The translations under genes and the position numbers were made by a program. Positions 1-64,000 of a DNA stretch of 64,000 nucleotides are shown in pieces. The DNA is taken from NCBI GenBank assembly GCA_014729025.1, contig WJKP01000014.1, positions 543 to 64,542 on the forward strand, in the 5' to 3' direction. Numbering within the stretch: position 1 is the stretch's first letter; each line of letters opens with the position of its first letter. Under the pieces are notes generated by a model. The model had not been told where the DNA came from. It searched no databases and saw only the letters and a list, made by a program, of their open reading frames with translations. This DNA comes from Candidatus Buchananbacteria bacterium. Lineage in GTDB: Bacteria > Patescibacteriota > Patescibacteriia > CAIXNZ01.

Positions 1-986
1 AACCCCATACCCGCCAGCTTCTCTGACAATAAATGAAACCTGAGCCTGATCATCAACAATTACCGAATTAAAATTTTCTATTTCATCTTCTTCTAAAACA
101 TATGCATTGTCTTTCAAAATATCAGGCTCCCAAACATAAGGTAAATTATAAAAAGTTAATTCCACAGGTACCTGAAAATAACTCATTAATTCCGGGGCTA
201 CCCAAAAATATAAATAATTAAAAGTCATGTAATCGGCGATATTAGCAATAAAATGAACGGCTTCCTCATTGGATAAATCAATCGGTTCTTTAAAAACAAC
301 CTTAACCTTGCCCAAAAGGTCAAGTGTGAAATCTTGCACATTACCGGCATCCTCAATTTCTGACAATTTAGTTGTTTTGGCGCCTTCCTGATAAAATAAT
401 TCATTAATCATAACCTGGCTAATCTCTTCTGCTTTAACCTGTCCTTCATTGATTACGCTTTCTGGAATTAAAACTTCATCAGATTCTTCTTCCAATTGAA
501 TAAAATAATCATTGGCATTAAACGCCAACTCTCTTTGCGGATATTTAGAACTAAAAACATTAATAAAATTTATACCAGTCTGGCCTTGCTGATCAGGATT
601 TATCACATTAGTTAAAGTAAAAACAATATAACTTCCGGCCTTAACATTGACCGGACTGTCAAAATAATAACGGATATCATCACAATTAGAAACGCAATTA
701 GGATTAGTCTTGCCGACTTTAGCTGTTCCTTTTGGCAAACCAGAGACATTTAGTTGCGCTTGGCTTAAATCAGGCTGCATACCGGCCAAAGAAACCAAAA
801 TATGACCGACTTGGCTGTCTTGCGGAATATTAAAAGCAATACTCCAGGTGGCCGGACTTTTAATATTTCTTGGCTGAACATCCAAACTAACATTATTCAA
901 ACTTGTTACTGCGGCAGCTTGGTTTAAGGGCGATAAAATAAAACCGAAAATAAATATAATTAAATAAATTTTAAATATTTTTTTCA
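1..986 (-). CDS. Hypothetical secreted protein (N-terminal signal peptide), C-terminally truncated by window edge
   Basis: Minus-strand ATG at 984-986 gives MKKIFKIYLIIFIFGFILSPLNQAAA..., open to position 1; not in ORF track because no stop lies inside the window. Confidence 0.5.
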
Positions 987-997
987 TATGTATTAAA

Positions 998-3403
998 TTA
1001 TTTTCTTATTTGCCCCCCTAATTTTTTTTCTAAATTTTTAATTACTTTATCATGAATGACCTGGACTTCTTGCATGGTTAAAGTTTTATTATCAGAACGA
1101 TATTCAATTCTAAAAGCAATTGATTTTTTACCTGTTGGAATGCCTTTACCCTCATAAACATCAAAAAAAGTCACCTGGCGGATAAGCTCATTATCGGTTT
1201 GTTTAACTATGTCCTGGACTTCTTCCCATAAAATATTCTTATCAATAATCATTGAAATGTCCAAATCAATACTTGGAAATTTAGGAATTTGTTTATACTT
1301 AATTTCATCCGAATAAAACTTGGCTAATTTTGTTAAATTAATTTCAAAAAAAGCCAATTTACTATCAAGATCCAATTTTTCGTATAAATTATCAGCCAAT
1401 TCTGAGATATAACCAAGCTCCTGATCATTAATCATAATTTTGATCGCGCTGGATTTTTTAGCAAAAATAGGCAATTGGTTATTTTTTATTAATTTATAAT
1501 CAAAATGCAGTCTGTTTAATAAAGCTGCCACTATATTTTTAGCAATATAAAATGGTTGATCATTATTTTTTTCTTGTAAAACACCGCCTAGCCATTTATC
1601 TTGCAAAGGTAAATATTTTTCTTGTTTATCAGATACTTTAAACGCTTTTATTTCTTTTAAATAAGTTGAACCAATTTCAAACAAGCTAATATCATCATAA
1701 AAACGATTATTCAAAACCATATTATCCAACAAATTAGGCACCAAATCACGTCTAAGCAATTCTGTTTCTTTGGATAAAGGATTGCTTACTTTAATATACT
1801 GGTTAATTTTTAAACCCAATTTACTAATTTGAGCCACGCTATTAAAAGAATAATTATAAACTTCTGTCATATCAAAACCATAAGCTAAAATATTTTTTAT
1901 TTTACGTTCCAATTCACTTTCCTTATTAACTTCGGGTCGTTCCATTGCTGCCTGTGGCATTTTAACTTCTAAATTATCATAACCGTAAATCCTGGCTATT
2001 TCTTCGACCAAATCTTCGGGAATTGCCACATCCTTAGTAGCCCGCCAAGTCGGTACCGTAACTTCAATACCATTTTTTTTCTTTTTTACTGTAAACCCCA
2101 AACTGCTTAAAATATCAATAACTTTTTTAGGCTCAATCTCTTGACCGATTTTTTTATTAATAAAATCAAAACTTAATTCAATTGGACCTTGAGCTAATTT
2201 GAATTTTTTAACATCTTCAATTCGCGAGACCAATTTAGCCTGAGGACAAACCTGTAAAATTAATTCCATTGCCTTTTTAATCCCCAATTCGCTTATATTT
2301 GGATCTAAAGATTTTTCAAATCTGATTGAAGCTTCCGTTCTTAAACCTAATTTGGCCGAAGTTTTACGAATCGAAACATGATTAAAATTAGCTGATTCAA
2401 TAATAATTTTTTGAGTCTTATTATCTATTTCTGTATTGGCACCACCCATGACACCGGCAATAGCCACTGGTTGTTTGGCATCAGCAATTACCATCATTTC
2501 TTGATCAAGTTTTCGGGTTTCATCATCCAAAGTCTTAATTTTTTCACCAGGCTCGGCTGTTCTGACTATAATTCTCTGGCCTGCCAATCTATCATAATCA
2601 AAAGCATGTAAAGGCTGACCGATTTCCAGCATTACATAATTGGTAATATCAACAATATTATTAATTGAGCGCATACCAACTGCTTCAACTCGCCTTTTTA
2701 GCCAATCAGGTGATTCTTCAATTTGAATACCTTCAAGCACTACTCCCATATAACGCGGACAAAGCTGAAAATCATTAATTTTAATCTCTAACTTTTCCCT
2801 GCCATCTTTAAAATTTTTAACTTTATAATCAGTCAATTTTTCACCCAAAATCGCTGCTACTTCCCTAGCCACGCCATAATGCGACCATAAATCAGGCCGA
2901 TGAGTTAAACTTTTATTATCAATTTCATAAATAATATCTGATAAATCCAAAGCTTTGGCCAAGGAAGTGCCGGGCACTAATTTTTTATCCAAAATCAAAA
3001 TGCCGGAATGATCAGAGCCTAAGCCCAATTCATCTTCAGCACAAAGCATACCTTCAGAAACTTCGCCTCTTACTTTAGCTTTGGTAATTTTTAAACCATT
3101 AGCCAAGGTAGTACCGACCAAGGCTACTGGAACTTTCTGCCCTTTGGCTATATTGGGAGCGCCGCAAACAATATTTAATTTTTTATCATCAATATCAACT
3201 ACTGTTAATTTTAATTTATCAGCATTGGGATGTTTTTTTATTTCCAAAATTTCTCCAACCACAACTCCCTGCAAACTTTCTTTTTGATCAATAAAACCCT
3301 CGACTTCAGCCATTGCCATGGTCAATTTCAAGCCTAACTCTTGAGCGCTTAAAGCGTCTGGTATTTTTACAAAATCTTTTAACCAATTGCGGGATATATA
3401 CAT
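998..3403 (-). CDS. pheT: Phenylalanine--tRNA ligase beta subunit
   Basis: 801 aa; N-terminal tRNA-binding region, B3/4 and B5 regions, C-terminal FDX-ACB-like end; directly downstream of pheS. Confidence 0.93.
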   Translation of the reverse strand: MYISRNWLKDFVKIPDALSAQELGLKLTMAMAEVEGFIDQKESLQGVVVGEILEIKKHPNADKLKLTVVDIDDKKLNIVCGAPNIAKGQKVPVALVGTTLANGLKITKAKVRGEVSEGMLCAEDELGLGSDHSGILILDKKLVPGTSLAKALDLSDIIYEIDNKSLTHRPDLWSHYGVAREVAAILGEKLTDYKVKNFKDGREKLEIKINDFQLCPRYMGVVLEGIQIEESPDWLKRRVEAVGMRSINNIVDITNYVMLEIGQPLHAFDYDRLAGQRIIVRTAEPGEKIKTLDDETRKLDQEMMVIADAKQPVAIAGVMGGANTEIDNKTQKIIIESANFNHVSIRKTSAKLGLRTEASIRFEKSLDPNISELGIKKAMELILQVCPQAKLVSRIEDVKKFKLAQGPIELSFDFINKKIGQEIEPKKVIDILSSLGFTVKKKKNGIEVTVPTWRATKDVAIPEDLVEEIARIYGYDNLEVKMPQAAMERPEVNKESELERKIKNILAYGFDMTEVYNYSFNSVAQISKLGLKINQYIKVSNPLSKETELLRRDLVPNLLDNMVLNNRFYDDISLFEIGSTYLKEIKAFKVSDKQEKYLPLQDKWLGGVLQEKNNDQPFYIAKNIVAALLNRLHFDYKLIKNNQLPIFAKKSSAIKIMINDQELGYISELADNLYEKLDLDSKLAFFEINLTKLAKFYSDEIKYKQIPKFPSIDLDISMIIDKNILWEEVQDIVKQTDNELIRQVTFFDVYEGKGIPTGKKSIAFRIEYRSDNKTLTMQEVQVIHDKVIKNLEKKLGGQIRK

Positions 3404-3433
3404 AATTGTTTATCTTAATCTCTGCATTATTAA

Positions 3434-4186
3434 TTAAATTTCACAAGGCACATCAACAAACTCCACATCTACTCCAAATTTATCTGCTAAAACTTTTCCT
3501 AGATTCTGTACACCCAATTTTTCAGTATTATAATGCCCTGCGTTTATAAAATTAATACCTATTTCTTCTACTGCGCGAACAACTGACTCGCGCACATCAC
3601 CTGTTAAAAAAGTATCACAACCGGCTTGAGCAAAAGCTTTAAAATCTGGAGAGGCACCACCGGAAATAACACCGATTTTTTTTACTTTATCAGGTCCGGC
3701 AGCAATAGAATATGAATCAGTCTGCAGCTTTTCATTAACCAATTTAACAAAATCAGTCAAATTCATTTCGGTTTTTAATTCTCCGATAAAACCAATATCA
3801 AGCGGTTCTGTTTTTTGAGTAATACCCAAAATTTTACAAAGACTAATATTATTACCGATTTCCGGATGAGCATCCAAAGGCAAATGAAAGCCCATTAAAT
3901 TCAATTCATTTTCCAATAATAATTTTAATCTATTTTTATACAAACCGGTTATTTGTAGGCTGCTTCCCCAAGTACCAGAAAAAAGCCCATGATGAACAAT
4001 CAGCATATCAGCTTTTTTAGCAATCGCCTGTTTGATTAATTTTTGTGATAAACTGACTCCAGTTATAATCTTGTTTATTTCTAACTTGCCTTCAACTTGC
4101 AAACCATTATGACATTTATCTTCAAACTCATTCACCCTCAAATATTCCTCACAAAATTTTACAATTTTATTTCTCTCAACAGTCAT
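3434..4186 (-). CDS. Nif3-family dinuclear metal center protein (YqfO/YbgI-like)
   Basis: 250 aa; NGLQVEG...ADMLIVHHGLF motif typical of the NIF3 family. Confidence 0.8.
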   Translation of the reverse strand: MTVERNKIVKFCEEYLRVNEFEDKCHNGLQVEGKLEINKIITGVSLSQKLIKQAIAKKADMLIVHHGLFSGTWGSSLQITGLYKNRLKLLLENELNLMGFHLPLDAHPEIGNNISLCKILGITQKTEPLDIGFIGELKTEMNLTDFVKLVNEKLQTDSYSIAAGPDKVKKIGVISGGASPDFKAFAQAGCDTFLTGDVRESVVRAVEEIGINFINAGHYNTEKLGVQNLGKVLADKFGVDVEFVDVPCEI

Positions 4187-4187
4187 A

Positions 4188-5228
4188 TTAAAATTGATTT
4201 AAAAATCTCAAATCCCCTGATTGTAATAATCTAATATCATCAATGCTATATTTCATCATTACCAGCCTGGTAGTGCCCAAACCAAACGCGAAACCAGACC
4301 ATTTATCAGGATCAATCCCACCGTATTTTAAAACATTAGGATGCACCATACCAGAACCAACAAATTCAATCCAGCCTGTTTGTTTGCAAACCGAACAACC
4401 ATTACCCTGACAAATCAAGCAGCCAAAATCCAATTCAAAACCAGGCTCAACAAAAGGAAAATAACCCGGTCTTAAACGAACCTTAACTTCTTGTTTAAAA
4501 ATCGCTGATAACATTTCTTTCATAACTGCCACCAAATTGGCAATGGAAATATCTTTATCAATCATTAAACCTTCCAATTGATAAAAAGTATGATCATGAG
4601 AAGCATCAGTTGCTTCATTACGAAAAACCCGGCCTGGCACAACACAACGCAAAGGCGCTCCGTATTTTTGCATAGCCCTTACCTGAACCGGTGAAGTATG
4701 CGTACGTAAAACTAATTTTTCTTTACCTGAATTTGGTAATTCTTCTACATAAAAAGTATCCTGAGCATCACGCGCCGGATGCCAAGACGGAATATTCAGA
4801 GCTTCAAAATTATAATAATCAGATTCCAATTCTGGTCCGTCCAAAATCATAAAACCCATTGACTTGAAAATATCTTCCAGTTCAGTCTGAATTTGAGTCA
4901 TGGGATGTAAATGGCCTAATTTATATTTATCAATATTCAAAGTTACATCAATAAAATCTTTGTCCAAATTTTTACTTTGATCTTTTTCCAATTCAGCCCA
5001 TTTTTGATCCAAAGCCGAACCGATTTCTTCTTTAACTTGATTGACTAAAGTACCAAATTTGGGCTTCAAATCATCTGAAACTTCTTTAACATCTTTAATT
5101 AATTTTGCTAATTCCCCGCTTTTTCGGGAAAAATATTTATTACGAATCTCTTGCCATTCCTCTGAGCTTTTTATTTCTTCAATTTCCTCAAAAGCTTGCT
5201 CTTTTATTTTTTTTATATTTAACTCCAT
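4188..5228 (-). CDS. pheS: Phenylalanine--tRNA ligase alpha subunit
   Basis: 346 aa; class II aaRS motifs (FRNEATDASHDHTFYQLEGL, GSGMVHPNVL). Confidence 0.93.
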   Translation of the reverse strand: MELNIKKIKEQAFEEIEEIKSSEEWQEIRNKYFSRKSGELAKLIKDVKEVSDDLKPKFGTLVNQVKEEIGSALDQKWAELEKDQSKNLDKDFIDVTLNIDKYKLGHLHPMTQIQTELEDIFKSMGFMILDGPELESDYYNFEALNIPSWHPARDAQDTFYVEELPNSGKEKLVLRTHTSPVQVRAMQKYGAPLRCVVPGRVFRNEATDASHDHTFYQLEGLMIDKDISIANLVAVMKEMLSAIFKQEVKVRLRPGYFPFVEPGFELDFGCLICQGNGCSVCKQTGWIEFVGSGMVHPNVLKYGGIDPDKWSGFAFGLGTTRLVMMKYSIDDIRLLQSGDLRFLNQF

Positions 5229-5242
5229 ATATCCTTAATTGC

Positions 5243-5285
5243 GTCCGCCGAAGCTTTATGCAAAGGCGGACTCTTTTATTTTTTT
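5243..5285. terminator. Hairpin GTCCGCC-loop-GGCGGAC with T-run on the plus strand; on the minus strand it sits 13 nt upstream of the pheS ATG
   Basis: 7-bp GC stem, 15-nt loop containing TTTATGCA, then TCTTTTATTTTTTT; a related hairpin is at 55358..55384. Confidence 0.4.
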
Positions 5286-5333
5286 AATATCTACTTCCAT
5301 ACGAATTTATGAATATTTACAAATATGCTAATA

Positions 5334-6443
5334 CTATTGAAAAAAACCGCCAAAAATTCCAGCAAAATCAACGTAACGCAAAACGTCCTGAAAAGTTACC
5401 ACAATTACCAATAACATTAAAAGTGAAAAACCAATCATGTGGATCAAACCTTCAACTTTTTGACTGACTGGTTTATTACGAATTTTTTCAATTGCCAAAA
5501 ATACCAAACGACCACCGTCCAAAGCCGGAAAAGGTATAAAATTGATTATAGCTAAATTTAGAGATAATAAGGCAGTAAATTGCAATATATAAATAAAACC
5601 TAATTGGGCCACCTGACCTGTTAAAACTGCTATACCAACCGGACCAGAAACCTGGACGCCGACTGGCTGGCCAATCACTAAATTTTTAATTATACCGCCA
5701 AAAGCAAAAACGATTTCTTTGGTTAAAACTCCGGTTAATTTAAAACCATGCCAAACTGCTTGATGAATAGGATAAGACACTATGCCAGTCTCAACTAAAC
5801 CAATGCCAACGCCACCTCGGCCATTACCAATATCAACTACTTCTATTTCTTTAGTTAAAACCTGATCATCTCTGGCAATTTTATAAGTAACTGTTTGCCC
5901 GATTTTATCAGAATTATATTCAATTAAATTACTAACACCCTTGATTTCCTGTCCGTCAACTGCCAAAAGCTGATCTCCCAAGTCAACCCCGGCTTCTTGA
6001 GCTGGTTTATCATCTAAGACAGAAACAACTTGCACCCGATAATCTTTAACTAATCCTTGTTCCAACGCTTCTTGATCTACAGCCTGTGGCAAACCAATCA
6101 AAAAACCAATTGACAATAAAACAGCACATAATAAAAAATTCATAAAAACACCGGCTGATAAAACAATCGCCCTTTTCCACGGCTTTTTATAGGCAAAACT
6201 ATCTGGATCTTCTCTATTACCGCCTTCTTCACCTTTAATTTTGACAAAACCGCCCAAAGGTATCCAATTAACTGAATAAACAACTCCATCCTTGCCTTTT
6301 TTAGACCAGGCTCGAGGCGGAAAACCAAAGCCAAATTCCTCAACTTTCATGCCCATTTTTTTAGCAGTAATAAAATGGCCAAATTCATGAACAAAAACTA
6401 ATAAGCCCAGTATAATTATAAAAATCAATACAGTTGTAAGCAT
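5334..6443 (-). CDS. rseP: RIP zinc metalloprotease RseP (site-2 protease)
   Basis: 369 aa; HEFGHF zinc motif in TM1, PDZ domain, C-terminal NFIPFPALDGGR motif. Confidence 0.85.
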   Translation of the reverse strand: MLTTVLIFIIILGLLVFVHEFGHFITAKKMGMKVEEFGFGFPPRAWSKKGKDGVVYSVNWIPLGGFVKIKGEEGGNREDPDSFAYKKPWKRAIVLSAGVFMNFLLCAVLLSIGFLIGLPQAVDQEALEQGLVKDYRVQVVSVLDDKPAQEAGVDLGDQLLAVDGQEIKGVSNLIEYNSDKIGQTVTYKIARDDQVLTKEIEVVDIGNGRGGVGIGLVETGIVSYPIHQAVWHGFKLTGVLTKEIVFAFGGIIKNLVIGQPVGVQVSGPVGIAVLTGQVAQLGFIYILQFTALLSLNLAIINFIPFPALDGGRLVFLAIEKIRNKPVSQKVEGLIHMIGFSLLMLLVIVVTFQDVLRYVDFAGIFGGFFQ

Positions 6444-6568
6444 GTATTTTTTAAATTAGATTATTAAAAATTATAAATTAAATATTATACTTAATTCCCA
6501 ATTTTCAATACCTAATTAATAAATTAATTTTAACTTAAATAAACACAAAAATCAAATCTTTAATTTTC

Positions 6569-7375
6569 TTATCTTAATTCTACTTTTTCAAACTTAATAT
6601 CTTTACCAAACCAAGTTTGGCCTAATTTTTGATAATGTTCTGACCAATCAGTTACAAAAAATTTATAATTTATTTTTTTATCTAATTTTTCTTCAATTTC
6701 CGGATGTCTAACCAAATAATCGGCCAATGATTCTGCCACGATTTGACCTGAATGTAAAACTTTAATTCTTTTCCCAACAATCGATTGAATCGGCTTATAT
6801 AAAATCGGATAATGAGTACAGCCTAAAATCAAAGTATCAATCTTAGAGAGTTTTAAAGGCCTTAAATATTTACGTAAAATTTTTCTGTTTATAGCAGATT
6901 TTTGCCAGCCTTCTTCAACTAATGGTACAAGCAAAGGGGTTGCCTGCTGGATAACTTCAATTTCTGATTTTAATTTGGCAATTTCTTTAATATAAGCCTG
7001 GGAATTAATTGTTGCTTTAGTACCGATTACGCCAATTTTACCACCAGAAACTTCTACGGCTTTTTCAACAACCGGACGGATCACTCCCAATACTCTGCGA
7101 TCCGGATAATTTTTAGGTAGCCATTGTTGCTGAATTTTTCGCAAAGCTTCAGCTGAAGCAGTATTACAAGCAATAATAATTAATTGACAATCTTTTTTAA
7201 ATAAAAAATCAACCGCCTGTCTGGTAAAATCATAAATCACTTCCTGTGAACGATTGCCATAAGGTGTTCTGGCATTATCACCCAAATAAACATAATCATA
7301 TTGAGGCAGTTGCTTGATAATTTCTTGTAAAATTATTAAACCACCTAAACCTGAATCAAAAATACCTATTTTCAT
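6569..7375 (-). CDS. murI: Glutamate racemase
   Basis: 268 aa; MKIGIFDSGLGG start and IIACNTAS and GCTHYP catalytic Cys motifs. Confidence 0.88.
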   Translation of the reverse strand: MKIGIFDSGLGGLIILQEIIKQLPQYDYVYLGDNARTPYGNRSQEVIYDFTRQAVDFLFKKDCQLIIIACNTASAEALRKIQQQWLPKNYPDRRVLGVIRPVVEKAVEVSGGKIGVIGTKATINSQAYIKEIAKLKSEIEVIQQATPLLVPLVEEGWQKSAINRKILRKYLRPLKLSKIDTLILGCTHYPILYKPIQSIVGKRIKVLHSGQIVAESLADYLVRHPEIEEKLDKKINYKFFVTDWSEHYQKLGQTWFGKDIKFEKVELR

Positions 7376-7381
7376 TTTTAT

Positions 7382-8725
7382 TTATTTAATTAATTGCAAA
7401 ATTTCTTTAGTTTTTTGATCAACCAATTTTTGTGTTTTGGCTTCAAGATTTAAACGGATAACCGGTTCAGTATTTGATTTGCGTAAATTAAAACGCCAAT
7501 CATCATATTCAACGGAAACACCGTCAATATGATCGACTTTCCCGTCTTGATATTCTTTTTCAATTTTTTGCAAAACAGCATCTTTATCTTTGACTTGTTT
7601 ATTGATTTCACCTGAATTAGGATAATTTTTACGATAATAATCAGCTATCTGGGAAATTTTTTTATCTGACAAACATAATATTTCTAAAATCAATAAAAAA
7701 GGGATCATACCATTGTCAGCATAAAAATTATCTTTAAAATAATAATGACCGGATGTTTCTCCTCCAAATAAAATATCTTCTTTTCTCATCGTATCTTTAA
7801 TAAAAGCATGGCCCGGTTTATTAATAATCAATTGCCCGCCTAATTCATTGACCACATCTTCAATTGCCCAAACCAATCTGACATCACATAAAACTTTTTG
7901 CTTGGGCTGTTTGCCTAAATAATGCTTAGCCAAAATAGCTGTAATATAATAAGCGTCAATATGCTCTCCTTTTTCATCAAAGAAAAAACAACGATCAGCA
8001 TCAGCATCCCAAGCCACTCCAAAATCAACTTGTTCTTTTTTTACCAAACTTCCCACTTCTTTTCTTCGTTCAAAAATTTTGGGATCAGGTCTGCCTTTAG
8101 GAAACCCCCCGTCAGGCTGAAAATTCAATTCAACTATTTCGATTGGCAGACCTTCTAAGATTTTTTTCAAAACAATTCCAGCCATACCAAAATTCGCATC
8201 AGCCACAATTTTCATTGGTTTGATTTGTGTAATATCAATAAAAGCAAGACAATGATTAATATAATCGTTTAAAATATCTTTTTTTATAATTTGACCTTTA
8301 GTCGGCTCTATTATTTCTTCTTCCTTTAAGGCTTGTTTTTTTATATCCATAATACCAGTATCAGCTGAAACGGCTATGGCTTTTTCTCTGACAAATTTCA
8401 TACCATTATATTCAGCTGGATTATGAGAAGCTGAAATTGTAATGCCACCGCCATAACCATAATTAGCTACTGTAAAATACAACATATCAGTTGAAACCGT
8501 GCCAATATCAATAACATCGTACCCGGCATTGGTAATCCCCTTGGCAGCCGCCTGCCATAAACCGGGGGAAGAAAGACGAACATCTTTACCCAAAACAATC
8601 GCCCCGTCAGGCTGAAAAATTTTCAAATAAGCCTGAGCAATTTTATAAGCCGCTTTTTCATTTATTTGTTCTGGATAAAGACCTCTGACATCATAAGCCT
8701 TAAAAATTTCCTGATTAATTGTCAT
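7382..8725 (-). CDS. Phosphomannomutase/phosphoglucomutase (alpha-D-phosphohexomutase family)
   Basis: 447 aa; active-site TISASHNPAEYNGMKF and GDADADR metal-binding loop. Confidence 0.8.
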   Translation of the reverse strand: MTINQEIFKAYDVRGLYPEQINEKAAYKIAQAYLKIFQPDGAIVLGKDVRLSSPGLWQAAAKGITNAGYDVIDIGTVSTDMLYFTVANYGYGGGITISASHNPAEYNGMKFVREKAIAVSADTGIMDIKKQALKEEEIIEPTKGQIIKKDILNDYINHCLAFIDITQIKPMKIVADANFGMAGIVLKKILEGLPIEIVELNFQPDGGFPKGRPDPKIFERRKEVGSLVKKEQVDFGVAWDADADRCFFFDEKGEHIDAYYITAILAKHYLGKQPKQKVLCDVRLVWAIEDVVNELGGQLIINKPGHAFIKDTMRKEDILFGGETSGHYYFKDNFYADNGMIPFLLILEILCLSDKKISQIADYYRKNYPNSGEINKQVKDKDAVLQKIEKEYQDGKVDHIDGVSVEYDDWRFNLRKSNTEPVIRLNLEAKTQKLVDQKTKEILQLIK

Positions 8726-8729
8726 AAAT

Positions 8730-9908
8730 TTATTTTTTGTCTAATTTAAATTGTTTTTTAGCTAAAGTAAGCAAAATACCAACACCCCACAAACAAATGA
8801 TCAGCTTAATCAACATGCCTAAAAACGGAATTGCAAATAAAATATACAAGATAACCAAACCTAAAATCATTGACCAGGCTAATTGAATTTCCTTAACTTG
8901 TTTATTAAATAATTTAATAACCTTATTACCCAAATAAACAGCAATAAAAATTTTACTTATGTATAAAATAATCAGATAAATGGCGGTTGCAATCAAAGCC
9001 AGAGGGATGCCAATTATTGTCATGGCTAAAATAAATATAGCAAAAGGAGTTACGATCAAAAATACTAAGCCTTTCAAAATATGCATTAAAACATTTTTTT
9101 CAGATGATTTAACCGCTTTTAAAGTAAAATCTTTAAATAAAGCAATAATTAATAAACCAACTAACAAAGTGCCCAAAAGCATAACAAACCAAACCAGCCA
9201 ATAAATGCTCTTCAAAATATTTTTAGAAAAAAATTTGGTTTGGTCTTTTACCATTAATTGGCTAAATTTTTCCTGTTGCTGAACCTGAGCACCAGGCTGC
9301 AGTTCTGCAGTCTCCCTAGCGGTATATTCCAAATTACCATAAATATTAGCCTGAGGTAATAAAAGCAAAGTGCCTTCAGGATCAATGCCCAAATAAACAT
9401 TGCCTGAAATTTCATTATTTAAAATAATATTACCACCGCCACCATATAAATTTTTATTTACTTTACCGTTTAACCTGACATTACCAGCTCCAAAAACAAT
9501 ATTTTTACCAATCTCAGCACTTTCTTCAATAGTCAAATCTGCAGCAAAAACCGTTAAATTATTATCAATTTTACCTTTAATTACAACCGTGGCCCCAGCC
9601 ACCCGAACATCACCTTTGACCTCTGCATCTATAACAACATAAGCGCCAGTTGCCATAATATCACCCTCTACTACACCTGAAACCAAAACATTTGTGCCGG
9701 CCAAATAAACATCGTCCTTCATTTGTCCGCTCAGATTAATATTTTGATCCGCTTGAAAAATAATATTTTCATAAACTGGTTCATCTATTTCTATTGAATC
9801 TAAATCATTTTCTTCAGCAGCTACCAAACTATTAAAAGGTAAAAACAAAAAAAACATTAATAAAAATGAGTAATTAATTTTTTTTACTAAATTTAAAGAA
9901 ATTTTCAT
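8730..9908 (-). CDS. Membrane protein with N-terminal polymer-forming (bactofilin-like, DUF583-type) beta-helix domain and C-terminal multi-TM domain
   Basis: 392 aa; signal/TM, repeated G-x-V/I-x-G strands (VSGVVEGDIMATGAYVVIDAEVKGDVRVAGATVVIKGKIDNNL...), then about 5 TM helices. Confidence 0.5.
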   Translation of the reverse strand: MKISLNLVKKINYSFLLMFFLFLPFNSLVAAEENDLDSIEIDEPVYENIIFQADQNINLSGQMKDDVYLAGTNVLVSGVVEGDIMATGAYVVIDAEVKGDVRVAGATVVIKGKIDNNLTVFAADLTIEESAEIGKNIVFGAGNVRLNGKVNKNLYGGGGNIILNNEISGNVYLGIDPEGTLLLLPQANIYGNLEYTARETAELQPGAQVQQQEKFSQLMVKDQTKFFSKNILKSIYWLVWFVMLLGTLLVGLLIIALFKDFTLKAVKSSEKNVLMHILKGLVFLIVTPFAIFILAMTIIGIPLALIATAIYLIILYISKIFIAVYLGNKVIKLFNKQVKEIQLAWSMILGLVILYILFAIPFLGMLIKLIICLWGVGILLTLAKKQFKLDKK

Positions 9909-10065
9909 ATTTTTATTTCCTTTTCTTCCCTCCTAGGCTTAATTTTAATTATTATTAAATACTGTTGATATTTTATTTTGACATTACGAGTTATTTTATA
10001 TTATAATTAAAGCAGTATTACTTATTTTTATTATATAAAATCTAATTAATTTAAGCAAAAAAATT

Positions 10066-10620
10066 ATGACAATTTGGGGCATTATAATTATTTTAATTGT
10101 TATTATTGCTGCTTGGCTGATTGCTGTTTATAATTCTTTGATCAAAAGCCGAAATAGAGTTGAAGAAGCCTGGTCTGATATTGATGTTCAATTAAAAAGA
10201 CGCTATGATTTGATTCCTAATTTAATCGAAACAGTCAAAGGCTATGCTTCTCATGAAAAAGAAACTTTTCAAAAAGTAACGGAAGCCAGAAGTCAAGCCA
10301 TGGGAGCAGAAACAATTGAAGAAAAAACACAAGCTGAAAACATGCTTAGTGAAACATTAAAATCACTTTTTGCCGTGGCTGAAAATTATCCTGATTTAAA
10401 AGCCAGCCAAAACTTTTTAAAACTACAGGACGAATTAACTGATACTGAAAATAAAATTCAGGCCGCTCGCCGATTTTATAACGGCAATGTCAGAGATTTT
10501 AATACCAAAATTCAGATTTTCCCAAATAATCTAATTGCCGGTATGCTTGGTTTTAAAAAATATGACTTTTTTGAAGTTGAGACAGAACAAGAAAAAGAAG
10601 TGCCAAAAGTTAAATTTTAA
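10066..10620 (+). CDS. lemA: LemA family protein
   Basis: 184 aa; N-terminal TM then [32 protein letters not shown] typical of LemA. Confidence 0.8.
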
Positions 10621-10650
10621 GCTATTTGCTTAATTAAATAATTTTCCGAA

Positions 10651-11535
10651 ATGTACCAACAAATTGAAGCTAATAAAAGACGTAGTGTTATCCTGGTAAT
10701 AATTTTTATTGTATTTGTCCTTTTCCTAGGCTGGTTATTTGGTCAATTAACTGATTTTGGCTATTTCGGTCCGGTTATAGCACTAATTATTTCACTAGCC
10801 ATGGCCGCAACGAGTTATTTTGCCGGTGATAAAATCGCCTTAAAAACAGCCGGAGCCAAGCAAATTCAAAAACAGGACAATCCTTATGTTTATCGTTTAG
10901 TTGAAAATTTATGCATTACAGCGGGATTGCCAATGCCTAAAATTTATATTATTAATGATCCCAACATCAATGCTTTTGCCACTGGCCGAGATCCAGATCA
11001 TGCTTCAATTGCCGTCACCCAAGGTGCTATTGATAAATTGGAAAACGAAGAACTTGAAGGTGTTATTGCTCATGAACTTTCACACATTAAAAATTATGAT
11101 ATTCGTTTAATGATGATTGTGATTGTTTTGGTTGGCACTATTGTTTTAATTTCTGACTGGTTAATACGCAGTTTTTTATGGGGTAAAAGTGACCGTGACA
11201 AGGGTCAGCTAGGTTTAGTTTTATTAGTTGCCGGTATTGTTTTGGCAATCTTATCACCTTTAATTGCCAAACTAATTCAACTGGCTATTTCCCGTAAACG
11301 TGAATTTTTGGCTGATGCTGACGGTTCACTTTTAACTAGATACCCTCAAGGTTTGGCTAACGCCTTAAAAAAAATAGCCAATGAAAACAGACAGCCTTTA
11401 AAAAAAGCTAATAATGCTACAGCTCATTTATATATTGCTAATCCGTTTGGTCAATCAAAAAAATTTTTAAGTAAACTTTTTGCCACTCACCCGCCAATTA
11501 ACGAACGAGTTGAAAAATTACAACAAATGGCCTGA
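10651..11535 (+). CDS. htpX: M48-family zinc metalloprotease HtpX
   Basis: 294 aa; HELSHIKNYD HExxH motif between TM helices, GLANALKKI region; LemA-HtpX pairing is common. Confidence 0.8.
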   Translation: MYQQIEANKRRSVILVIIFIVFVLFLGWLFGQLTDFGYFGPVIALIISLAMAATSYFAGDKIALKTAGAKQIQKQDNPYVYRLVENLCITAGLPMPKIYIINDPNINAFATGRDPDHASIAVTQGAIDKLENEELEGVIAHELSHIKNYDIRLMMIVIVLVGTIVLISDWLIRSFLWGKSDRDKGQLGLVLLVAGIVLAILSPLIAKLIQLAISRKREFLADADGSLLTRYPQGLANALKKIANENRQPLKKANNATAHLYIANPFGQSKKFLSKLFATHPPINERVEKLQQMA

Positions 11536-11571
11536 TTAGCTATTTTAAATTAATGATTAATAATTTTAAAA

Positions 11572-12312
11572 ATGTCTAAGCTTAATTTAATTTCTCTTTT
11601 TTGGCAATCATTAAAAAAGAGCTGGCTCGATCTCCTTTTAATTATATTTTTTATTTTTTGTTTACTTTTAGCTTTTTTATTAATTGCTTTTTTTACCTAT
11701 ATTGCCTTACTTTATTACGGAGTGGTTAGTTTTAATATTATCTTTACTTATCGCCTAATTTGGACTATTGTTACATATTTAGTTACGTTTATTATTGCTG
11801 TAATCGCTCAGTTATTAATAATTAATTCTCTTTTAAAGCCTCGGAAAAAATTCATTGAAAACTTAAATTCAATAAAAAAATATTTTTGGCAATTTTTAAT
11901 TTTAACAATTATTATTAATATTCTTTTTGTTATTTTTAATATCCCCATTTATGTTTCAATTTTCTTTTTTGCTTTAGATAATTTGATATTGGGTATTATT
12001 TCTTTAATCTTTGGACTTATTATTACTATATTATTGACCAGTTATCTTATTTTTAGCCCTTTTTTATTAATTGATAAAAATACTAGCTGGTTTGAATCAA
12101 TTAAAAAATCTTTTTCGCTAACAGAAAAAAAATTATTCCAAGTTATTTTTAATGTAATTATTTTAGCTTTAATTATTTTAATTCTGAATACTATTTCGGT
12201 TCTAGTTTTACAACTTGATATAATTGGTTTGGTTTTAAGCACTATAATTTTTATTATTATGGTCTTTACTGCGTTTATCTATCTTTTTGCCATGTATCAA
12301 AAATTCAAATAA
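11572..12312 (+). CDS. Hypothetical polytopic membrane protein
   Basis: 246 aa, about 6 predicted TM segments, no recognisable motif. Confidence 0.4.
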   Translation: MSKLNLISLFWQSLKKSWLDLLLIIFFIFCLLLAFLLIAFFTYIALLYYGVVSFNIIFTYRLIWTIVTYLVTFIIAVIAQLLIINSLLKPRKKFIENLNSIKKYFWQFLILTIIINILFVIFNIPIYVSIFFFALDNLILGIISLIFGLIITILLTSYLIFSPFLLIDKNTSWFESIKKSFSLTEKKLFQVIFNVIILALIILILNTISVLVLQLDIIGLVLSTIIFIIMVFTAFIYLFAMYQKFK

Positions 12313-12318
12313 TTCAAA

Positions 12319-14772
12319 ATGTCTAATAATATCCTTCAAAATTTTTCAACCAATTACAAGCAAGTTTTAATTAAATCAATTAATTTGGCTTGGCAATTAA
12401 ATACTGAGATTATTAAACCTGAATATATTTTATATTCTTTAATTTCACAAAAAGGCAGTATTGGCTCAGAAATATTATTAAAAGCTAAATTAAAAGAGGC
12501 TGATATTAAAAAAAAGCTAATTAAATCAAATGGGCCGCAAAAAAATGATTTTTTACCTTACTTTACAGATGAAACAGTTCAATTAATTGAAAAATCAGCG
12601 GCTTTGGCCTTTAAAAATAATCATCCTTATATTGCCACGGAACATTTACTTTTAGCTATTATTGAAAGTCAAGAAACTGAATTACAAAAAATTCTTAACC
12701 AGCAAAAAATAAATTTAGATTTCATTAAAAATCAAATTCAAATAATTTTTAATAGTACCTCTAAATTTCACGATTTTACTTCATCTTTTGATGAGCTGCC
12801 AGAACAAAATTACCACGAATTAAGAGAAACGTCGTATCCAACGGCAACAAAAACATCATTATTAAAAGCTTTTACGACTGATTTAACTGATAAACAAATA
12901 CAAAAAAATATTGATCCTTTAATCGGGCGTGAAGAAGAAATTAGCCGTTTAATTGAAATTTTAATGAGACGAACAAAAAATAACCCTTTAATCTTGGGTG
13001 ATCCAGGCGTAGGTAAAACTGCTTTAGTTGAAGGCTTGGCTAAAAAAATCATAACTGGTCAAGTGCCTGAAATATTAGCTGATAAAAAAATCTTAGCGTT
13101 GGATCTTGCCTTGGTTATAGCTGGCACTATGTTTCGCGGTGAATTTGAAAATAGAATGAAAAATATTCTGGATGAAATAAAAAAAGACCCCAATATTATT
13201 ATTTTTATTGATGAAATTCATAATATTATCGGTGCTGGCTCAACACAAGGAGCTATGGATGTGGCCAATATTTTAAAACCGGCTCTAGCCAGAGGAGAAA
13301 TACGCTGTATTGGCGCTACTACTTATGAAGAATACAAAAAACACCTAGAAAACGACGCGGCTTTGGAAAGAAGATTTCAATTAGTTAAAATGCAAGAACC
13401 GTCAGCTGACGAAACTTTCACAATTATTCAAGGCATAAAATCTAATTATGAAAATTATCATAATGTTAAAATAACTGACCAAGCTATTGCTACTGCAGTT
13501 TATTTAAGTGAAAAATATATAACTGATCGTTTTTTCCCTGATAAAGCTATTGATTTAATTGACGAATCAGCCTCCAGCCTTAAAATCAAACAAAAAACCA
13601 ATAAATTAACCGCTCAATTAAAACAGGCTAAAAAAGAATTAGAGCAAATTCAAAATGATAAAGAAAAAAATATTATTCAAGAAGATTTTAAGCAAGCTAT
13701 TTTATTAAAAATAAAAGAAAAAGAAAAAAAGGAGCAAATTCAAAAAATCAAAAATTTAAACAAAACAAAAAACAAAAAACAAATAGTTACTAAAAATGAA
13801 ATCACTCAAATTGTTTCCAAAATTACCAATATTCCTAATAGTGAATTACTGCTACAAGAAAAGAAAAAATTTTTAAATTTGGAAAAAAATTTAGCCAAAC
13901 ACATAATCGGACAAGATAACGCTTTGAATATTTTAGCCCAGTCAATCAGAAGAAACAAAGCCGGTATTGCTGAACAAAATAAACCCTTGGGCGCTTTTAT
14001 TTTAATTGGGCCCAGCGGAACCGGCAAAACTTATACTGCCAGGATTTTAAATCAAATTTTATTTGAAAATCAAAATAGTCTGATAAAAATTGATATGTCG
14101 GAATTTTCAGAAAAATTTAATATTTCAAAATTAATCGGTGCACCGGCTGGCTATGTCGGCTACAAAGAAAGCGGTAAATTAACTGATGCAGTAAAAAGAA
14201 ATCCTAATTCAATTGTTTTATTTGACGAAATAGAAAAAGCCCATTCTGATGTCTTTAACTTACTTTTACAAATTCTTGATGACGGCTATTTAGCTGATGC
14301 CACAGGTAAAAAAATAAATTTCAAAAATACTTTGATTATCATGACCTCAAATCTCGGCTCAAAAAACTTATCACAAATCATGGGTTTTGATAAAAATGAT
14401 AGTCAGCAAAATGATTTAACTTTGGAAAAAGAAATTAAAAATTTTTTCCCACCGGAATTTGTCAATCGGTTGGATAAAATTATTATTTTTAACCAGCTGG
14501 ATAAAAAATCATTAAATAAAATTATTAAAATTGAACTTGAAAATTTACAAACCCGATTAAAAAAACAAAATATTGAGTTGAATTTTGAGCCTAAAATTAT
14601 TAATTTTTTATTAAATACTAATTTCCGGCAAGAACAAGGCGCCCGTTTTATAAAACAAAACATTGAAGAATTGATTGCCAATCCATTATCAGAAAAATTA
14701 TTTCAACAAAATACAGATCATAAATATAAAATTAAGATCAAAAATAATAATTTACAAATAATCAATGCCTGA
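12319..14772 (+). CDS. clpC: ClpC-like AAA+ ATPase, two nucleotide-binding domains
   Basis: 817 aa; Clp_N repeats, Walker A GDPGVGKT (D1) and GPSGTGKT (D2), short coiled-coil middle domain. Confidence 0.85.
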
Positions 14773-15754
14773 AGCAGTATCACAACCTAAAAATCAGTCA
14801 ATTGGTGATTCAGCCCCGCCCCGACAAGAAAGGCTTCAGCCAGAAGAAGAAACCGGAGTACGCAGAAATTTGCAATCAGCCCAAAAAACCACAAAAAGAG
14901 CCGGACAAGGCATGAAAGCCGCTGGCACTGGCATGAAAGCCGCTGGCACTGGCATGAAAGCCACGGGTACTGGCATGCAAGTCGCTGGAAAGGGAGCACA
15001 GGCTGCGGGTAAAGGTTTACAAGCAGGTGGCAGAGGCATGATGTCTGCTGGCTCAGCTCTTAGCAGTACAGGCGCGGGTGCTATTGCTGGAATACCTTTA
15101 ATGGCAGCCGGTGGTGCGACATCAGCAGCCGGCGTAGGTACTCAAGTCGCTGGTAAAGGTACTGAAGTCGCTGGTAAAGGCGTTAAAGCGACTGGTAAAG
15201 GTATGAAAAAAGCTGGCAAGGGTATGAAAAAAGCTGGCAAGGGTATGAAAAAAGCTGGTAAAGGTATAGAAAAACAATCTAAATTACTTAAAATGGATCC
15301 CAAAAAACAAAAGCCTACTGCTCGAGCATTAAATAAGGCTAAATCAGTAAAGCAAAAAACAAAACAAGCCAAAGAAGCAGTTCAGCAAACTAAAGAAGGA
15401 GTGAAAAAATTTAGCCAACAAGGCACAGCTAAAGCATTAAAACTATCATGGCTTAATTTAATTGATAGCTTTGGTTTAACTCTTTTATATATAAATTTTC
15501 ATTTTATTGCAAAATATATTGGTGGTATAAAATTATTTTGTGATTTTGGTGAGGAATGGGTTTCAAAAATGGATAAATTAGCTCAGGCTCCTGGAGGCGG
15601 TAAGATGATAAAAACAGCCAAAACCGGACTAAAATATGGGGAAATAATAGCTGTTATTGGACTGGATATACTCGTGTTACTTTGTTTGGTTATAGGCATA
15701 CTAATAATTTTAACACCAATAATACTTATTATAGCCGCTTTTCTCTCTATATAG
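14765..15754 (+). CDS. Repeat-containing membrane protein (Gly/Ala/Lys heptad-like repeats AG-x-GMK, C-terminal TM helices)
   Basis: 329 aa; ATG overlaps the clpC stop (ATGCCTGA); KAAGTGMKAAGTGMKATGTGM and KKAGKGMKKAGKGMKKAGKG repeats; locally GC-rich. Confidence 0.5.
   Translation: MPEAVSQPKNQSIGDSAPPRQERLQPEEETGVRRNLQSAQKTTKRAGQGMKAAGTGMKAAGTGMKATGTGMQVAGKGAQAAGKGLQAGGRGMMSAGSALSSTGAGAIAGIPLMAAGGATSAAGVGTQVAGKGTEVAGKGVKATGKGMKKAGKGMKKAGKGMKKAGKGIEKQSKLLKMDPKKQKPTARALNKAKSVKQKTKQAKEAVQQTKEGVKKFSQQGTAKALKLSWLNLIDSFGLTLLYINFHFIAKYIGGIKLFCDFGEEWVSKMDKLAQAPGGGKMIKTAKTGLKYGEIIAVIGLDILVLLCLVIGILIILTPIILIIAAFLSI
14909..14992. repeat. Four tandem copies of a 21-bp unit GGCATGAAAGCCGCTGGCACT inside CDS 14765..15754
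   Basis: Units 1-2 identical; units 3-4 carry a few substitutions. Confidence 0.8.
15200..15262. repeat. Three tandem copies of a 21-bp unit GGTATGAAAAAAGCTGGCAAG inside CDS 14765..15754
   Basis: Units 1-2 identical; unit 3 has 2 changes; degenerate copies flank. Confidence 0.8.
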
Positions 15755-15812
15755 TATTGACAGCATAGTATTGACAGCAAAATTTAATTTAATATATTAA
15801 TCATTCTAAATT

Positions 15813-17072
15813 ATGTCACCAAAAACAAAAAAAATACTTTTAATTATAATCTTTGTTATTGTTACAATTGCCATTGCTTTAGTGCTTTATTTTGTCTTTT
15901 TCCAACCATTTGTTTCACCTCCTGAACCACCAGTTGCACCTCCGGCTGTTGCCCCACCAGTCGGGCTACCAGAAGTACCACCTGCTTTAAATATCCCGGT
16001 TGCCCCGCCTTCAGTTAATATTCCTAGCGTATTACCTCCTGAAGTAACCGTCCCCGTTACTCCGACTGTACCAGGACCGGTTATTTCTCCTCAAGCTAGT
16101 GGCGGTATAACTTCTTTTGATACAATAGAAACAAACCCGGCTCAAAGTCCGACTCTAGCTAATAATGGCAGGGATTTAATTTATCATGATAAAGAAACCG
16201 GTTTCTTTTACAGTATTACGCCTGACGGTGAAAAACAACTTTTTTCAGATACTACTTTTAAAAATGTAGAAAATGTAACTTGGTCACCTAATACTCAAAA
16301 AGCAGTCATGGAATACCCTGACGGGTCAAATATTATTTATGATTTTCAACAGCAAAGATCAGTTACTCTACCTGCTCAATGGAAAGATTTTACTTTTTCT
16401 AATACTGGTGAACAAATTGCTTTTAAAGATATGAGATTGGATCCAGAAAACCGCTATATTGCTGTTGCCAATACTGATGGCACTGGTTATCGTAAAATTG
16501 AAAAAATGGGTGATAATGATGAAAGTGTTTATGTTGATTGGGCGCCTAATAATCAATATATTGCTTTATATAGCGAATCAATTGACGGTTCCAGAGCAGA
16601 AGTTTATCCAATTGGTTTTAATAGTGAAAATTTTAGAAAATTCAGAGTTGAAGGCCGTGATCTAAGATTTGAATGGTCGCCTAGCGGTGATAAAATGGTT
16701 TATAGCGTTTTTAATTCACGTTCAAATTATAATCCATCTCTTTGGGTTGTAAATACTAACCCGGAATTATTAGCTACTGGCCGTAATCAATTGGAACTAA
16801 ATACCTGGGCTGATAAATGTACTTTTGCTGCGGAATCAACAATTTACTGTGCCGTACCACAAAACCTAGAAACCGGTATGGGTTTTCGGCCTGATTTAGC
16901 CAATAAAACGCCTGATGATATTTATAAAATCGATCTAACTACCGGTACAAAAGAATTAATTGCTGAACCGCTTTATCCTTCAACAATCAATCAAATTATT
17001 ATTAGTGAAGACGGACAATATTTATACTGGATAGAACAAGGCACTGACCAACTTAAAAAAATGAATTTATAA
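15813..17072 (+). CDS. Membrane-anchored protein: Pro-rich linker plus TolB-like (PD40) beta-propeller
   Basis: 419 aa; N-terminal TM, PPEPPVAPPAVAPPVGLPEVPP linker, WSPN/WAPN/WSPSGDKMVY PD40-like repeats. Confidence 0.5.
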   Translation: MSPKTKKILLIIIFVIVTIAIALVLYFVFFQPFVSPPEPPVAPPAVAPPVGLPEVPPALNIPVAPPSVNIPSVLPPEVTVPVTPTVPGPVISPQASGGITSFDTIETNPAQSPTLANNGRDLIYHDKETGFFYSITPDGEKQLFSDTTFKNVENVTWSPNTQKAVMEYPDGSNIIYDFQQQRSVTLPAQWKDFTFSNTGEQIAFKDMRLDPENRYIAVANTDGTGYRKIEKMGDNDESVYVDWAPNNQYIALYSESIDGSRAEVYPIGFNSENFRKFRVEGRDLRFEWSPSGDKMVYSVFNSRSNYNPSLWVVNTNPELLATGRNQLELNTWADKCTFAAESTIYCAVPQNLETGMGFRPDLANKTPDDIYKIDLTTGTKELIAEPLYPSTINQIIISEDGQYLYWIEQGTDQLKKMNL

Positions 17073-17076
17073 CTAT

Positions 17077-17772
17077 ATGCCTAATAAACAAAAAAATTCA
17101 CAAACTAAAAAGAAATTCCAATTTGTTTATTTTATAGTTTTTTCAATTATTATTTTACTTATTTTTGTTGTTATAATTATCGGCTCTTTTTGGGATTATC
17201 AGGCGCAAATAAAAAAAATGGAAGATTATTATCAAGAACGTTTAGCCAAAACCAGCCAAGCTAAACCGCAAATTAATAAATTTGATCCAATTAAAGGCTC
17301 ATTAACCTCTGAAATAACTTTATTTGAATACAGTGATTTCTTTTGTCCAGCCTGCCAAAACCTGCAAAATGATTTGCAAGCTTTGGAAAAGCTTTATGGT
17401 AATAATATCCGTTTTGTTTTTAAATCATTACCAATTACTGCTCATCCGGAAAATCGTCCATCTTTAAATGCCGCCTATTGTGCCTGGGAACAAAACAAAT
17501 TCTGGGAATATAAAAAATTATTATATCAAGAACCGAAAATGTTAAATAAACAAAAATACCGCCAATATGCCGACCAATTAAACCTAGATCTGGAAACTTT
17601 TAATCAATGTTTGGAGGATAATAAATATTACCCGGTTATAGAACAAAATATTGCCGAAGCTTTAAGTTTAAATATTACTTCTATTCCAACTGTTTTTATT
17701 AATGGTGAACGAGTAGAAGGCTTTATTAATTATAATACTTTAAAGAATCTAATAGATCAACAAATCAGATGA
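17077..17772 (+). CDS. DsbA/thioredoxin-fold thiol:disulfide oxidoreductase, membrane anchored
   Basis: 231 aa; N-terminal TM, active site FFCPACQ (CxxC), DsbA-like C-terminal region. Confidence 0.7.
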   Translation: MPNKQKNSQTKKKFQFVYFIVFSIIILLIFVVIIIGSFWDYQAQIKKMEDYYQERLAKTSQAKPQINKFDPIKGSLTSEITLFEYSDFFCPACQNLQNDLQALEKLYGNNIRFVFKSLPITAHPENRPSLNAAYCAWEQNKFWEYKKLLYQEPKMLNKQKYRQYADQLNLDLETFNQCLEDNKYYPVIEQNIAEALSLNITSIPTVFINGERVEGFINYNTLKNLIDQQIR

Positions 17773-17781
17773 TTTGAAATT

Positions 17782-18324
17782 ATGCCTAAAATAAACTTTT
17801 CAAAACTTATTTTTGTTATATTTTTTTTATTTAATCTAATAATCATAAGTTGTTTAATTGCTCCTTTTGCCCTGGCAACTGAATTACAATTACAAATTCC
17901 CATTGGTGACCGACAAAGTTTTACAGTTTCTGGATCAACTATTGGAGAATATATACAGGCAATTATTGTGTTTGCTTCAGGGGCAATTATTTCATTAGCT
18001 ATTGTTATGATTATAGTTGGCGGTATCCAATGGATAATTTCCGGTGGTGTGCCTAATAAAATTAGCAATGCTAAAAATACGATTTTAAAAGCTTTTTTAG
18101 GTATGTTTATTGCTATTTTTGCTGTTTTCATCTTAGAAACAATTAATCCGAATTTAGTACAATTTAAATCATTAAGTCCCAAAACTCAAGAAAAATTGCC
18201 TTGTTGTGAATATTCAGAATCTGGAAGTAAAGATAAATTGTATAATTTTATGTCCGAAGAAAAATGCCTTAATAAAAAACCTCCGGGAAAAATAGTTAAT
18301 AATTCACAATGTTTAAATAATTAA
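17782..18324 (+). CDS. Secreted two-helix hydrophobic protein with Cys-rich C-terminus; possible TrbC/VirB2-like pilin
   Basis: 180 aa; signal peptide ending ALA-TE, two hydrophobic helices separated by a short polar loop (VirB2/TrbC topology), C-terminal CCEYSES...C...C. Confidence 0.3.
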   Translation: MPKINFSKLIFVIFFLFNLIIISCLIAPFALATELQLQIPIGDRQSFTVSGSTIGEYIQAIIVFASGAIISLAIVMIIVGGIQWIISGGVPNKISNAKNTILKAFLGMFIAIFAVFILETINPNLVQFKSLSPKTQEKLPCCEYSESGSKDKLYNFMSEEKCLNKKPPGKIVNNSQCLNN

Positions 18325-18335
18325 TATTAATAAAA

Positions 18336-18375
18336 AATGTCTACTTGCTTAATAATAGAGTAGACATTTTTATAA
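18336..18375 (+). terminator. Rho-independent terminator
   Basis: AATGTCTACT-loop-AGTAGACATTTTTAT immediately after CDS 17782..18324. Confidence 0.55.
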
Positions 18376-18439
18376 TACTTGAAAAATTAACAATTTAGCT
18401 TTAAAATAATTATATAAAAACATTAATCCAATAACTCAA

Positions 18440-19774
18440 ATGCCTAAGCAAAATTCAATAATTTATAATTGTACAAAATGTGGCGCTCAATCAGCTAAAT
18501 GGACTGGGCGCTGTATTGAATGTGGTTCTTGGGGTACTATGCTTCAAGAATTATCGGAAAATCAATCAGCAGACAAGCGAAAAATTAAAATTGATAAAAA
18601 TCAATTAATTGATTTTCAAAAAAAACAGCCGGAAAATTTTAGCCGTTTACAGACTCAAATTAGTGAATTTGATCGGGTCGTTGGTAATGGTTTAGTGCTT
18701 GGCAGTTTAACTTTATTGGGCGGCGAACCAGGTATTGGCAAATCAACTCTAATCTTACAAATCAGTCAGCAAATCAAACAGCCGGTTTTGTATGCTTCCG
18801 GTGAAGAATCAGCCAGCCAAATCAAAATGCGTATTGACCGTTTAAAATTACCTTTACAAAATCTTAAATTTTTAGCTACTAATAATATTGAAAAAATAAT
18901 AGCCTTTGCTATTGAAGAAAAACCCAGTCTTTTAATTATTGATTCTATTCAAACATTGTATTCCAATGAATTGCCATCCGAAGCCGGTTCAGTTAATCAG
19001 GTTCGTATCTGCACGGTTAAACTTTTAGAAATTGCCAAAAAACACAATCTATCAATTATTATTATCGGTCATGTAACCAAAGACGGCCAAGTTGCCGGCC
19101 CCAAATCACTGGAACACCTGGTTGATACCGTGCTTTATTTGGAAGGCTCTAAGACTGATAATTATCGACTTTTGCGTTGCGTTAAAAACCGTTTTGGCTC
19201 AACTAATGAATTGGGAATTTTTGATATGACCGGCCAAGGCTTAATTGAAGTCAAAAACCCTTCTGAACTTTTTTTCAGCCAAAAACAAGAACCAATCTCC
19301 GGTTCGGCTATTACTTGTATTATGGAAGGCAGCCGGCCTTTTTTAATTGAAATTCAGGCTCTAGTCAGTAAAACTTTATTTGGCTATCCGCAAAGAAAAA
19401 CAGCCGGTTTTGATTTAAATCGCTTGCAAATGTTAATTGCGGTTTTAATTAAACGCGCTGATACTCCTTTAGTCAACCAAGATACACATTTAAATATTGT
19501 CGGCGGTTTAAAAATAACTGAAACAGCGCCTGATCTGGCTGTTTGTTTGGCAATTATTTCTTCTTTAAAAAATAAAATTATTTTGCCAGATACTTTAATT
19601 TTAGGCGAAGTCGGCTTAGGCGGTGAAATCAGGCCGGTTTATCAAATAGATAAAAGAATCGAAGAAGCCCAAAAATTAAAATTTAAAAATATTATTACAC
19701 CGGTTATTAAAACCAATAAAAGCGGTTTGATTATGGTCAAAAATATAAACGAAGCCATTAAACAAATATTTTAA
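18440..19774 (+). CDS. radA: DNA repair protein RadA (Sms)
   Basis: 444 aa; N-terminal C4 zinc finger (CTKCGAQ...CIECGSWG), Walker A GGEPGIGKST, KNRFG motif, Lon-like C-terminal domain. Confidence 0.92.
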   Translation: MPKQNSIIYNCTKCGAQSAKWTGRCIECGSWGTMLQELSENQSADKRKIKIDKNQLIDFQKKQPENFSRLQTQISEFDRVVGNGLVLGSLTLLGGEPGIGKSTLILQISQQIKQPVLYASGEESASQIKMRIDRLKLPLQNLKFLATNNIEKIIAFAIEEKPSLLIIDSIQTLYSNELPSEAGSVNQVRICTVKLLEIAKKHNLSIIIIGHVTKDGQVAGPKSLEHLVDTVLYLEGSKTDNYRLLRCVKNRFGSTNELGIFDMTGQGLIEVKNPSELFFSQKQEPISGSAITCIMEGSRPFLIEIQALVSKTLFGYPQRKTAGFDLNRLQMLIAVLIKRADTPLVNQDTHLNIVGGLKITETAPDLAVCLAIISSLKNKIILPDTLILGEVGLGGEIRPVYQIDKRIEEAQKLKFKNIITPVIKTNKSGLIMVKNINEAIKQIF

Positions 19775-19817
19775 TTAAAAAAAATACAGCCTCAATTTTT
19801 ACCGCTGTTTTTATTTT

Positions 19818-20444
19818 ATGAAAAATAAGTTAAAAAGATTAAATATTGATTTTTTCCAAAAACCAACTTTAAAGCTGGCGCCTGCCTTGCTTGGTAAATA
19901 TATTATCAGGCAATTTAAAAATCAAACGTTAATTGGGAAAATAAGCGAAACAGAAGCTTATTATGGCTCCCATGATTTGGCTTCACACGCTTCAAAAGGC
20001 AAGACTAAAAGAACCAAATTAATGTTTGATCAGCCAGGTTTAGCCTATATTTACTTAATTTATGGCATGTATTATTGTTTTAATATTGTGACAGAAAAAA
20101 AAGACTTCCCAGCTGCTGTTTTAATCAGATCAGTTGAACCGATTGAAGGTTTAAAAACAATACATAAAAACAGAAAGTTGCCTATTGTTCAATCTGAAAA
20201 ATTTCCAACTAGACTAACCAATGGGCCGGGTAAATTTTGCCAAGCTTTTATGATTGATAAAAAACTTAATGGAGAAAATTTAATCAGCAGCCAAAAAATT
20301 TATTTGGCGCAAAATTATCAGAAAACAATAACATCATCCCAAATAAAAAAAACCAAACGAATTGGCATTGATTATGCAGGTTCATATAAAAATAAACTCT
20401 GGCGTTATTATCTAAAAGATAATCCTTTTATCTCTCAAAAATAA
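19818..20444 (+). CDS. mpg: DNA-3-methyladenine glycosylase (MPG/AAG family)
   Basis: 208 aa; GKISETEAYYGSHDLASHASKGKTKRTKLMFDQPGLAYIYLIYGMYYCFNIV matches the MPG family core. Confidence 0.8.
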   Translation: MKNKLKRLNIDFFQKPTLKLAPALLGKYIIRQFKNQTLIGKISETEAYYGSHDLASHASKGKTKRTKLMFDQPGLAYIYLIYGMYYCFNIVTEKKDFPAAVLIRSVEPIEGLKTIHKNRKLPIVQSEKFPTRLTNGPGKFCQAFMIDKKLNGENLISSQKIYLAQNYQKTITSSQIKKTKRIGIDYAGSYKNKLWRYYLKDNPFISQK

Positions 20445-20450
20445 TAAAAA

Positions 20451-22517
20451 TTATTCTAAATGAGCAATTATTTTAATTTGCTCTAATTTATTTTTCAATA
20501 AAGGAAAATTTTTAAAATTATTTTTATCAAAAAATTCCTCAGCTTCTTTTTTAGTCAAATTAATCAAATCCAAATCAGTTAAACTGGCTATTTTTAAATC
20601 CGGCATGCCTGATTGCCTGGTACCATAAACTTCACCAGGTCCGCGAAATTTTAAATCATATTCAGCCAAAGCAAAACCGTCAGCTGACTTAACCAAAGCT
20701 GATAGTCTTTCAGTAGTTTTGTTATTATAATTATCAGTAAACAAAAAACAATAAGATTGATACCCCCCCCTGCCCACTCGACCGCGAAACTGGTGTAATT
20801 GCGCCAAACCAAAACGATCAGCTCCCTCAATCATCATAATAGTGGCATTCGGTATATCAATCCCCACTTCAACTACAGATGTTGAAACTAAAATATTTAT
20901 TTTATTATTTTTAAAATCAAGCATGATTGATTCTTTTTCCTGAGCTTTTAATTTACCATGCAAAAGCCCGATATTGAATTCGGGAAAAATAAATTTATCC
21001 AGCTTTTTAAATTCTTGCTTAACTGATTTAACACCTAATTTATCAGATTCATCAATTAAAGGGCAAATAACAAAAACTTGCCGGCCGTTTTGAATTTCTT
21101 GCCGAATAAACTGATAGGCTTGATTTCTATTTTTTTCAGCAACCAGCTTGGTAATTATTTTTTTACGGCCCAGAGGCATTTGCTTAATCATTGATAATTC
21201 CAAATCACCGTATAAAATCAAGGCTAAAGAGCGCGGTATCGGCGTAGCCGTCATAGAAAGAAAATGAGGAGCTGTTTTATTTAAATTCTTTTCTTTTAAT
21301 TTTTTTCGCTGTTCTACGCCAAAACGATGCTGTTCATCAATAATAACCATGCCTAAATTATTATATTGCAAATCATCCTGAATCAAGGCATGCGTGCCAA
21401 TAATTAAATCCGCCTCACCGTTTTTTATTATTTCTTGAAATTCATCTTTTTTTATTTTTGCTTGGTTATTTAAAATACGCTCGCTACCAGTAAGCAAAAT
21501 AATATTAAAATTAAAATTTTGAAAAAATTTATTTAATGTAATAAAATGCTGTTTAGCCAAAATTTCAGTTGGTGCCATCAAAACAGCCTGTTTCTTATTT
21601 AAAATAACATTTAACATAGCCAGTGCAGCAATCACTGTTTTACCTGAACCCACATCTCCTTCCAATAATCTATTCATTGGTTTGGCTTTTTCCAAATCCA
21701 AAAAAATTTGCCAAGCAGCTTTTTTTTGATCAGCTGTTAATTCAAAAGGTAAAAATTTAACAAAATCAACAATCTCTTTTTCTTTAAATTTAATTTTAGC
21801 CGCCTTATTTCTAGCCAAATAACGCCTAGATAATTGATTATTAGCTTGAATTAAAAAAAGCTCATTAAATTTCAAACGATAAAGAGCTTGCTCTAAAACT
21901 TTAAAATTTTGAGGGAAATGAATTATTGATAAAGCTTGGCTTAAAGATAACAAATTATGTTTTTCTTTAATCTGATTAGGCAACCAATCTTTTATTAATT
22001 TAACTGATTTTAAGGCTTGATTAATTAAAAAACGTATTTGTTTTTGTGTTAAACGACCGGTTACAGAATAAACCGGAATAATTTTTGCGGTATTTAAATT
22101 TTGGCCTTTTTTAGCTTTTTCATAAGCAGGAGAAACAAATTGCAAACCTAAATTATCAAACTCAACTCGGCCTGAAATAAATACTTGATCTCCTGTTTTT
22201 AAATTTTTTATTAAAAATGGCTGATTAAACCAAATAATTTTAATTGAACCGGTTTCATCTTCAATCAAGGCTTCTGTAATAGTTATTTTTTTTCTAAAAC
22301 TACGGCGATTATTAATTAAAATGATTTTACCTTTAACCGTAACTGTTTGATTGGGCAATAATTGATTGATTTTTATAATTTGGCTAAAATCATCATAACG
22401 AAAAGGAAAATAATAAATCAAATCAAAAACAGTATTAATACCGATTTTATTTAAAAGTCGAGCGGTTGTCTTACCAACACTGGTTAATTTTTCAATTGAT
22501 GTCTCTAAATCATACAT
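20451..22517 (-). CDS. recG: ATP-dependent DNA helicase RecG
   Basis: Wedge domain plus helicase motifs DVGSGKT and DEQHRFG. Start moved to the internal Met (MYDLETS...) at 22517; the upstream 17 codons of the track ORF run through a tRNA gene. Confidence 0.9.
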   Translation of the reverse strand: MYDLETSIEKLTSVGKTTARLLNKIGINTVFDLIYYFPFRYDDFSQIIKINQLLPNQTVTVKGKIILINNRRSFRKKITITEALIEDETGSIKIIWFNQPFLIKNLKTGDQVFISGRVEFDNLGLQFVSPAYEKAKKGQNLNTAKIIPVYSVTGRLTQKQIRFLINQALKSVKLIKDWLPNQIKEKHNLLSLSQALSIIHFPQNFKVLEQALYRLKFNELFLIQANNQLSRRYLARNKAAKIKFKEKEIVDFVKFLPFELTADQKKAAWQIFLDLEKAKPMNRLLEGDVGSGKTVIAALAMLNVILNKKQAVLMAPTEILAKQHFITLNKFFQNFNFNIILLTGSERILNNQAKIKKDEFQEIIKNGEADLIIGTHALIQDDLQYNNLGMVIIDEQHRFGVEQRKKLKEKNLNKTAPHFLSMTATPIPRSLALILYGDLELSMIKQMPLGRKKIITKLVAEKNRNQAYQFIRQEIQNGRQVFVICPLIDESDKLGVKSVKQEFKKLDKFIFPEFNIGLLHGKLKAQEKESIMLDFKNNKINILVSTSVVEVGIDIPNATIMMIEGADRFGLAQLHQFRGRVGRGGYQSYCFLFTDNYNNKTTERLSALVKSADGFALAEYDLKFRGPGEVYGTRQSGMPDLKIASLTDLDLINLTKKEAEEFFDKNNFKNFPLLKNKLEQIKIIAHLE

Positions 22518-22527
22518 ATAATTGGGA

Positions 22528-22599
22528 TGCCCCCGGCAGGAATCGAACCTGCATCGCGAGATCCGCAATCTCGTGTTCTATCCGTTGAACTACAGGGAC
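22528..22599 (-). tRNA. tRNA-Arg (anticodon GCG)
   Basis: Hand-folded cloverleaf: acceptor GTCCCTG/CGGGGGC (two G-U), D-arm GTTC/GAAC, anticodon stem CGAGA/TCTCG with loop TTGCGGA, T-arm GCAGG-TTCGATT-CCTGC; CCA not encoded. Confidence 0.65.
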
Positions 22600-22625
22600 T
22601 AAGTAATTTTTAAATTAATAAAGGA

Positions 22626-22658
22626 GATAAAAAATATCTCCCTTTATTTAAAATCTAA
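22626..22658. terminator. Hairpin AAAGGGAGATA-loop-TATCTCCTTT with flanking T/A runs, downstream of CDS 22671..23168 (minus); likely bidirectional
   Basis: 10-bp stem with T-rich 3' side on the minus strand. Confidence 0.4.
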
Positions 22659-22670
22659 ATTTTATAATTA

Positions 22671-23168
22671 TTATAATTTTAAAATAGTCTCCAGCTGATC
22701 ATCTAAAGACTGATTTTCTCTATCCAAGTCTTCATCAATATAATCTAATAATTTTTCACGAATAACTAAAGGGTTCATATCATCCAAAGGTACGGAAAAA
22801 TCAGGCGAAAAACCTTTTAAGGTGAAAAATATTTTCTTAACTTCCGGCGGATCATAAATAAAATAAAAATTTTTAATATTACGATAATTGAAAAATTGGT
22901 TGCCTAATAATATACCGTCTTCTGTTATTTTAAATTTCAGGTTTCTCGGCTTAACATAAATTCTTAAAAAAAGAATAAATACAAATAAAATAATAATCAA
23001 AGCAAACAGAAAATTTTCAGTAAATATGCTATAAATAATAAAAACACCGACTAAAAAAAATGTAGCTGCATACCAAAGATAGCTCCTGGTATGTTCAGGA
23101 AATTCCGGAACTTCCCATTCAAAAAAAGTTTCACCAAAATCTTTTTCTGCCATATTTTTTTGGGCCAT
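22671..23168 (-). CDS. Hypothetical membrane protein (2 TM)
   Basis: 165 aa; two hydrophobic helices near the N-terminus, acidic C-terminus. Confidence 0.4.
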   Translation of the reverse strand: MAQKNMAEKDFGETFFEWEVPEFPEHTRSYLWYAATFFLVGVFIIYSIFTENFLFALIIILFVFILFLRIYVKPRNLKFKITEDGILLGNQFFNYRNIKNFYFIYDPPEVKKIFFTLKGFSPDFSVPLDDMNPLVIREKLLDYIDEDLDRENQSLDDQLETILKL

Positions 23169-23239
23169 AATAATTTATTTAAGTATTATTAATTATATTA
23201 TAACGTAATAATCAATGAATTTCAAGTATTTATTAACAG

Positions 23240-23268
23240 TTGACATTTTCTCTAAACTAAGCTAAAAT
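23240..23268 (+). promoter_or_regulatory. Sigma70-type promoter (TTGACA-17-TAAAAT) for the tRNA-Ser genes
   Basis: Consensus -35 at 23240-23245, 17-nt spacer, -10 TAAAAT at 23263-23268, 17 nt upstream of the tRNA 5' end. Confidence 0.5.
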
Positions 23269-23285
23269 ATAGGTTAAGAAACCCA

Positions 23286-23376
23286 GGAGAGGTACCCAAG
23301 TGGTTGAAGGGGCGGGTTTGCTAAACCTGTAGGTCGGTTTTATGCCGGCGCGGGGGTTCGAATCCCCCCCTCTCCG
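23286..23376 (+). tRNA. tRNA-Ser (anticodon GCT), type II with long variable arm
   Basis: GGAGAGG acceptor pairs CCTCTCC; anticodon loop TTGCTAA; variable arm stem GTCGG/CCGGC; T-loop TTCGAAT; discriminator G. Confidence 0.85.
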
Positions 23377-23469
23377 CCCGAACCAGAACCATTAATTTTA
23401 AAATTGGAAAAGATAAAAAAAAATATATATTGGATATACTGCAAATTTAGAAAATCGATTCCAACAACA

Positions 23470-23556
23470 TATTTTATCATGGAGAGGTGGCAGAGTGGAC
23501 GAATGCACCGGTCTTGAAAACCGGAGCCCCGGCAACGGGGCCGAGGGTTCGAATCC
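23470..23556 (+). tRNA. tRNA-Ser (anticodon TGA), type II
   Basis: GGAGAGG/CCTCTCC acceptor, anticodon loop CTTGAAA, variable arm CCCCGGCAACGGGG, T-loop TTCGAAT. Confidence 0.85.
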
Positions 23557-23691
23557 CTCCCTCTCCGCAGGAAAAATTTTAGCACTTTTGTGGTGAAATT
23601 TTTTCTTATGTGGAGTAGAAAGGCTGCAGAATCCTCCTCCGTTAAGCCATCGGGCATATTTTTAAATCCAATCCTCTCAGCATAAAAAGTA

Positions 23692-24411
23692 TTAATCCTC
23701 TCTTTGGGCTATTACTAAACCATAAATTTCACTAAAACCTTTTTGTTCTAAAGCTTGAGCTGATTCAATTAAGGTACTGCCAGTTGTTACAACATCATCA
23801 ATTAATAAAATTTTTTTATTTTTTATTGATTCCTGATTATTAAAAATAAAGGCATTTTTAAGATTGGTTTGTCTTTCTTGCCGATTCAAATTAACCTGGC
23901 TCATGGTATTAATTTGCCTAATTAATAAATTTCGTGTAGGGATTTTATAATATACACTTAATTTTTGGGCCAAAAGCTCACTTTGGTTAAAGCCTCTGGC
24001 CAAATAACGCTTTTTATGCAAAGGCACGGGACAAATTATAGTATTATCAAAATTAATTTGAAAAATTTTTAAAATATTATTGGCTTTAAGATACCGAATT
24101 ATCAGATCTCCCAAATAATCGCTAATTTCCTCAACAAAATTATATTTTAAATTATGCAATAAATTTTGCAATATTTGATTATTATAATCAGCTACAACAA
24201 AAACAGCTTTTAAAGCTGTCTTTTTTTTACAATTTTCGCAAATTTGACTATGGTTCGTTTGTTTTTTACATAAAACACAATAAAATTGTTTGTTTAATTC
24301 CAAACGTTTAAAACAAGTGTGGCATAAATAAGTTTCTTCCAAGCCACAACTAATGCATTCTTTAGGAAAAATTAAATCAATAAACCAATCTTTCAATTTT
24401 AATATATCCAT
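23692..24411 (-). CDS. comF: ComF family protein (ComFC; double zinc ribbon plus phosphoribosyltransferase domain); last gene of the T4SS-like operon
   Basis: 239 aa; N-terminal CxxC...CxxC...CxxC...CxxC and C-terminal PRTase motif LLIDDVVTTGSTL. Confidence 0.8.
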   Translation of the reverse strand: MDILKLKDWFIDLIFPKECISCGLEETYLCHTCFKRLELNKQFYCVLCKKQTNHSQICENCKKKTALKAVFVVADYNNQILQNLLHNLKYNFVEEISDYLGDLIIRYLKANNILKIFQINFDNTIICPVPLHKKRYLARGFNQSELLAQKLSVYYKIPTRNLLIRQINTMSQVNLNRQERQTNLKNAFIFNNQESIKNKKILLIDDVVTTGSTLIESAQALEQKGFSEIYGLVIAQRED

Positions 24412-24449
24412 ATTCCCAATAACTAATTACCAGTGACTAATGACTCAAA

Positions 24450-25118
24450 TTATTGCCAATAAGCACCGTCTACTTTCCATTCGTCATCAATTTTAACAAA
24501 TGATAATAAAATATCCTGATAAAATACATCGGGATTATTTATATCATTATTAAATTCCTGCCTTTGTGTTTTTACAATGACTTCTGCTTCACCGGCTTCT
24601 TCATCCAAATTTTCCACTTGTTTTGATATAGCTTTAGTTTCAATCGCATAATAAGTATTAAAATCAGGATTTTGTTGCCTTAAATTTTCTTTATAAGTAT
24701 TATTAACCCAATCAGTCATTGATTCAGTCATAAAAACTGATAAATCATCCAAATTAGCATAATTACTCTGATTAGAATAACTGCCAAATCTTTCGGCAAA
24801 TGCTTCGGCTATTAATAAAACGCTTACTTGCTCGGCTTGATTAACTTCCTCAACTTCACCATTTAAAGCCTCCGAATCAGACAAAACCGTCGCATTGGTA
24901 TTATTAAAATTAGTTAAATCAGGTAAAGGCTGATCAGGCAAAGCAGCTGGCTGATTTGTGTTGGCATTTAAATTTGTTTGTGGCGGTGCTTGATCAACAT
25001 TAAAATAAGTTAATAATAAATAAATAATAGCAGCAATAATCAAAAGTAATAATAAAATTACCGCCAAAATAATGATTTTCTTTATTTTTTTTGCTCGTTC
25101 TTTTGACTGTTCAGCCAT
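24450..25118 (-). CDS. Bitopic membrane protein (short cytoplasmic N-terminus, one TM, about 180-aa extracytoplasmic domain); possible VirB8/TcpC-like component
   Basis: 222 aa; topology and size fit VirB8-like proteins; located directly downstream of virB4; no sequence motif recognised. Confidence 0.3.
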   Translation of the reverse strand: MAEQSKERAKKIKKIIILAVILLLLLIIAAIIYLLLTYFNVDQAPPQTNLNANTNQPAALPDQPLPDLTNFNNTNATVLSDSEALNGEVEEVNQAEQVSVLLIAEAFAERFGSYSNQSNYANLDDLSVFMTESMTDWVNNTYKENLRQQNPDFNTYYAIETKAISKQVENLDEEAGEAEVIVKTQRQEFNNDINNPDVFYQDILLSFVKIDDEWKVDGAYWQ

Positions 25119-25154
25119 ATAATTTTATTACTTAATAATAAATTTTATAATAAA

Positions 25155-27101
25155 TTAAATATCAATTTCTTCCACTCCACCGCCTGTTTTAGGCGGAGTT
25201 TTGGGTTGACTTTCAGCAGATTCAGCTACAGCACCGCCTGATTCTTCTTCAAATTCCCTTTTTGAAGCTTCAATCTCTAATAATTGTTTGGGGTCAGTCG
25301 TAATCAATTGATCTTCACTGTATGAAGCCACTATTTTAATTGCCGCATGCTTTCTACCGGCAAAAAAGATACCTTCACCAACACCACATTCCAAAAGTAA
25401 GTATTTCTCGCCTTCAGTCAATAAAAATACTTTTTGAATATTATCAATCGCTGCAGGTGATTGCTTTAATAGTAATTGCAAAGCTGAATTGGTTACAATT
25501 GCGCGGCCATAAGGACTGTTCAAAAAATCATTTACATCCTGGGTAATAGTAGTTACACCTAAATAATATTTTCTACATCTTTTTACTAAAGCATAAATAA
25601 ATTTTGCTGAATCTTCATGTGTCATTAACCACCAAGCTTCATCAATTACTAAAATTCTTTTCTTTACTTGAGAACGTACTACATTCCAAATATAAGTTAC
25701 GATCGTATATATAGCTATTGGCCTTAATTCATCTTCCAAATCTCTAACGCTAAAACAAACCAACTGATTTCTCATATCAACATTAGTCGGCTGATTAAAT
25801 AAGCCGGAAAAAGTCCCTTCAGTATATTTTCTTAAACGTAAACTCAAATCTTCAGCACCTTCCATGCCTTCCAAAATATTCTGCAAATCCTGCATAATTG
25901 GCGGTTCAATTTTTGCTAAATCAGCTTGTGGCGTAATATCTTTTGAAGCATAAGTTTCTATTAAAGCACGATCCAAAATTGAATCTTCTTCGGTTGTTAA
26001 ATCACCGAGCATTAAACGTAACAAACCTTTTAAAGAAATTACACTGCTTCTAATAATATCTTCTGCGCTGGCATCGCCAACTCCTCTTGGCAAATCAAAC
26101 GGATTAATTTTTTCTTTTGACGCCAAAGAAATATTAACATAAGTTCCGCCAACTGCTTCGGATAAATGCGCGTATTCTCTTTCGGGATCAATAATAATTA
26201 CATCTGTACCTAGCATCATACTTCTTAAAACTTCCAATTTTACGGCGTAACTTTTACCGGCGCCCGAGGTAGCAAAAACAACATAATTGGCATTTTGCAA
26301 TGAAAATCTTTCAAATATAATTAAACTGTTATTATGCCTGTTTACACCGTATAAAATCCCCTCATCAGAAGTTAATTCTGATGAAATAAACGGAAAAGAA
26401 GAAGCAACCGGTGAAGTATTCATGTTAAAAGAAATTAAAAGCTCGTCATTAGCTAACGGAATAGTTGAATTTAAACCTTGTTCTGCCTGATATAAAACTT
26501 TTTTAGTATAAATTAGTTTGCCACCAAAAATTGATTCTACTTCTGAAGTCAACTCGTCTAAATCTTCTTCATTGTTGGCATAAATAGTTGTATATAATGC
26601 AAACTGAAAAAATCTTTCTATCCCTTGGGTTAAATCATCTCTTAATTTTTCAATATCTCGTAAAGCTGTTTCCAAAATAGGATCACGTGGCGCGCCTTTT
26701 TCAATATCTGACATTAATTGAGCCTGTAAATTACCCACCCGTTTTTTTAATTGTTTTAAAATTATTTCTGCTTTTACAGGATAAAAAAACATAGAAACAT
26801 CTAAGGTCTTGCTTAAACTAATTATTGGTGTAAACCAGCCAATAGTTATATAACGAGGATAATTTAAGACAAAAATAGTTCTAACATAAGTATCACCCAA
26901 AATAACATAAGTTGGTTTAACCTTAAAAGCAGCCGGCGCAATTAAATCTTTAACACTGACTTGTCCTTTACGATAAACTTTTTCTTCTTCTAAGGTAATC
27001 TCTTCTGCCTTAACGGCTGCTTCTGCGGATTTTTTTTGCTGATTTTTTTCTTCCTCCCCAGAAGATTGATTTTTTTGAGGTGTTGGTACTTCTAAAGCCA
27101 T
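25155..27101 (-). CDS. virB4: VirB4-family T4SS ATPase (Gram-positive TcpF/Orf16/PrgJ-like), ATPase part
   Basis: 648 aa; IAPAAFKVKPTYVILGDTYVRTIFVLNYPRYITIGWFTPIIS block typical of Firmicutes VirB4 homologs, Walker A SGAGKSY, Walker B VIDEAWWLM, TITQDV motif. Confidence 0.8.
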   Translation of the reverse strand: MALEVPTPQKNQSSGEEEKNQQKKSAEAAVKAEEITLEEEKVYRKGQVSVKDLIAPAAFKVKPTYVILGDTYVRTIFVLNYPRYITIGWFTPIISLSKTLDVSMFFYPVKAEIILKQLKKRVGNLQAQLMSDIEKGAPRDPILETALRDIEKLRDDLTQGIERFFQFALYTTIYANNEEDLDELTSEVESIFGGKLIYTKKVLYQAEQGLNSTIPLANDELLISFNMNTSPVASSFPFISSELTSDEGILYGVNRHNNSLIIFERFSLQNANYVVFATSGAGKSYAVKLEVLRSMMLGTDVIIIDPEREYAHLSEAVGGTYVNISLASKEKINPFDLPRGVGDASAEDIIRSSVISLKGLLRLMLGDLTTEEDSILDRALIETYASKDITPQADLAKIEPPIMQDLQNILEGMEGAEDLSLRLRKYTEGTFSGLFNQPTNVDMRNQLVCFSVRDLEDELRPIAIYTIVTYIWNVVRSQVKKRILVIDEAWWLMTHEDSAKFIYALVKRCRKYYLGVTTITQDVNDFLNSPYGRAIVTNSALQLLLKQSPAAIDNIQKVFLLTEGEKYLLLECGVGEGIFFAGRKHAAIKIVASYSEDQLITTDPKQLLEIEASKREFEEESGGAVAESAESQPKTPPKTGGGVEEIDI

Positions 27102-27112
27102 ATTTTATAAAA

Positions 27113-27766
27113 TTATTGTTCTATACGAAGTTTATTAATATCGCGTAATTTTTGATTTTGGCTGGTTCTTGGATTATAAACATTATAATATAATTCAATC
27201 AGACTCTGAGTATCTAAAACAGCGGTTTCTAAACCCATGCCTCTTAAATTTGACTGAATATTATTGATTCTTAAGCGCAAATCCTCTTTATATTCTAAAA
27301 ATTTTTCTCTCTTAATTTTTATCAATTTACCAGGTGTAAATAATTCTTTTAATCTTGTCCAAAAACTTTTGGATTTATCACCTAAAGGATCATAAGGGAT
27401 TACAATAAAAAAGCTTTTAGTCATGATTTCGCCTATTTCAATTAATTCTTGGATATATTCTATATAACTGTTTATTTGTACTTTTAATAGGTCGTTAGTC
27501 TGTTTTTTTCTCGCTTCATTTAATCTTCTTAAATAACCTTCAATATCTAATTGCCTAGACTGAATAACTATTTGCATAGGATGATCTAATGAATTTAAAA
27601 ACTGCATATAACCGCTGATTAAAGCTTTTTGTTCATCTTCTGATTTTAATGCGAAATTAATACTGGAACATAAAATAACTGAACGTAAAGTACCGTCTTT
27701 TAAAATAACCACTCCTTCTCTGATTTCGGCAATATCCAAGTGTTTTTGGGTTGTATTTTTTGCCAT
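27113..27766 (-). CDS. VirB4 N-terminal (CagE/TrbE/VirB-type) domain encoded as a separate ORF
   Basis: 217 aa; ILKDGTLRSVILCSSINFALKSEDEQKALISGYMQFLNSLDHPMQIVIQS resembles the conserved N-terminal block of VirB4 proteins; 11-nt gap and different frame to the ATPase ORF. Confidence 0.5.
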   Translation of the reverse strand: MAKNTTQKHLDIAEIREGVVILKDGTLRSVILCSSINFALKSEDEQKALISGYMQFLNSLDHPMQIVIQSRQLDIEGYLRRLNEARKKQTNDLLKVQINSYIEYIQELIEIGEIMTKSFFIVIPYDPLGDKSKSFWTRLKELFTPGKLIKIKREKFLEYKEDLRLRINNIQSNLRGMGLETAVLDTQSLIELYYNVYNPRTSQNQKLRDINKLRIEQ

Positions 27767-27774
27767 AAATAAAA

Positions 27775-28206
27775 TTATTTAATTATTTCTTCTTCCCTAA
27801 AAGCACCGCCTGTATTAACAACCAAAGATAAAGAAGATAATTTATCACCGACCAAAGGTTCTTTGGGCGTAAATTTTTCTTCCTCTTTTTTTTCTTCTTT
27901 TTTGGGCAATTCAGTTATTTCTGTTTTACCCCATAGTCTTAAATTAGGTCTTTTTAAGGTCTGAACTAAATTTAAAAAGAAATAATGAAAAGGCATACCA
28001 TTGACTTTAAAAAAAGCTATCATGCCAAAAATTGCGGTTGTTAATAAAGCAACAATTATAAAAGTAGTAAAATAAAACATTTTATAAAAAATAAAATCCA
28101 ACATACCGGCCACCATCATAATAAAAAATTGCCGAGTCGTAATTGGACCAATAATTTTACTTTCAACATCAATAAATTGTGGTACTAAAAATTGATCAAA
28201 AGCCAT
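27775..28206 (-). CDS. Small 2-TM membrane protein, VirB3-like by position and topology
   Basis: 143 aa; two adjacent TM helices, charged C-terminus; sits just upstream of the VirB4 ORFs as VirB3 does. Confidence 0.35.
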   Translation of the reverse strand: MAFDQFLVPQFIDVESKIIGPITTRQFFIMMVAGMLDFIFYKMFYFTTFIIVALLTTAIFGMIAFFKVNGMPFHYFFLNLVQTLKRPNLRLWGKTEITELPKKEEKKEEEKFTPKEPLVGDKLSSLSLVVNTGGAFREEEIIK

Positions 28207-28209
28207 AAA

Positions 28210-29760
28210 TTAATATTTTAAATTTTTATTTAATTCCATTATTGATTTAAATTCTAATAATTCTAATTCATCTGTCTCTTCAATCACTTGTTCAAAAGAT
28301 TTACCTTGATTAATTGCCTTATTCATTATATCGGCATAAATTTTATAAAGCGGGCTTTTCTTCAAAGCTTTAATCCCCTCAACTTTTTTAACTAATGATT
28401 CATCTTCCAATAAATTAAGTTTTTCTTTTAATTTAGAAGTTGCTTCCTGGGGATCTTTGGATAAACGCCGAAAATCAGCGATTGTAAAAGACGCTAATTC
28501 TTCAATCGGACCGTATAACCTTGGGGTAAATTTAACATCTTCTACTTTTGGCCGGCCACCTTGTTTTTCTTGTTTTTTAAAAATCGGCTGCTGAGAAACT
28601 TGTTTGTCTGCTGGTGGCGTTTGCGATTCAGCTGGAGCTTGACTTGTTACCTCATTTTTTTTAATTGATTCTTTTTTTGCTACAGTAACTTGAGATTGTT
28701 TATCCTGCGCTATTCCTTTTTTAGCTTTTACTGAAGTAGGTGTATCTTGAATTGAGTTTGGTGCAAAATCAAAATCAGCAAACGGATCTTTTTCTTTAGC
28801 CGACAAATTGACGTTTTTTTCTATACCTGGCTCTTTTTTTTCTTCTTTAGCCGAATCTGACTGAGCTGCCATAGGCGGTGGCGGAGCTAACTCTTCATTT
28901 GTCTCTAAAAAATCTTCTTTATCTTCTATTTTATCAGCTAAATCCGCAGATTCTTCTTTTTTTTCAATAAACTCTTCTTTTTCTTTTAATTCCCGTTTAA
29001 TTGCTTCTTTATGAGCCAATTCTTCAAACTCGACGCCTTGATCTTTTAACAATTGATCAATAGTCACTTCTTCCCCGGTAGTTTTTTCAGGCTTTGTCTC
29101 CGGCTTAACTGGTTTTGATTCAACATCTATATTAGTTTCCTGTACAACATCGGATTTAGGCATAACAAATTCTTCTGGCAAACTTTTTTCATATTCGGCA
29201 ATAACTTCATTAATATCAACATCTTCTTTTTCCATTTCTTCTTTTTTAACTTCTAATAAATCCCGTAATTTATAAAAACTTTCTTCAGGCATACCAACTC
29301 CCCCAATTTTGTCTGAACGGGTCATTACTTCTTTTAATTCAGCAAAATCACGAACATCCTTTAACCAACTAACCAAAGCTTCTAAAAATCTTTGTCTGAT
29401 ATTATCATTTTTAATTTTAAATTCCGGCAACTTGGCTAATAATTCATCGGTCATTATTGGCGGACTGAATTTATTTGCAGTTTTATCTTGTAAATTTTTT
29501 TTGATCGGTTCTAATTTTTCTTGTTTATCAAGTATTGAGGTTTTTAAATCATACGCCAAATCACCGGCTTTATTAAAATCAAGCTCTAATTTATCGCTAA
29601 ATAATTCAATTAAATCAAGTGGTTGCACCTTACCTAAAATAGCGTCAATTAAAATCTCCAATACTTTATCTTTATTTTCTAATTCATAATCTTGTAGAAT
29701 TTTTTTTAAATCATTGCTCAAATCACCGAAATCTTCTATTTTAAATTTATTGTCAGTCAT
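28210..29760 (-). CDS. Hypothetical acidic soluble protein (Glu/Lys-rich, coiled-coil-prone)
   Basis: 516 aa; no TM, no recognisable motifs; 3-nt gap to the next gene. Confidence 0.4.
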   Translation of the reverse strand: MTDNKFKIEDFGDLSNDLKKILQDYELENKDKVLEILIDAILGKVQPLDLIELFSDKLELDFNKAGDLAYDLKTSILDKQEKLEPIKKNLQDKTANKFSPPIMTDELLAKLPEFKIKNDNIRQRFLEALVSWLKDVRDFAELKEVMTRSDKIGGVGMPEESFYKLRDLLEVKKEEMEKEDVDINEVIAEYEKSLPEEFVMPKSDVVQETNIDVESKPVKPETKPEKTTGEEVTIDQLLKDQGVEFEELAHKEAIKRELKEKEEFIEKKEESADLADKIEDKEDFLETNEELAPPPPMAAQSDSAKEEKKEPGIEKNVNLSAKEKDPFADFDFAPNSIQDTPTSVKAKKGIAQDKQSQVTVAKKESIKKNEVTSQAPAESQTPPADKQVSQQPIFKKQEKQGGRPKVEDVKFTPRLYGPIEELASFTIADFRRLSKDPQEATSKLKEKLNLLEDESLVKKVEGIKALKKSPLYKIYADIMNKAINQGKSFEQVIEETDELELLEFKSIMELNKNLKY

Positions 29761-29774
29761 AAAATATATTAATT

Positions 29775-32700
29775 TTAAGGAGTAGAGCCTTTTTTCTTTT
29801 CGCTTACCTTATAACCAATTTTTTTCATTTTACTTTTGAATTTCGCTAATTCACCATTAAAAGCTTTTGAATTAGGAGCTGTTTGTAAAGCTGATATTAA
29901 ATTATTAAATTCCTGTTCTACTAAATTGGGATCGATACTGTCTTCATTGAGAGCACCTCCTGTTATTTCATCTTTCAAATGCTTAATAAGTCCGTCTACT
30001 TTAAATTGCATTCTACTTGGATCTTTATTACCTTTTTCAAACTGCTCTTGAATTGAATCAGCATAATTACGCATTTTAACTGAAGCTGATTTCTTTAATT
30101 CTTCTGTATCTCTATGTCTATCTTTAATTTTTGATTCATTCTCAATTAATACTTCGGCTGTTTTGGTCGCATTAGAACCTTTCAATCCTGTATTATCGGA
30201 AATTTGCTTAGCTATAACTTTTATACGCTCCTGCTTATCTTGCTCCTCCTCAGTTGCTTCTAACATCTCAAAAGCTTCGTCGTCAATATATTTTACAGCT
30301 TGTTGCTTTGCAGTTGCTGAAGCGGCTGGTGGCATAACATTTTTCACATTATCTTCAATAACAGCTCGTGCGCCTTCTTTTTTTCTAATTTTATTAATTT
30401 TTTGGGCAATATTTTTATTTTTCGTACCCTCTTTTTGAACACGACCGTCATCATCATATTCGGCACTGACCGCTTTATATAATTTTTGGTGTCTTTCTAA
30501 TTCTGGGGCTGACAGATTAGCTGTTTGATCATCCATTTTTTTATAATATTTTTCGATCCTGGCTTCCCATTGGCTATCAGTTTCTGATAGACCTGTTGTC
30601 GGATCAATTCTGCGATGTAAGCTTTGATCAAAATGTTGTTTATTGTTTTCAATAATTTCTCTTCGCTCAGCATTATTTTGCGCAAAACGCATTTCTTCTT
30701 TAACTTTAACATTGGCACGCGAAGGATCATCCCAGCCTGAAACACTGGCTACTTTATAAGTCAAGCCGTCCATCTCTGCACCTGCAAAATCTGGAGATTC
30801 ACTTGGATCACCAAAATCTTTTTGCTTGGCTATCTTATTAGCTTGATCATCACTCACACTGGCCGTGCCTTCACGAACTTCTTTCCTTTTACTTTGTAAA
30901 ACATCACCCAATCTGGCCACATTATAAAAATCAGAACCAATATCAGTACCACTGCTTACCAAATTTTGTAAAGCTTCTTGTTTGTCTTGAGATAAATCCT
31001 TAAAAGCCTTTGAGCTTGTATCAAGTTTATAAGTACCGTCGTTATTTTTTTCAGTAATACTTTTCATTTCAACATCACTTAAATCGACTGCGTTACCACT
31101 ATTATCTACGGCATTACGCATAGAAGCCTCGCCTCTTTGTTCTAAGTCACTTAAATCTTCATATTCATTAGTTTCTTCATTATAAACCAATGAAGAAAAA
31201 GCTTTTTTCCTACCAGTTGATTTTTCCACTCGGTCTTCCATGTCTTCTAAAAATAATTGTTTTTCTAATTTATCCTTATCCTTAAAAAAACCTGCTTGTT
31301 GTAGCTGTTTAACTTCTTTATTGGTTAATTTACCATTATCAGCCAACGTCTGAGCATAAAATTCCATGGCTTCTTTATTTTTACTTACTGCATCTAAATC
31401 CTTAACATTACCGTCTTCATCTATATTAGTTTCACCCCCTAAAATTTCTTTTTTAAATTGTTTTTTAACTTCTGCGGCATTTTTTTTATTGATATCCGTC
31501 CTTGTTTCACCATAAGCTTCAGCATGCTTAGCATCAGTCTCTCTTTTTGTTGCACTACCTACAATCGGTTTTTTTATTGCTGCTTGTAATTTTTCCATTC
31601 CTCTAGCCCTTCCTGCCTTAGTTAAATATTTACCCACACGAGACCGTTCTAATCTTTGAGCTCCGGCTTCTCTAGTAGCACCTACTAAAGGCTTGGCTGC
31701 TCTACCAGCCCATCTAGCTGGGGCTGTTACGGCTCTGGCTGATCGTCTAGCACCTCTTTCCAGTGTATTTTGGGCGGTATTTTTCATTTTATCTGCGGCT
31801 CGGCCAGCCATTCCAGAACCAGCTACGGCAAATTCTTGAGAAAATTTTAAACCACCCACTAACATAAGAATCCCCATCATAATAGAAATCATATTATCCA
31901 TGCTACCGGCTTTACTATTAAGAATCTGCTGGCCTTGTCGTTTCCCAAAATCATATTGATCACTTGGTACCATTTGATCATGATTAAGATTAACCATGGT
32001 TAAAAGTGCTAGCCAAAGAAAAAAAGCCATAAAAGGACCGATCATACAATAATTGAAAAATTGCCCCCACCATTTACTGGCCAAAGAACCGACAGTACCA
32101 CCTTGTCCTTGAAAAACCCAAGCAAAAAAAGCTAATGGAGAAAAAACAACCAAAGCCCATAAAGCAACTATTCTAAAAGCCAAAATTATACAAAAAATTA
32201 ATAAAACAATCAAAGTAACTACAGTATAAATTAAACCTAAAATAGATGCAGCTATCATGGTTAGTCCTTCATTCCAATCTATTTTATCTTCTAAAGCACC
32301 AATGGGATCCTCAGCTATTCGAAACCAATCGGTCATGGCTAAACCTTTAAAAATATTACCGGCCGAAATATCCTTATAAGCATTAACAAAAGTTATCATT
32401 AAAACTTGGAAAAAATCTATAATTAAACCGCAAATAGTCTTGCTAAAATTTACCAAAATTGCCATAATCAATAGCCTGGCCAAAAGCTTATTCCATTGAT
32501 ATTTTTCAATTTTTAAAACAGTCACAAAAGCAATAAAAAGTAAGCCTAAAATAAAAAACATGTTAACCAAGTCACGCAAAATTACCCAGCCTTCATTAAC
32601 ATAGGGATTATCAATAAACCGATTATACATACTTATCCATACAATAACTTCCATCAGCAATATAACCAATTCCCCACAGAGCTGTGTCAAAACACCAATC

Positions 32701-32987
32701 AAAAAAACAAGACCACGAATAATAACAGTCCAAGCATTAGTAACGATCGATTTGCCTAATTCAGCAGCACCCTCTTTGACTTTAGCCTTAGCAGCGGATT
32801 GACCGGCACCCAAAAGTGCTTGGCCTATTGTAACGGCCGCTTGGATTTGAGCGTTGGCTTCTTTTATTTCTGATTTAAAATTAAATTCATTATCAATATC
32901 AATACTAATATTAAAAAATGTTAATAAAAAAAGAAAAAATAAAGGTATTATGATTATGTTTTTATGTTTTTTAAAAAAATTCAACAT
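29775..32987 (-). CDS. VirB6/TrbL-like polytopic membrane protein with about 650-aa charged C-terminal extension
   Basis: 1070 aa; signal/TM plus about 8-10 TM helices in the first 400 aa, then a long hydrophilic K/E-rich tail, as in extended VirB6 proteins. Confidence 0.5.
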   Translation of the reverse strand: MLNFFKKHKNIIIIPLFFLFLLTFFNISIDIDNEFNFKSEIKEANAQIQAAVTIGQALLGAGQSAAKAKVKEGAAELGKSIVTNAWTVIIRGLVFLIGVLTQLCGELVILLMEVIVWISMYNRFIDNPYVNEGWVILRDLVNMFFILGLLFIAFVTVLKIEKYQWNKLLARLLIMAILVNFSKTICGLIIDFFQVLMITFVNAYKDISAGNIFKGLAMTDWFRIAEDPIGALEDKIDWNEGLTMIAASILGLIYTVVTLIVLLIFCIILAFRIVALWALVVFSPLAFFAWVFQGQGGTVGSLASKWWGQFFNYCMIGPFMAFFLWLALLTMVNLNHDQMVPSDQYDFGKRQGQQILNSKAGSMDNMISIMMGILMLVGGLKFSQEFAVAGSGMAGRAADKMKNTAQNTLERGARRSARAVTAPARWAGRAAKPLVGATREAGAQRLERSRVGKYLTKAGRARGMEKLQAAIKKPIVGSATKRETDAKHAEAYGETRTDINKKNAAEVKKQFKKEILGGETNIDEDGNVKDLDAVSKNKEAMEFYAQTLADNGKLTNKEVKQLQQAGFFKDKDKLEKQLFLEDMEDRVEKSTGRKKAFSSLVYNEETNEYEDLSDLEQRGEASMRNAVDNSGNAVDLSDVEMKSITEKNNDGTYKLDTSSKAFKDLSQDKQEALQNLVSSGTDIGSDFYNVARLGDVLQSKRKEVREGTASVSDDQANKIAKQKDFGDPSESPDFAGAEMDGLTYKVASVSGWDDPSRANVKVKEEMRFAQNNAERREIIENNKQHFDQSLHRRIDPTTGLSETDSQWEARIEKYYKKMDDQTANLSAPELERHQKLYKAVSAEYDDDGRVQKEGTKNKNIAQKINKIRKKEGARAVIEDNVKNVMPPAASATAKQQAVKYIDDEAFEMLEATEEEQDKQERIKVIAKQISDNTGLKGSNATKTAEVLIENESKIKDRHRDTEELKKSASVKMRNYADSIQEQFEKGNKDPSRMQFKVDGLIKHLKDEITGGALNEDSIDPNLVEQEFNNLISALQTAPNSKAFNGELAKFKSKMKKIGYKVSEKKKGSTP

Positions 32988-32995
32988 AAGTTATT

Positions 32996-35900
32996 TTATT
33001 GGTAATCTTCTAAATTAATTAAAAATGGATAAAAAGTTATACAGGCATAAGGCTGATAATTATTATTCGTATCATATAAATCATTAAAAATGCCGTTATA
33101 AACCGGATTTAAAGTATCAAATTCCAAACACATACCTTCCAACCCATTAACCTCTGTCATGGTCTCTATTTCTGATGTATCCTCACAATCAGGATCTGGT
33201 AATGCTCCTTTTAATGTCTCTGGGGCATAACAAAGATTATTATTGGTTGGCTCATCAGGAAAATAGGTTGTAACTCCGCCGGCTTTAACTTCATAATAAT
33301 TGCACATATTACCCAAGGTATCTGGACTGGTTGACGGACTATAAGTATTTAAAATATTTTTATATTCTTGCTGTTGAGATAATTGAAAGGGCAAGGGTGA
33401 ACTTTTTTCCGGGAATATTTTGCAAATCGGTTCGGTATAGCGTTCATCATCTAAATTGCCTAACTCATTAACAACAGGGTATTGGTCAAATTGTTTATTT
33501 AATTCAGCTTCAATTGGGAATCTTTCCGGAATAGTATACCCTGAATAATCACCAGCTCGCCATTGAGTCAGCCTGGTTAATTCTCCAGCGCCAAAACGAT
33601 AAATATAACCGCTTTTACTTTCATAATCACTTATCCGCTTTACAACAATGGGATCAGAATCTAGATTATAACGCACATTATCTTTTTTAGGTGAAAATTT
33701 GGTACATTCACCGGCAAACTCTTCACGGCATAAATCAATTTCAGTACAAAAACCATTACTATCTTTTTCAGCACAAATTGCCCATTCAGCGCAATTGCGA
33801 TCTTTTTTAACTTTTAAAATCTCATTGGTATTATTAAAAGTATTTAAAAATTCAACACAGCCTTGATTCCAATCAACATTGGTACAAGCTGAACGATTAA
33901 TATCATTACCAGCATCTATTACAAAATAACTGTCTTCTGTATTATCTTTTATCTCTATTTGATCATAAAGAATATAAGAACTTGGACAATTTCCTTCATC
34001 AGTCCTTACATTTTCATTACGCGGCGCATAAATAATCACTTCATAATTTTGCAAATCGTCATATTCAATCCAATCATTAACTGGCTGATTATTTTCATCA
34101 ACAACTGATTCACAGTCAAGTTTGCTTGTAAAATTAGGATCTGAACATTCACCATGAGGAACCGTAAATAAAATCTCTACTTTTTTCCAGTCAGTTTCCG
34201 CCTCATAATTATAAGCTAAACCTGGTTCAGTATTGTTTTGATCAATATAACGATTAATCGCAATTGTCGCTTCAGGCAAAGGACAATCATCACCTTTACC
34301 TTGAGCGTCAGCCGGTACTTTATAATAAAAACTGGCTTTATAAGTTTTACCTTTTTCCAAAAAGGCTACTTTTTGTTTAATGCCAAAACTTGGCACCACA
34401 TCTTCATCCAATTCACAATCAGGATTATCACGAATATAAGTGCTTGGACAATCTTGCGTAGTATTTTTTATTAATTTAACGGCTTTTGAACCCGATTTAA
34501 CATCATCAGTTTCTATTTGTTGATTGCCGGCATCGGCTGCTATAGTTGTCCAACTTGAAAGGCGACCATCTGGATTAAATTCAAAGCTACCATTAGCTAC
34601 ATAATTAGGATTAATATCAACAAATTCATTGCAACCATCCCAGCGGTCATCACATTCACCGACATAACCTTTATATTTATTGGCTTCAAAAACTTTATAA
34701 ATAGTAAAAGGTGTAGCCAAACATTGCCCGCTATCAAGCCATTCGCCGTTTCCTAAAACACAAGATTCCTGATCATTGATATCATTTAAAATAACTGTAC
34801 ATTGATCATAATCAAGACTCCAGCCACCACCATTGGCTTCACACTCTTCTGGAGTATTATAAGCCAAAGAACCGCAACCCAAAGTTTGACTGCCTTTTTT
34901 AAACCAACCTTTAACGTTTTGGTTATTAACGATTTTTTCACCGTATTGACATAATTTAGTCGGTTCAATTTTATAATATTCAGGACTTCCCAATTCATTG
35001 ACTAATTCAGTGCAACCTAAACCTTGGTGACTGCACATAGTTGCTTGAGGTACATTAATATATCGGTCCGGATTATTTTTTAAATATATATCTTCAAAAC
35101 CGGTATTTTGCAAACCTTCAAAAATCGGTCGGCCAAATCTTTGACAACCTTTATTATTAGACGAGCACCGATAATTATCATCTAAAACCAATGTGATTAA
35201 TTCATCGCTTGGGACCTGATAATCATCCAAATAAGTCGTATTATCATTATTAAAATTCTGCTGATTAGGATTGATTGAATTTTGAGTATCCATTAAAACT
35301 TGACAGCCAACCGCACTTTCACGGCATAAATTAGTAAAAGATTTTAAATTATGCCTTTGCCCTAATGAATCATCATAAGCTTGGCAGCCTAACATGGGAT
35401 GGGGATCATTAGGGTCTTTGACGCCAAAAATATTTCTATCACAGCTATCCGGAGTAAACCAGCTATTTTTGAGCACATAAACATTATCGCGAATAACCCT
35501 AAGGGCAATATTATCCAAATAAATCGGTGTATCTATTTCAGTAAAAACTAATCGATTATCAGTTACATCTGACCAGCTAACCAAAACCGGTCCCAGATTA
35601 TAATTTTGCCATTCATCAGTCAATGTAATTTGATTATCAACTGAAGCAAATTCTTCTAAAGTTGTCTGATCTTCATCTGCTGTAGCAGTACTAAATCTTA
35701 TACTTATATCTTCACTTTGACCGGCTGATTTAGCCCAAAATGATAAAGTATAAAGATTACCTTGCTGAATATCAACCTGTTTATTAATACTATTAAATTC
35801 TGAGGGCACAAATAATGAATGGCCACCGACTTGAACTGACTCACCAACCATAGTTAAGCCACTACCTTGCTCAGACAAACCACTATACCAATCCAATTGA

Positions 35901-38900
35901 CCCTGCTCAAAATTGTCAAAAACTTGCATATAAACATTATTCCCCTGATTGCCAATAAAAGCCCGGCAACCATTAGCCTCAGCCCGGCAACTAATACCTT
36001 CGCTAGGAATAGCGTCATAAAGACAAGCATTTATATCACCTTGCCAGCGACCATTAGTAACCAAACAATTTTCTTCTGTTGATTCTGTTTTTCTATAAGG
36101 ATGGCAATCCTCGGATACAGAAATAGTTTTTCTAATATCACGATAATATTCATTGCCTTGATTATCAAAAAAATTAATACAATTAAAATCATTTTCTCCA
36201 ATCGTCAAACGACAATCACCTTCACCATCAATTATTTTTGGGGCGCCGGTCTGCTCATCTTGCTGAAATTCATATCTGACCAATTGCGGCGGGCCGCTAG
36301 ACGAACCTTGCCAACTAAAAAATGTTTTCTCCCCTAAATCAAGGTCAGGCCTAATACATTGTCTTAAATAAGTAAAATATTCTATACCTTCACCGCCTTG
36401 AGCAACTTCGTCTAAATTAGTAAATTGAGCACAACCAACTTCAGCGTAACTACATTGAGTTGCGGTTTCTGGAATAAAATAATGATAAAGCGGATCAGGC
36501 TCTGGTTCATATAAAGCTGCTTCCTGCTTATAAGTATCATAACCAACACATTCCGCGGGGCAATAATCAGTCGCACTAACTACGCCCGGTATATCAGGCC
36601 CGCCAGCTAATGGCGTATAAAGTTGACAGCCAGCTTCCTCTGCTAGACATATTTTGGAAAAATTATCACAAGCATCAGCGTCAGGTGCGTATTGATAACA
36701 ATCAATACTGTCTTTATATATTAATTCTTCATCCCAATAACCATTATTAGCTTGACAATTTTGTTTGGTTAATGGAGAAATATCTAAAACTGGAGCAGGA
36801 TCACCTTCGCCATACCCCTGACAATTTAAACGTTCTGGTGGCTTTTTATAATAAACTTTGCTGTTTAATTCATAATCCTGATACTGAGAAATAAAATTAT
36901 AATTTCTGACCTGTTCAATAGTATTAAGCGACAAATCAAGACCATCAACATAAACCGTGGCACCTGTCTGGCCGCCAGGTAAATTTAACCAAACATCCAG
37001 CTGCGTACCAGCATTAGTAGTAATTAAAGTACTATCAACTTGTGAATAAAATTCCGTGGCATAAATTTCATTACTATTAATTTCCTGATCACCGCCTAAA
37101 TAAGTTTTTACAAGATTAAAACCAATCGGTTGATTTAAGCTTTGATTGGCTGCAATATAAGCTGTTGCCGTATAAACATCACCGCCTTTGGTTAATATTT
37201 TATTATTATCATTAAAACTACTAGTATAGACTAATTGCAATTCTTCATTATCACCTAAATTACTGATATCTATTTCTAGTCGGCTCAACCCGCTATAAAC
37301 ATTAGAACCTTCTTTAGAAACCTGAGCCAAATCACTAAACGGGCCGTATCCGCGCCATTCACCTAAAAAATCATCACATTGATTTTTATTTTGCGGATTA
37401 TTAACTCGGTCATCAGAACCATACAAAGCAGCTCCCTGACAGAATTCTGACCAACTGGCATTATCATTGGCTAAACAATCTGCTTCCGATTGTAATTCGG
37501 GTTCATTTTTAACAACACCTTCAATTTGGCATTGCTCTACCCAAGCACCGCCATGGTTTAAACATTTATCTTCGGCGCTAACACCACCCTCATCAGTAAA
37601 TTGCGGGTTTGCGCATAAATTATATTTTAAAACACTATAAATACACGTTCTTTGATAATTACCGCCAGAGGCCAAACAATCGGTTTCATCAACATCCCTA
37701 TTAACTGCTACCTGACAAACATTAATCCAATTGGCTCCAGCTGCCAAACAATCTGCTTCTGTTTGACTTACCCCATCATTACAAATACTTTCCCAAGTCC
37801 CACCATTATTCAAACAAGTTACTTGATCAGCATAATTATAATCCAAACATATTTCATTATATCTACCATCCAATGATTCGCATTCACCCTCACCAGTAAC
37901 TCTGGCTTTTAATCTTAAATCCCAATTTTGGGGAAAATAACCTTGCTGAGTGTATTCAAAACTAGAATCAGTTACTAAATTATTATTAGGCTCACGATAT
38001 AAGAAAAATTCATTACAGCCCTCTTGATTCCGATCACAAATTTCCGCATAACGATTTAAATAAATTCTTTCAGATGCGCAACCTTGACCTTCTACCCAAG
38101 TCCCGTCAATGGCTGGGTCTGTACAAGTTGAATCATCAAATTCAGAAAAATCTTTCCATAATCCAGCTACGGTTTTAGTTGCATACCAAATACAACCGGC
38201 ATTATAATCACCGCAAGTATCACTACCGCTTAAAGTATTTTTTAAATAAGAAACTGACCGAGTACCTTGAGCATCAGTCAATGTATAGGTCCGACAACTA
38301 TTAAATTCTTCCGGGCAAGAGTCAGCTGTAAACTGCCAACTATTTTCTTCTTTAACACAAATGCCATAATCTTCATCAACACAACCACCTCGATCATCTT
38401 CTTTTAAACAGCTAGCAAAATCAGGACAGCTTGAATATCGCTGACCGGTTGAATTCGTAACCAATAACTCGTTATAAGGCTCCAGATCTGTTTTTAAAGC
38501 GCATTTGGTAGCTGGTAATTTTAAAACCCAATTAGGATCAACTAAATTACAAAACGGCGATTCATCAATATCAAAATCACCGCAACGACCTGAACCAGCT
38601 TTATAAAAACCATTAACTACATCGGCTAAAGTCGCATTAACAACTTGATTTAATTTTTGTTGATTATAAGCTTTGATTTCATCTAAATCTTCTGCGCCAA
38701 ACCCGGCATACGGTTTAAAAATACAATTCCTTAATTTTTGAGTTTTATAAGGTTCAACATCAAATAAATTGTAACCATAACGTGAACAATCAGTCCCAGC
38801 GTCACAAATGTCTTGGAATTCATCATAATCGATTTCTTGCCTATAATTACAATCTCTAATTAATTCAGCTGCCAATTCTAAGCCTAAGGGCACTACTCTG

Positions 38901-40909
38901 GCTTTTCTTAATTTTTTAATATTAGCTAAATGATAAGTACCCGGTTCAGTTTCTTCTCCCCAAGAAAATTTATAATCACCGATTAATTTTCTTTGCTCCA
39001 TTGCCTGCGTAATTGTTAATTCATCATTAATTGCTAAAGCAAAATTAGGGTCTATAACATTATTATAAATATTAGGATTAACCTCCCCTTCAAGGTTTAA
39101 CTGAAATTCTGATAATAAATCCACATCTTTATAAGAATAATTGACCTGATATTGTTTAGCCAATCTTTCCACATAACTCCTTACTCCTTCACCAGTAATT
39201 ACTTCTTGCTCAAATGGATTATAAATATCAAGAAACGGTGCTGGTTCAAAACCAGGTTGTTCCAATTCGCTAGCGGTTTTTTTTAATTTTTTATAAGATT
39301 CTGTTTCCTGTTCCCCGCTATATAATGCTTGTAATAATCTTTGGGTCAATTCGTTCCAAAGTGTTTCCAAAAATACGCCTAAAGCATCAGCAGCAATGTT
39401 TTTTGTATAATAACTGGCTGTTTTTTTACCGGCCACAATATCTTCTTCGGCTTTTTTTCGTATAATATTAGACGGTGTCCTAATAGTATCACCGATTCTA
39501 TCGGTTATTGATTTCCAGCCATTATTAACTGTTGCCTGCAAATGACGATTTAAAGCTTCATTTAAACCGATTGTTGCCATTTCCCTAGATAAAGTCTCAT
39601 AAGCATTAAATTCATTGGCTTCAGGACTAAATAAATCTTTAGCTAAAGCAAAATTATAAGCTGCACTGCCTTCAAAAAAATCAGGGTTAAGTTGTTCACG
39701 AACCTGAGTTCTTAAAAATTCAAAACCACTTTTTAATGAATTAGTCAAATTAATAACATAATTAACTTTAGTAGTATAATCATTTCTAAATGCTCTTTCT
39801 AATTGCTCACCCAATTCTGGGCCAACCCGCGCAGAAGTCGGGGGTGGAGTAACATTTAAATCATTTAAAATTACTTCGCATCTGCCCGGCCGATTAGCCA
39901 ATTCAGCCGGACCTTTGTTTTTACAAAAATTATAAGTATCTTGAATTTGATCAATTTTTTCTATTTGCGGATTAATTTTATTAACCCAAGCTTCTCTAAT
40001 TAATGGAATATTTTCCGGTACTATCCGATAACTGCCAATACCTTGACTTAATTGGGCTTCAGTATCAGATAAAGCATAATTAAGCATTATACTAACATCA
40101 TTTTCCATTTCTTGGGTATTTCTTTTTAAATTATCAGCACTCTCTTTTAAAGCTCTTTGAATACTGTTTTCCGGACAAATAACATTTAAACCTTCATTTA
40201 ATACTGAACAATCAACACTATAACCATTTAACCTAAAATCCCAAATTTGCAAAGTTTGGTCTTGAGTTAAAACTGTTGTCATTAATTCAGTATTTTCTTG
40301 AAATTGTCCGCCAGCGCCAATCCCAAAATCAGCAGAAATAAAATCTTCTAAATTTCTTTGGCCTATCTCTTCCCAGTGGCTTCTTAATTCTGTCCAGGAA
40401 CAATCAGGTTGATAGCCTTGCCATTCCGGAAAGGACGGAATATTTATAGCTAAATCAATTGCAATACTGGGATCAAGAGTACAAACATTAATACCAGTCA
40501 CATCTTGTATTACTGTCTGCACAAAATCACCAATCGCTGCATCGGCATAGCCGGAAACAAACCCCTCAAGATCAGTAATAAATTGAGGTCCCTCACCTTG
40601 ACCGCCACTAGCCACCCAAACCGCTGTTTGCTGCGCCATTAAATTAGCTAAATTCCCCAAAACATTTTTAAAAAAAACCGCTTTAATTTCGTCCCAAATT
40701 TTAGACAGCAATCTGTCAGTTGATTCTTCTGTCTGATAAATCGTATCTATTGCTGTTTTATTTGGCACTGATCCCATTTCAATAACCGGTAAAGGTACTG
40801 GTTGGGCATTAACCTTTGATACATCTACATAAAAATTAGTTAAAATAAAAATTAAAGCAATAATACCAATTATAACTTTTTTAAATTTTGTTAAATTAGG
40901 CTTTAGCAT
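32996..40909 (-). CDS. Giant (2637 aa) secreted/anchored cysteine-rich surface protein with CBM4/9-like (NGSFE...W) beta-sandwich modules and tandem Cys motifs
   Basis: N-terminal signal/TM; Cys-poor first ~700 aa then highly Cys-rich; tandem DCLxxGGxWxxxC repeats (about nt 37430-37880); three segments starting like CBM_4_9 domains (SSFEYTQQGYFPQNW, DNFEQGQLDW, NGSFEFNPDGRLSSW). Confidence 0.6.
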   Translation of the reverse strand: MLKPNLTKFKKVIIGIIALIFILTNFYVDVSKVNAQPVPLPVIEMGSVPNKTAIDTIYQTEESTDRLLSKIWDEIKAVFFKNVLGNLANLMAQQTAVWVASGGQGEGPQFITDLEGFVSGYADAAIGDFVQTVIQDVTGINVCTLDPSIAIDLAINIPSFPEWQGYQPDCSWTELRSHWEEIGQRNLEDFISADFGIGAGGQFQENTELMTTVLTQDQTLQIWDFRLNGYSVDCSVLNEGLNVICPENSIQRALKESADNLKRNTQEMENDVSIMLNYALSDTEAQLSQGIGSYRIVPENIPLIREAWVNKINPQIEKIDQIQDTYNFCKNKGPAELANRPGRCEVILNDLNVTPPPTSARVGPELGEQLERAFRNDYTTKVNYVINLTNSLKSGFEFLRTQVREQLNPDFFEGSAAYNFALAKDLFSPEANEFNAYETLSREMATIGLNEALNRHLQATVNNGWKSITDRIGDTIRTPSNIIRKKAEEDIVAGKKTASYYTKNIAADALGVFLETLWNELTQRLLQALYSGEQETESYKKLKKTASELEQPGFEPAPFLDIYNPFEQEVITGEGVRSYVERLAKQYQVNYSYKDVDLLSEFQLNLEGEVNPNIYNNVIDPNFALAINDELTITQAMEQRKLIGDYKFSWGEETEPGTYHLANIKKLRKARVVPLGLELAAELIRDCNYRQEIDYDEFQDICDAGTDCSRYGYNLFDVEPYKTQKLRNCIFKPYAGFGAEDLDEIKAYNQQKLNQVVNATLADVVNGFYKAGSGRCGDFDIDESPFCNLVDPNWVLKLPATKCALKTDLEPYNELLVTNSTGQRYSSCPDFASCLKEDDRGGCVDEDYGICVKEENSWQFTADSCPEEFNSCRTYTLTDAQGTRSVSYLKNTLSGSDTCGDYNAGCIWYATKTVAGLWKDFSEFDDSTCTDPAIDGTWVEGQGCASERIYLNRYAEICDRNQEGCNEFFLYREPNNNLVTDSSFEYTQQGYFPQNWDLRLKARVTGEGECESLDGRYNEICLDYNYADQVTCLNNGGTWESICNDGVSQTEADCLAAGANWINVCQVAVNRDVDETDCLASGGNYQRTCIYSVLKYNLCANPQFTDEGGVSAEDKCLNHGGAWVEQCQIEGVVKNEPELQSEADCLANDNASWSEFCQGAALYGSDDRVNNPQNKNQCDDFLGEWRGYGPFSDLAQVSKEGSNVYSGLSRLEIDISNLGDNEELQLVYTSSFNDNNKILTKGGDVYTATAYIAANQSLNQPIGFNLVKTYLGGDQEINSNEIYATEFYSQVDSTLITTNAGTQLDVWLNLPGGQTGATVYVDGLDLSLNTIEQVRNYNFISQYQDYELNSKVYYKKPPERLNCQGYGEGDPAPVLDISPLTKQNCQANNGYWDEELIYKDSIDCYQYAPDADACDNFSKICLAEEAGCQLYTPLAGGPDIPGVVSATDYCPAECVGYDTYKQEAALYEPEPDPLYHYFIPETATQCSYAEVGCAQFTNLDEVAQGGEGIEYFTYLRQCIRPDLDLGEKTFFSWQGSSSGPPQLVRYEFQQDEQTGAPKIIDGEGDCRLTIGENDFNCINFFDNQGNEYYRDIRKTISVSEDCHPYRKTESTEENCLVTNGRWQGDINACLYDAIPSEGISCRAEANGCRAFIGNQGNNVYMQVFDNFEQGQLDWYSGLSEQGSGLTMVGESVQVGGHSLFVPSEFNSINKQVDIQQGNLYTLSFWAKSAGQSEDISIRFSTATADEDQTTLEEFASVDNQITLTDEWQNYNLGPVLVSWSDVTDNRLVFTEIDTPIYLDNIALRVIRDNVYVLKNSWFTPDSCDRNIFGVKDPNDPHPMLGCQAYDDSLGQRHNLKSFTNLCRESAVGCQVLMDTQNSINPNQQNFNNDNTTYLDDYQVPSDELITLVLDDNYRCSSNNKGCQRFGRPIFEGLQNTGFEDIYLKNNPDRYINVPQATMCSHQGLGCTELVNELGSPEYYKIEPTKLCQYGEKIVNNQNVKGWFKKGSQTLGCGSLAYNTPEECEANGGGWSLDYDQCTVILNDINDQESCVLGNGEWLDSGQCLATPFTIYKVFEANKYKGYVGECDDRWDGCNEFVDINPNYVANGSFEFNPDGRLSSWTTIAADAGNQQIETDDVKSGSKAVKLIKNTTQDCPSTYIRDNPDCELDEDVVPSFGIKQKVAFLEKGKTYKASFYYKVPADAQGKGDDCPLPEATIAINRYIDQNNTEPGLAYNYEAETDWKKVEILFTVPHGECSDPNFTSKLDCESVVDENNQPVNDWIEYDDLQNYEVIIYAPRNENVRTDEGNCPSSYILYDQIEIKDNTEDSYFVIDAGNDINRSACTNVDWNQGCVEFLNTFNNTNEILKVKKDRNCAEWAICAEKDSNGFCTEIDLCREEFAGECTKFSPKKDNVRYNLDSDPIVVKRISDYESKSGYIYRFGAGELTRLTQWRAGDYSGYTIPERFPIEAELNKQFDQYPVVNELGNLDDERYTEPICKIFPEKSSPLPFQLSQQQEYKNILNTYSPSTSPDTLGNMCNYYEVKAGGVTTYFPDEPTNNNLCYAPETLKGALPDPDCEDTSEIETMTEVNGLEGMCLEFDTLNPVYNGIFNDLYDTNNNYQPYACITFYPFLINLEDYQ

Positions 40910-40948
40910 AGCCGAGAGCTTATTTTATTTAAAATTTGTATATTAAAA

Positions 40949-41812
40949 TTAAGTAGCGTTCAAAGTCTCTAAAAATAACTGCTTCAATGTTTCATCATCA
41001 ATCTGCTCTAATAAACTTTTATCTATACCTCTTTGTTCTAATTCTTGACGAATTTCATCCGGTGATAACTCTTTTAATTCTTCTTTAATGGGTTCTTTTT
41101 CTTCTGAACTTAATTGCTCTGCTTCTTGAGCTTGTAATTCTCTAGCCTGATCAAGCATTTCTTGTAACTGAGGATCATTAAGCCCTAATTCCTCTAAAGT
41201 AATTTCTCCAGATAATAATTGGGTTTGTAATTCTAATAAATCCGAATCTAAAACTGCTGAATCTGATGAACCTAATTCGTCCATTTGATTTGTATTAGCA
41301 AAATTCTCTTGCTCTTGCTCATAAAATTGTTCATTTTCCATATCTGTTGGTGCTTCATCTGTTATTTGCGGCCCATAACATTCTTCTCCTTCGGGACAAG
41401 CCGGATCAGTACCTTGAACAATTTCTTCCTTATCCAAAAGACCATCACCATCAGTATCTTCTAAATAAGCACTGGTTTTATAAAGATAAATTTCACTATA
41501 ATCACTTAATCCATCCAAATCACTATCTTGTTTTTGCAATTTAGCAGTTTCCTCTTCTGTTGTTGCTTCATTTGTATTTGCAACTTGATATTGTTGCCTT
41601 AATTCGCCTCGTTTTTCTCTTAAATAACTGGAATATAAGGGCTCTTCAATATTTTTTTTAAACTGTAAATAACCTAAAACTGCGGCAGAAATTGTAATTA
41701 ATACCAAAAAAAATACGAAAAATTTCTCCATTGGAGTTTTTTCTATTTTATTCGTGATTTTTTCGCTTTTTTGTTCAAAAAAATTTTTAATTCTTTCTTT
41801 TTCTTCTGGCAT
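40949..41812 (-). CDS. Membrane-anchored acidic protein with thrombospondin-type-3-like Ca-binding motif; first gene of the operon
   Basis: 287 aa; N-terminal TM; DSDLDGLSDYSE...DTDGDGLLDKEE (DxDxDG) repeats; acidic coiled-coil tail. Confidence 0.4.
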   Translation of the reverse strand: MPEEKERIKNFFEQKSEKITNKIEKTPMEKFFVFFLVLITISAAVLGYLQFKKNIEEPLYSSYLREKRGELRQQYQVANTNEATTEEETAKLQKQDSDLDGLSDYSEIYLYKTSAYLEDTDGDGLLDKEEIVQGTDPACPEGEECYGPQITDEAPTDMENEQFYEQEQENFANTNQMDELGSSDSAVLDSDLLELQTQLLSGEITLEELGLNDPQLQEMLDQARELQAQEAEQLSSEEKEPIKEELKELSPDEIRQELEQRGIDKSLLEQIDDETLKQLFLETLNAT

Positions 41813-41892
41813 TAAATTAATATTATTATAACATATAAACTTAGATAATTATAACTAATTATCTTAAAATAATTATATCATAAAAAAAATAT

Positions 41893-42762
41893 TTAAACCA
41901 TAAATTGTTGATAAAAATAAGCCCAATTTTCTAAACTTAATTCCTGCGGCCTAATATCTTGCCTTAAACCGTTTTTTTTCAGGATTTTTTTTACTTGCAA
42001 ATTATCCAATTTTAAACCGGCTGCTAAATTATTATGCAACTGTTTTCTGGGTGAACTAAAACCGATTTTAACCAATTGCCAAAATTTTTTCTCTTGAAAA
42101 TTGGCAATTGTTTTTTTATCTAAAACTTTTTTAATTTCATCAGATATAGTCTGCTTATGTATTTTTATCTTTAAAATAGCACTATCAACTTTGGGTTGAG
42201 GATAAAAACTTGATTTCGCAACATAATCAATTAATTTTGGCTGGCCATAAAATAAAACAGTCAAAGCTAAAATATTCATTTGGCCTGGTTTGGCTAAAAT
42301 CTTTTGAGCGACTTCTTTTTGCACCAAAACTATAATTTGACTTGGTTTAGGTTCAAATGATAAAAATTTACGTAAAACCGCCTTAGTAATTGAATAAGGT
42401 AAATTAGCTACCAGCTTATAGTCCTGGCTGCCCAATATTTGGCTTAATTCACTGTTTTTTATAGCTAAAATATCAGCTGGTAAAATTTGTAAATTACTGA
42501 TTCCTTTAAATTGGTGTTGCAAAAAATAAACCAAACTTTTATCTAATTCTACACTAAGCACCTTTTGGGCTGTTTTAATTAATTCTTTAGTCAAAATGCC
42601 AAAACCCGGTCCTATTTCCAAAATATATCCATTTTTTTTAAGCTCTGCTGCTTTGATAATTTTTTGTAAAACTGACTGATCAATTAAAAAATTTTGGCCT
42701 TTTAATTTACTGGGCTTAATTCCGTATTGCCGGCATAAATATTTAATTTGAGCTAAGTTCAT
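41893..42762 (-). CDS. rsmA: 16S rRNA (adenine1518/1519-N6)-dimethyltransferase
   Basis: 289 aa; NFLIDQSVLQKI and SAM motif EIGPGFGILT. Confidence 0.88.
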   Translation of the reverse strand: MNLAQIKYLCRQYGIKPSKLKGQNFLIDQSVLQKIIKAAELKKNGYILEIGPGFGILTKELIKTAQKVLSVELDKSLVYFLQHQFKGISNLQILPADILAIKNSELSQILGSQDYKLVANLPYSITKAVLRKFLSFEPKPSQIIVLVQKEVAQKILAKPGQMNILALTVLFYGQPKLIDYVAKSSFYPQPKVDSAILKIKIHKQTISDEIKKVLDKKTIANFQEKKFWQLVKIGFSSPRKQLHNNLAAGLKLDNLQVKKILKKNGLRQDIRPQELSLENWAYFYQQFMV

Positions 42763-42779
42763 TTAAATAATTTAAAACT

Positions 42780-43124
42780 TTAATCTTTGCTTTCTGTCTT
42801 ATCCTTTTTTTCTGTTAAAGCTATTTCTCTGATTATTTGAGTAATATCTTTTTCGATTTTATCCAAACGCACCAAAATTCTAAAAACCAAATAAAATAAA
42901 ATCAAAATTGAAATATAAATAACCAAATCAACACCTCTGCCCACACCGACCCAATTGGCCACTAGTGCCGTTGACTCGGGAAAAATCACTATAAAGCCGA
43001 CCATTAACCAAAAAATTAACCACAAAATAAATTCCTGTAACGAAATGATTCGATCTTTATAACGTAAACCAACTCTGGAAATAACAAATAAAATAAATAA
43101 AATTAAAAATATTTGAATTAACAT
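42780..43124 (-). CDS. Small membrane protein (DUF2304-like, 3 TM)
   Basis: 114 aa; three TM helices and charged tail; commonly beside glycosyltransferases. Confidence 0.4.
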   Translation of the reverse strand: MLIQIFLILFILFVISRVGLRYKDRIISLQEFILWLIFWLMVGFIVIFPESTALVANWVGVGRGVDLVIYISILILFYLVFRILVRLDKIEKDITQIIREIALTEKKDKTESKD

Positions 43125-43132
43125 AACAATTA

Positions 43133-43939
43133 TTAATTTATTAAACTTAAAGCGCCATAAAGACCGCTTAAATCGCCTTTTTTAGCTTTTTTTAAATCAG
43201 GTATATCGGGAAAAATATTAACAGTCTGCTTTAAATATTTTTTAACTAAACTTAAATTAATACTATCCATCAAAGAACCGCCTAAAATAATTATTTCCGG
43301 TGACCAAAGTACTACCAGATTATTTAAACCATAAGCTAATAAACGGGCTTCATTTTGCCAAATTTTTTGATCCTTTATTTTTTTAGCTGGTCTTTTGTAT
43401 TTTGTTTGCAAATAAGAACCTGAAATATTTTCTTCCAAAGTCTGGCTATTTTTTTTACCATCATAATTTATCAGCTGATGACCTGGTTCAAATCCTAAAC
43501 TGTTTTGCTCAATTTGCCTATTAACTATTTTCGCACCACCGACTCCTGTGCTAATTGTTAAATAAGCAATAATTTTATAACCTTGACCTGCGCCATAATT
43601 AGCCTCGCCCAAACCAGCCAAAGCTGCGTCATTTTCCAAATAAACCGGTACTTTGAATTTCTGCTTTAATTTATTTTTAAAAGGTTTATTAATCCAAGTC
43701 GGCAAATTGGGCGCATTAAGTAGTTTTGATTTGGTTTTATCCAAGGGGCCGGCCAAACCGCCGTAAACCGTTTTGATTTTTTTCCGTTGGCTTAAAACCA
43801 AAGCCTGCTCATAAATTAAATTGCTACCAAATTCAAAATCTTCTGGCGTAGAAAATATTTTCACTTGATCTAATTTTTTACCATTTTTAGTGATTGCTAA
43901 TCTGGTTTTGGTACCGCCAATATCAAAAAGCAAATACAT
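43133..43939 (-). CDS. ROK/BadF-type sugar kinase (glucokinase-like)
   Basis: 268 aa; MYLLFDIGGTKTRLAI phosphate-1 motif, ILGGSLMD near the C-terminus; no ROK zinc motif. Confidence 0.6.
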   Translation of the reverse strand: MYLLFDIGGTKTRLAITKNGKKLDQVKIFSTPEDFEFGSNLIYEQALVLSQRKKIKTVYGGLAGPLDKTKSKLLNAPNLPTWINKPFKNKLKQKFKVPVYLENDAALAGLGEANYGAGQGYKIIAYLTISTGVGGAKIVNRQIEQNSLGFEPGHQLINYDGKKNSQTLEENISGSYLQTKYKRPAKKIKDQKIWQNEARLLAYGLNNLVVLWSPEIIILGGSLMDSINLSLVKKYLKQTVNIFPDIPDLKKAKKGDLSGLYGALSLIN

Positions 43940-43943
43940 ATAA

Positions 43944-45575
43944 TTATTTTTTAAGTTTTAAAACATATCCCTCAAATGGTCTTAAATATAATTTATTCAA
44001 ATTAATTTTTTGACCTGATTTTTTGGTTAAATAAGTATTACAAACCAATTCAGCCTGAGAAAATGGTAATGATAATTTTTTTCTTTTACTGGCAAAATTT
44101 AAAATTATTAAAATTTTTTCTTTGGTCGTTTCCCTGACATAAGCAAAAATATCTTTTGTTCGTATATCCAAAGAATAATAAATACCGTCAGTAATCGCTT
44201 CTGATTTTTTTCTAAAATTAATCAAATTATTATATAAATTTAAAATTGATTTATTATCAGCTAATTCTTTTTTTACATTAAATATTAAATAATTCCTGGC
44301 TACTGGTAGCCAAGGTTTAGTTTTGGAAAAGCCGGCATATTTTTTGGTTGACCATTGCATAGGTGTACGATGACTGTCTCTACCCAAATCAAAACCTGAC
44401 ACATTTTTACCCCAAGGATCTTTTTGTTGACTTGGTTTAATCGGTACATCAGACATGCCAATTTCTTCTCCGTAATAAATAAAAGGCATTCCTTTTAAGG
44501 TTAATTGCAGCATTGCTACTAATCTGGCTTTTTTTCGGCTTTCTAACCGGGAAGCCACCCGGGGTCGGTCATGATTACCTAAAACAAAATTAGGCCAATC
44601 GCCTTCGCTTAAATTCTCTTTATAATTATCCAAAAAATTACGATAAGCCCAGGCACTCCAAGGTAATCTTATAAAATTAAAATTAAACGGCGAGTGCTGA
44701 CCTTTTTGACAAAGTTTATAATATTTTTTGATCTCGGAAATCTTTGTTTTATAAAAAACTTCACTGACTAAAAATTTATTTTTATATTCTCCGACAGTAT
44801 CACAAAATTGATTTAAAATATCCAGAGTTTCTGGCCGGCCTCGATCATAAACATTTAAAAATTGACGATAAGGATCGTCATGTCCGGGAATATAACGAGG
44901 ATTAATAGGATTGTCCCTAAATTTCGCATCTTTAATAATGTGATAGACCGCATCTAAACGAAATCCATCAACTTTTTTATCCAGCCAAAATCTTAAAATT
45001 TTATTCATTTCTTTACGTACTTCAGGATTGCGCCAATTTAAATCAGGCTGACAGGGTAAAAAAGAATGCATATAATATTCCCCTGTTTTTTCATCAAACT
45101 GCCAAGCAGAACCGCCAAAACGGCTTAACCAATTATTAGGCGGTGAACCGTCAGGTTTTGGTTTATGCCAAATATACCAGTTTCTTTTGGGATTTTTCTT
45201 TGCAGATCGTGATTCTATAAACCATTTATGCTGATCAGAAGTATGATTTGGCACAAAATCCATTAAAATTTTAATATTACGACTATGAGCTTCTTTAACA
45301 AATTGATTAAAAATTTTCATATTACCAAAGATAGGATCAACTTGGTAATAATCAGAAATATCATAACCAAAATCTTTCATTGGTGATTTATAAATCGGGG
45401 ATAGCCAAATAGCATTAACCCGTAAAACTTTTTCTAAATAATCAAGTCGGGAAATTACGCCTTGTAAATCCCCTATACCATTACCGGTGGTATCCTGAAA
45501 ACTACGAGGGTAAACTTGGTAAATAATATCATTAATTCCCCAGCTTAATTCTTTTTTATCTTTTTGTTTTGGCAT
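43944..45575 (-). CDS. GH13 alpha-glucosidase/alpha-amylase family protein
   Basis: 543 aa; YQVYPRSFQDTTGNGIGDL, GFRLDAV, NHD regions of the GH13 catalytic domain. Confidence 0.85.
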   Translation of the reverse strand: MPKQKDKKELSWGINDIIYQVYPRSFQDTTGNGIGDLQGVISRLDYLEKVLRVNAIWLSPIYKSPMKDFGYDISDYYQVDPIFGNMKIFNQFVKEAHSRNIKILMDFVPNHTSDQHKWFIESRSAKKNPKRNWYIWHKPKPDGSPPNNWLSRFGGSAWQFDEKTGEYYMHSFLPCQPDLNWRNPEVRKEMNKILRFWLDKKVDGFRLDAVYHIIKDAKFRDNPINPRYIPGHDDPYRQFLNVYDRGRPETLDILNQFCDTVGEYKNKFLVSEVFYKTKISEIKKYYKLCQKGQHSPFNFNFIRLPWSAWAYRNFLDNYKENLSEGDWPNFVLGNHDRPRVASRLESRKKARLVAMLQLTLKGMPFIYYGEEIGMSDVPIKPSQQKDPWGKNVSGFDLGRDSHRTPMQWSTKKYAGFSKTKPWLPVARNYLIFNVKKELADNKSILNLYNNLINFRKKSEAITDGIYYSLDIRTKDIFAYVRETTKEKILIILNFASKRKKLSLPFSQAELVCNTYLTKKSGQKINLNKLYLRPFEGYVLKLKK

Positions 45576-46252
45576 TATTTTCTAAAAAATTTAGCAAAAA
45601 TTAAATCGCGTAAAATTTTAAAACCACTGGAAAATTTTTGTCCGTATTCATGATAAATAATTTCCACTGGCACTTCTTGATAATTTAAATTATGTAATCT
45701 AATTTGGTCTAATATTTCGGTTGCATGAGCCATGCCGTCTTGTTGAATCTCAATTTTTTGAGCCGCCTGCCTGGTCAAAGCCCGAAATCCGCAATGAGCA
45801 TCGGTTAATTTTAAACCAGTTAAAAACCAATTTAAAAGGCTGGCTGGTTTTAAAATAAAATATTTTTTAGTCAATGGTACCTGAGATTTATTATCTAAAA
45901 AACGTGAACCTAAACTAATATCTGCTTCATTATTTAATAACGGCTGAACCGCTTTGCTAATATCATTAATCTGCATTTGACCGTCAGCATCAAAGTGCGC
46001 AATAATCTCAGCACCTTGATTTAAAGCAAACTGGGTGCCGGTTTGCAAAGCTGCACCTTGGCCACGATTAACCAAATGAGTCAAAAAATGAACTGGTAAA
46101 TCATTTAAAATTGTTTGGGTTTCATCAGCTGAACAATCATTAACAACCACAATATTAGAAGTTATAGTTAATAACTCCTCTAAAACCTGCCTAATTTTTT
46201 TTTCTTCATTATAAGCCGGGATAATTACCCAAACTTTTGGATCTAACATCAT
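45575..46252 (-). CDS. Family 2 glycosyltransferase
   Basis: 225 aa; VIIPAYNEE...VVVNDCSAD, FDADGQ GT-A motifs. Confidence 0.8.
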   Translation of the reverse strand: MMLDPKVWVIIPAYNEEKKIRQVLEELLTITSNIVVVNDCSADETQTILNDLPVHFLTHLVNRGQGAALQTGTQFALNQGAEIIAHFDADGQMQINDISKAVQPLLNNEADISLGSRFLDNKSQVPLTKKYFILKPASLLNWFLTGLKLTDAHCGFRALTRQAAQKIEIQQDGMAHATEILDQIRLHNLNYQEVPVEIIYHEYGQKFSSGFKILRDLIFAKFFRK

Positions 46253-46318
46253 AGTTAAAAGTTAAAAAATTTATAAAGTTAGCAAATTATAGATTATACT
46301 TTATAAATTTTTCACTTT

Positions 46319-47416
46319 TCAACTTTTTAACTTTAAATAAGCTTCAATAAATCCTTCCAAATTGCCGTCCAAAACCGATTGGATATCTTTTTCTTCATAT
46401 TTAGTGCGATGATCTTTAACCATTTGATATGGCTGCATTACATATGATCTAATCTGATTACCCCAAACCGCTTCAGAATATTCACCACGCAACTGTTTTT
46501 TTTCTTCTTCTTTTTCAGCTTCAGCCAATTGCTGGAGCTTGGCTTTTAAAATTTTTAAAGCTCTCTCTTTATTTTGCAGCTGCGAACGTTCTGACTGGCA
46601 AGAAACAGTAATCTTGGTCGGTAAATGAGTAAGCCTGACCGCCGAATCAGTAGTATTAACCGATTGACCACCATGACCTGATGATCTAAAAGTATCTATT
46701 TTTAAATCTTCCGATTTGATTTGCAAATCAATTTCCTCATCAACTTCGGGAATCACTTCAACCAAAGCAAACGAAGTATGGCGCATAGCTTCGGCATCAA
46801 AAGGCGAAATGCGCACTAAACGATGTACACCATGTTCTGATTTTAAATTACCATAAGCATAATTGCCCTGCACTTCAAAAAATACGCTTTTAATGCCGGC
46901 TTCAGAACCGGAATTAATATTTAAAATTTTAGTGGTAAATCCTTTTTTTTCGCAAAAGCGTAAATACATGCGTAATAAAATTTCAGCCCAATCCTGGGCA
47001 TCAATTCCGCCTGTGCCGCTATGAATAGCCACCAAAGCATTGCGACGATCATATTTGCCGCGAAATAATAAATAAAATTCCAAATCCGTAAATTTTTTAA
47101 CTAATTCTTGATATTTAGTTTCTATCTCCTTACGTAAATTAACAGTTTGATCTTTTTTATCCAATTGAGCCATTTCTAATAAATTATTGACTTCATCTCT
47201 TATTGTCGTCCAAGTTGCAATTTCTTGCTTTAAATCATTGGCTTTTTGACTGATTTTTTTAGCCTCTTCTTGGTCTTGCCAAAAATCCGGCTGATTCATT
47301 AATTTTTCCAGCTTTTTTAATTCTTCAATTTTATTATCAATTTCAAGAAAACCCCAGGATTGTTTAATTTTAGTTTTTAGGTCCTGAAGTTGACTGACTA
47401 GTTCTTGTTCTTTCAT
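46319..47416 (-). CDS. prfB: Peptide chain release factor 2, single uninterrupted ORF
   Basis: 365 aa; SPF and GGQ motifs (RISPFD, SGHGGQSVNTTDSAVRLTHLPT); no programmed +1 frameshift site. Confidence 0.88.
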   Translation of the reverse strand: MKEQELVSQLQDLKTKIKQSWGFLEIDNKIEELKKLEKLMNQPDFWQDQEEAKKISQKANDLKQEIATWTTIRDEVNNLLEMAQLDKKDQTVNLRKEIETKYQELVKKFTDLEFYLLFRGKYDRRNALVAIHSGTGGIDAQDWAEILLRMYLRFCEKKGFTTKILNINSGSEAGIKSVFFEVQGNYAYGNLKSEHGVHRLVRISPFDAEAMRHTSFALVEVIPEVDEEIDLQIKSEDLKIDTFRSSGHGGQSVNTTDSAVRLTHLPTKITVSCQSERSQLQNKERALKILKAKLQQLAEAEKEEEKKQLRGEYSEAVWGNQIRSYVMQPYQMVKDHRTKYEEKDIQSVLDGNLEGFIEAYLKLKS

Positions 47417-47503
47417 ATCTTTTATTTTAGCAAAAAATCAAACTTTTGCAAAACAAAAACAGTATGCTAAATTAGCATACTGTTTTTTTATTATAAAATT
47501 ACT

Positions 47504-48778
47504 TTATTCTATCTCACGTTCAACTAATTGGACTTTAACGGTTTTCTCTTCGCCATCATGAAAAACTTTTAGCTCTACTTCATCACCTGGGGCATAACGA
47601 GCCAAAACTCTGCCTAAAGAATGATTCTGATCAATTTTTTGCTCATTAACTTGTAAAATGATATCATTTGCTGCCAAGCCGGCCTTATCTGCCGGTGAAC
47701 CTGGCACAACAGCCAAAACATCTGAGTTATTGCCTTGAACAATTAAAGCTCCGTAATCAACCGATAAATCATTGATTTCTGCCATTTTTTTATTAATCAT
47801 TACATATCTTACACCTAAAAAAGGTCTGACAATTTTACCGTATTTTTCAATACTGGTAATTACTTGTTTAGCTTCATTTATAGGAATAGCAAAACCAACC
47901 GATTGGCCGGCTCGAGAAATAGCAGTACTAATACCGATTACTTGGCCTTGAAGATTTAATAAAGGCCCGCCTGAATTGCCAGGATTAATAGCAGCGTCGG
48001 TTTGAATCGCTTCTTCAATAACTTCTGAATAACCTAAATTGCCACCAGCCTCAACTCGACGGCCAATACCACTAATCACACCACGGGTAACTGTATTTCT
48101 AAATTCTGACAAAGTATTGCCAATTGCAATTACTGTCTGGCCGATTTCAATATTATCAGAATCACCCAAAGCTAAAGGCTGCAAATTATCAGCGTCAATT
48201 TTAATAACGGCCAGATCATTAATGGGATCACGGGCCAAAACTTCTGCTTCAAATTTTTCGCCTTCGTTGGTAAGAATAGTATAGTCTGCTTCTTCATCAA
48301 TAACTACGTGTTTATTGGTCAAAATCAAGCCGTCTTCTGAAATAATAAACCCCGTACCACCACCGATTTCTTGTTTTTGCTCTCCATTTTCCGGCAGTTG
48401 CGGCTGAGGTTGTTCAAATCTAAAACCAAACGGACCTAAATTAAAATGATCATCTAAAGGGCCCGTTGAACTATAAATATCTTTTAATTCTTTACTGACG
48501 ATAATACTAACAACCGAAGGACTAGCTGTCTTTACCACCTCAATGGTTGCTGATTCTTCCTCAAGCAAGGAGATTTTCTCTGTCTTAACTTTTTCAATTT
48601 TTAAACCATTATCTCCGACTAATTGATCCAAATTTTGTAAGATCAAAAAACTAGTAGCAGCGCCAGCCAAAGCACCTAAAATTAAACTTAAAACAATCAC
48701 TAAAACCAAAAATCTTTGTTTAAAATTTTTTGCGTTTTTTTTAGGTTCTTGAAAAAACATAATAGCCCCTTTAAACAA
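47504..48778 (-). CDS. htrA: HtrA/DegP-family serine protease with PDZ domain
   Basis: 424 aa; N-terminal TM, catalytic His/Asp/Ser (GNSGGPLLN), C-terminal PDZ. Confidence 0.85.
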   Translation of the reverse strand: MFKGAIMFFQEPKKNAKNFKQRFLVLVIVLSLILGALAGAATSFLILQNLDQLVGDNGLKIEKVKTEKISLLEEESATIEVVKTASPSVVSIIVSKELKDIYSSTGPLDDHFNLGPFGFRFEQPQPQLPENGEQKQEIGGGTGFIISEDGLILTNKHVVIDEEADYTILTNEGEKFEAEVLARDPINDLAVIKIDADNLQPLALGDSDNIEIGQTVIAIGNTLSEFRNTVTRGVISGIGRRVEAGGNLGYSEVIEEAIQTDAAINPGNSGGPLLNLQGQVIGISTAISRAGQSVGFAIPINEAKQVITSIEKYGKIVRPFLGVRYVMINKKMAEINDLSVDYGALIVQGNNSDVLAVVPGSPADKAGLAANDIILQVNEQKIDQNHSLGRVLARYAPGDEVELKVFHDGEEKTVKVQLVEREIE

Positions 48779-48825
48779 AGACAGGAAAATAAAATTTCCC
48801 TGTCTTTAATAATAGTTATAAAAAT

Positions 48826-49149
48826 TTAAACTGTTGGTTCTTGTTTTGTTTCTTCTTCCTCGCTTGTCCCACCTTCAGTTCTTACTTCTTCGGCCATACT
48901 TGAAGTTTCCTCTGTTTCAGCAGGGGTAGCTTCTTCAGCTTGCGCCTCTTCTGTTTCTGCGCTTGTTTCTTCTTCTGTTGATTCAGGAGTAGCAACTGTT
49001 TCTTCACTAACAGATTCTGTACTTTGTTCTTCAGCACATTTATTACAAATTTCCGGATTTTCTTCTGATGGTTTAACACCCATTAATTTACCAATCGTAT
49101 TATACAAAAAACCTTCTAATGGTGCTCCACATTTTTTACATTTTTTCAT
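48826..49149 (-). CDS. Small zinc-ribbon protein with acidic tail
   Basis: 107 aa; CKKCG...CNKC then Glu/Thr-rich tail. Confidence 0.4.
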   Translation of the reverse strand: MKKCKKCGAPLEGFLYNTIGKLMGVKPSEENPEICNKCAEEQSTESVSEETVATPESTEEETSAETEEAQAEEATPAETEETSSMAEEVRTEGGTSEEEETKQEPTV

Positions 49150-49523
49150 ATTAAATTTTCCTTAATAACTAAAATCTAAAAGATTCTAGCTAAATTACTT
49201 AAGTTTAATTAAAAGTTATAAAGGTAGCTAGTAAAATTAGCTATTTTATCTCCCTTTATAGATATACCCTCATTTTGCAATAATTTAATTTTTTTTGCAA
49301 CCCCTAACGGCTAATTTACCACTTTTTGATCATTCCGCACTACTCGGTGACAAGGTATTTTAATTGGTTTTTGTTTTTTTATTTAAAGTATCACCAACTA
49401 CCCTGGCTAGTCTTTTTTGCCTAATTTTAGTATTAAAATAGGATGAATTGTTATTTTTCTCTTAGGTATTTGTTTAAATAAATCAAAAATTTTTAATTCT
49501 AAATCAGTTATTTTTAAATTATA

Positions 49524-49811
49524 TTAAATAGTCCCTAATTGCTGCAAAGTTTCTAAAACTGGCGTATAAATTTTTAAAAAATCCTGAAAAAACGGGATTA
49601 AATATAAAAGCGCTAAAATTATTGGTATTACTACAATTAAAAATCTAAGAAAATTCATAAACTGAAATCTTTTAAAATCTTTTTCTAGCTTTTCGATCTT
49701 ATCAAGTAATAACTCTGTCTTTTGGGTGTTTTGTTTAATTAAAGTTTCTAAATCTTGTTTATCTTGTTTCTTTTTTTGTTTTGGCATTATAAATTTTCTC
49801 TTATTTGACAA
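49524..49811 (-). CDS. Small hypothetical membrane protein
   Basis: 95 aa; one TM, overlaps the nrdG 3' end by 25 nt. Confidence 0.3.
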   Translation of the reverse strand: MSNKRKFIMPKQKKKQDKQDLETLIKQNTQKTELLLDKIEKLEKDFKRFQFMNFLRFLIVVIPIILALLYLIPFFQDFLKIYTPVLETLQQLGTI

Positions 49812-50488
49812 TTTTTAACATATTTTAAAGCAAGTTTTTTTAATTTTTGTAATTCTTGGCCACTAAAAGATTGCTCATTGGCCAAATCAGGATTTAAAGT
49901 AATTTTATTATTAAAATTCTGTAAAAAATAAATTTTAGCTCCTTTTATTATTTTAGCAATTTTTTCTATTTCTTCCAAATTATGGAATTTAGGCAAAACA
50001 GTTGTCCGAAATTCATAATTAAGACCTGAATTCATAATAAGTTTAATTGTTTTTTGAATCTTATTAATATCAACTTTAACTCCACAAACTTGTGAATAAT
50101 TTTCTAAAGAAGCTTTAACATCCATAGCAATAAAATTAATTAATTTTTTATCAATTAATTCCTGTAAAAAATCGGGGCTGGTTCCATTGGTATCTAATTT
50201 AATTTTATAATCTAATTTTTTGATTTTTTGTAAAAAATCAATGACTTCAGGAAATAATAATGGTTCTCCCCCACTTACACAAACTGCCTCCAAAATACCT
50301 TGTCTTTTTTTTAAATAATCAAAAAATGCCTGGTTACTCAAATATTTTTTATCAGGTTCAACTTTTATTAATTCAGGATTATGACAATAATGACAAAGAA
50401 AATTGCAGCCAACCAAAAAAACCGACGCCGCTAATTTGCCGGGGTAATCAATTAAAGTTACTTTTTGCCAACCACCTATTTTAATCAT
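49787..50488 (-). CDS. nrdG: Anaerobic ribonucleoside-triphosphate reductase activating protein (radical SAM)
   Basis: 233 aa; CNFLCHYCHN CxxxCxxC cluster motif. Confidence 0.88.
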   Translation of the reverse strand: MIKIGGWQKVTLIDYPGKLAASVFLVGCNFLCHYCHNPELIKVEPDKKYLSNQAFFDYLKKRQGILEAVCVSGGEPLLFPEVIDFLQKIKKLDYKIKLDTNGTSPDFLQELIDKKLINFIAMDVKASLENYSQVCGVKVDINKIQKTIKLIMNSGLNYEFRTTVLPKFHNLEEIEKIAKIIKGAKIYFLQNFNNKITLNPDLANEQSFSGQELQKLKKLALKYVKNCQIRENL

Positions 50489-50756
50489 AATTTTTGTTAA
50501 TAAATAGCCAAAGAAATTAGTTAAATAAACTAATACCTAACTTTCCAAAAACCTAACTAACATCCTGACCCAAAAAACTAAACATCTAATTTTATCTTAA
50601 ATTAAAAAACCAGCCTCTGCAAGTCAGTTTTAAATACAGCCAACATCTAAAAGTACTAATAATTTTAATACTCTTACAAATTAACTATATCGACTGCCTG
50701 ACCAGAGACTGGTTTTATTTAAAGAACTATAAAATTCCTCCTTAATTTAAAGAACA

Positions 50757-50897
50757 CTACTCGGATAGCTGTTTGTTAAATTCTTTCCTATCAGCAAATT
50801 CTGCGCGTTTTCCTTTGTTCCATTGGTTGACTGGTCTGATATAACCAACTACCCGAGAATAAACCTCGCAAGGTTGTCTTACCATTTTCGTGTTCAT
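50757..50897 (-). CDS. Stand-alone glycyl-radical peptide corresponding to the NrdD C-terminal domain (46 aa)
   Basis: Hand translation MNTKMVRQPCEVYSRVVGYIRPVNQWNKGKRAEFADRKEFNKQLSE; RVxGY glycyl-radical motif and WNxGKxxExxDR tail typical of NrdD C-termini; own SD AAAGGAG 6 nt upstream; below the 60-aa ORF cutoff. Confidence 0.6.
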   Translation of the reverse strand: MNTKMVRQPCEVYSRVVGYIRPVNQWNKGKRAEFADRKEFNKQLSE

Positions 50898-50949
50898 AAC
50901 GCTCCTTTAACTATCTATTTGTAAAAAAACAGATAGTTTATTTTAATAA

Positions 50950-53004
50950 TTATTGATTATTAATAATTGACTGCTCTGCTTCTGCTTTTTCTGTATAACC
51001 TATTTCCTGATCACATTTTGGACAGAAAAAATGCTCACCAGCAATATAACCATGGATCGGACAAATTGAAAACGTCGGCGTAATTGTAAAATAGGGTAAG
51101 TGATAATTTTCAGCGATTTTCTTGATTAATTTTTTGGTTGCTTCTATACTGGGCATTTTTTCACCAATAAAACCATGCATAACCGTACCTCCAGTATAAC
51201 GTGTTTGCAAGCCGTCTTGCAAATCTAAAGCTTCAAAAATATCATCAGTATAATTAACTGGTAATTGTGAAGAATTAGTGTAATAAGGATCAGCGCCTTG
51301 TTCCCGGTAAGCTTTTTCATTAGCGACTATAATATCGGGATATTTTTGTTTATCAGCCTTGGCAAAACGATAAGTCGTACCTTCTCCCGGAGTTGCTTCT
51401 AAATTATATAAATTATTGGTCTCATTTTGATAATCCATTAATTTATCTCTCATAAAATCTAAAATTTCTTGGGCGGCTTTATTACCTTCGGCAGTAGTAA
51501 TATCTTCACCGATTAAATTTAAAACCGCTTCATTCATACCGGCAATACCAATGGTATTAAAATGATTTTTCCAATACTCACCAAATTTACTCTTAATGTC
51601 TTCCAAATAATATTTTGAATAAGGATAAAGACCTTCTTCAGTAAATTTTTCAACAACTTTTCTTTTCAAATCAAGGCTGGTTTGGGCAATTTTCATTATT
51701 ACCTCTAAAGAGTCTAAAAATTCTTTTTTGTCTTTAGCCTGATAACCAAGTCTGGGTAAATTAATTGTGACTACACCAATTGAACCAGTCAATGGATTAG
51801 CCCCAAAAAGCCCGCCACCTCTTTTTCTTAATTCGCGATTATCCAATCTTAAACGACAACACATACTTCGGGCATCTTCTGGTTTCATATCAGAATTAAC
51901 AAAATTGGAAAAATAAGGAATGCCATATTTTGATGTCATCTCCATTATCTTATCAGCGACTTCAGTATCCCATTTAAAATCCTTAGTAATATTATAAGTT
52001 GGAATCGGAAAAGTAAAAACTCTTCCAAACGCATCGCCTTCAGTCATAACTTCAGTAAAAGCCATATTAAAAATATCCATTTCTTTTTGAAATTCTTTAT
52101 AAGTTTTTTCTTGAAACTTACCGCCAATAATTACTGGCTCGTCTTTCATCATTTTAGGCATGCTTAAATCCATTGTAATATTAGTAAACGGCGTTTGAAA
52201 ACCAACTCTGGTCGGTACATTCATATTAAATAAAAATTCCTGAATACATTGTTTAACATCTGCGTATTTAAGATTATCATAAGCAATAAAAGGTGCTAAA
52301 TAAGAATCAAAACTGGAAAAAGCCTGGGCTCCAGCTGTCTCACCTTGTAATGTATAAAAATAATTAACAATTTGACCTAAGGCCGTACGTAAATGTTTAG
52401 GTGGCTTGGAACTGACTTTACCCGATACTCCGCCAAAACCTTTCATTAATAAATCGCGCAAATCCCAACCGCAACAATAAGCTGATAAAGTTTGTAAATC
52501 ATGAATATGTAAATCAGCATTAGCATGGGCATCCCTTACTTCTTCAGGATAAACTTTATGTAACCAATAATGGGCAGAAACAGATGAAGCAACATGATTA
52601 TTCAAACCTTGCAAAGAAAAAGCCATATTAGAATTTTCTTTAACCCGCCAATCACTTTGCACCAAATAACCTTCCATTAAAGCATCAGAATCAATTAATG
52701 ATTTAAAGTCTCTAATTCTGGCATGTTGATCACGGTATAAAATATAAGCTTTAGCTGTCTGAATTTGTTTATTTTTAATCAAAGTCGCCTCCACAATATC
52801 CTGAACTTCTTCAACTGCCGGGATACTTCTTTCATGAAACCTTTTATTCAACTCTTTTTCTACTGCCAACGCCAATTTTTGGGCTTTTTTCTTGCTCGGA
52901 TCACCAATGGCTTCCATTGCTTTATAAATAGCTTCTTCTATTTTAGGCAAATCAAAATCAACAATTCGATCATCGCGTTTTTTTATCTTGAAAATTTTGC
53001 CCAT
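50950..53004 (-). CDS. nrdD: Anaerobic ribonucleoside-triphosphate reductase catalytic subunit (class III), lacking the glycyl-radical tail
   Basis: 684 aa; N-terminal ATP-cone, class III RNR core, C-terminal Zn ribbon (CPIH...CPKC), ends at TAA without the RVCGY motif. Confidence 0.9.
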   Translation of the reverse strand: MGKIFKIKKRDDRIVDFDLPKIEEAIYKAMEAIGDPSKKKAQKLALAVEKELNKRFHERSIPAVEEVQDIVEATLIKNKQIQTAKAYILYRDQHARIRDFKSLIDSDALMEGYLVQSDWRVKENSNMAFSLQGLNNHVASSVSAHYWLHKVYPEEVRDAHANADLHIHDLQTLSAYCCGWDLRDLLMKGFGGVSGKVSSKPPKHLRTALGQIVNYFYTLQGETAGAQAFSSFDSYLAPFIAYDNLKYADVKQCIQEFLFNMNVPTRVGFQTPFTNITMDLSMPKMMKDEPVIIGGKFQEKTYKEFQKEMDIFNMAFTEVMTEGDAFGRVFTFPIPTYNITKDFKWDTEVADKIMEMTSKYGIPYFSNFVNSDMKPEDARSMCCRLRLDNRELRKRGGGLFGANPLTGSIGVVTINLPRLGYQAKDKKEFLDSLEVIMKIAQTSLDLKRKVVEKFTEEGLYPYSKYYLEDIKSKFGEYWKNHFNTIGIAGMNEAVLNLIGEDITTAEGNKAAQEILDFMRDKLMDYQNETNNLYNLEATPGEGTTYRFAKADKQKYPDIIVANEKAYREQGADPYYTNSSQLPVNYTDDIFEALDLQDGLQTRYTGGTVMHGFIGEKMPSIEATKKLIKKIAENYHLPYFTITPTFSICPIHGYIAGEHFFCPKCDQEIGYTEKAEAEQSIINNQ

Positions 53005-53034
53005 TGTTTCAATATTTAATAATTAATTATAATC

Positions 53035-53499
53035 TTATTTTTTTTTCTTTTTTTTAAATACGGCATTGATTTCTTTTTGAAAAGTCGCCAAATCTTTAAA
53101 AGCATGATAAACAGAAGCAAAACGAATATAAGCGACTGGATCTTTCTTTTTTAATTCTTTCATAATAATATCACCTACTTCTTGACTGGTAATCTCAATT
53201 TTTTTGGTAGCTTGAATCTGTCTTTCTATTTTATTAACCAAAATTCGGAAAGCTTCGTCTTTAATCGGCCGTTTTTGAAAAGCTTTTCGCAAACCCTTCT
53301 CTAGCTTCTCACGAGAATAACCTTCTTTATAGCCATTCCGCTTAATAACCATTAATTCCAATAATTCCACTTGCTCATAAGTACTAAAACGAAAACCGCA
53401 TTTCAAACATTCTCGTCTGCGCCTAATAGTAATACCATCAGAAGCCACACGCGAGTCAATTACCTTGGTCTCTTTATAATTACAGACAGGACATTTCAT
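53035..53499 (-). CDS. nrdR: Transcriptional repressor NrdR
   Basis: 154 aa; MKCPVCNYKETKVIDSR zinc ribbon plus ATP-cone. Confidence 0.92.
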   Translation of the reverse strand: MKCPVCNYKETKVIDSRVASDGITIRRRRECLKCGFRFSTYEQVELLELMVIKRNGYKEGYSREKLEKGLRKAFQKRPIKDEAFRILVNKIERQIQATKKIEITSQEVGDIIMKELKKKDPVAYIRFASVYHAFKDLATFQKEINAVFKKKKKK

Positions 53500-53559
53500 A
53501 GCTTTTTTAAAGAAGTAAAAATCTTACAAAATTAATTTATTTTTTATTTTTTCAAATTA

Positions 53560-53575
53560 ACACTATATTTAGTAT
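53560..53575. promoter_or_regulatory. NrdR box 1 (ACACTATATTTAGTAT)
   Basis: Matches the acaCwAtATaTwGtgt NrdR operator consensus; upstream of nrdR-nrdD. Confidence 0.6.
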
Positions 53576-53592
53576 TTCCTGTGATTATTATA

Positions 53593-53608
53593 ACACTATA
53601 TCTAGTAT
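53593..53608. promoter_or_regulatory. NrdR box 2 (ACACTATATCTAGTAT)
   Basis: Near-identical second box 33 bp downstream of box 1 (start to start); tandem arrangement typical of NrdR operators. Confidence 0.6.
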
Positions 53609-53800
53609 GAATAAATCTTTTGTCAATAGCCTGGCAAGGCCTTACTGAAAACTCACTAGAAATTAACTTTAAGACCTAAAAATAGGGTTTTTAAAAGTGT
53701 CGTAAAAATTATTATAAATTATATAATAATAAATCTGTGGATAACTTGCTCAAAATTTATTTTATTTAGTTATGCAAAACTGCACAAATTACAATACTAA

Positions 53801-54181
53801 TTAAAAACAATGCTGCGCTTTTAAATAATCGTCTAAAGTGGGGCTGGCACCTTGTTTAATTTGATTAACTCGTTCGGCGCCTAAAGCTTCTACAGCGCAT
53901 TGTTCTTGTTCCGGTGTAATTTCAGTTGGCAATCCTTGCACGTCAACCCCGGATGTTTCCAACAAAATCTCTTGTTCATTGGAAAGTAAAGGATGATCAT
54001 AACTGCTTGGTTCACCTGATTGTATTTTTGAATAAGCATCTGGAAATTTAGTCACATCAACCCCGTAAGGTTTAATAATAATTAAAGCAATCACGACACC
54101 AATCACTATAATAATAAAAATTACAGCGATGATACCAATTACCATAAAAAATTTTCGCCAAAAATTTGTTTCTTTTGCCAT
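53801..54181 (-). CDS. Hypothetical membrane-anchored protein
   Basis: 126 aa; N-terminal TM, no motif. Confidence 0.35.
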   Translation of the reverse strand: MAKETNFWRKFFMVIGIIAVIFIIIVIGVVIALIIIKPYGVDVTKFPDAYSKIQSGEPSSYDHPLLSNEQEILLETSGVDVQGLPTEITPEQEQCAVEALGAERVNQIKQGASPTLDDYLKAQHCF

Positions 54182-54185
54182 AAGT

Positions 54186-54662
54186 TTAATTTAATAAATA
54201 AAGATAATAATTTAAAACCGCGGCAAAACTGACCCAAGCCAAATACGGGATCAATAAATAAGCGGCTGGCTTAGCTATTTTATAAAAATAAATTATGGTT
54301 AATAATATAAAAAACCATAAAATTAAAATTTCCATAAAACCAGCTAATGGATTTTGTAAATAAAAAAATAAAAACGACCAAGCAATATTTAAAATCCATT
54401 GAATACCAAAAAAAATAAAAGCTTTAGTTTTTACCTCTTGTTTTCCCTTCTTGCTCCAAACTAAATATAAAGCAATACCCATCAACAAAAATAAAGTTGT
54501 CCAAACCGGGCCAAATACCCAGCCCGGCGGATTAAATCCGGGTTTTTCCAGTGTTAAATACCAGGTACTAACTGATTGAGCCGTAAAAATTGAACCAATT
54601 CCTCCGGCTGCCTGACAAATAATCAGCGAGATAATTAGTTTTATCCAATTTATTTTTGACAT
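54186..54662 (-). CDS. tspO: TspO/MBR family tryptophan-rich sensory protein
   Basis: 158 aa, 5 TM, W-rich (WYLTLEKPGFNPPGWVFGPVWTTLFLLMGIALYLVW). Confidence 0.75.
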   Translation of the reverse strand: MSKINWIKLIISLIICQAAGGIGSIFTAQSVSTWYLTLEKPGFNPPGWVFGPVWTTLFLLMGIALYLVWSKKGKQEVKTKAFIFFGIQWILNIAWSFLFFYLQNPLAGFMEILILWFFILLTIIYFYKIAKPAAYLLIPYLAWVSFAAVLNYYLYLLN

Positions 54663-54671
54663 ATTTTTTGT

Positions 54672-55343
54672 TTAATTATTAACACAATCCTGTGGACAAT
54701 TTTCAGCTGTTTCTGCGCAAGGACAGCCACTTCCCAGACAAACAATAGACTGGCAGATACCGTCACCGCACATATCCTGACAAATCAACTCTTCTTCATC
54801 AGTTGTCTCTGATTCTTCAGCGTCAACTAATAAATTATAATCAACTGCCAAATACACTTTATCAACCTCTGAATCTTCATTGGTTTGATAGCCTAAAACA
54901 TTGCCTTCATCTACTGCAACTCCCATAAAATAAGCTTGCAAACCCGGGTTTTGGTTTTTAATTTGCTTGACAATTTCCTGCTCAGCTGAAAAATCAAATT
55001 GACCGGCCTGATCAATATAATCAAAATTATCAATAGCCACATCTTTATCAACCAAACCGCAGCATTCAGTAGCATAAACAATTAAATCTACTTGATCAGC
55101 TAAAAGTTCTCGGATTTTGGTTTTATTATCCTGGTTAACTGCTTGTTCAAATTCTAAAAGTCGACCAGTCGCCTGTGACGGCTGACTCGGTTGATTAAGA
55201 TTGTTATTATTATTCAAATTATTATTGGCTTGATTTAAATTATTAACTTGTTGGTTTAAATTTGAATAAAGATAACCAATAAAAATAACTGTAATAAAAA
55301 TTGCCAAAACAATTAAAACCGTATACAAATAATTTTTAGTCAT
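54672..55343 (-). CDS. Hypothetical anchored protein with Asn/Gln-rich linker and Cys-rich C-terminal module
   Basis: 223 aa; N-terminal TM; C-terminus QDMCGDGICQSIVCLGSGCPCAETAENCPQDC. Confidence 0.35.
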   Translation of the reverse strand: MTKNYLYTVLIVLAIFITVIFIGYLYSNLNQQVNNLNQANNNLNNNNNLNQPSQPSQATGRLLEFEQAVNQDNKTKIRELLADQVDLIVYATECCGLVDKDVAIDNFDYIDQAGQFDFSAEQEIVKQIKNQNPGLQAYFMGVAVDEGNVLGYQTNEDSEVDKVYLAVDYNLLVDAEESETTDEEELICQDMCGDGICQSIVCLGSGCPCAETAENCPQDCVNN

Positions 55344-55414
55344 AATATTTTTCCTAATCCGCCAAAGTTTTATGCAGAAGCGGAAAAAGCTAATTATTAA
55401 TTATATTTTAATAT

Positions 55415-55918
55415 TTATAGTTTTCTAGAATCATAAGCCCAATGTAAAACTGCTTGTCTTTGTTTTTTACGGCAATCCCAGTCTTTTTTAGCACAATTTT
55501 TTTTAATTTGAGCGATATGGCGTTTAAATGATTTCCAACGTTTAATTTGTCGCTCATCGTCAGGACAACGTCTACCTAGATAATACCGGCAATACCATTG
55601 AAACCAGCCACGCGGGTCTTCATGATAAATCCAGCCTTTTTTACGCCAAACTGATAATGGCTGCGAAGCATTAACCCCGAAAAAATTTTTATCAGGATCA
55701 TGTTTTTCCGAATCTAATTTAGCGTTTTTAAACCAGTCTTTAGGAAATTCTGACTGGCAATCAGTCATGTATTTACCGCCAAACACGCCTAATTCTAACA
55801 TTTGCTTGGGAGTTAATTCTGGTTTAAATTCCTGAGCAAAATTTTCACCAGTCGGTTCGGTCAAATAATAAATATAGTTTTTTTGCATTTTATCATTAAC
55901 AACGATTTTTTGTTTCAT
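55415..55918 (-). CDS. Hypothetical protein (Trp/Cys/Arg-rich C-terminus)
   Basis: 167 aa; no recognised motif. Confidence 0.35.
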   Translation of the reverse strand: MKQKIVVNDKMQKNYIYYLTEPTGENFAQEFKPELTPKQMLELGVFGGKYMTDCQSEFPKDWFKNAKLDSEKHDPDKNFFGVNASQPLSVWRKKGWIYHEDPRGWFQWYCRYYLGRRCPDDERQIKRWKSFKRHIAQIKKNCAKKDWDCRKKQRQAVLHWAYDSRKL

Positions 55919-55929
55919 AAAAAGAATTA

Positions 55930-56547
55930 TTATTTGGCCTGGCTAGTAACAGTATAATAACCAAAAATTATTTTAGTAATAAAATCAAGCAATAAATACA
56001 TTAAAGCTGTGATAGCTGGAGTTAAAATTTCAAACCCAGTCGGCGCCAATAACCAAATTATAGGAAAAAAACTCCAGGTTATTGTCACGTACCAGCGAAT
56101 TTGTTTAATGAATTTATTGTCCTTAGCTGAATTTTTATGGATAATTTTTAAAATAATAATAAAAGCCAAACTACTGAGAATGAAAAAAATCCATTTATAA
56201 GGAGCCAAAATTATACTGGCTAAAAATCCGGTTAACATGACGATTGAATTCAAAACTATCATTTCTACAGTTTCAATCTTGGTCTTATTTAAAATCCTGG
56301 CAATTTCATACATTAATAAACCACAGCTTAAAATATAAAATAACCAACGAGTCGGATAAATCGGGTCACCTAAAGGTGAGGCAAAAACACCAACACCAGT
56401 TATTAATACCGCGTAAGAAACAGTAGTAGTAAAAAAAACTAATCGGTTGATAGCCACAAAATCATTTTTTTTCCTTAACAAGGGAAAGAATAAAGCAACT
56501 ATCAAAAATAATAAAAACCCGACTAAAAAAATACTTGTTTGCGTCAT
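55930..56547 (-). CDS. Microbial (type-1 fold) rhodopsin, short schizorhodopsin/AntR-like form
   Basis: 205 aa, 7 TM; helix-F W158-S-F-F-P162-I-I-W165 and helix-G D188-F-I-T-K192 match bacteriorhodopsin WSAYPVVW / DVSAK with identical spacing (W to K = 34); helix C RWLFYILSCGLLMYE gives F/S/E at BR positions 85/89/96. Confidence 0.6.
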   Translation of the reverse strand: MTQTSIFLVGFLLFLIVALFFPLLRKKNDFVAINRLVFFTTTVSYAVLITGVGVFASPLGDPIYPTRWLFYILSCGLLMYEIARILNKTKIETVEMIVLNSIVMLTGFLASIILAPYKWIFFILSSLAFIIILKIIHKNSAKDNKFIKQIRWYVTITWSFFPIIWLLAPTGFEILTPAITALMYLLLDFITKIIFGYYTVTSQAK

Positions 56548-56568
56548 AATTTTTAATTATTTATAAAT

Positions 56569-57150
56569 TTATAATGCTTGTTTTGCTAATTTATTTATTT
56601 TATTTAACCATTTTTGCCTTTTATTTTTGGTTGAATTTTTTATTGGTCCCAAAATTAAAGTTTTAACCGGCCAGACACCAATAAAAAATAAGACTCCGTA
56701 TTTTAATGATTTTAAACCGGAATGACCGAATAATTTATAAAATAAAACCAAACCGTCTACAGTAGTTATTAATCTGGCTGTTTTACCTTTTAAATAACGT
56801 TTAGGTAAAGGTAATAATGAATTTTCTTTATACTTAAAAGCAAAACCAGGTAAAATTGTCCTGTCAATAAAACCTTTTAAAAGCGCCGGATATGAATACC
56901 ACCAGGTCGGAAAAATGAACACCAAATGATCGGCCCAGTCTATTTTTTGCTGCATTTTAACCAAATCAGGTTCTAGTTTTTGGATTTTTTTATAACCTTT
57001 ATATAAAATGGGATCAAATTTTAATTCTCCCAAATAAACTAATTCGACATTATAACCTGATTTTTTAGCAGCTTTTTTATAATGACGGGCAATCGCTCCG
57101 TTAAAACTGTTTTTATCCGGATGACCTAAAATTATCAAGATTTTTTTCAT
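56569..57150 (-). CDS. Flavodoxin-fold NAD(P)H-dependent oxidoreductase (quinone reductase-like)
   Basis: 193 aa; MKKILIILGHPDKNSFNGAIA N-terminus typical of NAD(P)H dehydrogenase (quinone)/MdaB-type proteins. Confidence 0.7.
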   Translation of the reverse strand: MKKILIILGHPDKNSFNGAIARHYKKAAKKSGYNVELVYLGELKFDPILYKGYKKIQKLEPDLVKMQQKIDWADHLVFIFPTWWYSYPALLKGFIDRTILPGFAFKYKENSLLPLPKRYLKGKTARLITTVDGLVLFYKLFGHSGLKSLKYGVLFFIGVWPVKTLILGPIKNSTKNKRQKWLNKINKLAKQAL

Positions 57151-57201
57151 AATAATGTTATAATTAAATTATAACATATAATAACTATTTAACTTAAACT
57201 C

Positions 57202-57540
57202 ATGAAAACACAAAAACGACTTAGTATCGCTTTACTGACCGGTACGGGACTGGGTATTTTATGTATTATCGGTGTTGGTGTCAGGCTAGGATTTGCTGGT
57301 AATGAATTGTTTTTGCTGGCTACTTGGTATAATCGTTTATTAATGGGTTTGGTAATTGGTTTGGCCGGTGCCTGGCAATTAAGTAAAAGTAAAGCTAATC
57401 CTTTATTACGCGGTCTTGTCCTGGGTTTAATGGTTAGTTTAGCTTTATTTTTAAGTACTGAATTAAAAGATCCTGTTGGCTTTTTAGCTGGTATTGTCTA
57501 TGGCATTATTATTGATTTTGTTGCCAGTAAATACGCTTAA
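57202..57540 (+). CDS. Hypothetical 3-TM membrane protein
   Basis: 112 aa; followed by hairpin plus T-run at about 57550-57580. Confidence 0.4.
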   Translation: MKTQKRLSIALLTGTGLGILCIIGVGVRLGFAGNELFLLATWYNRLLMGLVIGLAGAWQLSKSKANPLLRGLVLGLMVSLALFLSTELKDPVGFLAGIVYGIIIDFVASKYA

Positions 57541-57601
57541 TAATTTTTCAATAAAAAAACTCCTGCTTTTTTTAAAAAAACAGGAGTTTTTGTTTTAGCT
57601 T

Positions 57602-57811
57602 CTATTTTCTTTTGACTGCAACTGTTGCCAAATAAATTGTGTACAAAGCAGCTAAACCAACCAAGGCATACACTACTCGGGAGATAGCTGACATGTCACC
57701 AAAAAGAGTTGCCACCAAATCAAAATTAAACAAACCAACTAATCCCCAATTAAGACCGCCAACAATCACTAAAATTAAGGCGATCACATCTAAAGCATTA
57801 AGCTTTTGCAT
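57602..57811 (-). CDS. DUF378-family small membrane protein
   Basis: 69 aa; LILVIVGGLNWGLVGLFNFDLVATLFG signature. Confidence 0.6.
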   Translation of the reverse strand: MQKLNALDVIALILVIVGGLNWGLVGLFNFDLVATLFGDMSAISRVVYALVGLAALYTIYLATVAVKRK

Positions 57812-57869
57812 AAGTTTACGGGTTAATTAATTATATTAATATTATAGCAAAAAAACAGTAAAATAGATA

Positions 57870-58268
57870 TTAATCTTTATTTTTATCAAATTTTAAGGCT
57901 AAAGAATTAATACAATAACGTTTATTGGTTGGCTGAGGGCCGTCTTTAAATAAATGGCCCAAATGGCTACCACATTGCGCGCAAACAACTTCTACCCTGT
58001 CCATGCCATGACTTTTATCAGGTTGCAATTTAACATTGCCTTGTTGTATCACATCATAAAAACTGGGCCAGCCAGTACCTGAATCAAATTTTGTTTCTGA
58101 AGAAAATAAAGGGTTATTGCAAGCCGCACAACTATAAATACCAGTTGCTTTATTGCGCAGTAATTTACCGGAAAAAGCCGGTTCAGTGCCTTTTTCGCGC
58201 AAAATATGGTATTGTTCAGAACTTAATTGTTCTTGCCAATCTTGTTTATTTTTTTTGATTTGTTTCAT
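57870..58268 (-). CDS. msrB: Peptide-methionine (R)-S-oxide reductase
   Basis: 132 aa; CxxC...CxxC zinc site and GTGWPSF active-site motif. Confidence 0.9.
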   Translation of the reverse strand: MKQIKKNKQDWQEQLSSEQYHILREKGTEPAFSGKLLRNKATGIYSCAACNNPLFSSETKFDSGTGWPSFYDVIQQGNVKLQPDKSHGMDRVEVVCAQCGSHLGHLFKDGPQPTNKRYCINSLALKFDKNKD

Positions 58269-58277
58269 ATTTAATGG

Positions 58278-58772
58278 TTAAAAGCCGCAAAGTTTGGCTT
58301 TTAATTTATGTTTTTTATAATAATCCTGATGATATTCTTCAGCCGGATAAAACTCAGCTACTGGTTTGATTTCAGTAACAATCTCTTTTTTATATTGGTC
58401 GGATTGAGCTAAATTTTTTTTTGATTGTTTGGCCAACATTTTTTGTTTTTGATTATGATAAAAAATAACTGAACGGTACTGGCTGCCAATATCAAGACCT
58501 TGTTGGTTTAATTGGGTTGGATCATGAATTTCCCAAAATTTTTCCAATAATTGTTCGTACGATATTTTATTGGGATCATAAATTACCTGGCAAACTTCTG
58601 CATGACCGGTCTGGCCGGTTGAGACTTGTTTATAGCTGGGATCTTTAACGTGTCCGCCCATAAATCCGACGGTTGTTGCTTTAACGCCTTTAAACTGATC
58701 AAAAGCCTGCTGTACGTGCCAAAAACAACCAGCGCCAAAAGTTGCTTTTTGTAAATTAGTTTTATTGGACAT
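58278..58772 (-). CDS. msrA: Peptide-methionine (S)-S-oxide reductase
   Basis: 164 aa; GCFWHVQ active site. Confidence 0.9.
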   Translation of the reverse strand: MSNKTNLQKATFGAGCFWHVQQAFDQFKGVKATTVGFMGGHVKDPSYKQVSTGQTGHAEVCQVIYDPNKISYEQLLEKFWEIHDPTQLNQQGLDIGSQYRSVIFYHNQKQKMLAKQSKKNLAQSDQYKKEIVTEIKPVAEFYPAEEYHQDYYKKHKLKAKLCGF

Positions 58773-58844
58773 GATTTTTATTTAAATTATTATAATCAAA
58801 TCGCCAATTAATCGGATTATTGGCAATATTCATTTTTTTTATTT

Positions 58845-59477
58845 TTAAATTAAATTTTTCAGCTCTTTACCTGATTGTAGGATCCTATCAGCCTGTGAAA
58901 AATCCTGGTCTTGAGTTGTCTTGGTTGGTATAACATAACAAGTCATACCGGCTTTTTTGGCTGCCTGTAAACCGATGCTGGTATCTTCAATTACTAAACA
59001 ATCTTTAGGTTCAAGGTTTAATTTGGCAGCTGCTTTTAAATAACAATCAGGCGCTGGTTTTCTTTGCTCACAATCTTCAAAACTAACAATCGCCTGAAAA
59101 ACATTTTGCAAACCGGCTCTTTGGATAATTTTATCAGTGCTGGGTCTGGCTGACGAAGTCACTAAGCCTAAAGTAATATTTTGCTGAGATAGTTTTTTAA
59201 TCAAATCAATAATCTCATTAAATAAAGGTGCTGTTTCAATACCTTGTAAATATAATTCACGTTTGATTTGCCGGTATTGGGCAAAATCAAAATCAGGATA
59301 TTTTTGTTTAAAATATTCCTGATAATCTACCGGATGAGTGCCAATAATCAGATCTTTTTCCTTTTCAGTCAGCTCAATACCTTGCTGGCTAAAAGCTTTA
59401 ATAGCTGAATCAAGGTTAATTGGTTCAGTATCAATAATCACGCCGTCCCGATCAAAAATAATAGCTTTAAATTGCAT
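58845..59477 (-). CDS. HAD-superfamily hydrolase (beta-phosphoglucomutase-like)
   Basis: 210 aa; motif I FDRDGVIIDTE, motif II VTSS, motif IV EDTSIG. Confidence 0.8.
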   Translation of the reverse strand: MQFKAIIFDRDGVIIDTEPINLDSAIKAFSQQGIELTEKEKDLIIGTHPVDYQEYFKQKYPDFDFAQYRQIKRELYLQGIETAPLFNEIIDLIKKLSQQNITLGLVTSSARPSTDKIIQRAGLQNVFQAIVSFEDCEQRKPAPDCYLKAAAKLNLEPKDCLVIEDTSIGLQAAKKAGMTCYVIPTKTTQDQDFSQADRILQSGKELKNLI

Positions 59478-59488
59478 AAAATATTTCT

Positions 59489-60076
59489 TTAAATTATATT
59501 AAATAAAATTAAAATACCCAATATTAACAAGCCCAAAATTGCGATTTCTTTTTTGTATTTTAATTTGTAAAGTTTCTCTGAAAAATAAATCACCAAAATA
59601 ATCTGCAATATAGTGGCTATGATAATACCACTGGCCACTGCCAGTTTTAAATAAAAATTAAGATTAACAAATAGCCCGGCAAATACAATGCTGTCATCAA
59701 TCAAAGTCACAAAAGCCACAATAAAGCCAGCCAAAATTGTTTGGAAAAATTTTTGTAAAGAAACTTTTTTTATGACTTTTTTTTCAATTTTACTGCTTTT
59801 TTTAGCTTTAAAAACATCAAAGTAAACCAAACCAGCTAAAATAAAAATCAACCCGGCACTGATTATTTTGGTATAAGCAAAAGAGCTTAAAACCCAAGCA
59901 AAAATTATACTGATTACAATCACCAGTAAAACCGCTAAAAAATTACCAATAGAAAAGGCGATCTTGTCTTTACGGGTGCGGGTTAAACTGGCAATCAAAG
60001 GGATTCTGGTCAAAAAATCATCAAAACTGGCAATTGTTTTGGTAAATAAACCTAAAATAATGTATTTATAAAACAT
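59489..60076 (-). CDS. Hypothetical polytopic membrane protein
   Basis: 195 aa; 5-6 TM. Confidence 0.35.
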   Translation of the reverse strand: MFYKYIILGLFTKTIASFDDFLTRIPLIASLTRTRKDKIAFSIGNFLAVLLVIVISIIFAWVLSSFAYTKIISAGLIFILAGLVYFDVFKAKKSSKIEKKVIKKVSLQKFFQTILAGFIVAFVTLIDDSIVFAGLFVNLNFYLKLAVASGIIIATILQIILVIYFSEKLYKLKYKKEIAILGLLILGILILFNII

Positions 60077-60079
60077 TAA

Positions 60080-61309
60080 TTATTTTTTCAATAATTTAAA
60101 AATTAAAATTAAAAGTAACAGCAAAATCACAAAAACGCCAAGCAAAACCAGATAAAACATAGAACCTGTCAGCTGACCGGTTTCTTTTACAAAATCAGTC
60201 TTTTTATCTTTAAAACTAAAATCTTTAATGGCTACTTTTCGAAAACCGTCTTGTTCATAAATTTGGGCGACTTTTTCTCCGTCCGGACTCAGCACGCCGA
60301 CTTGTTCAATATAATCATTATCACTGTAAAGATACCGACTAAAATCACAACAAGGTTTTTGTTCACTTTCACCTAATTGTTCGATCTGATCAGACAATAA
60401 ATCATACTGATAAACCGGGTAATTCACATAAAGATCCTGATCAGCTGAAAATTTTAAATAATCCAAACTTAAACGGTCAAAAGTTAGCAGTAATTCATTA
60501 CGGTTTTGGGAAAAATAATCATCCAAATCAATTGTCTTGGTAATTGATTTTTGAGTATTATAAATTTTGATTTCTTGTAAAGAAGCGTAAATCAAATAAT
60601 TGTTTTGCGGTGACCAAATCGGTTCAGTAATCAAATAACCAGCCACGTTTTCCAATTGTCTGACTTTGTTATTTTGCAAATCATGTAATTCAACCTGCGG
60701 TTGCTGGTTTTTAAATTTTATAACTGCCACGTAATTACTGTCAGCTGACCAGACCGGATTAAAATATCCTTGATACTGTAGAAATTGCTCTATTTCAGGC
60801 TGGTATTTAGTTAAAATCTCGTTACGGTCAACTGTTAGTTCGGTTTGATTAGTATCAAGTTCTTGCAAAGCCAAAACCATGGCTAATAAATCAGTCAAAT
60901 CCTGGGAAAAAGTATCGATTTTATAACAACTGCCAATATTGACTGGTTCGCCGCCTTCATCACCATTAGACAAGATACAATTATCTTTTAATCTTAAATT
61001 TATAATATTAATGTCATTGCCATAAGCAATCGTTGAATCAATTAAAATCTTTTTATCAGTTAATTGGTCGGTTTTGACTAGTTTTTCTCTAGCATAGTCA
61101 AGCACTGCGACATTATTATTAAGCCTGGCAAAAGCTTCGGTTGAAGTATAGCCGCTAAAATAATTTAGATAAACCGAACCGCTTTGAAAAATATCACTGC
61201 CATAAACAGTAGCTTGGCTGGGTAAAACTATACCAAACATTAAAACAAAAATAATAAAACATAAAATTATTTTTTTCATAAATTTGTAATTAATAATTAT
61301 TATTTTCAA
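60080..61309 (-). CDS. Secreted/anchored TolB-like (PD40) beta-propeller protein
   Basis: 409 aa; signal peptide, WSADSNYVAV / WSPQNNYLIYAS PD40-like repeats, C-terminal TM. Confidence 0.4.
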   Translation of the reverse strand: MKIIIINYKFMKKIILCFIIFVLMFGIVLPSQATVYGSDIFQSGSVYLNYFSGYTSTEAFARLNNNVAVLDYAREKLVKTDQLTDKKILIDSTIAYGNDINIINLRLKDNCILSNGDEGGEPVNIGSCYKIDTFSQDLTDLLAMVLALQELDTNQTELTVDRNEILTKYQPEIEQFLQYQGYFNPVWSADSNYVAVIKFKNQQPQVELHDLQNNKVRQLENVAGYLITEPIWSPQNNYLIYASLQEIKIYNTQKSITKTIDLDDYFSQNRNELLLTFDRLSLDYLKFSADQDLYVNYPVYQYDLLSDQIEQLGESEQKPCCDFSRYLYSDNDYIEQVGVLSPDGEKVAQIYEQDGFRKVAIKDFSFKDKKTDFVKETGQLTGSMFYLVLLGVFVILLLLLILIFKLLKK

Positions 61310-61375
61310 TAAATATTCTTTGTACTACTGCCTAATTCCTAATACCTATTGCCTGCCTTAATTTTAACTTTAATT
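61248..61375. repeat. 128-bp direct repeat, copy 1 (covers the first about 20 codons and upstream region of CDS 60080..61309)
   Basis: Identical by eye to 62521..62648. Confidence 0.8.
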
Positions 61376-61394
61376 ATAAGTAAAGTCAAAGATA

Positions 61395-61423
61395 TTGACA
61401 AAAATTAAAATATGTGCTATGAT
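61395..61423 (+). promoter_or_regulatory. Promoter module 1: AGTCAAAG-TTGACA-17-TATGAT
   Basis: Consensus -35, 17-nt spacer, good -10; followed by SD AAAAAGGAGGAAAA and ATG at 61485. Confidence 0.5.
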
Positions 61424-61484
61424 ATAATAATTCATCCTCCTTTACCCTGATTAAAAAGGGATTGTCCCAAAAAAAGGAGGAAAA

Positions 61485-61772
61485 ATGGAACTTCATCTCG
61501 GATTGGAAAATCAGCAGCTGTACAAAGGCTGCGAGGTAACTGAAGTAGCAGGGCGCATGACCCTGACTACTCCGGTTGAGGAAGCGGTCAACATTGTTGG
61601 CCGCAACATTAAGGAAATAGTGGACGCAACAGAGGATCGGGAAGAAATCGTTCTGACTGGTCCTATGGCTGTGTGGAGCTACTTAGTAGTTTTCCACGCA
61701 GTAGTTCACTCTTTCAAAAAAGTCTTTTATGCTGACGGCAAAGGCGATAAAGTCTTGATTGCCATGCATTAA
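61485..61772 (+). CDS. Hypothetical 95-aa protein, GC-rich relative to the genome (roughly 46-48% vs about 30%)
   Basis: Strong SD, intrinsic terminator downstream; no recognised motif. Confidence 0.5.
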   Translation: MELHLGLENQQLYKGCEVTEVAGRMTLTTPVEEAVNIVGRNIKEIVDATEDREEIVLTGPMAVWSYLVVFHAVVHSFKKVFYADGKGDKVLIAMH

Positions 61773-61783
61773 ACAGGTCCGAC

Positions 61784-61813
61784 GAGGGGAACCTTTAATC
61801 CCCTCTTTTTTTA
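61784..61813 (+). terminator. Rho-independent terminator
   Basis: GAGGGGA-loop-TCCCCTC then TTTTTTTT. Confidence 0.65.
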
Positions 61814-61883
61814 TTGGCAAAATTATTTCAAATAAAATTTTAAAAAAACAATTGCTGTTTTAATTTTAGCCAAAGTCAAAGCT

Positions 61884-61912
61884 TGACAATTTATAAAAAT
61901 AAGGTTAAATTA
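61884..61912 (+). promoter_or_regulatory. Promoter module 2: AGTCAAAGC-TTGACA-17-TAAATT
   Basis: Same architecture as modules 1 and 3; followed by SD AAGGAGGAAA and ATG at 61963. Confidence 0.5.
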
Positions 61913-61962
61913 ATATATACGATAATTTTGTAAAAATGATCTTTTTAAAAAAGGAGGAAATC

Positions 61963-62025
61963 ATGGGTAAAGGCGCTAAGTCAAAGGTGAAAAAAATTCA
62001 AGCAAAGATAAAATTTAAATTTTAA
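61963..62025 (+). CDS. 20-aa lysine-rich peptide MGKGAKSKVKKIQAKIKFKF
   Basis: Consensus promoter, perfect SD, terminator immediately after the stop codon; function unknown. Confidence 0.4.
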   Translation: MGKGAKSKVKKIQAKIKFKF

Positions 62026-62056
62026 GCCGCCTGATAAAAAATCAGGCGGCTTTTAC
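62026..62056. terminator. Bidirectional terminator GCCGCCTGAT-loop-ATCAGGCGGC shared by convergent small ORFs
   Basis: 10-bp perfect stem with A-run on one side and T-run on the other. Confidence 0.65.
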
Positions 62057-62062
62057 TTGCTG

Positions 62063-62233
62063 TCATCTACGCGAATACTTTTTTTTATCGCCAGTGCATC
62101 CAAGTATTGTTTTTATACGGCCGCTACCACCACAGGCTGAACAAGTTGTAGTGGTACAGCTATTACTGTCACCACGACTGATAACCTGTTTCTTGCCAGA
62201 ACCACCACAGGAAGAACAACTTTTCCATCCCAT
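62063..62233 (-). CDS. 56-aa DnaJ-type zinc-finger (CxxCxGxG x2) small protein
   Basis: Hand translation MGWKSCSSCGGSGKKQVISRGDSNSCTTTTCSACGGSGRIKTILGCTGDKKKYSRR; SD GAGGAGG 8 nt upstream; below ORF-track cutoff. Confidence 0.5.
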   Translation of the reverse strand: MGWKSCSSCGGSGKKQVISRGDSNSCTTTTCSACGGSGRIKTILGCTGDKKKYSRR

Positions 62234-62520
62234 CTTAATTACCTCCTCAGATGATTTAAAAAATTTAACTATTTCACTTTTTCCATCTATATATAACCTC
62301 CTTCTTAAAAAATAAAGCTAAAAAATGCCCCTTATTAAGGTTACATATAATAAATTAATTTGTCAAGCCCAAAAATAAAATAGCTCATAAGAACTATTTT
62401 TCATATTTTATTTTTATTATAACAAAACAAACATCATATTTTAAAAACCATCTGAAAGATGATATACTTTCTTAGTAATTATCAATTTTATGCAAGTACC
62501 AAGAGGTAAAAATAGATGAT

Positions 62521-62648
62521 AAAATAATAAAACATAAAATTATTTTTTTCATAAATTTGTAATTAATAATTATTATTTTCAATAAATATTCTTTGTACTA
62601 CTGCCTAATTCCTAATACCTATTGCCTGCCTTAATTTTAACTTTAATT
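62521..62648. repeat. 128-bp direct repeat, copy 2 (carries a truncated duplicate of the 5' end of CDS 60080..61309)
   Basis: Identical by eye to 61248..61375. Confidence 0.8.
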
Positions 62649-62665
62649 TTAGTCAAAGTTAAAGC

Positions 62666-62694
62666 TTGACAAAACATAAAGATGATGTTAAATT
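62666..62694 (+). promoter_or_regulatory. Promoter module 3: AGTCAAAGTTAAAGC-TTGACA-17-TAAATT
   Basis: Followed by SD AAAAAAGGAGGAAACA and ATG at 62740. Confidence 0.5.
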
Positions 62695-62739
62695 AGACTA
62701 TTCAATCTTAAACAAAGAACCTTAAAAAAGGAGGAAACA

Positions 62740-63627
62740 ATGTTTAGAAACACATGGGCGATTTGGTTATTAATCTTTCAAATTGGATTGCATTTCCTAA
62801 ACCTTTGGGTCTTACCCCATCGGAACGGCGTGCCAGTTTCTAATCTCAGGATAATCATGAACTTAGTGGCGGGTATTGGGACTATCATATTCGCCTACTG
62901 GGCGTGGCGACAGATAAGCAGAATCTACCTACATTACAAGGTATTGCGCCTTTTCCCCCAGATAATTGGGCATGAACCGGTTTTGGGCGAATTATTTTTC
63001 GCTGCTATCAGTATGAGTGGTTTGGAAATCTATGAGAAATCGAAGCCACATTTTGAACAGAACGAACGAAATATACAGAGAGATAAAAAAATCTCCGCTA
63101 AATTACGAAAAGACCGGCAACGTCTAAAACAACAAACCTTTAAGCAAGCTGAAGTTTATTGGCAAGACCTGGCTGAACTGCATGCTTGGAAAGTTTTTCT
63201 TCAAGAAATCGTACCTGAAACTCTGGCAATTGATATTCAGCCTATCCTGGATAATATTCAGCTCAGCCAAGAGTCACGGCAAGATATCCGTAAGGTCAGG
63301 GACGACCTACAAGCGTGGCAGGACAGAGGCACCTTAAACGGACCCTTTGACTTGGAGCTTTTTAGCCAAGTAGAACACGCCGGCAGGAAATTTGCTGAAT
63401 TGATAGATAAGGCTATTATTGAAAACGACCGGATTAATCAGCTTCGGGCCAGACTCGCTCAGCAAGCTGGAGCCATGCTCAATGATCCCAGTTTAAAGCT
63501 CAAACTGGGCCCTAAAGACATAGAACTTCTGAAAGAGGTCAAAACCAAAGCCAGTCAACCACTTAAACCACGCGACCTCAGAAAAATACAATATAACTTT
63601 GAACGGGTTGCTAAGACTCTAAACTAA
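62740..63627 (+). CDS. Hypothetical membrane-anchored protein with coiled-coil C-terminal region; GC-rich relative to the genome
   Basis: 295 aa; 2-3 N-terminal TM helices (W-rich), Arg/Gln-rich helical remainder; GC about 45%. Confidence 0.5.
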   Translation: MFRNTWAIWLLIFQIGLHFLNLWVLPHRNGVPVSNLRIIMNLVAGIGTIIFAYWAWRQISRIYLHYKVLRLFPQIIGHEPVLGELFFAAISMSGLEIYEKSKPHFEQNERNIQRDKKISAKLRKDRQRLKQQTFKQAEVYWQDLAELHAWKVFLQEIVPETLAIDIQPILDNIQLSQESRQDIRKVRDDLQAWQDRGTLNGPFDLELFSQVEHAGRKFAELIDKAIIENDRINQLRARLAQQAGAMLNDPSLKLKLGPKDIELLKEVKTKASQPLKPRDLRKIQYNFERVAKTLN

Positions 63628-64000
63628 TTAAGCCCAAACCTCAAACCCAAAGCGTCCCTTCTTATAAGGTGGCGCTTTTTTATTTTAAATAAAATTTCCA
63701 ACAACCAAGGTCTAATTACTAACGCCCAATGCCTAACAACTTATCTAGTTTCATACATCTCAACTGCTTCGTCAAGATCATCAATATCATGTTCATACAT
63801 TAAATCAGCTACTTCTTCAGCTGTATAGCGATCCAAGTTATAATTATCCATTAGTTCTAAAATTGTTTCTGGGTCAGGCATAAAAAAATTTTAATGAGAT
63901 TATTTTTATCTTGTGTCATTTTTTATTTCAACCACTTGTCCAGCAACCAATCGATGTCTTGCTTTTTTTGCCAGTTATGCTGCATTTTTTTGATTAGCTT

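Follow-up and report, generated by a model that had tools for sequence, protein, structure and literature searches.

A class III ribonucleotide reductase probably encoded in two pieces, with its glycyl-radical loop on a separate 46-residue protein

Introduction

To our knowledge, glycyl radical enzymes have been described as single chains with the radical in their C-terminal domain, and the only exception acting in trans that we know of is GrcA/YfiD for pyruvate formate-lyase. Oxygen cuts glycyl-radical proteins at the radical glycine. In Aeromonas phage Aeh1, the class I ribonucleotide reductase (RNR) NrdA is a genes-in-pieces case, in which the gene is split by a homing endonuclease and a functional RNR is formed from the separate fragments. 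The class II RNR of Pseudomonas aeruginosa, NrdJa/NrdJb, is encoded by two consecutive genes, and its second chain carries the C-terminal module consisting of a zinc finger and a Cys pair (PMC4520616). A review of June 2026 describes spare parts for formate lyases only and lists the other glycyl radical enzymes as open, and in the open-access literature we found neither a split class III RNR nor an autonomous radical protein of the NrdD type described.

Here, we analyzed a 64,000-nucleotide stretch of DNA from a Candidatus Buchananbacteria bacterium (the window), whose class III RNR is very probably a genuine two-gene enzyme with an obligate radical-bearing piece acting in trans. Compared with the one-piece class III RNRs of T4, E. 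coli, T. maritima (4COI), P. copri (8P23) and S. thermophilus (9D3X), the barrel, the ATP-cone and the zinc ribbon are the same, the loop sequence RVVGY...WNxGKxxExxxR and an NrdG2-type activase are shared, and the chemistry is presumably alike. However, the chain is broken here past the zinc ribbon and ahead of the Gly loop, the predicted radical Gly is located on its own 46-aa chain with its own translation signals, and the large chain has an added acidic tail.

The pyruvate formate-lyase spare parts GrcA/YfiD and T4 Y06I are likewise small stand-alone proteins with a glycyl-radical loop. By analogy with GrcA/YfiD, activation by the activase of the parent enzyme and action in trans with a large core would be expected, and phage-encoded versions are known for both. 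An initial annotation of this locus had drawn the same parallel, which holds as an analogy; the small protein of the window, however, is derived from NrdD rather than from pyruvate formate-lyase, has 46 instead of 127 residues, has no match to PF01228, and carries the sole radical loop in the window, hence it would be an obligate subunit. A parent enzyme with its own radical domain beside a stand-alone copy was found in the related loci L227 and L244. As in NrdJa/NrdJb, the catalytic chain of an RNR is split and a C-terminal functional module is carried by the second chain, whereas NrdJ is B12-dependent, has no glycyl radical, is broken at another point, and has a large second chain. The Aeh1 split is caused by an inserted mobile endonuclease gene, while the spacer described here contains 52 nt and no mobile element.

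Results and discussion

Gene organization of the locus

The locus is located on the minus strand in the order nrdR, nrdD, 52-nt spacer, 46-aa ORF, 268-nt spacer and nrdG (Table 1). The coordinates and the profile matches agree with the initial annotation that the 684-residue NrdD stops after its zinc-ribbon region without a glycyl-radical motif (its C-terminus reads ...CPIHGYIAGEHFFCPKCDQEIGYTEKAEAEQSIINNQ, followed by TAA), that the small ORF follows behind a Shine-Dalgarno (SD) sequence, and that nrdG starts 268 nt past the stop codon of the small ORF. The two ORFs do not share a frame: the spacer contains three stops in the nrdD frame, and in the frame of the small ORF a TAA stands three codons ahead of the ATG, with only AGG AGC GTT in between; thus no single insertion or deletion could fuse both ORFs.

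Table 1. Positions of the genes and signals of the locus within the window.
Feature	Position	Strand	Remark
nrdR, RNR transcriptional repressor, 154 aa	53035..53499	-	Directly upstream of nrdD; Pfam Zn_ribbon_NrdR 1.7e-20, ATP-cone 1.2e-20
nrdD core, large subunit, 684 aa	50950..53004	-	ATP-cone, ten-stranded barrel and zinc ribbon, without glycyl-radical loop
Zinc ribbon of large subunit, C648-x2-H651 ... C661-x2-C664	51013..51063	-	Read from sequence
Acidic 20-residue C-terminal tail of large subunit, DQEIGYTEKAEAEQSIINNQ	50953..51012	-	IGY at 50995..51003
Intercistronic spacer, 52 nt	50898..50949	-	Stops in nrdD frame
12-bp stem-loop 5' of the small-ORF SD	50909..50938	-	MFE -11.5 kcal/mol
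SD AAAGGAG of small ORF	50902..50908	-	Sole clear SD in the nrdR-nrdD-small-nrdG cluster
Small subunit, 46 aa, NrdD glycyl-radical loop and WN-GK-E-DR C-terminal segment	50757..50897	-	Pfam NRDD match
Predicted radical site Gly18 of small subunit (RVVGY)	50844..50846	-	Sequence motif
Long imperfect stem-loop, then U run	50602..50715	-	Inside the 268-nt small-ORF/nrdG spacer
nrdG, radical-SAM activase, 233 aa	49787..50488	-	NCBIfam TIGR02495 NrdG2, 216.5 bits vs cutoff 131

Homology of the two proteins with one-piece NrdD

The two ORFs divide a single Pfam model between them. The large ORF matches positions 1-529 of the 562 positions of NRDD (PF13597; E 2e-185, 618 bits against a cutoff of 26.2) in addition to the ATP-cone, and the 46-aa ORF matches positions 531-562 (E 1.3e-10, 41 bits against the same cutoff). 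NCBIfam agrees on both pieces: the large ORF scores 1066 bits with NF006126 (cutoff 548) and 549 bits with TIGR02487 (cutoff 326), and the small ORF matches NrdD models only. Aligned with T. maritima NrdD (4COI), the large piece covers residues 99-609 and the small piece residues 613-644. The suggestion that the small ORF encodes the glycyl-radical domain is correct for the Gly-loop half, but the large protein retains the zinc ribbon.

The large subunit is about 66% identical to fused homologues and keeps the residues that are invariant across the alignment, including C177 and C382/C383; the latter two, the finger-loop cysteines (SMCCRLRLD), are invariant across 40 sequences. In the alignment with P. 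copri NrdD, its zinc-ribbon region falls on the CxxC...CxxC, the C/H/C/C ligand pattern is common to fused and split homologues, and C648, H651, C661 and C664 are the predicted zinc ligands. The motif RVxGY is not on the barrel polypeptide. In the small subunit, E11, Y13, S14, R15, V17, G18, Y19, P22, W26, N27, G29, K30, E33 and R37 are invariant.

Models of class II and class I RNRs matched the N-terminal ATP-cone only (residues ~2-125), far below their cutoffs. Searched against Pfam at E <= 1, the 46-aa ORF matched PF13597 alone and not PF01228 (Gly_radical, the GrcA family). PHROGs, Pfam and NCBIfam contained no dedicated family for the small protein, whose matches lie at the C-terminal end of full-length NrdD models; there was one weak match to phrog_4132 (function unknown).

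An AF2 model of a pseudo-fusion, in which the pieces were concatenated and which is thus not a prediction of the complex, adopts the class III RNR fold, and its target-normalised TM-scores with class III RNR structures reach 0.75. The junction is disordered, confidence is low at the finger loop and the junction, and pLDDT values are 65-78 for the Gly-loop segment and below 50 for the acidic tail.

Conservation of the split among relatives

When the same split was sought in related genomes, nrdD and a small ORF were found separate in 72 of the 80 nearest species-level GTDB genomes, isolate genomes included, and a small ORF lies alongside 72 of 73 truncated nrdD genes. The frames of the small ORF relative to nrdD are evenly spread over the 73 split loci (25/24/24), and the gap between the two ranges from -53 (an overlap) to +1007 nt. 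Every small ORF of these loci has its own ATG or GTG, and their lengths are 41-73 aa. With a pN/pS of 0.066, calculated at near-saturated synonymous sites, the small ORF is under strong purifying selection.

The activase gene adjoins the split locus in 72/73 cases. It follows the small ORF (nrdD-small-nrdG) in 68/73, and the order is nrdD-nrdG-small in cultured Halanaerobiales (Orenia, Halanaerobium and relatives). The two-piece layout also occurs in a DPANN archaeon and in much of Patescibacteria, and the three-gene layout of nrdD, small ORF and nrdG recurs in one 3.7-Mb contig. The split is old and widespread. The recurrence in 72 of 80 species, the purifying selection and the second gene order in Halanaerobiales strongly support the view that the radical glycine is carried by a small protein with a translation of its own.

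In a neighbor-joining tree built to see whether the split arose once, the fused forms are scattered over four places. In L042, a Rosetta-stone re-fusion, the Met leader of the small ORF is retained; since the deep nodes of the tree are unreliable, no conclusion on origin was drawn from it beyond this re-fusion.

Alternative explanations

Two observations count against the interpretation as two subunits. First, many small ORFs in other lineages lack an upstream SD motif, and these lineages may not use SD sequences. Second, 67 of the 73 split large subunits contain an xG[YF] motif 4-6 residues past the last zinc Cys, and both MAFFT and NCBIfam align it with RVVGY of the fused forms; judged by its sequence, this conserved motif would speak against a large subunit that depends on a partner. 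The large protein could then be self-sufficient, for example through the Gly of its E-I-G-Y tail, or have another role, and the small protein could be an auxiliary spare or a regulator or decoy of NrdG. True spare-part layouts are indeed known in L227 and L244. However, the tail Gly lies 5 residues past the zinc ribbon, compared with 12-16 in fused forms, and the tail lacks both the R at -3 and the entire RPVxxWNxGKxxE segment. Moreover, the motif is missing from the large subunits of Halanaerobiales and Shapirobacteria, where the small ORF is still there, and truncated nrdD genes are accompanied by the small ORF with a single exception. We therefore consider self-sufficiency of the large protein improbable, and the tail motif is possibly a vestigial Gly loop.

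Programmed recoding could also join the pieces into one polypeptide, by frameshifting, by stop read-through, or by a ribosomal hop across the hairpin of the T4 gene 60 type. The 52-nt gap, the stem-loop, the stop beside the last sense codon and the SD-like element superficially recall the 50-nt bypass of gene 60, but the last codon is CAA and neither it nor the three codons between the in-frame TAA and the ATG provide matched take-off and landing sites. A gene 60-type bypass was thus rejected for lack of a matching codon pair and because gap and frame vary freely among the 73 loci. In addition, a whole nrdG stands between the pieces in Halanaerobiales, the hairpin is clade-specific, and each locus has its own initiator, so recoding of any kind is very unlikely.

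A one-piece nrdD that had recently become a pseudogene, or was broken by an error in sequencing or assembly, deserved attention since the DNA is metagenome-derived and AT-rich (GC = 32%) and the 52-nt spacer contains homopolymer runs. Such an origin can be practically dismissed: three stops in the nrdD frame would have to coincide with a change of frame, the split recurs in independent species assemblies with differing spacers and frames, and the small ORF is constrained (pN/pS 0.07) and has its own start codon and, here, its own SD. These same features bear out the earlier statement that the frame change is not a single-base frameshift. Finally, post-translational rejoining by a split intein or protein ligation has next to no likelihood, because, although inteins (PF14890, PF14528) occur in related fused NrdDs (homologues of ~1100 aa), the 20-residue tail and the 9-residue leader are far too short for intein halves, match no intein model, and are poorly conserved except for xGY.

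Proposed mechanism

Gene structure, homology, conservation, selection and distribution, all read from sequence, are those of a two-piece RNR. We suggest that the ATP-cone, the zinc ribbon and the catalytic barrel including its finger-loop cysteines would come from the 684-aa protein, and that the 46-aa protein, made from its own ATG behind the only strong SD of the operon, would provide the glycyl-radical loop (predicted Gly18 in RVVGY) and the conserved C-terminal segment. Since the large protein lacks a radical glycine, the small protein would be obligate in the window and not a spare. In one-piece NrdD, NrdG abstracts a hydrogen at the C-terminus; here it would do so at Gly18, and the loop of the peptide would then enter the barrel non-covalently beside the finger-loop Cys, giving the thiyl radical for NTP reduction. 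Docking may be aided by opposite charges, as the large-subunit tails have a mean net charge of -3.6 and the small-ORF leader is basic.

Because oxygen cleaves at the radical glycine, damage would cost the cell the 5-kDa peptide alone, which could be synthesized and activated anew without loss of the 79-kDa core. A duplication of the radical domain, as in the loci with full-length nrdD and a stand-alone copy, followed by complementary decay, is the most economical origin.

Stand-alone radical domains in phages and viruses

We found 585 short homologues of the 46-aa protein, and 149 of the best 150 cluster representatives are stand-alone proteins of 48-149 aa. An orphan radical peptide or domain, such as the 43-aa ORF of phage locus L085, is present on 66 phage contigs with no NrdD barrel or NrdG nearby; IMG/VR was by far the richer phage source, and the GenBank phage collection gave 3 matches only. 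The archaeal virus ANMV-1 also encodes an orphan stand-alone domain of 144 aa with neither barrel nor activase gene nearby, which the ANMV-1 paper took for a complete RNR. In L227 and L244, a full-length nrdD is followed by an extra stand-alone radical domain. One Spirochaetota genome contains an orphan small ORF.

The phage and ANMV-1 orphans and the two loci with an additional domain support function in trans, and they suggest that the small peptide could be replaceable. A broader proposal, which we consider about as likely as not, is that in many lineages class III RNR draws its radical cofactor from a mini-protein that stands free, can be exchanged and moves horizontally, belonging to a large unrecognised family with three uses. 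Where NrdD is truncated, in the window, much of Patescibacteria, Halanaerobiales and the DPANN archaeon, it would be the obligate small subunit; beside full-length nrdD it would be a true spare part; and in phages and archaeal viruses it would be the product of an orphan auxiliary gene, plugging into the NrdD core of the host and using the host NrdG. If so, the viral orphans would sustain dNTP synthesis during infection or after oxygen damage, and this would be the first spare-part system among glycyl radical enzymes beyond pyruvate formate-lyase.

With a two-chain class III RNR, spare parts beyond formate lyases become directly testable. Orenia metallireducens and Halanaerobium, whose small ORFs (WP_143786648.1 and WP_114457115.1) encode peptides of 45-47 aa, are in culture and open to proteomics, and a 5-kDa radical carrier would be a very convenient substrate for studying how NrdG activates it, how the radical passes into the barrel and how oxygen damages it. 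The layout also bears on how RNR and oxygen tolerance are read in minimal-genome Patescibacteria, it affects annotation, where 'anaerobic ribonucleoside-triphosphate reductase' or 'hypothetical' is the label given to thousands of small ORFs, and it points to a class of phage auxiliary genes that would be new.

Hairpins in the two spacers

The hairpin reported for the 52-nt spacer is present and is longer than initially stated, with 12 bp including one G-U pair (AACTATCTGTTT/AAATAGATAGTT) and a loop of 6 nt. It has the same position in 12 of 13 close relatives. The stem covaries within this close clade: when pairs were counted from the anchored stem, 106 of 108 stem cells were canonical, and both sides had changed at 6 of 9 positions. 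In alignments made with MAFFT, the stems of different subclades did not fall into register and no pairs were recovered. Among the 73 split loci, only 14, essentially the close clade, have a significant hairpin ahead of the small ORF, and the more distant loci lack it. Conserved in the closest clade only, it was ruled out as a general part of the split.

A scan for sigma-70 promoters and terminators gave 22 sites compared with 18 expected. No match was obtained in an Rfam scan of 49500..54000 at E <= 1, indicating that neither the spacer hairpin nor the long hairpin before nrdG is a known RNA family. The 272-nt region between the small ORF and nrdG folds with -74.6 kcal/mol (z = -6.7 against shuffles), and its long stem-loop, a single copy in the window, is possibly a terminator or an attenuator.

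Two ORFs that together make up one NrdD

The nrd cluster lies entirely on the minus strand. When the sequence was re-read, all coordinates and sequences of the initial annotation were reproduced apart from the stem length of a hairpin. The large piece ends in ...CPIHGYIAGEHFFCPKCDQEIGYTEKAEAEQSIINNQ, with its stop 20 residues past the second ligand pair of the zinc ribbon, and it lacks the RVxGY motif. The small ORF encodes MNTKMVRQPCEVYSRVVGYIRPVNQWNKGKRAEFADRKEFNKQLSE, and it is the only gene in the cluster with a strong Shine-Dalgarno (SD) sequence.

Features of the nrd cluster and its intergenic regions (window positions)
Feature	Position	Strand	Length	Remark
nrdR	53499..53035	minus		
nrdD	53004..50950	minus	684 aa	
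E-[IM]-G-[YF] tail motif	50995-51003	minus		directly after the zinc ribbon; found in 67 of 73 truncated NrdDs among L001-L080 (nearest NrdD loci)
nrdD/small-ORF spacer		minus	52 nt	
Stem-loop	50938..50909	minus	12 bp	directly adjoins the SD
SD, AAAGGAG	50908..50902	minus		
Small ORF	50897..50757	minus	46 aa	
small-ORF/nrdG spacer		minus	268 nt	
Long imperfect stem-loop, then U run	50602-50715	minus		in the small-ORF/nrdG spacer; fold z of the region = -6.7
nrdG	50488..49787	minus		

Profile comparisons revealed that the large piece matches positions 1-529 of the 562 positions of Pfam NRDD (E 2e-185), as well as an ATP-cone at its N-terminus, and that the 46-aa protein matches positions 531-562 (E 1.3e-10, over the gathering score), which confirms the proposed similarity of the peptide to NrdD C-termini. 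NCBIfam NF006126 gave 1066 bits for the large piece, the small piece matched several NrdD models but each at its C-terminal end only, and nrdG encodes a clear NrdG2. The small protein did not match the Gly_radical model of pyruvate formate-lyase (PFL) and GrcA in Pfam. In the alignment with T. maritima NrdD, for which structures have been solved, the large piece covers residues 99-609 and the small piece residues 613-644. The two ORFs are thus complementary parts of one NrdD; judged from these alignments no part is missing, and the break separates the zinc ribbon from the glycyl loop and is flanked by about 20 extra residues on the large side and 9 on the small side.

The split is conserved among relatives

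We examined the 80 closest NrdD loci on GTDB contigs, one genome per species, with identities of 60-94%; they come mostly from Patescibacteria, together with Orenia, Halanaerobium, other Bacillota and a Woesearchaeote. Many contigs titled 'uncultured Gammaproteobacteria bacterium' (L001, L003, L012 and others) carry NrdDs 66-94% identical to those on contigs titled as Patescibacteria or other candidate phyla, and so these titles look like placeholders. By tblastn and ORF analysis, the same split was found in 72 of the 80 loci, seven were fused, and one was cut by a contig end. The small ORFs of the relatives encode 41-73 aa and start with ATG throughout except for GTG in two, and their position ranges from a 53-nt overlap with the nrdD stop to 1007 nt downstream of it. 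The relative frames 0, 1 and 2 are used in 24, 24 and 25 loci, and the order nrdD-small ORF-nrdG is kept in 68 of 73 split loci. Halanaerobiales, among them the isolate Orenia metallireducens, have a complete nrdG separating nrdD from the small ORF. In the close clade, pN/pS of the small ORF is 0.066, with synonymous sites almost saturated.

These observations exclude an artefact, a pseudogene and recoding. Sequencing error or recent decay is incompatible with the conserved split, the own starts, the varied frames and spacings and the low pN/pS. Frameshifting or read-through is excluded by the free variation of frame and gap and by the intervening nrdG of Halanaerobiales; the same comparative facts exclude hopping of the gene 60 type, for which a matching take-off/landing codon pair is also lacking. 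The initial statement that the two ORFs lie in different frames and do not reflect a single-base frameshift therefore stands, since the spacer holds three stops in the nrdD frame, a TAA lies three codons 5' of the ATG of the small ORF, and the split is conserved in relatives.

Stand-alone copies of the radical loop

Both ORFs are under selection and co-inherited with NrdG, and the radical-loop module is widespread as an independent gene. Scanning IMG/VR with the small-protein alignment returned 80 loci, and in 66 of them (L085 and 65 others among L086-L163) the motif lies in a short ORF of 41-163 codons, counted from stop to stop. No NrdD barrel or nrdG was found within 5 kb on either side of these 66 phage orphans, with the barrel looked for by means of an HMM that recovers 57 of 58 fused controls; genes nearby encode terminases, portals, head-morphogenesis proteins and HNH endonucleases. 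The 43-aa copy on the 86-kb viral contig L085 (4985-5129) shares 80% identity with the window peptide and has head-tail adaptor, tail terminator and major tail genes as neighbours. Many phage versions measure about 90-160 aa and come with a CxxC...CxxC ribbon of their own. The 144-aa ORF of the archaeal virus ANMV-1 (KP703175.1, 38.5 kb; 25525-25959) consists of zinc ribbon and Gly loop only; it is annotated as 'anaerobic ribonucleoside triphosphate reductase' and cited in the original paper as an encoded RNR, and the GenBank record contains neither an NrdD barrel nor NrdG.

Chromosomal orphans of 54 aa (KRIPTEVYSRVVGYYRPV...) were found in Spirochaetota MAGs (L083:5001-5165 and L084:3776-3940), between leuS and thiamine-biosynthesis genes and apart from any nrdD or nrdG. 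Two metagenome loci (L227:29-1628 and L244:1-1181) combine a full-length fused nrdD with a stand-alone ORF that lies within about 20-50 nt downstream of it and contains ribbon and Gly loop; this ORF has 86 aa in L227, where nrdG comes next, and occupies a 108-codon stop-to-stop frame in L244; a third locus, L166, is similar but frameshifted. Judged by predicted gene content, class III RNR has here a true spare-part layout. The small ORF is present in two identical copies in L055, where they flank nrdD (3758-3968 and 6025-6235), and on the viral contig L119, where they lie 3.5 kb apart (4982-5162 and 8523-8703); these duplicates may reflect gene dosage or an assembly repeat.

Fused forms and origin of the split

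Fused forms occupy four scattered positions in a neighbour-joining tree whose deep nodes are not reliable. In one of them, L042 (1057-3244), the small ORF is joined in frame to the large one with its initiator Met and leader kept, and the junction reads ...CPKCDEDD-MSPQKLERQKCEVYSRVVGY... (also given as CDEDD-MSPQKLERQKCEVYSR). A stand-alone small ORF (P0061) near-identical to the fused part exists elsewhere, and L042 seems to descend from a split ancestor by secondary re-fusion. A re-fusion of this kind in nature is an argument that the two chains act together as a single enzyme. Other fused NrdDs, from Paceibacteria/Minisyncoccia (P0131, P0132, P0138, P0149 and others), are about 1020-1140 aa long, and most of them contain domains of the intein and LAGLIDADG types (PF14890, PF14528); mobile elements are common in this NrdD lineage.

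In 67 of 73 split loci, the large-subunit tail starts with x-G-[YF], mostly E-I-G-Y, 4-6 residues past the last zinc ligand, and both MAFFT and the NCBIfam profile align it to RVVGY of the fused enzymes. The tail motif could be a Gly loop that has become vestigial, or it could serve in docking. This alignment, together with the layout of L227 and L244, suggests that the split arose when the radical domain was duplicated and the copies then decayed in a complementary manner, in which the large chain would have retained the ribbon and a vestigial loop, and the small chain would have retained the loop and lost the ribbon.

Proposed working of the two-chain enzyme

PFL activase accepts short peptides and free YfiD. 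Following established class III RNR/GRE chemistry, the activase NrdG would generate the radical on Gly18 of the peptide, and the peptide loop would then dock in the barrel next to the finger-loop cysteines C382/C383, which are invariant among the aligned homologues, and start catalysis. Opposite charges, acidic in the large-subunit tails (mean net charge -3.6) and basic in the peptide leaders (+1.7), suggest that docking is electrostatic. An AF2 model of the concatenated pieces, computed with an alignment of fused homologues, adopted the class III RNR fold (pTM 0.73; target-normalised TM-scores up to 0.75), with a disordered junction at 667-688 and moderate confidence at the Gly-loop segment. 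This prediction is compatible with the proposed mechanism, and it is weak evidence because it was run on a pseudo-fusion.

Glycyl-radical proteins are cleaved by oxygen at the radical glycine, so that with a separate peptide only a 5-kDa part, replaceable at low cost, would be damaged. The phage orphans and the L227-type spares would fit the logic of a consumable part.

RNA hairpins

The hairpin reported between the two ORFs is real and covaries in the close clade, but its stem is longer than first described and it is not general to the split. It is kept 5' of the SD in 12 of the 13 closest relatives, with 106 of 108 stem cells canonical and double-sided changes at 6 of 9 positions. Since it is absent in more distant split loci, it is a clade-specific intercistronic element and no part of the split as such, possibly acting in processing, stability or translation control. 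The long stem-loop before nrdG occurs once in the window, and Rfam gave no match for it; it may act as a terminator or attenuator and so uncouple nrdG from the small ORF and nrdD.

Comparison with known systems and family size

The window system would work like a class III RNR as a whole, but it fails one defining feature of NrdD, since the radical glycine lies off the catalytic chain. The initial analogy to GrcA/YfiD, the spare-part protein of PFL, holds in so far as the window peptide is a free radical-loop protein; however, it falls outside that family, and it is obligate rather than spare because the large piece has no RVxGY. Split class II NrdJa/b (PMC4520616) is a precedent for a two-gene RNR, but of another class and with another break site. 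Searches of open-access full texts turned up no account of a split class III RNR, nor of any NrdD-type autonomous radical protein. Databases already contain the genes themselves, under names that say little about them. In RefSeq, small proteins (45-48 aa) of cultured Orenia and Halanaerobium are named 'anaerobic ribonucleoside-triphosphate reductase' and the CPR copies 'hypothetical protein', and Pfam, NCBIfam and PHROG contain no dedicated family.

With the 46-aa peptide as query, a word-indexed search gave 585 proteins, the best 120 of which are all 39-78 aa long. When 1.84 billion cluster representatives were searched exhaustively with a profile, 5170 matched at E <= 1e-3, full-length NrdD C-termini included; of the best 150, 149 have 48-149 aa, the remaining one being a full-length NrdD. 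A large-genome bacterium likewise has the three-gene layout, on a contig of 3.7 Mb. Unrelated 361-aa PA0069 radical-SAM proteins share a 90% cluster with the window peptide, which is probably a clustering artefact.

Follow-up and report, generated by a model that had tools for sequence, protein, structure and literature searches.

Morons of the Hendrix type, known from prophages, carry their own sigma-70 promoter and factor-independent terminator, differ in composition from their neighbours, stand between unrelated genes and vary among close relatives. In hypervariable or replacement islets, differing cargo is exchanged between the same conserved flanks by homologous or homology-facilitated illegitimate recombination; of the two breakpoints, one falls in shared sequence and the second is illegitimate, and a truncated gene stub remains. 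Integron cassette arrays and att-flanked cis-mobilisable elements consist of small single-gene units with a recurring imperfect palindrome and flanking direct repeats. Csx3/Crn3 of A. fulgidus (AF_1864; PDB 6yud, 3wzi; PMC7371418) is a protein of ~95-105 aa, for which a PADLOC HMM exists.

Traits of all four recur at one locus in the window, the whole 64-kb stretch of DNA analysed here, which stems from a MAG of Candidatus Buchananbacteria (candidate phyla radiation, CPR). Comparison of sister genomes and of the histories of a Csx3-like gene and a 295-aa gene suggests that the region is probably a hypervariable accessory-gene islet of moron-like units, with a history of cassette replacement, in a CPR chromosome. 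It is a known kind of genome feature, small and strain-variable, and not a new system. In contrast to morons, its units lie outside any recognisable prophage between housekeeping genes (NrdD/NrdR, MsrA/MsrB, HAD), share one recurrent bidirectional promoter module, and contain the only genes led by a Shine-Dalgarno sequence (SD): GGAGG occurs within 25 nt upstream of the start in four islet ORFs and in 0 of 46 native ORFs. Unlike in replacement islets, the promoter module itself seems to supply the portable homology, and it is also present with such genes in distant CPR lineages. Integrons and att-flanked elements differ in that here each unit has its own promoter, no integrase turned up, a promoter accounts for the palindrome, and relative to the sister genome L166 the between-repeat segment does not amount to a unit insertion.

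History and cargo were compared in three genomes, the window genome and the sister genomes L166 and L178, which are ~87% identical to it in nucleotide sequence. At the locus, L166 is 87.7% identical to and collinear with window positions 51978-62012 and again 63671-63905, and differs in between. Collinearity of L178 stops at 61305, followed by a different 78-aa gene and the end of the contig. The left flank is common to all three genomes and the cargo right of the 399-aa gene differs, a turnover of genes that agrees with the hotspot proposed in the initial annotation. The islet would be bounded by two conserved genes, one for a beta-propeller of 399 aa and one for a protein of 46 aa, and its units would be autonomous, each with a promoter and a consensus SD ahead of the ORF and an intrinsic terminator after it. 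The proposed cargo comprises a stand-alone Csx3/Crn3-like protein, a 20-codon stub, a zinc-finger miniprotein and a 295-aa all-helical protein. The features are as follows (strand in brackets, where one applies):

60080..61279 (-): 399-aa gene, secreted/membrane beta-propeller (TolB/PD40-like), conserved left anchor; L166 and L178 orthologues 86% identical
61248..61375: repeat copy 1, 128 bp exact, similarity extending to 61391 (self-comparison of the window)
61360..61390 (-): motif of module 1, the minus-strand promoter of the 399-aa gene, TTGACT (61389-61384) -17- TAAAAT (61366-61361)
61395..61423 (+): promoter P1 of the 95-aa gene, TTGACA-17-TATGAT, TG-extended, 11/12 consensus
61435..61481 (+): 5' UTR hairpin, CCUCCUUU paired with the SD AAAGGAGG, -16.2 kcal/mol, z only -1.3
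61485..61772 (+): gene of the predicted 95-aa Csx3/Crn3-like protein (structure, profile and alignment evidence), GC3 0.49
61784..61812 (+): intrinsic terminator T1, hairpin of -13 kcal/mol, z -1.5
61850..61911 (+): module 2, motif with decayed minus-strand -10 (AGCAAT), then P2; orthologous module in L166
61963..62025 (+): 20-codon ORF (MGKGAKSKVKKIQAKIKFKF), 5' stub of the L166 260-aa gene; L166 homology ends at 62012
62024..62052: GC-rich 12-bp hairpin, potential terminator for both strands, -21.3/-22.2 kcal/mol, z -6.4/-7.0
62063..62233 (-): 56-aa miniprotein, rich in cysteine, with its own SD and a pair of DnaJ zinc-finger-like CxxCGGSG motifs
62234..62520: AT-rich spacer, 16-28% GC, unique to the window genome
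62521..62648: repeat copy 2, with remnant ORF (self-comparison of the window)
62633..62694 (+): module 3, motif, then P3; perfect palindrome, minus-strand TTAACT-17-TAAAAT
62740..63627 (+): 295-aa protein gene, GC3 0.44; AlphaFold model all-helical, mean pLDDT 68.9
63649..63684 (+): intrinsic terminator T3, hairpin of -13.9 kcal/mol, z -3.5
63680..63734: degenerate third copy, 38/55 nt, matching the left repeat part at 61300-61354, right edge of the islet; score reached in 1/500 shuffles
63741..63881 (-): 46-aa acidic protein gene, conserved right anchor; L166 homology resumes at 63671

The three modules of promoter, SD, ORF and terminator were confirmed in the window, with the correction that module 2 heads only the 20-codon stub and no full ORF. 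The element first described as a promoter, "AGTCAAAG...TTGACA", is a bidirectional sigma-70 promoter, in which AGTCAA forms the -35 box of the divergent half. Minus-strand TTGACT-17-TAAAAT stands back to back with plus-strand TTGACA-17-TAAATT or TATGAT, with 3-5 bases between the -35 boxes. P2 (61883-61911) and P3 (62666-62694) both read TTGACA-17-TAAATT (10/12). The motif forms an imperfect palindrome in module 1 (TTTAACTTT-N10-AAAGTCAAA, 61363-61390) and a perfect one in module 3 (TTTAACTTT-N10-AAAGTTAAA, 62636-62663). A search of the 64 kb for further copies returned AAAAGGAGGAA three times, only at the three modules. Nine instances of the module were collected from four genomes. TTGACT/TTAACT-17-TAAAAT is retained in all seven that have a divergent minus-strand gene, and both instances lacking such a gene have a decayed -10. 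Each promoter half probably serves as an A+T-rich upstream element for the other. The module also accompanies such genes in distant CPR genomes, which argues against the original view of a simply native promoter. The 5' UTR hairpin of the 95-aa gene, partly conserved in L166, may mask its SD. As a separate observation, conservation of the motif, spacer included, goes beyond the strict need of a promoter and leaves room for a regulator or a recombination site.

The 128-bp duplication 1.27 kb downstream is exact, positions 61248-61375 being identical to 62521-62648 (128/128), and similarity runs on to 61391/62664 (144 nt, 97%); the longest exact repeat in 10 shuffled windows is 16-18 nt. As described before, the repeat holds the start and upstream region of the neighbouring gene, namely the minus-strand promoter, 5' UTR and first 10 codons (MKKIILCFII) of the 399-aa gene, which itself shows weak TolB propeller and PD40 matches. 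The start of this gene is ATG 61279, as in NCBI and both orthologues, and not TTG 61309 as first assigned. The truncated gene start said to be left by the duplication is present at copy 2 as a remnant ORF of 26 codons (62472-62552, minus strand), MKKIILCFII plus 16 codons. Exact identity of the copies breaks off abruptly inside the 10-nt palindrome spacer (61375|61376). Because identity is complete and then falls abruptly within the motif spacer, the repeat is judged recent. It is probably a by-product of cassette replacement, and it does not represent an att-flanked element or a simple tandem duplication. L166 has the 128-bp region in single copy and part of the degenerate third copy. Between the modules, the 56-aa ORF has a GC3 of 0.30, at the upper end of native values. 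In the AT-rich spacer, a perfect SD (62297-62303) precedes the minus-strand mini-ORF MEKVK* (62269-62286). The compared loci contain no homologue of the miniprotein, nor of the segment 62013-62520.

Several other origins of the repeat can be weighed against this reading. The initial annotation favoured tandem duplication of a promoter-plus-gene unit, the cargo of the second copy being replaced later. Such a history would fit a direct repeat with a period of 1273 bp, as well as the right part of module 3, which is 80% identical to module 2 over 65 nt and has the same SD context. However, the supposed units share only 128-144 bp of this period, and outside the repeat it is module 2, not module 1, that module 3 resembles. 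Moreover, the left junction lies inside coding sequence instead of at a unit boundary, and L166 displays the pre-event arrangement, where the 95-aa gene stands between modules 1 and 2 with no duplication and no second unit, which makes tandem duplication decidedly unlikely. Alternatively, the palindrome TTTAACTTT-N10-AAAGTYAAA could be the core site of a recombinase encoded elsewhere, strand exchange in the spacer inserting or swapping cassettes of promoter, ORF and terminator, much as in integron-like or cis-mobilisable att-flanked elements. The breakpoint within the spacer would suit such a system, as would the degenerate repeat copy bounding the right side of the islet, and in L001 and L166 the islets have Y1/HUH transposase-like ORFs as neighbours. 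Across four genomes the motif precedes cargo genes that differ, and its copies concentrate in accessory islets: all three copies of the window lie within 2.4 kb, and L001 and L182 have two each. Yet the minus-strand promoter accounts for its conservation, the -10 decaying exactly where the divergent gene is absent, and site-specific exchange would not copy 116 bp of left flank with coding sequence. In addition, L166 possesses the between-repeat segment without duplication, no recombinase gene was found in or beside the islet, and the motif is uncommon, with one contig, already known, recovered from 241 million metagenome records; a dedicated cassette system is thus unlikely. An assembler might also have threaded the 128-bp sequence of two strain variants twice. 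The end of the 65,992-bp MAG contig is a few kb away at most, the repeat length is close to k=127, a common assembler k, and the sister contig of L178 breaks at the same place. But the left junction of copy 2 (…GATGAT|AAAATAAT…) joins sequences sharing no k-mer-length stretch on the left, which excludes graph mis-traversal and implies that the junction is present in the reads. With degraded similarity extending past the exact run, and the stub at 61963-62025 as independent evidence of a real rearrangement, an artefact is very improbable.

The two ORFs initially reported at 45-48% GC do deviate from their surroundings, with measured values of 0.465 (95-aa ORF) and 0.430 (295-aa ORF) slightly below that range. 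Their GC3 of 0.49 and 0.44 exceeds that of 48 background ORFs (GC 0.32; GC3 0.233 +/- 0.031, maximum 0.296), a background that lacks truly highly expressed native genes since the window contains no ribosomal-protein genes. The consensus SD, absent from native ORFs, likewise sets them apart. If these were native genes expressed at very high level, GC3, promoters and SDs would reflect selection for expression and not foreign origin. Consensus promoters, SDs and terminators would be expected on this account, as would a 95-aa gene that is syntenic in L166 and has diverged in step with its flanks; part of the GC excess stems from amino-acid composition (GC1 0.60), and over 14 loci the GC of the 95-aa family follows that of the flanks (r 0.89). 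However, the 260-aa gene of L166 has the same promoter and SD at a GC3 of 0.23, so that strong expression signals alone do not explain high GC3. The excess seen here (0.49 vs 0.23) is absent or reversed in family members of L168 (GC3 0.116, flank GC 0.224) and L009 (GC3 0.34, flank GC 0.342). The 295-aa family is very rare (8 representatives among 1.84 billion proteins), its homologue in L001 sits within a defence-type island, and the locus differs between sister genomes. There is accordingly little likelihood that native expression explains the locus.

For the preferred reading, an islet of moron-like units with replaced cassettes, comparison with L166 shows that both genomes inherited the 399-aa gene, together with module 1, the Csx3-like gene and module 2, from their ancestor. 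Module 2 of L166 drives the 260-aa gene, whose start aligns with ~50 nt at the 5' end of the 20-codon ORF; the window keeps the 20-aa stub only. In the window lineage, the gene behind module 2 and all downstream of it (3.95 kb in L166) were replaced by 1.66 kb, a piece holding a distant homologue of higher GC behind a module-2-like promoter of its own. The C-termini of the 260-aa and 295-aa proteins are homologous (35% over 69 aa, E 1e-6), and the hydrophobic N-terminal helices of the 295-aa model were read by eye as putative transmembrane segments. Foreign capture, as first suggested, may apply to the 295-aa gene, which took the place of a distant homologue with native GC3; it does not hold for the 95-aa gene as a recent event, which is syntenic in L166. 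During or after the replacement, the 128-bp patch would have been copied in front of module 3, with one end in the homologous promoter motif, inside the palindrome spacer, and the other illegitimate. The modules common to the units would provide portable homology for cassette exchange.

The 95-aa gene occupies the same place in L166, and codon identity among conserved residues between the two genomes (0.82) matches that of its neighbours (0.82-0.85); it has been passed on vertically since the split. The AlphaFold model of its product (pLDDT 95.5) retrieves A. fulgidus Csx3/Crn3 (6yud) as top Foldseek match in the PDB (probability 0.97, E 0.016, TM 0.43), followed by CARF/SAVED ring nucleases, and the PADLOC Csx3 HMM matches with E 9.6e-6; Pfam and a PDB sequence-profile search gave no Csx3 match. 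By hhalign, at a probability of only 10%, T58-G59, W64, H71, D84 and H95 correspond to S44-G45, W50, H57, D69 and H80 of AfCsx3, several of which are conserved or catalytic according to PMC7371418. These residues are invariant in the 95-aa family; K86, aligned to R71, is R in most members, and the alignment is shifted by one residue at the H60 position. The protein is therefore predicted to be a remote Csx3/Crn3-like member of a large CPR family, which is spread over CPR phyla at 60-74% identity and also found on viral contigs. In contrast to Csx3/Crn3, it stands alone: neither type III CRISPR-Cas nor another cyclic-oligoadenylate synthase was seen nearby, the window has no CRISPR arrays, and no Cas families are among the Pfam annotations retrieved around the homologues. 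The predicted activity would be that of a Mn-dependent phosphodiesterase, or binder, of cyclic oligoadenylates. If so, the protein would switch off or counteract immune signalling by cyclic nucleotides.

The window contains a hypervariable islet of moron-like units at about 61248–63700, between a minus-strand gene for a 399-aa β-propeller protein (60080–61279) and a minus-strand gene of 46 aa (63741–63881). The direct repeat described in the initial annotation was reproduced exactly: 61248–61375 equals 62521–62648 over 128 of 128 bp, with weaker likeness extending to 61391/62664 (144 nt, 97%), whereas the longest exact repeat in 10 shuffles of the window was only 16–18 nt. The repeat comprises the first 10 codons and the upstream region of the 399-aa gene, whose start is ATG 61279 in agreement with the NCBI annotation and both orthologues. 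In copy 2 the remnant ORF reads MKKIILCFII followed by 16 unrelated codons, and at the right end of copy 1 identity ceases at 61375/61376, inside the spacer of a palindromic motif. The left part of the repeat recurs in degenerate form as a third copy (63680–63734, 38/55 nt, a score reached by 1 of 500 shuffles), which lies at the right limit of the variable region, directly past the terminator of a 295-aa gene; the sister genome L166 has part of this copy too. The ORFs between the repeats are a Csx3/Crn3-like gene of 95 aa, a 20-aa stub and a gene for a 56-aa zinc-finger-like protein.

The islet is built from three promoter modules, written CCTGCCTTAATTTTAMCTTTAAT…AAGTCAAA-TTGACA (also cited as AGTCAAAG…TTGACA), in which a promoter scan located the following elements:

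61395–61423, plus strand: promoter P1, TTGACA-17-TATGAT
61883–61911, plus strand: promoter P2, TTGACA-17-TAAATT
62666–62694, plus strand: promoter P3, TTGACA-17-TAAATT

These modules precede the 95-aa gene (61485–61772, plus strand), the 20-codon stub and the 295-aa gene (62740–63627, plus strand), respectively. The promoter/Shine-Dalgarno (SD)/terminator units of the initial annotation hold: AAAAGGAGGAA is found 3' of each of the three promoters and nowhere else in the 64 kb, and the three terminator hairpins of the islet give good folds. Native genes lack an SD, with GGAGG located at most 25 nt from the start in 0 of 46 ORFs left of the islet; in contrast, four islet ORFs have a strong SD, with the full consensus AAAGGAGGA (islet 61470–62740 versus native starts 1–61300).

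The 31-nt motif 5' of each plus-strand -35 box reads TTGACT-17-TAAAAT on the minus strand, and the module is accordingly annotated as a predicted bidirectional promoter. Nine instances were gathered: three from the window, two from L166 and two each from L001 and L182, two further genomes with homologues of the 295-aa gene and a locus GC of 36–39%. Wherever a divergent minus-strand gene is present, TTGACT (once TTAACT), the 17-nt spacer and TAAAAT are retained (7/7 instances). The two module-2 instances lie 3' of a co-directional terminator with no gene to drive, and their -10 box has decayed to AGCAAT/GCAATT. Retention with a divergent gene and decay without one is what a promoter predicts. 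The -35 boxes stand back to back with 3–5 bases between them (AGTCAA-AGC-TTGACA), and each half, through its A+T-rich core, is inferred to double as upstream element for its partner, which would be why the spacer is also conserved. Since the motif is in addition an imperfect palindrome, TTTAACTTT-N10-AAAGTYAAA, it may contain a putative regulator site.

Copies of the module beyond those of the window exist in L166, L001 and L182; within the window all three copies (3/3) lie inside the islet, and the motif is rare elsewhere. A scan of 241 million metagenome records with a strict 29-nt motif returned one contig, already known. The matches of a loose 22-nt motif in genome and viral contigs were lone chance matches in unrelated AT-rich genomes and were discarded.

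Several smaller features accompany these modules. The 5' UTR preceding the Csx3-like gene (61435–61481) has a stretch, CCUCCUUU, able to base-pair with the SD AAAGGAGG, with a small hairpin enclosed between the two, and this pairing may mask the SD; the fold, partly conserved in L166, was rejected as insignificant against shuffled sequences (z -1.3). A mini-ORF of five codons, MEKVK*, with a perfect SD (62269–62303, minus strand) is located 36 nt 5' of the 56-aa gene (62063–62233, minus strand), and may encode a leader peptide or have arisen by chance. In L001 (11268–12554), a second module copy is followed by an AcrVA2-like (PF26125) gene on one side and faces a DUF2196 gene on the other; an inserted GC-rich hairpin separates its motif from the TTGACA box. 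ORFs resembling Y1/HUH transposases (IS200-like, MPNH[VI]HGII motif) adjoin the islets of L001 (9287–9898, minus strand) and L166 (14641–14958, minus strand), and in L001 the module's minus-strand promoter drives this ORF.

Comparison with the sister genomes revealed how the islet differs between close relatives. L166 (JGI Ga0401366_0000566) is collinear with window 51978–62012 at 87.7% identity; it has a single copy of the 128-bp region and the 95-aa gene at the same place, with a GC at third codon positions (GC3) of 0.487. Its module 2 leads into a 260-aa gene of native GC3 (0.23). The 20-codon ORF of the window matches the first ~50 nt of this gene, then ends in a terminator, and by this match is identified as a stub of it. 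Homology to L166 returns at 63671 with the 46-aa gene. The intervening DNA measures 3.95 kb in L166, with genes of 260, 603, 131, 89 and 75 aa, and 1.66 kb in the window, where a hairpin, the 56-aa zinc-finger gene and an AT-rich spacer are followed by repeat copy 2, module 3 and the 295-aa gene; segment 62013–62520 has no match among the fetched loci. The 260-aa and 295-aa proteins share a homologous C-terminus, and the window therefore holds a replacement by a distant, GC-richer relative. In the part that extends past the 128-bp repeat, module 3 shares 80% identity with module 2 and does not resemble module 1. In the second sister genome, L178 (GCA_964531215.1), collinearity extends only up to 61305, and is followed by an unrelated 78-aa cysteine-rich gene and the contig end (CAZHFK010000016.1 1–445; 444 bp past the 399-aa gene).

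Thus, the cargo varies among relatives at this locus, as the initial annotation had anticipated, but the 95-aa gene is no recent capture. Its proportion of identical codons with L166 is 0.82, the same as that of its neighbours, which indicates that it was present before the split from L166 and has not been exchanged since; excess synonymous conservation was rejected on the same figure. The L166 orthologue (9930–10228) displays ATA at the orthologous start, with no ATG, GTG or TTG, and the gene caller chose an internal GTG (75 aa). The ATA may be a rare initiator or mark an early pseudogene.

The compositional deviation that had made two islet ORFs appear foreign is evident in GC3, which amounts to 0.49 in the 95-aa and 0.44 in the 295-aa ORF, compared with a mean of 0.233 (sd 0.031, max 0.296) in 48 other ORFs. 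Such a deviation, also typical of morons, could reflect native genes with high expression. This explanation is weakened because the L166 gene behind the same promoter and SD keeps native GC3; no ribosomal-protein gene was found as an expression control among the 10 window ORFs scanned. Across 14 loci the GC of the Csx3-like gene tracks that of its flanks (r 0.89), which it exceeds by 7.7 points on average and by 14–16 points in the window and L166.

The 95-aa, 295-aa and 399-aa proteins are identical to the hypothetical proteins GF365_01390, GF365_01400 and GF365_01385 of a Candidatus Buchananbacteria MAG. The homology search proposed for the 95-aa ORF led to a large family in the candidate phyla radiation (CPR) of more than 400 clusters, 60–74% identical, with named members from Buchananbacteria, Saccharibacteria and Falkowbacteria; no precomputed Pfam domain was found in family members. 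The AlphaFold model is confident (pLDDT 95.5), and its best, though weak, PDB fold match (E 0.016, TM 0.43) is Csx3/Crn3 of A. fulgidus (AfCsx3) with cA4, followed by CARF/SAVED ring nucleases. The Csx3 HMM PDLC01040 of PADLOC matches with an E of 9.6e-6 (residues 29–95 versus profile 15–81 of 84), and a CARF-HEPN-Csx3 fusion model matches through its Csx3 domain (E 5.5e-5), whereas Pfam and NCBIfam showed no Csx3 family at E≤1 and a PDB profile search gave no match. By hhalign (probability only 10%), T58-G59, W64, H71, D84, K86 and H95 align with S44-G45, W50, H57, D69, R71 and H80 of AfCsx3, the sequence of which was confirmed against the PDB, and H75 is one position off AfCsx3 H60. The aligned residues are invariant in 35 family members except position 86 (K here, R in most). 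In AfCsx3, H57, H60, D69, R71, H80 and the S44-G45 cA4-binding loop have mostly been reported as conserved, and H60 and D69 are essential for cleavage (eLife study, PMC7371418). On the weak fold match, the PADLOC HMM and the aligned residues, the protein is filed as a putative divergent, apparently orphan Csx3/Crn3 homologue.

No CRISPR array was found in the 64-kb window, and the Pfam annotations retrieved around the homologues (loci L005, L007 and L009–L011) contain no Cas families; on these data no association with type III CRISPR-Cas (Cas10 cyclase) is apparent. The family is encoded on 11 IMG/VR contigs (L167–L177), one of which carries a large terminase gene 2 kb from the family member (L171 1592–3073). 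A tblastn search of the 95-aa and 295-aa ORFs against cultured phages gave no match, and a survey of cultured phages found AcrIII-1, Csx16 and Csx20, with Crn3 absent from its listed phage hits (PMC12409355). A supposed 128-aa partner gene beside Csx3-like genes in three loci proved to be a coincidence of length, the three proteins being unrelated.

Homology searches of the 295-aa ORF, likewise called for at the outset, yielded only eight relatives among 1.84 billion representatives, and nothing in Pfam, NCBIfam, PADLOC or PHROGs. Its AlphaFold model is all-helical (pLDDT 68.9), with hydrophobic N-terminal helices that are putatively transmembrane by eye, and a fold search returned generic helical bundles only. 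The homologue in L001 has the same module 5' of it and lies amid AcrVA2-like, AAA_15/21, HD, Vsr, HNH and methylase genes. The 56-aa protein contains two CxxCGGSG motifs and is DnaJ zinc-finger-like.

Taken together, the initial observation and its reading as a hotspot of gene turnover stand, but the tandem duplication with swapped cargo does not. A plain tandem duplication would place a whole unit twice, side by side, whereas only 128–144 bp of the 1273-bp period are repeated, and it is contradicted by the arrangement in L166. An assembly artefact would fit the position of the islet near the end of its MAG contig, which is 65,992 bp long, and the contig end in L178 suggests difficult assembly of the locus or heterogeneity within populations; an artefact is unlikely, however, given the novel sequence at the left junction of copy 2. 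Cassette replacement probably left the 128-bp repeat behind as a recent by-product. The patch copied before module 3 would comprise the minus-strand promoter, 5' UTR and first 10 codons of the 399-aa gene, its right end lying in the homologous motif, within the palindrome spacer, and its left end being illegitimate. Homology-facilitated illegitimate recombination or one-ended repair would account for such a patch.

The most interesting rival is a site-specific cassette system. However, a recombinase is lacking, with no recombinase-like ORF such as an intI within ~10 kb left of the islet, and the duplicated left flank would remain unexplained. Nor is the segment between the repeats an att-flanked element, for L166 possesses its left two-thirds (module 1, Csx3-like gene, module 2) and no duplication. 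In contrast to the cassettes of integron arrays, which are promoterless and end in attC, each islet unit has its own consensus promoter. The units resemble morons in having their own promoter and factor-independent terminator around a single ORF, but differ in that there is no prophage: the flanks encode NrdD/NrdR, TspO, rhodopsin, MsrA/MsrB and HAD proteins, and islet proteins have no PHROG matches except one family of unknown function. In its architecture the islet is a variation on two known kinds, morons and replacement islets, and the Csx3-like gene is a new and divergent, apparently orphan member of a known family.

Elsewhere in the window, synteny with an annotated sister contig places a Bac_rhodopsin-family protein (55930–56547), TspO, NrdD/NrdR and MsrA/MsrB left of the islet (50950–58772). 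ORF 14765–15754, without a Pfam match and with a GC of 0.41 at the top of the native ORFs, contains 21-nt in-frame tandem repeats at 14909–15274 (3–6 copies, 81–88% matches). A giant ORF of 2637 aa and then one of 1070 aa occupy 32996–40909 (minus strand). Rfam detected three tRNAs only in the window and nothing in the islet region.

Beyond its role as a promoter, the module could be the mark, in recombination or regulation, of a system specific to CPR bacteria; such a system would reshuffle SD-led accessory cassettes and control them jointly in otherwise SD-less genomes. The Csx3/Crn3-like family, a CPR-wide orphan family of more than 400 clusters, also found on phage contigs and with no cognate Cas10 seen, could be a counter-defence factor degrading cyclic nucleotides. 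These proposals are not mutually exclusive, and jointly they are regarded as quite improbable. If the 95-aa protein does degrade cyclic oligoadenylates with no resident type III system, this would point to counter-defence or non-CRISPR signalling; the episymbiont or its mobile elements would then counter cyclic-oligoadenylate immune signalling. The stand-alone family deserves attention as large, highly conserved and present in CPR genomes as well as viral contigs. The locus itself exemplifies, at sequence resolution, how genes turn over in an ultrasmall CPR bacterium, where one intergenic hotspot swaps autonomous units that import their own SD, terminator and putative bidirectional promoter into a genome whose native genes lack an SD.
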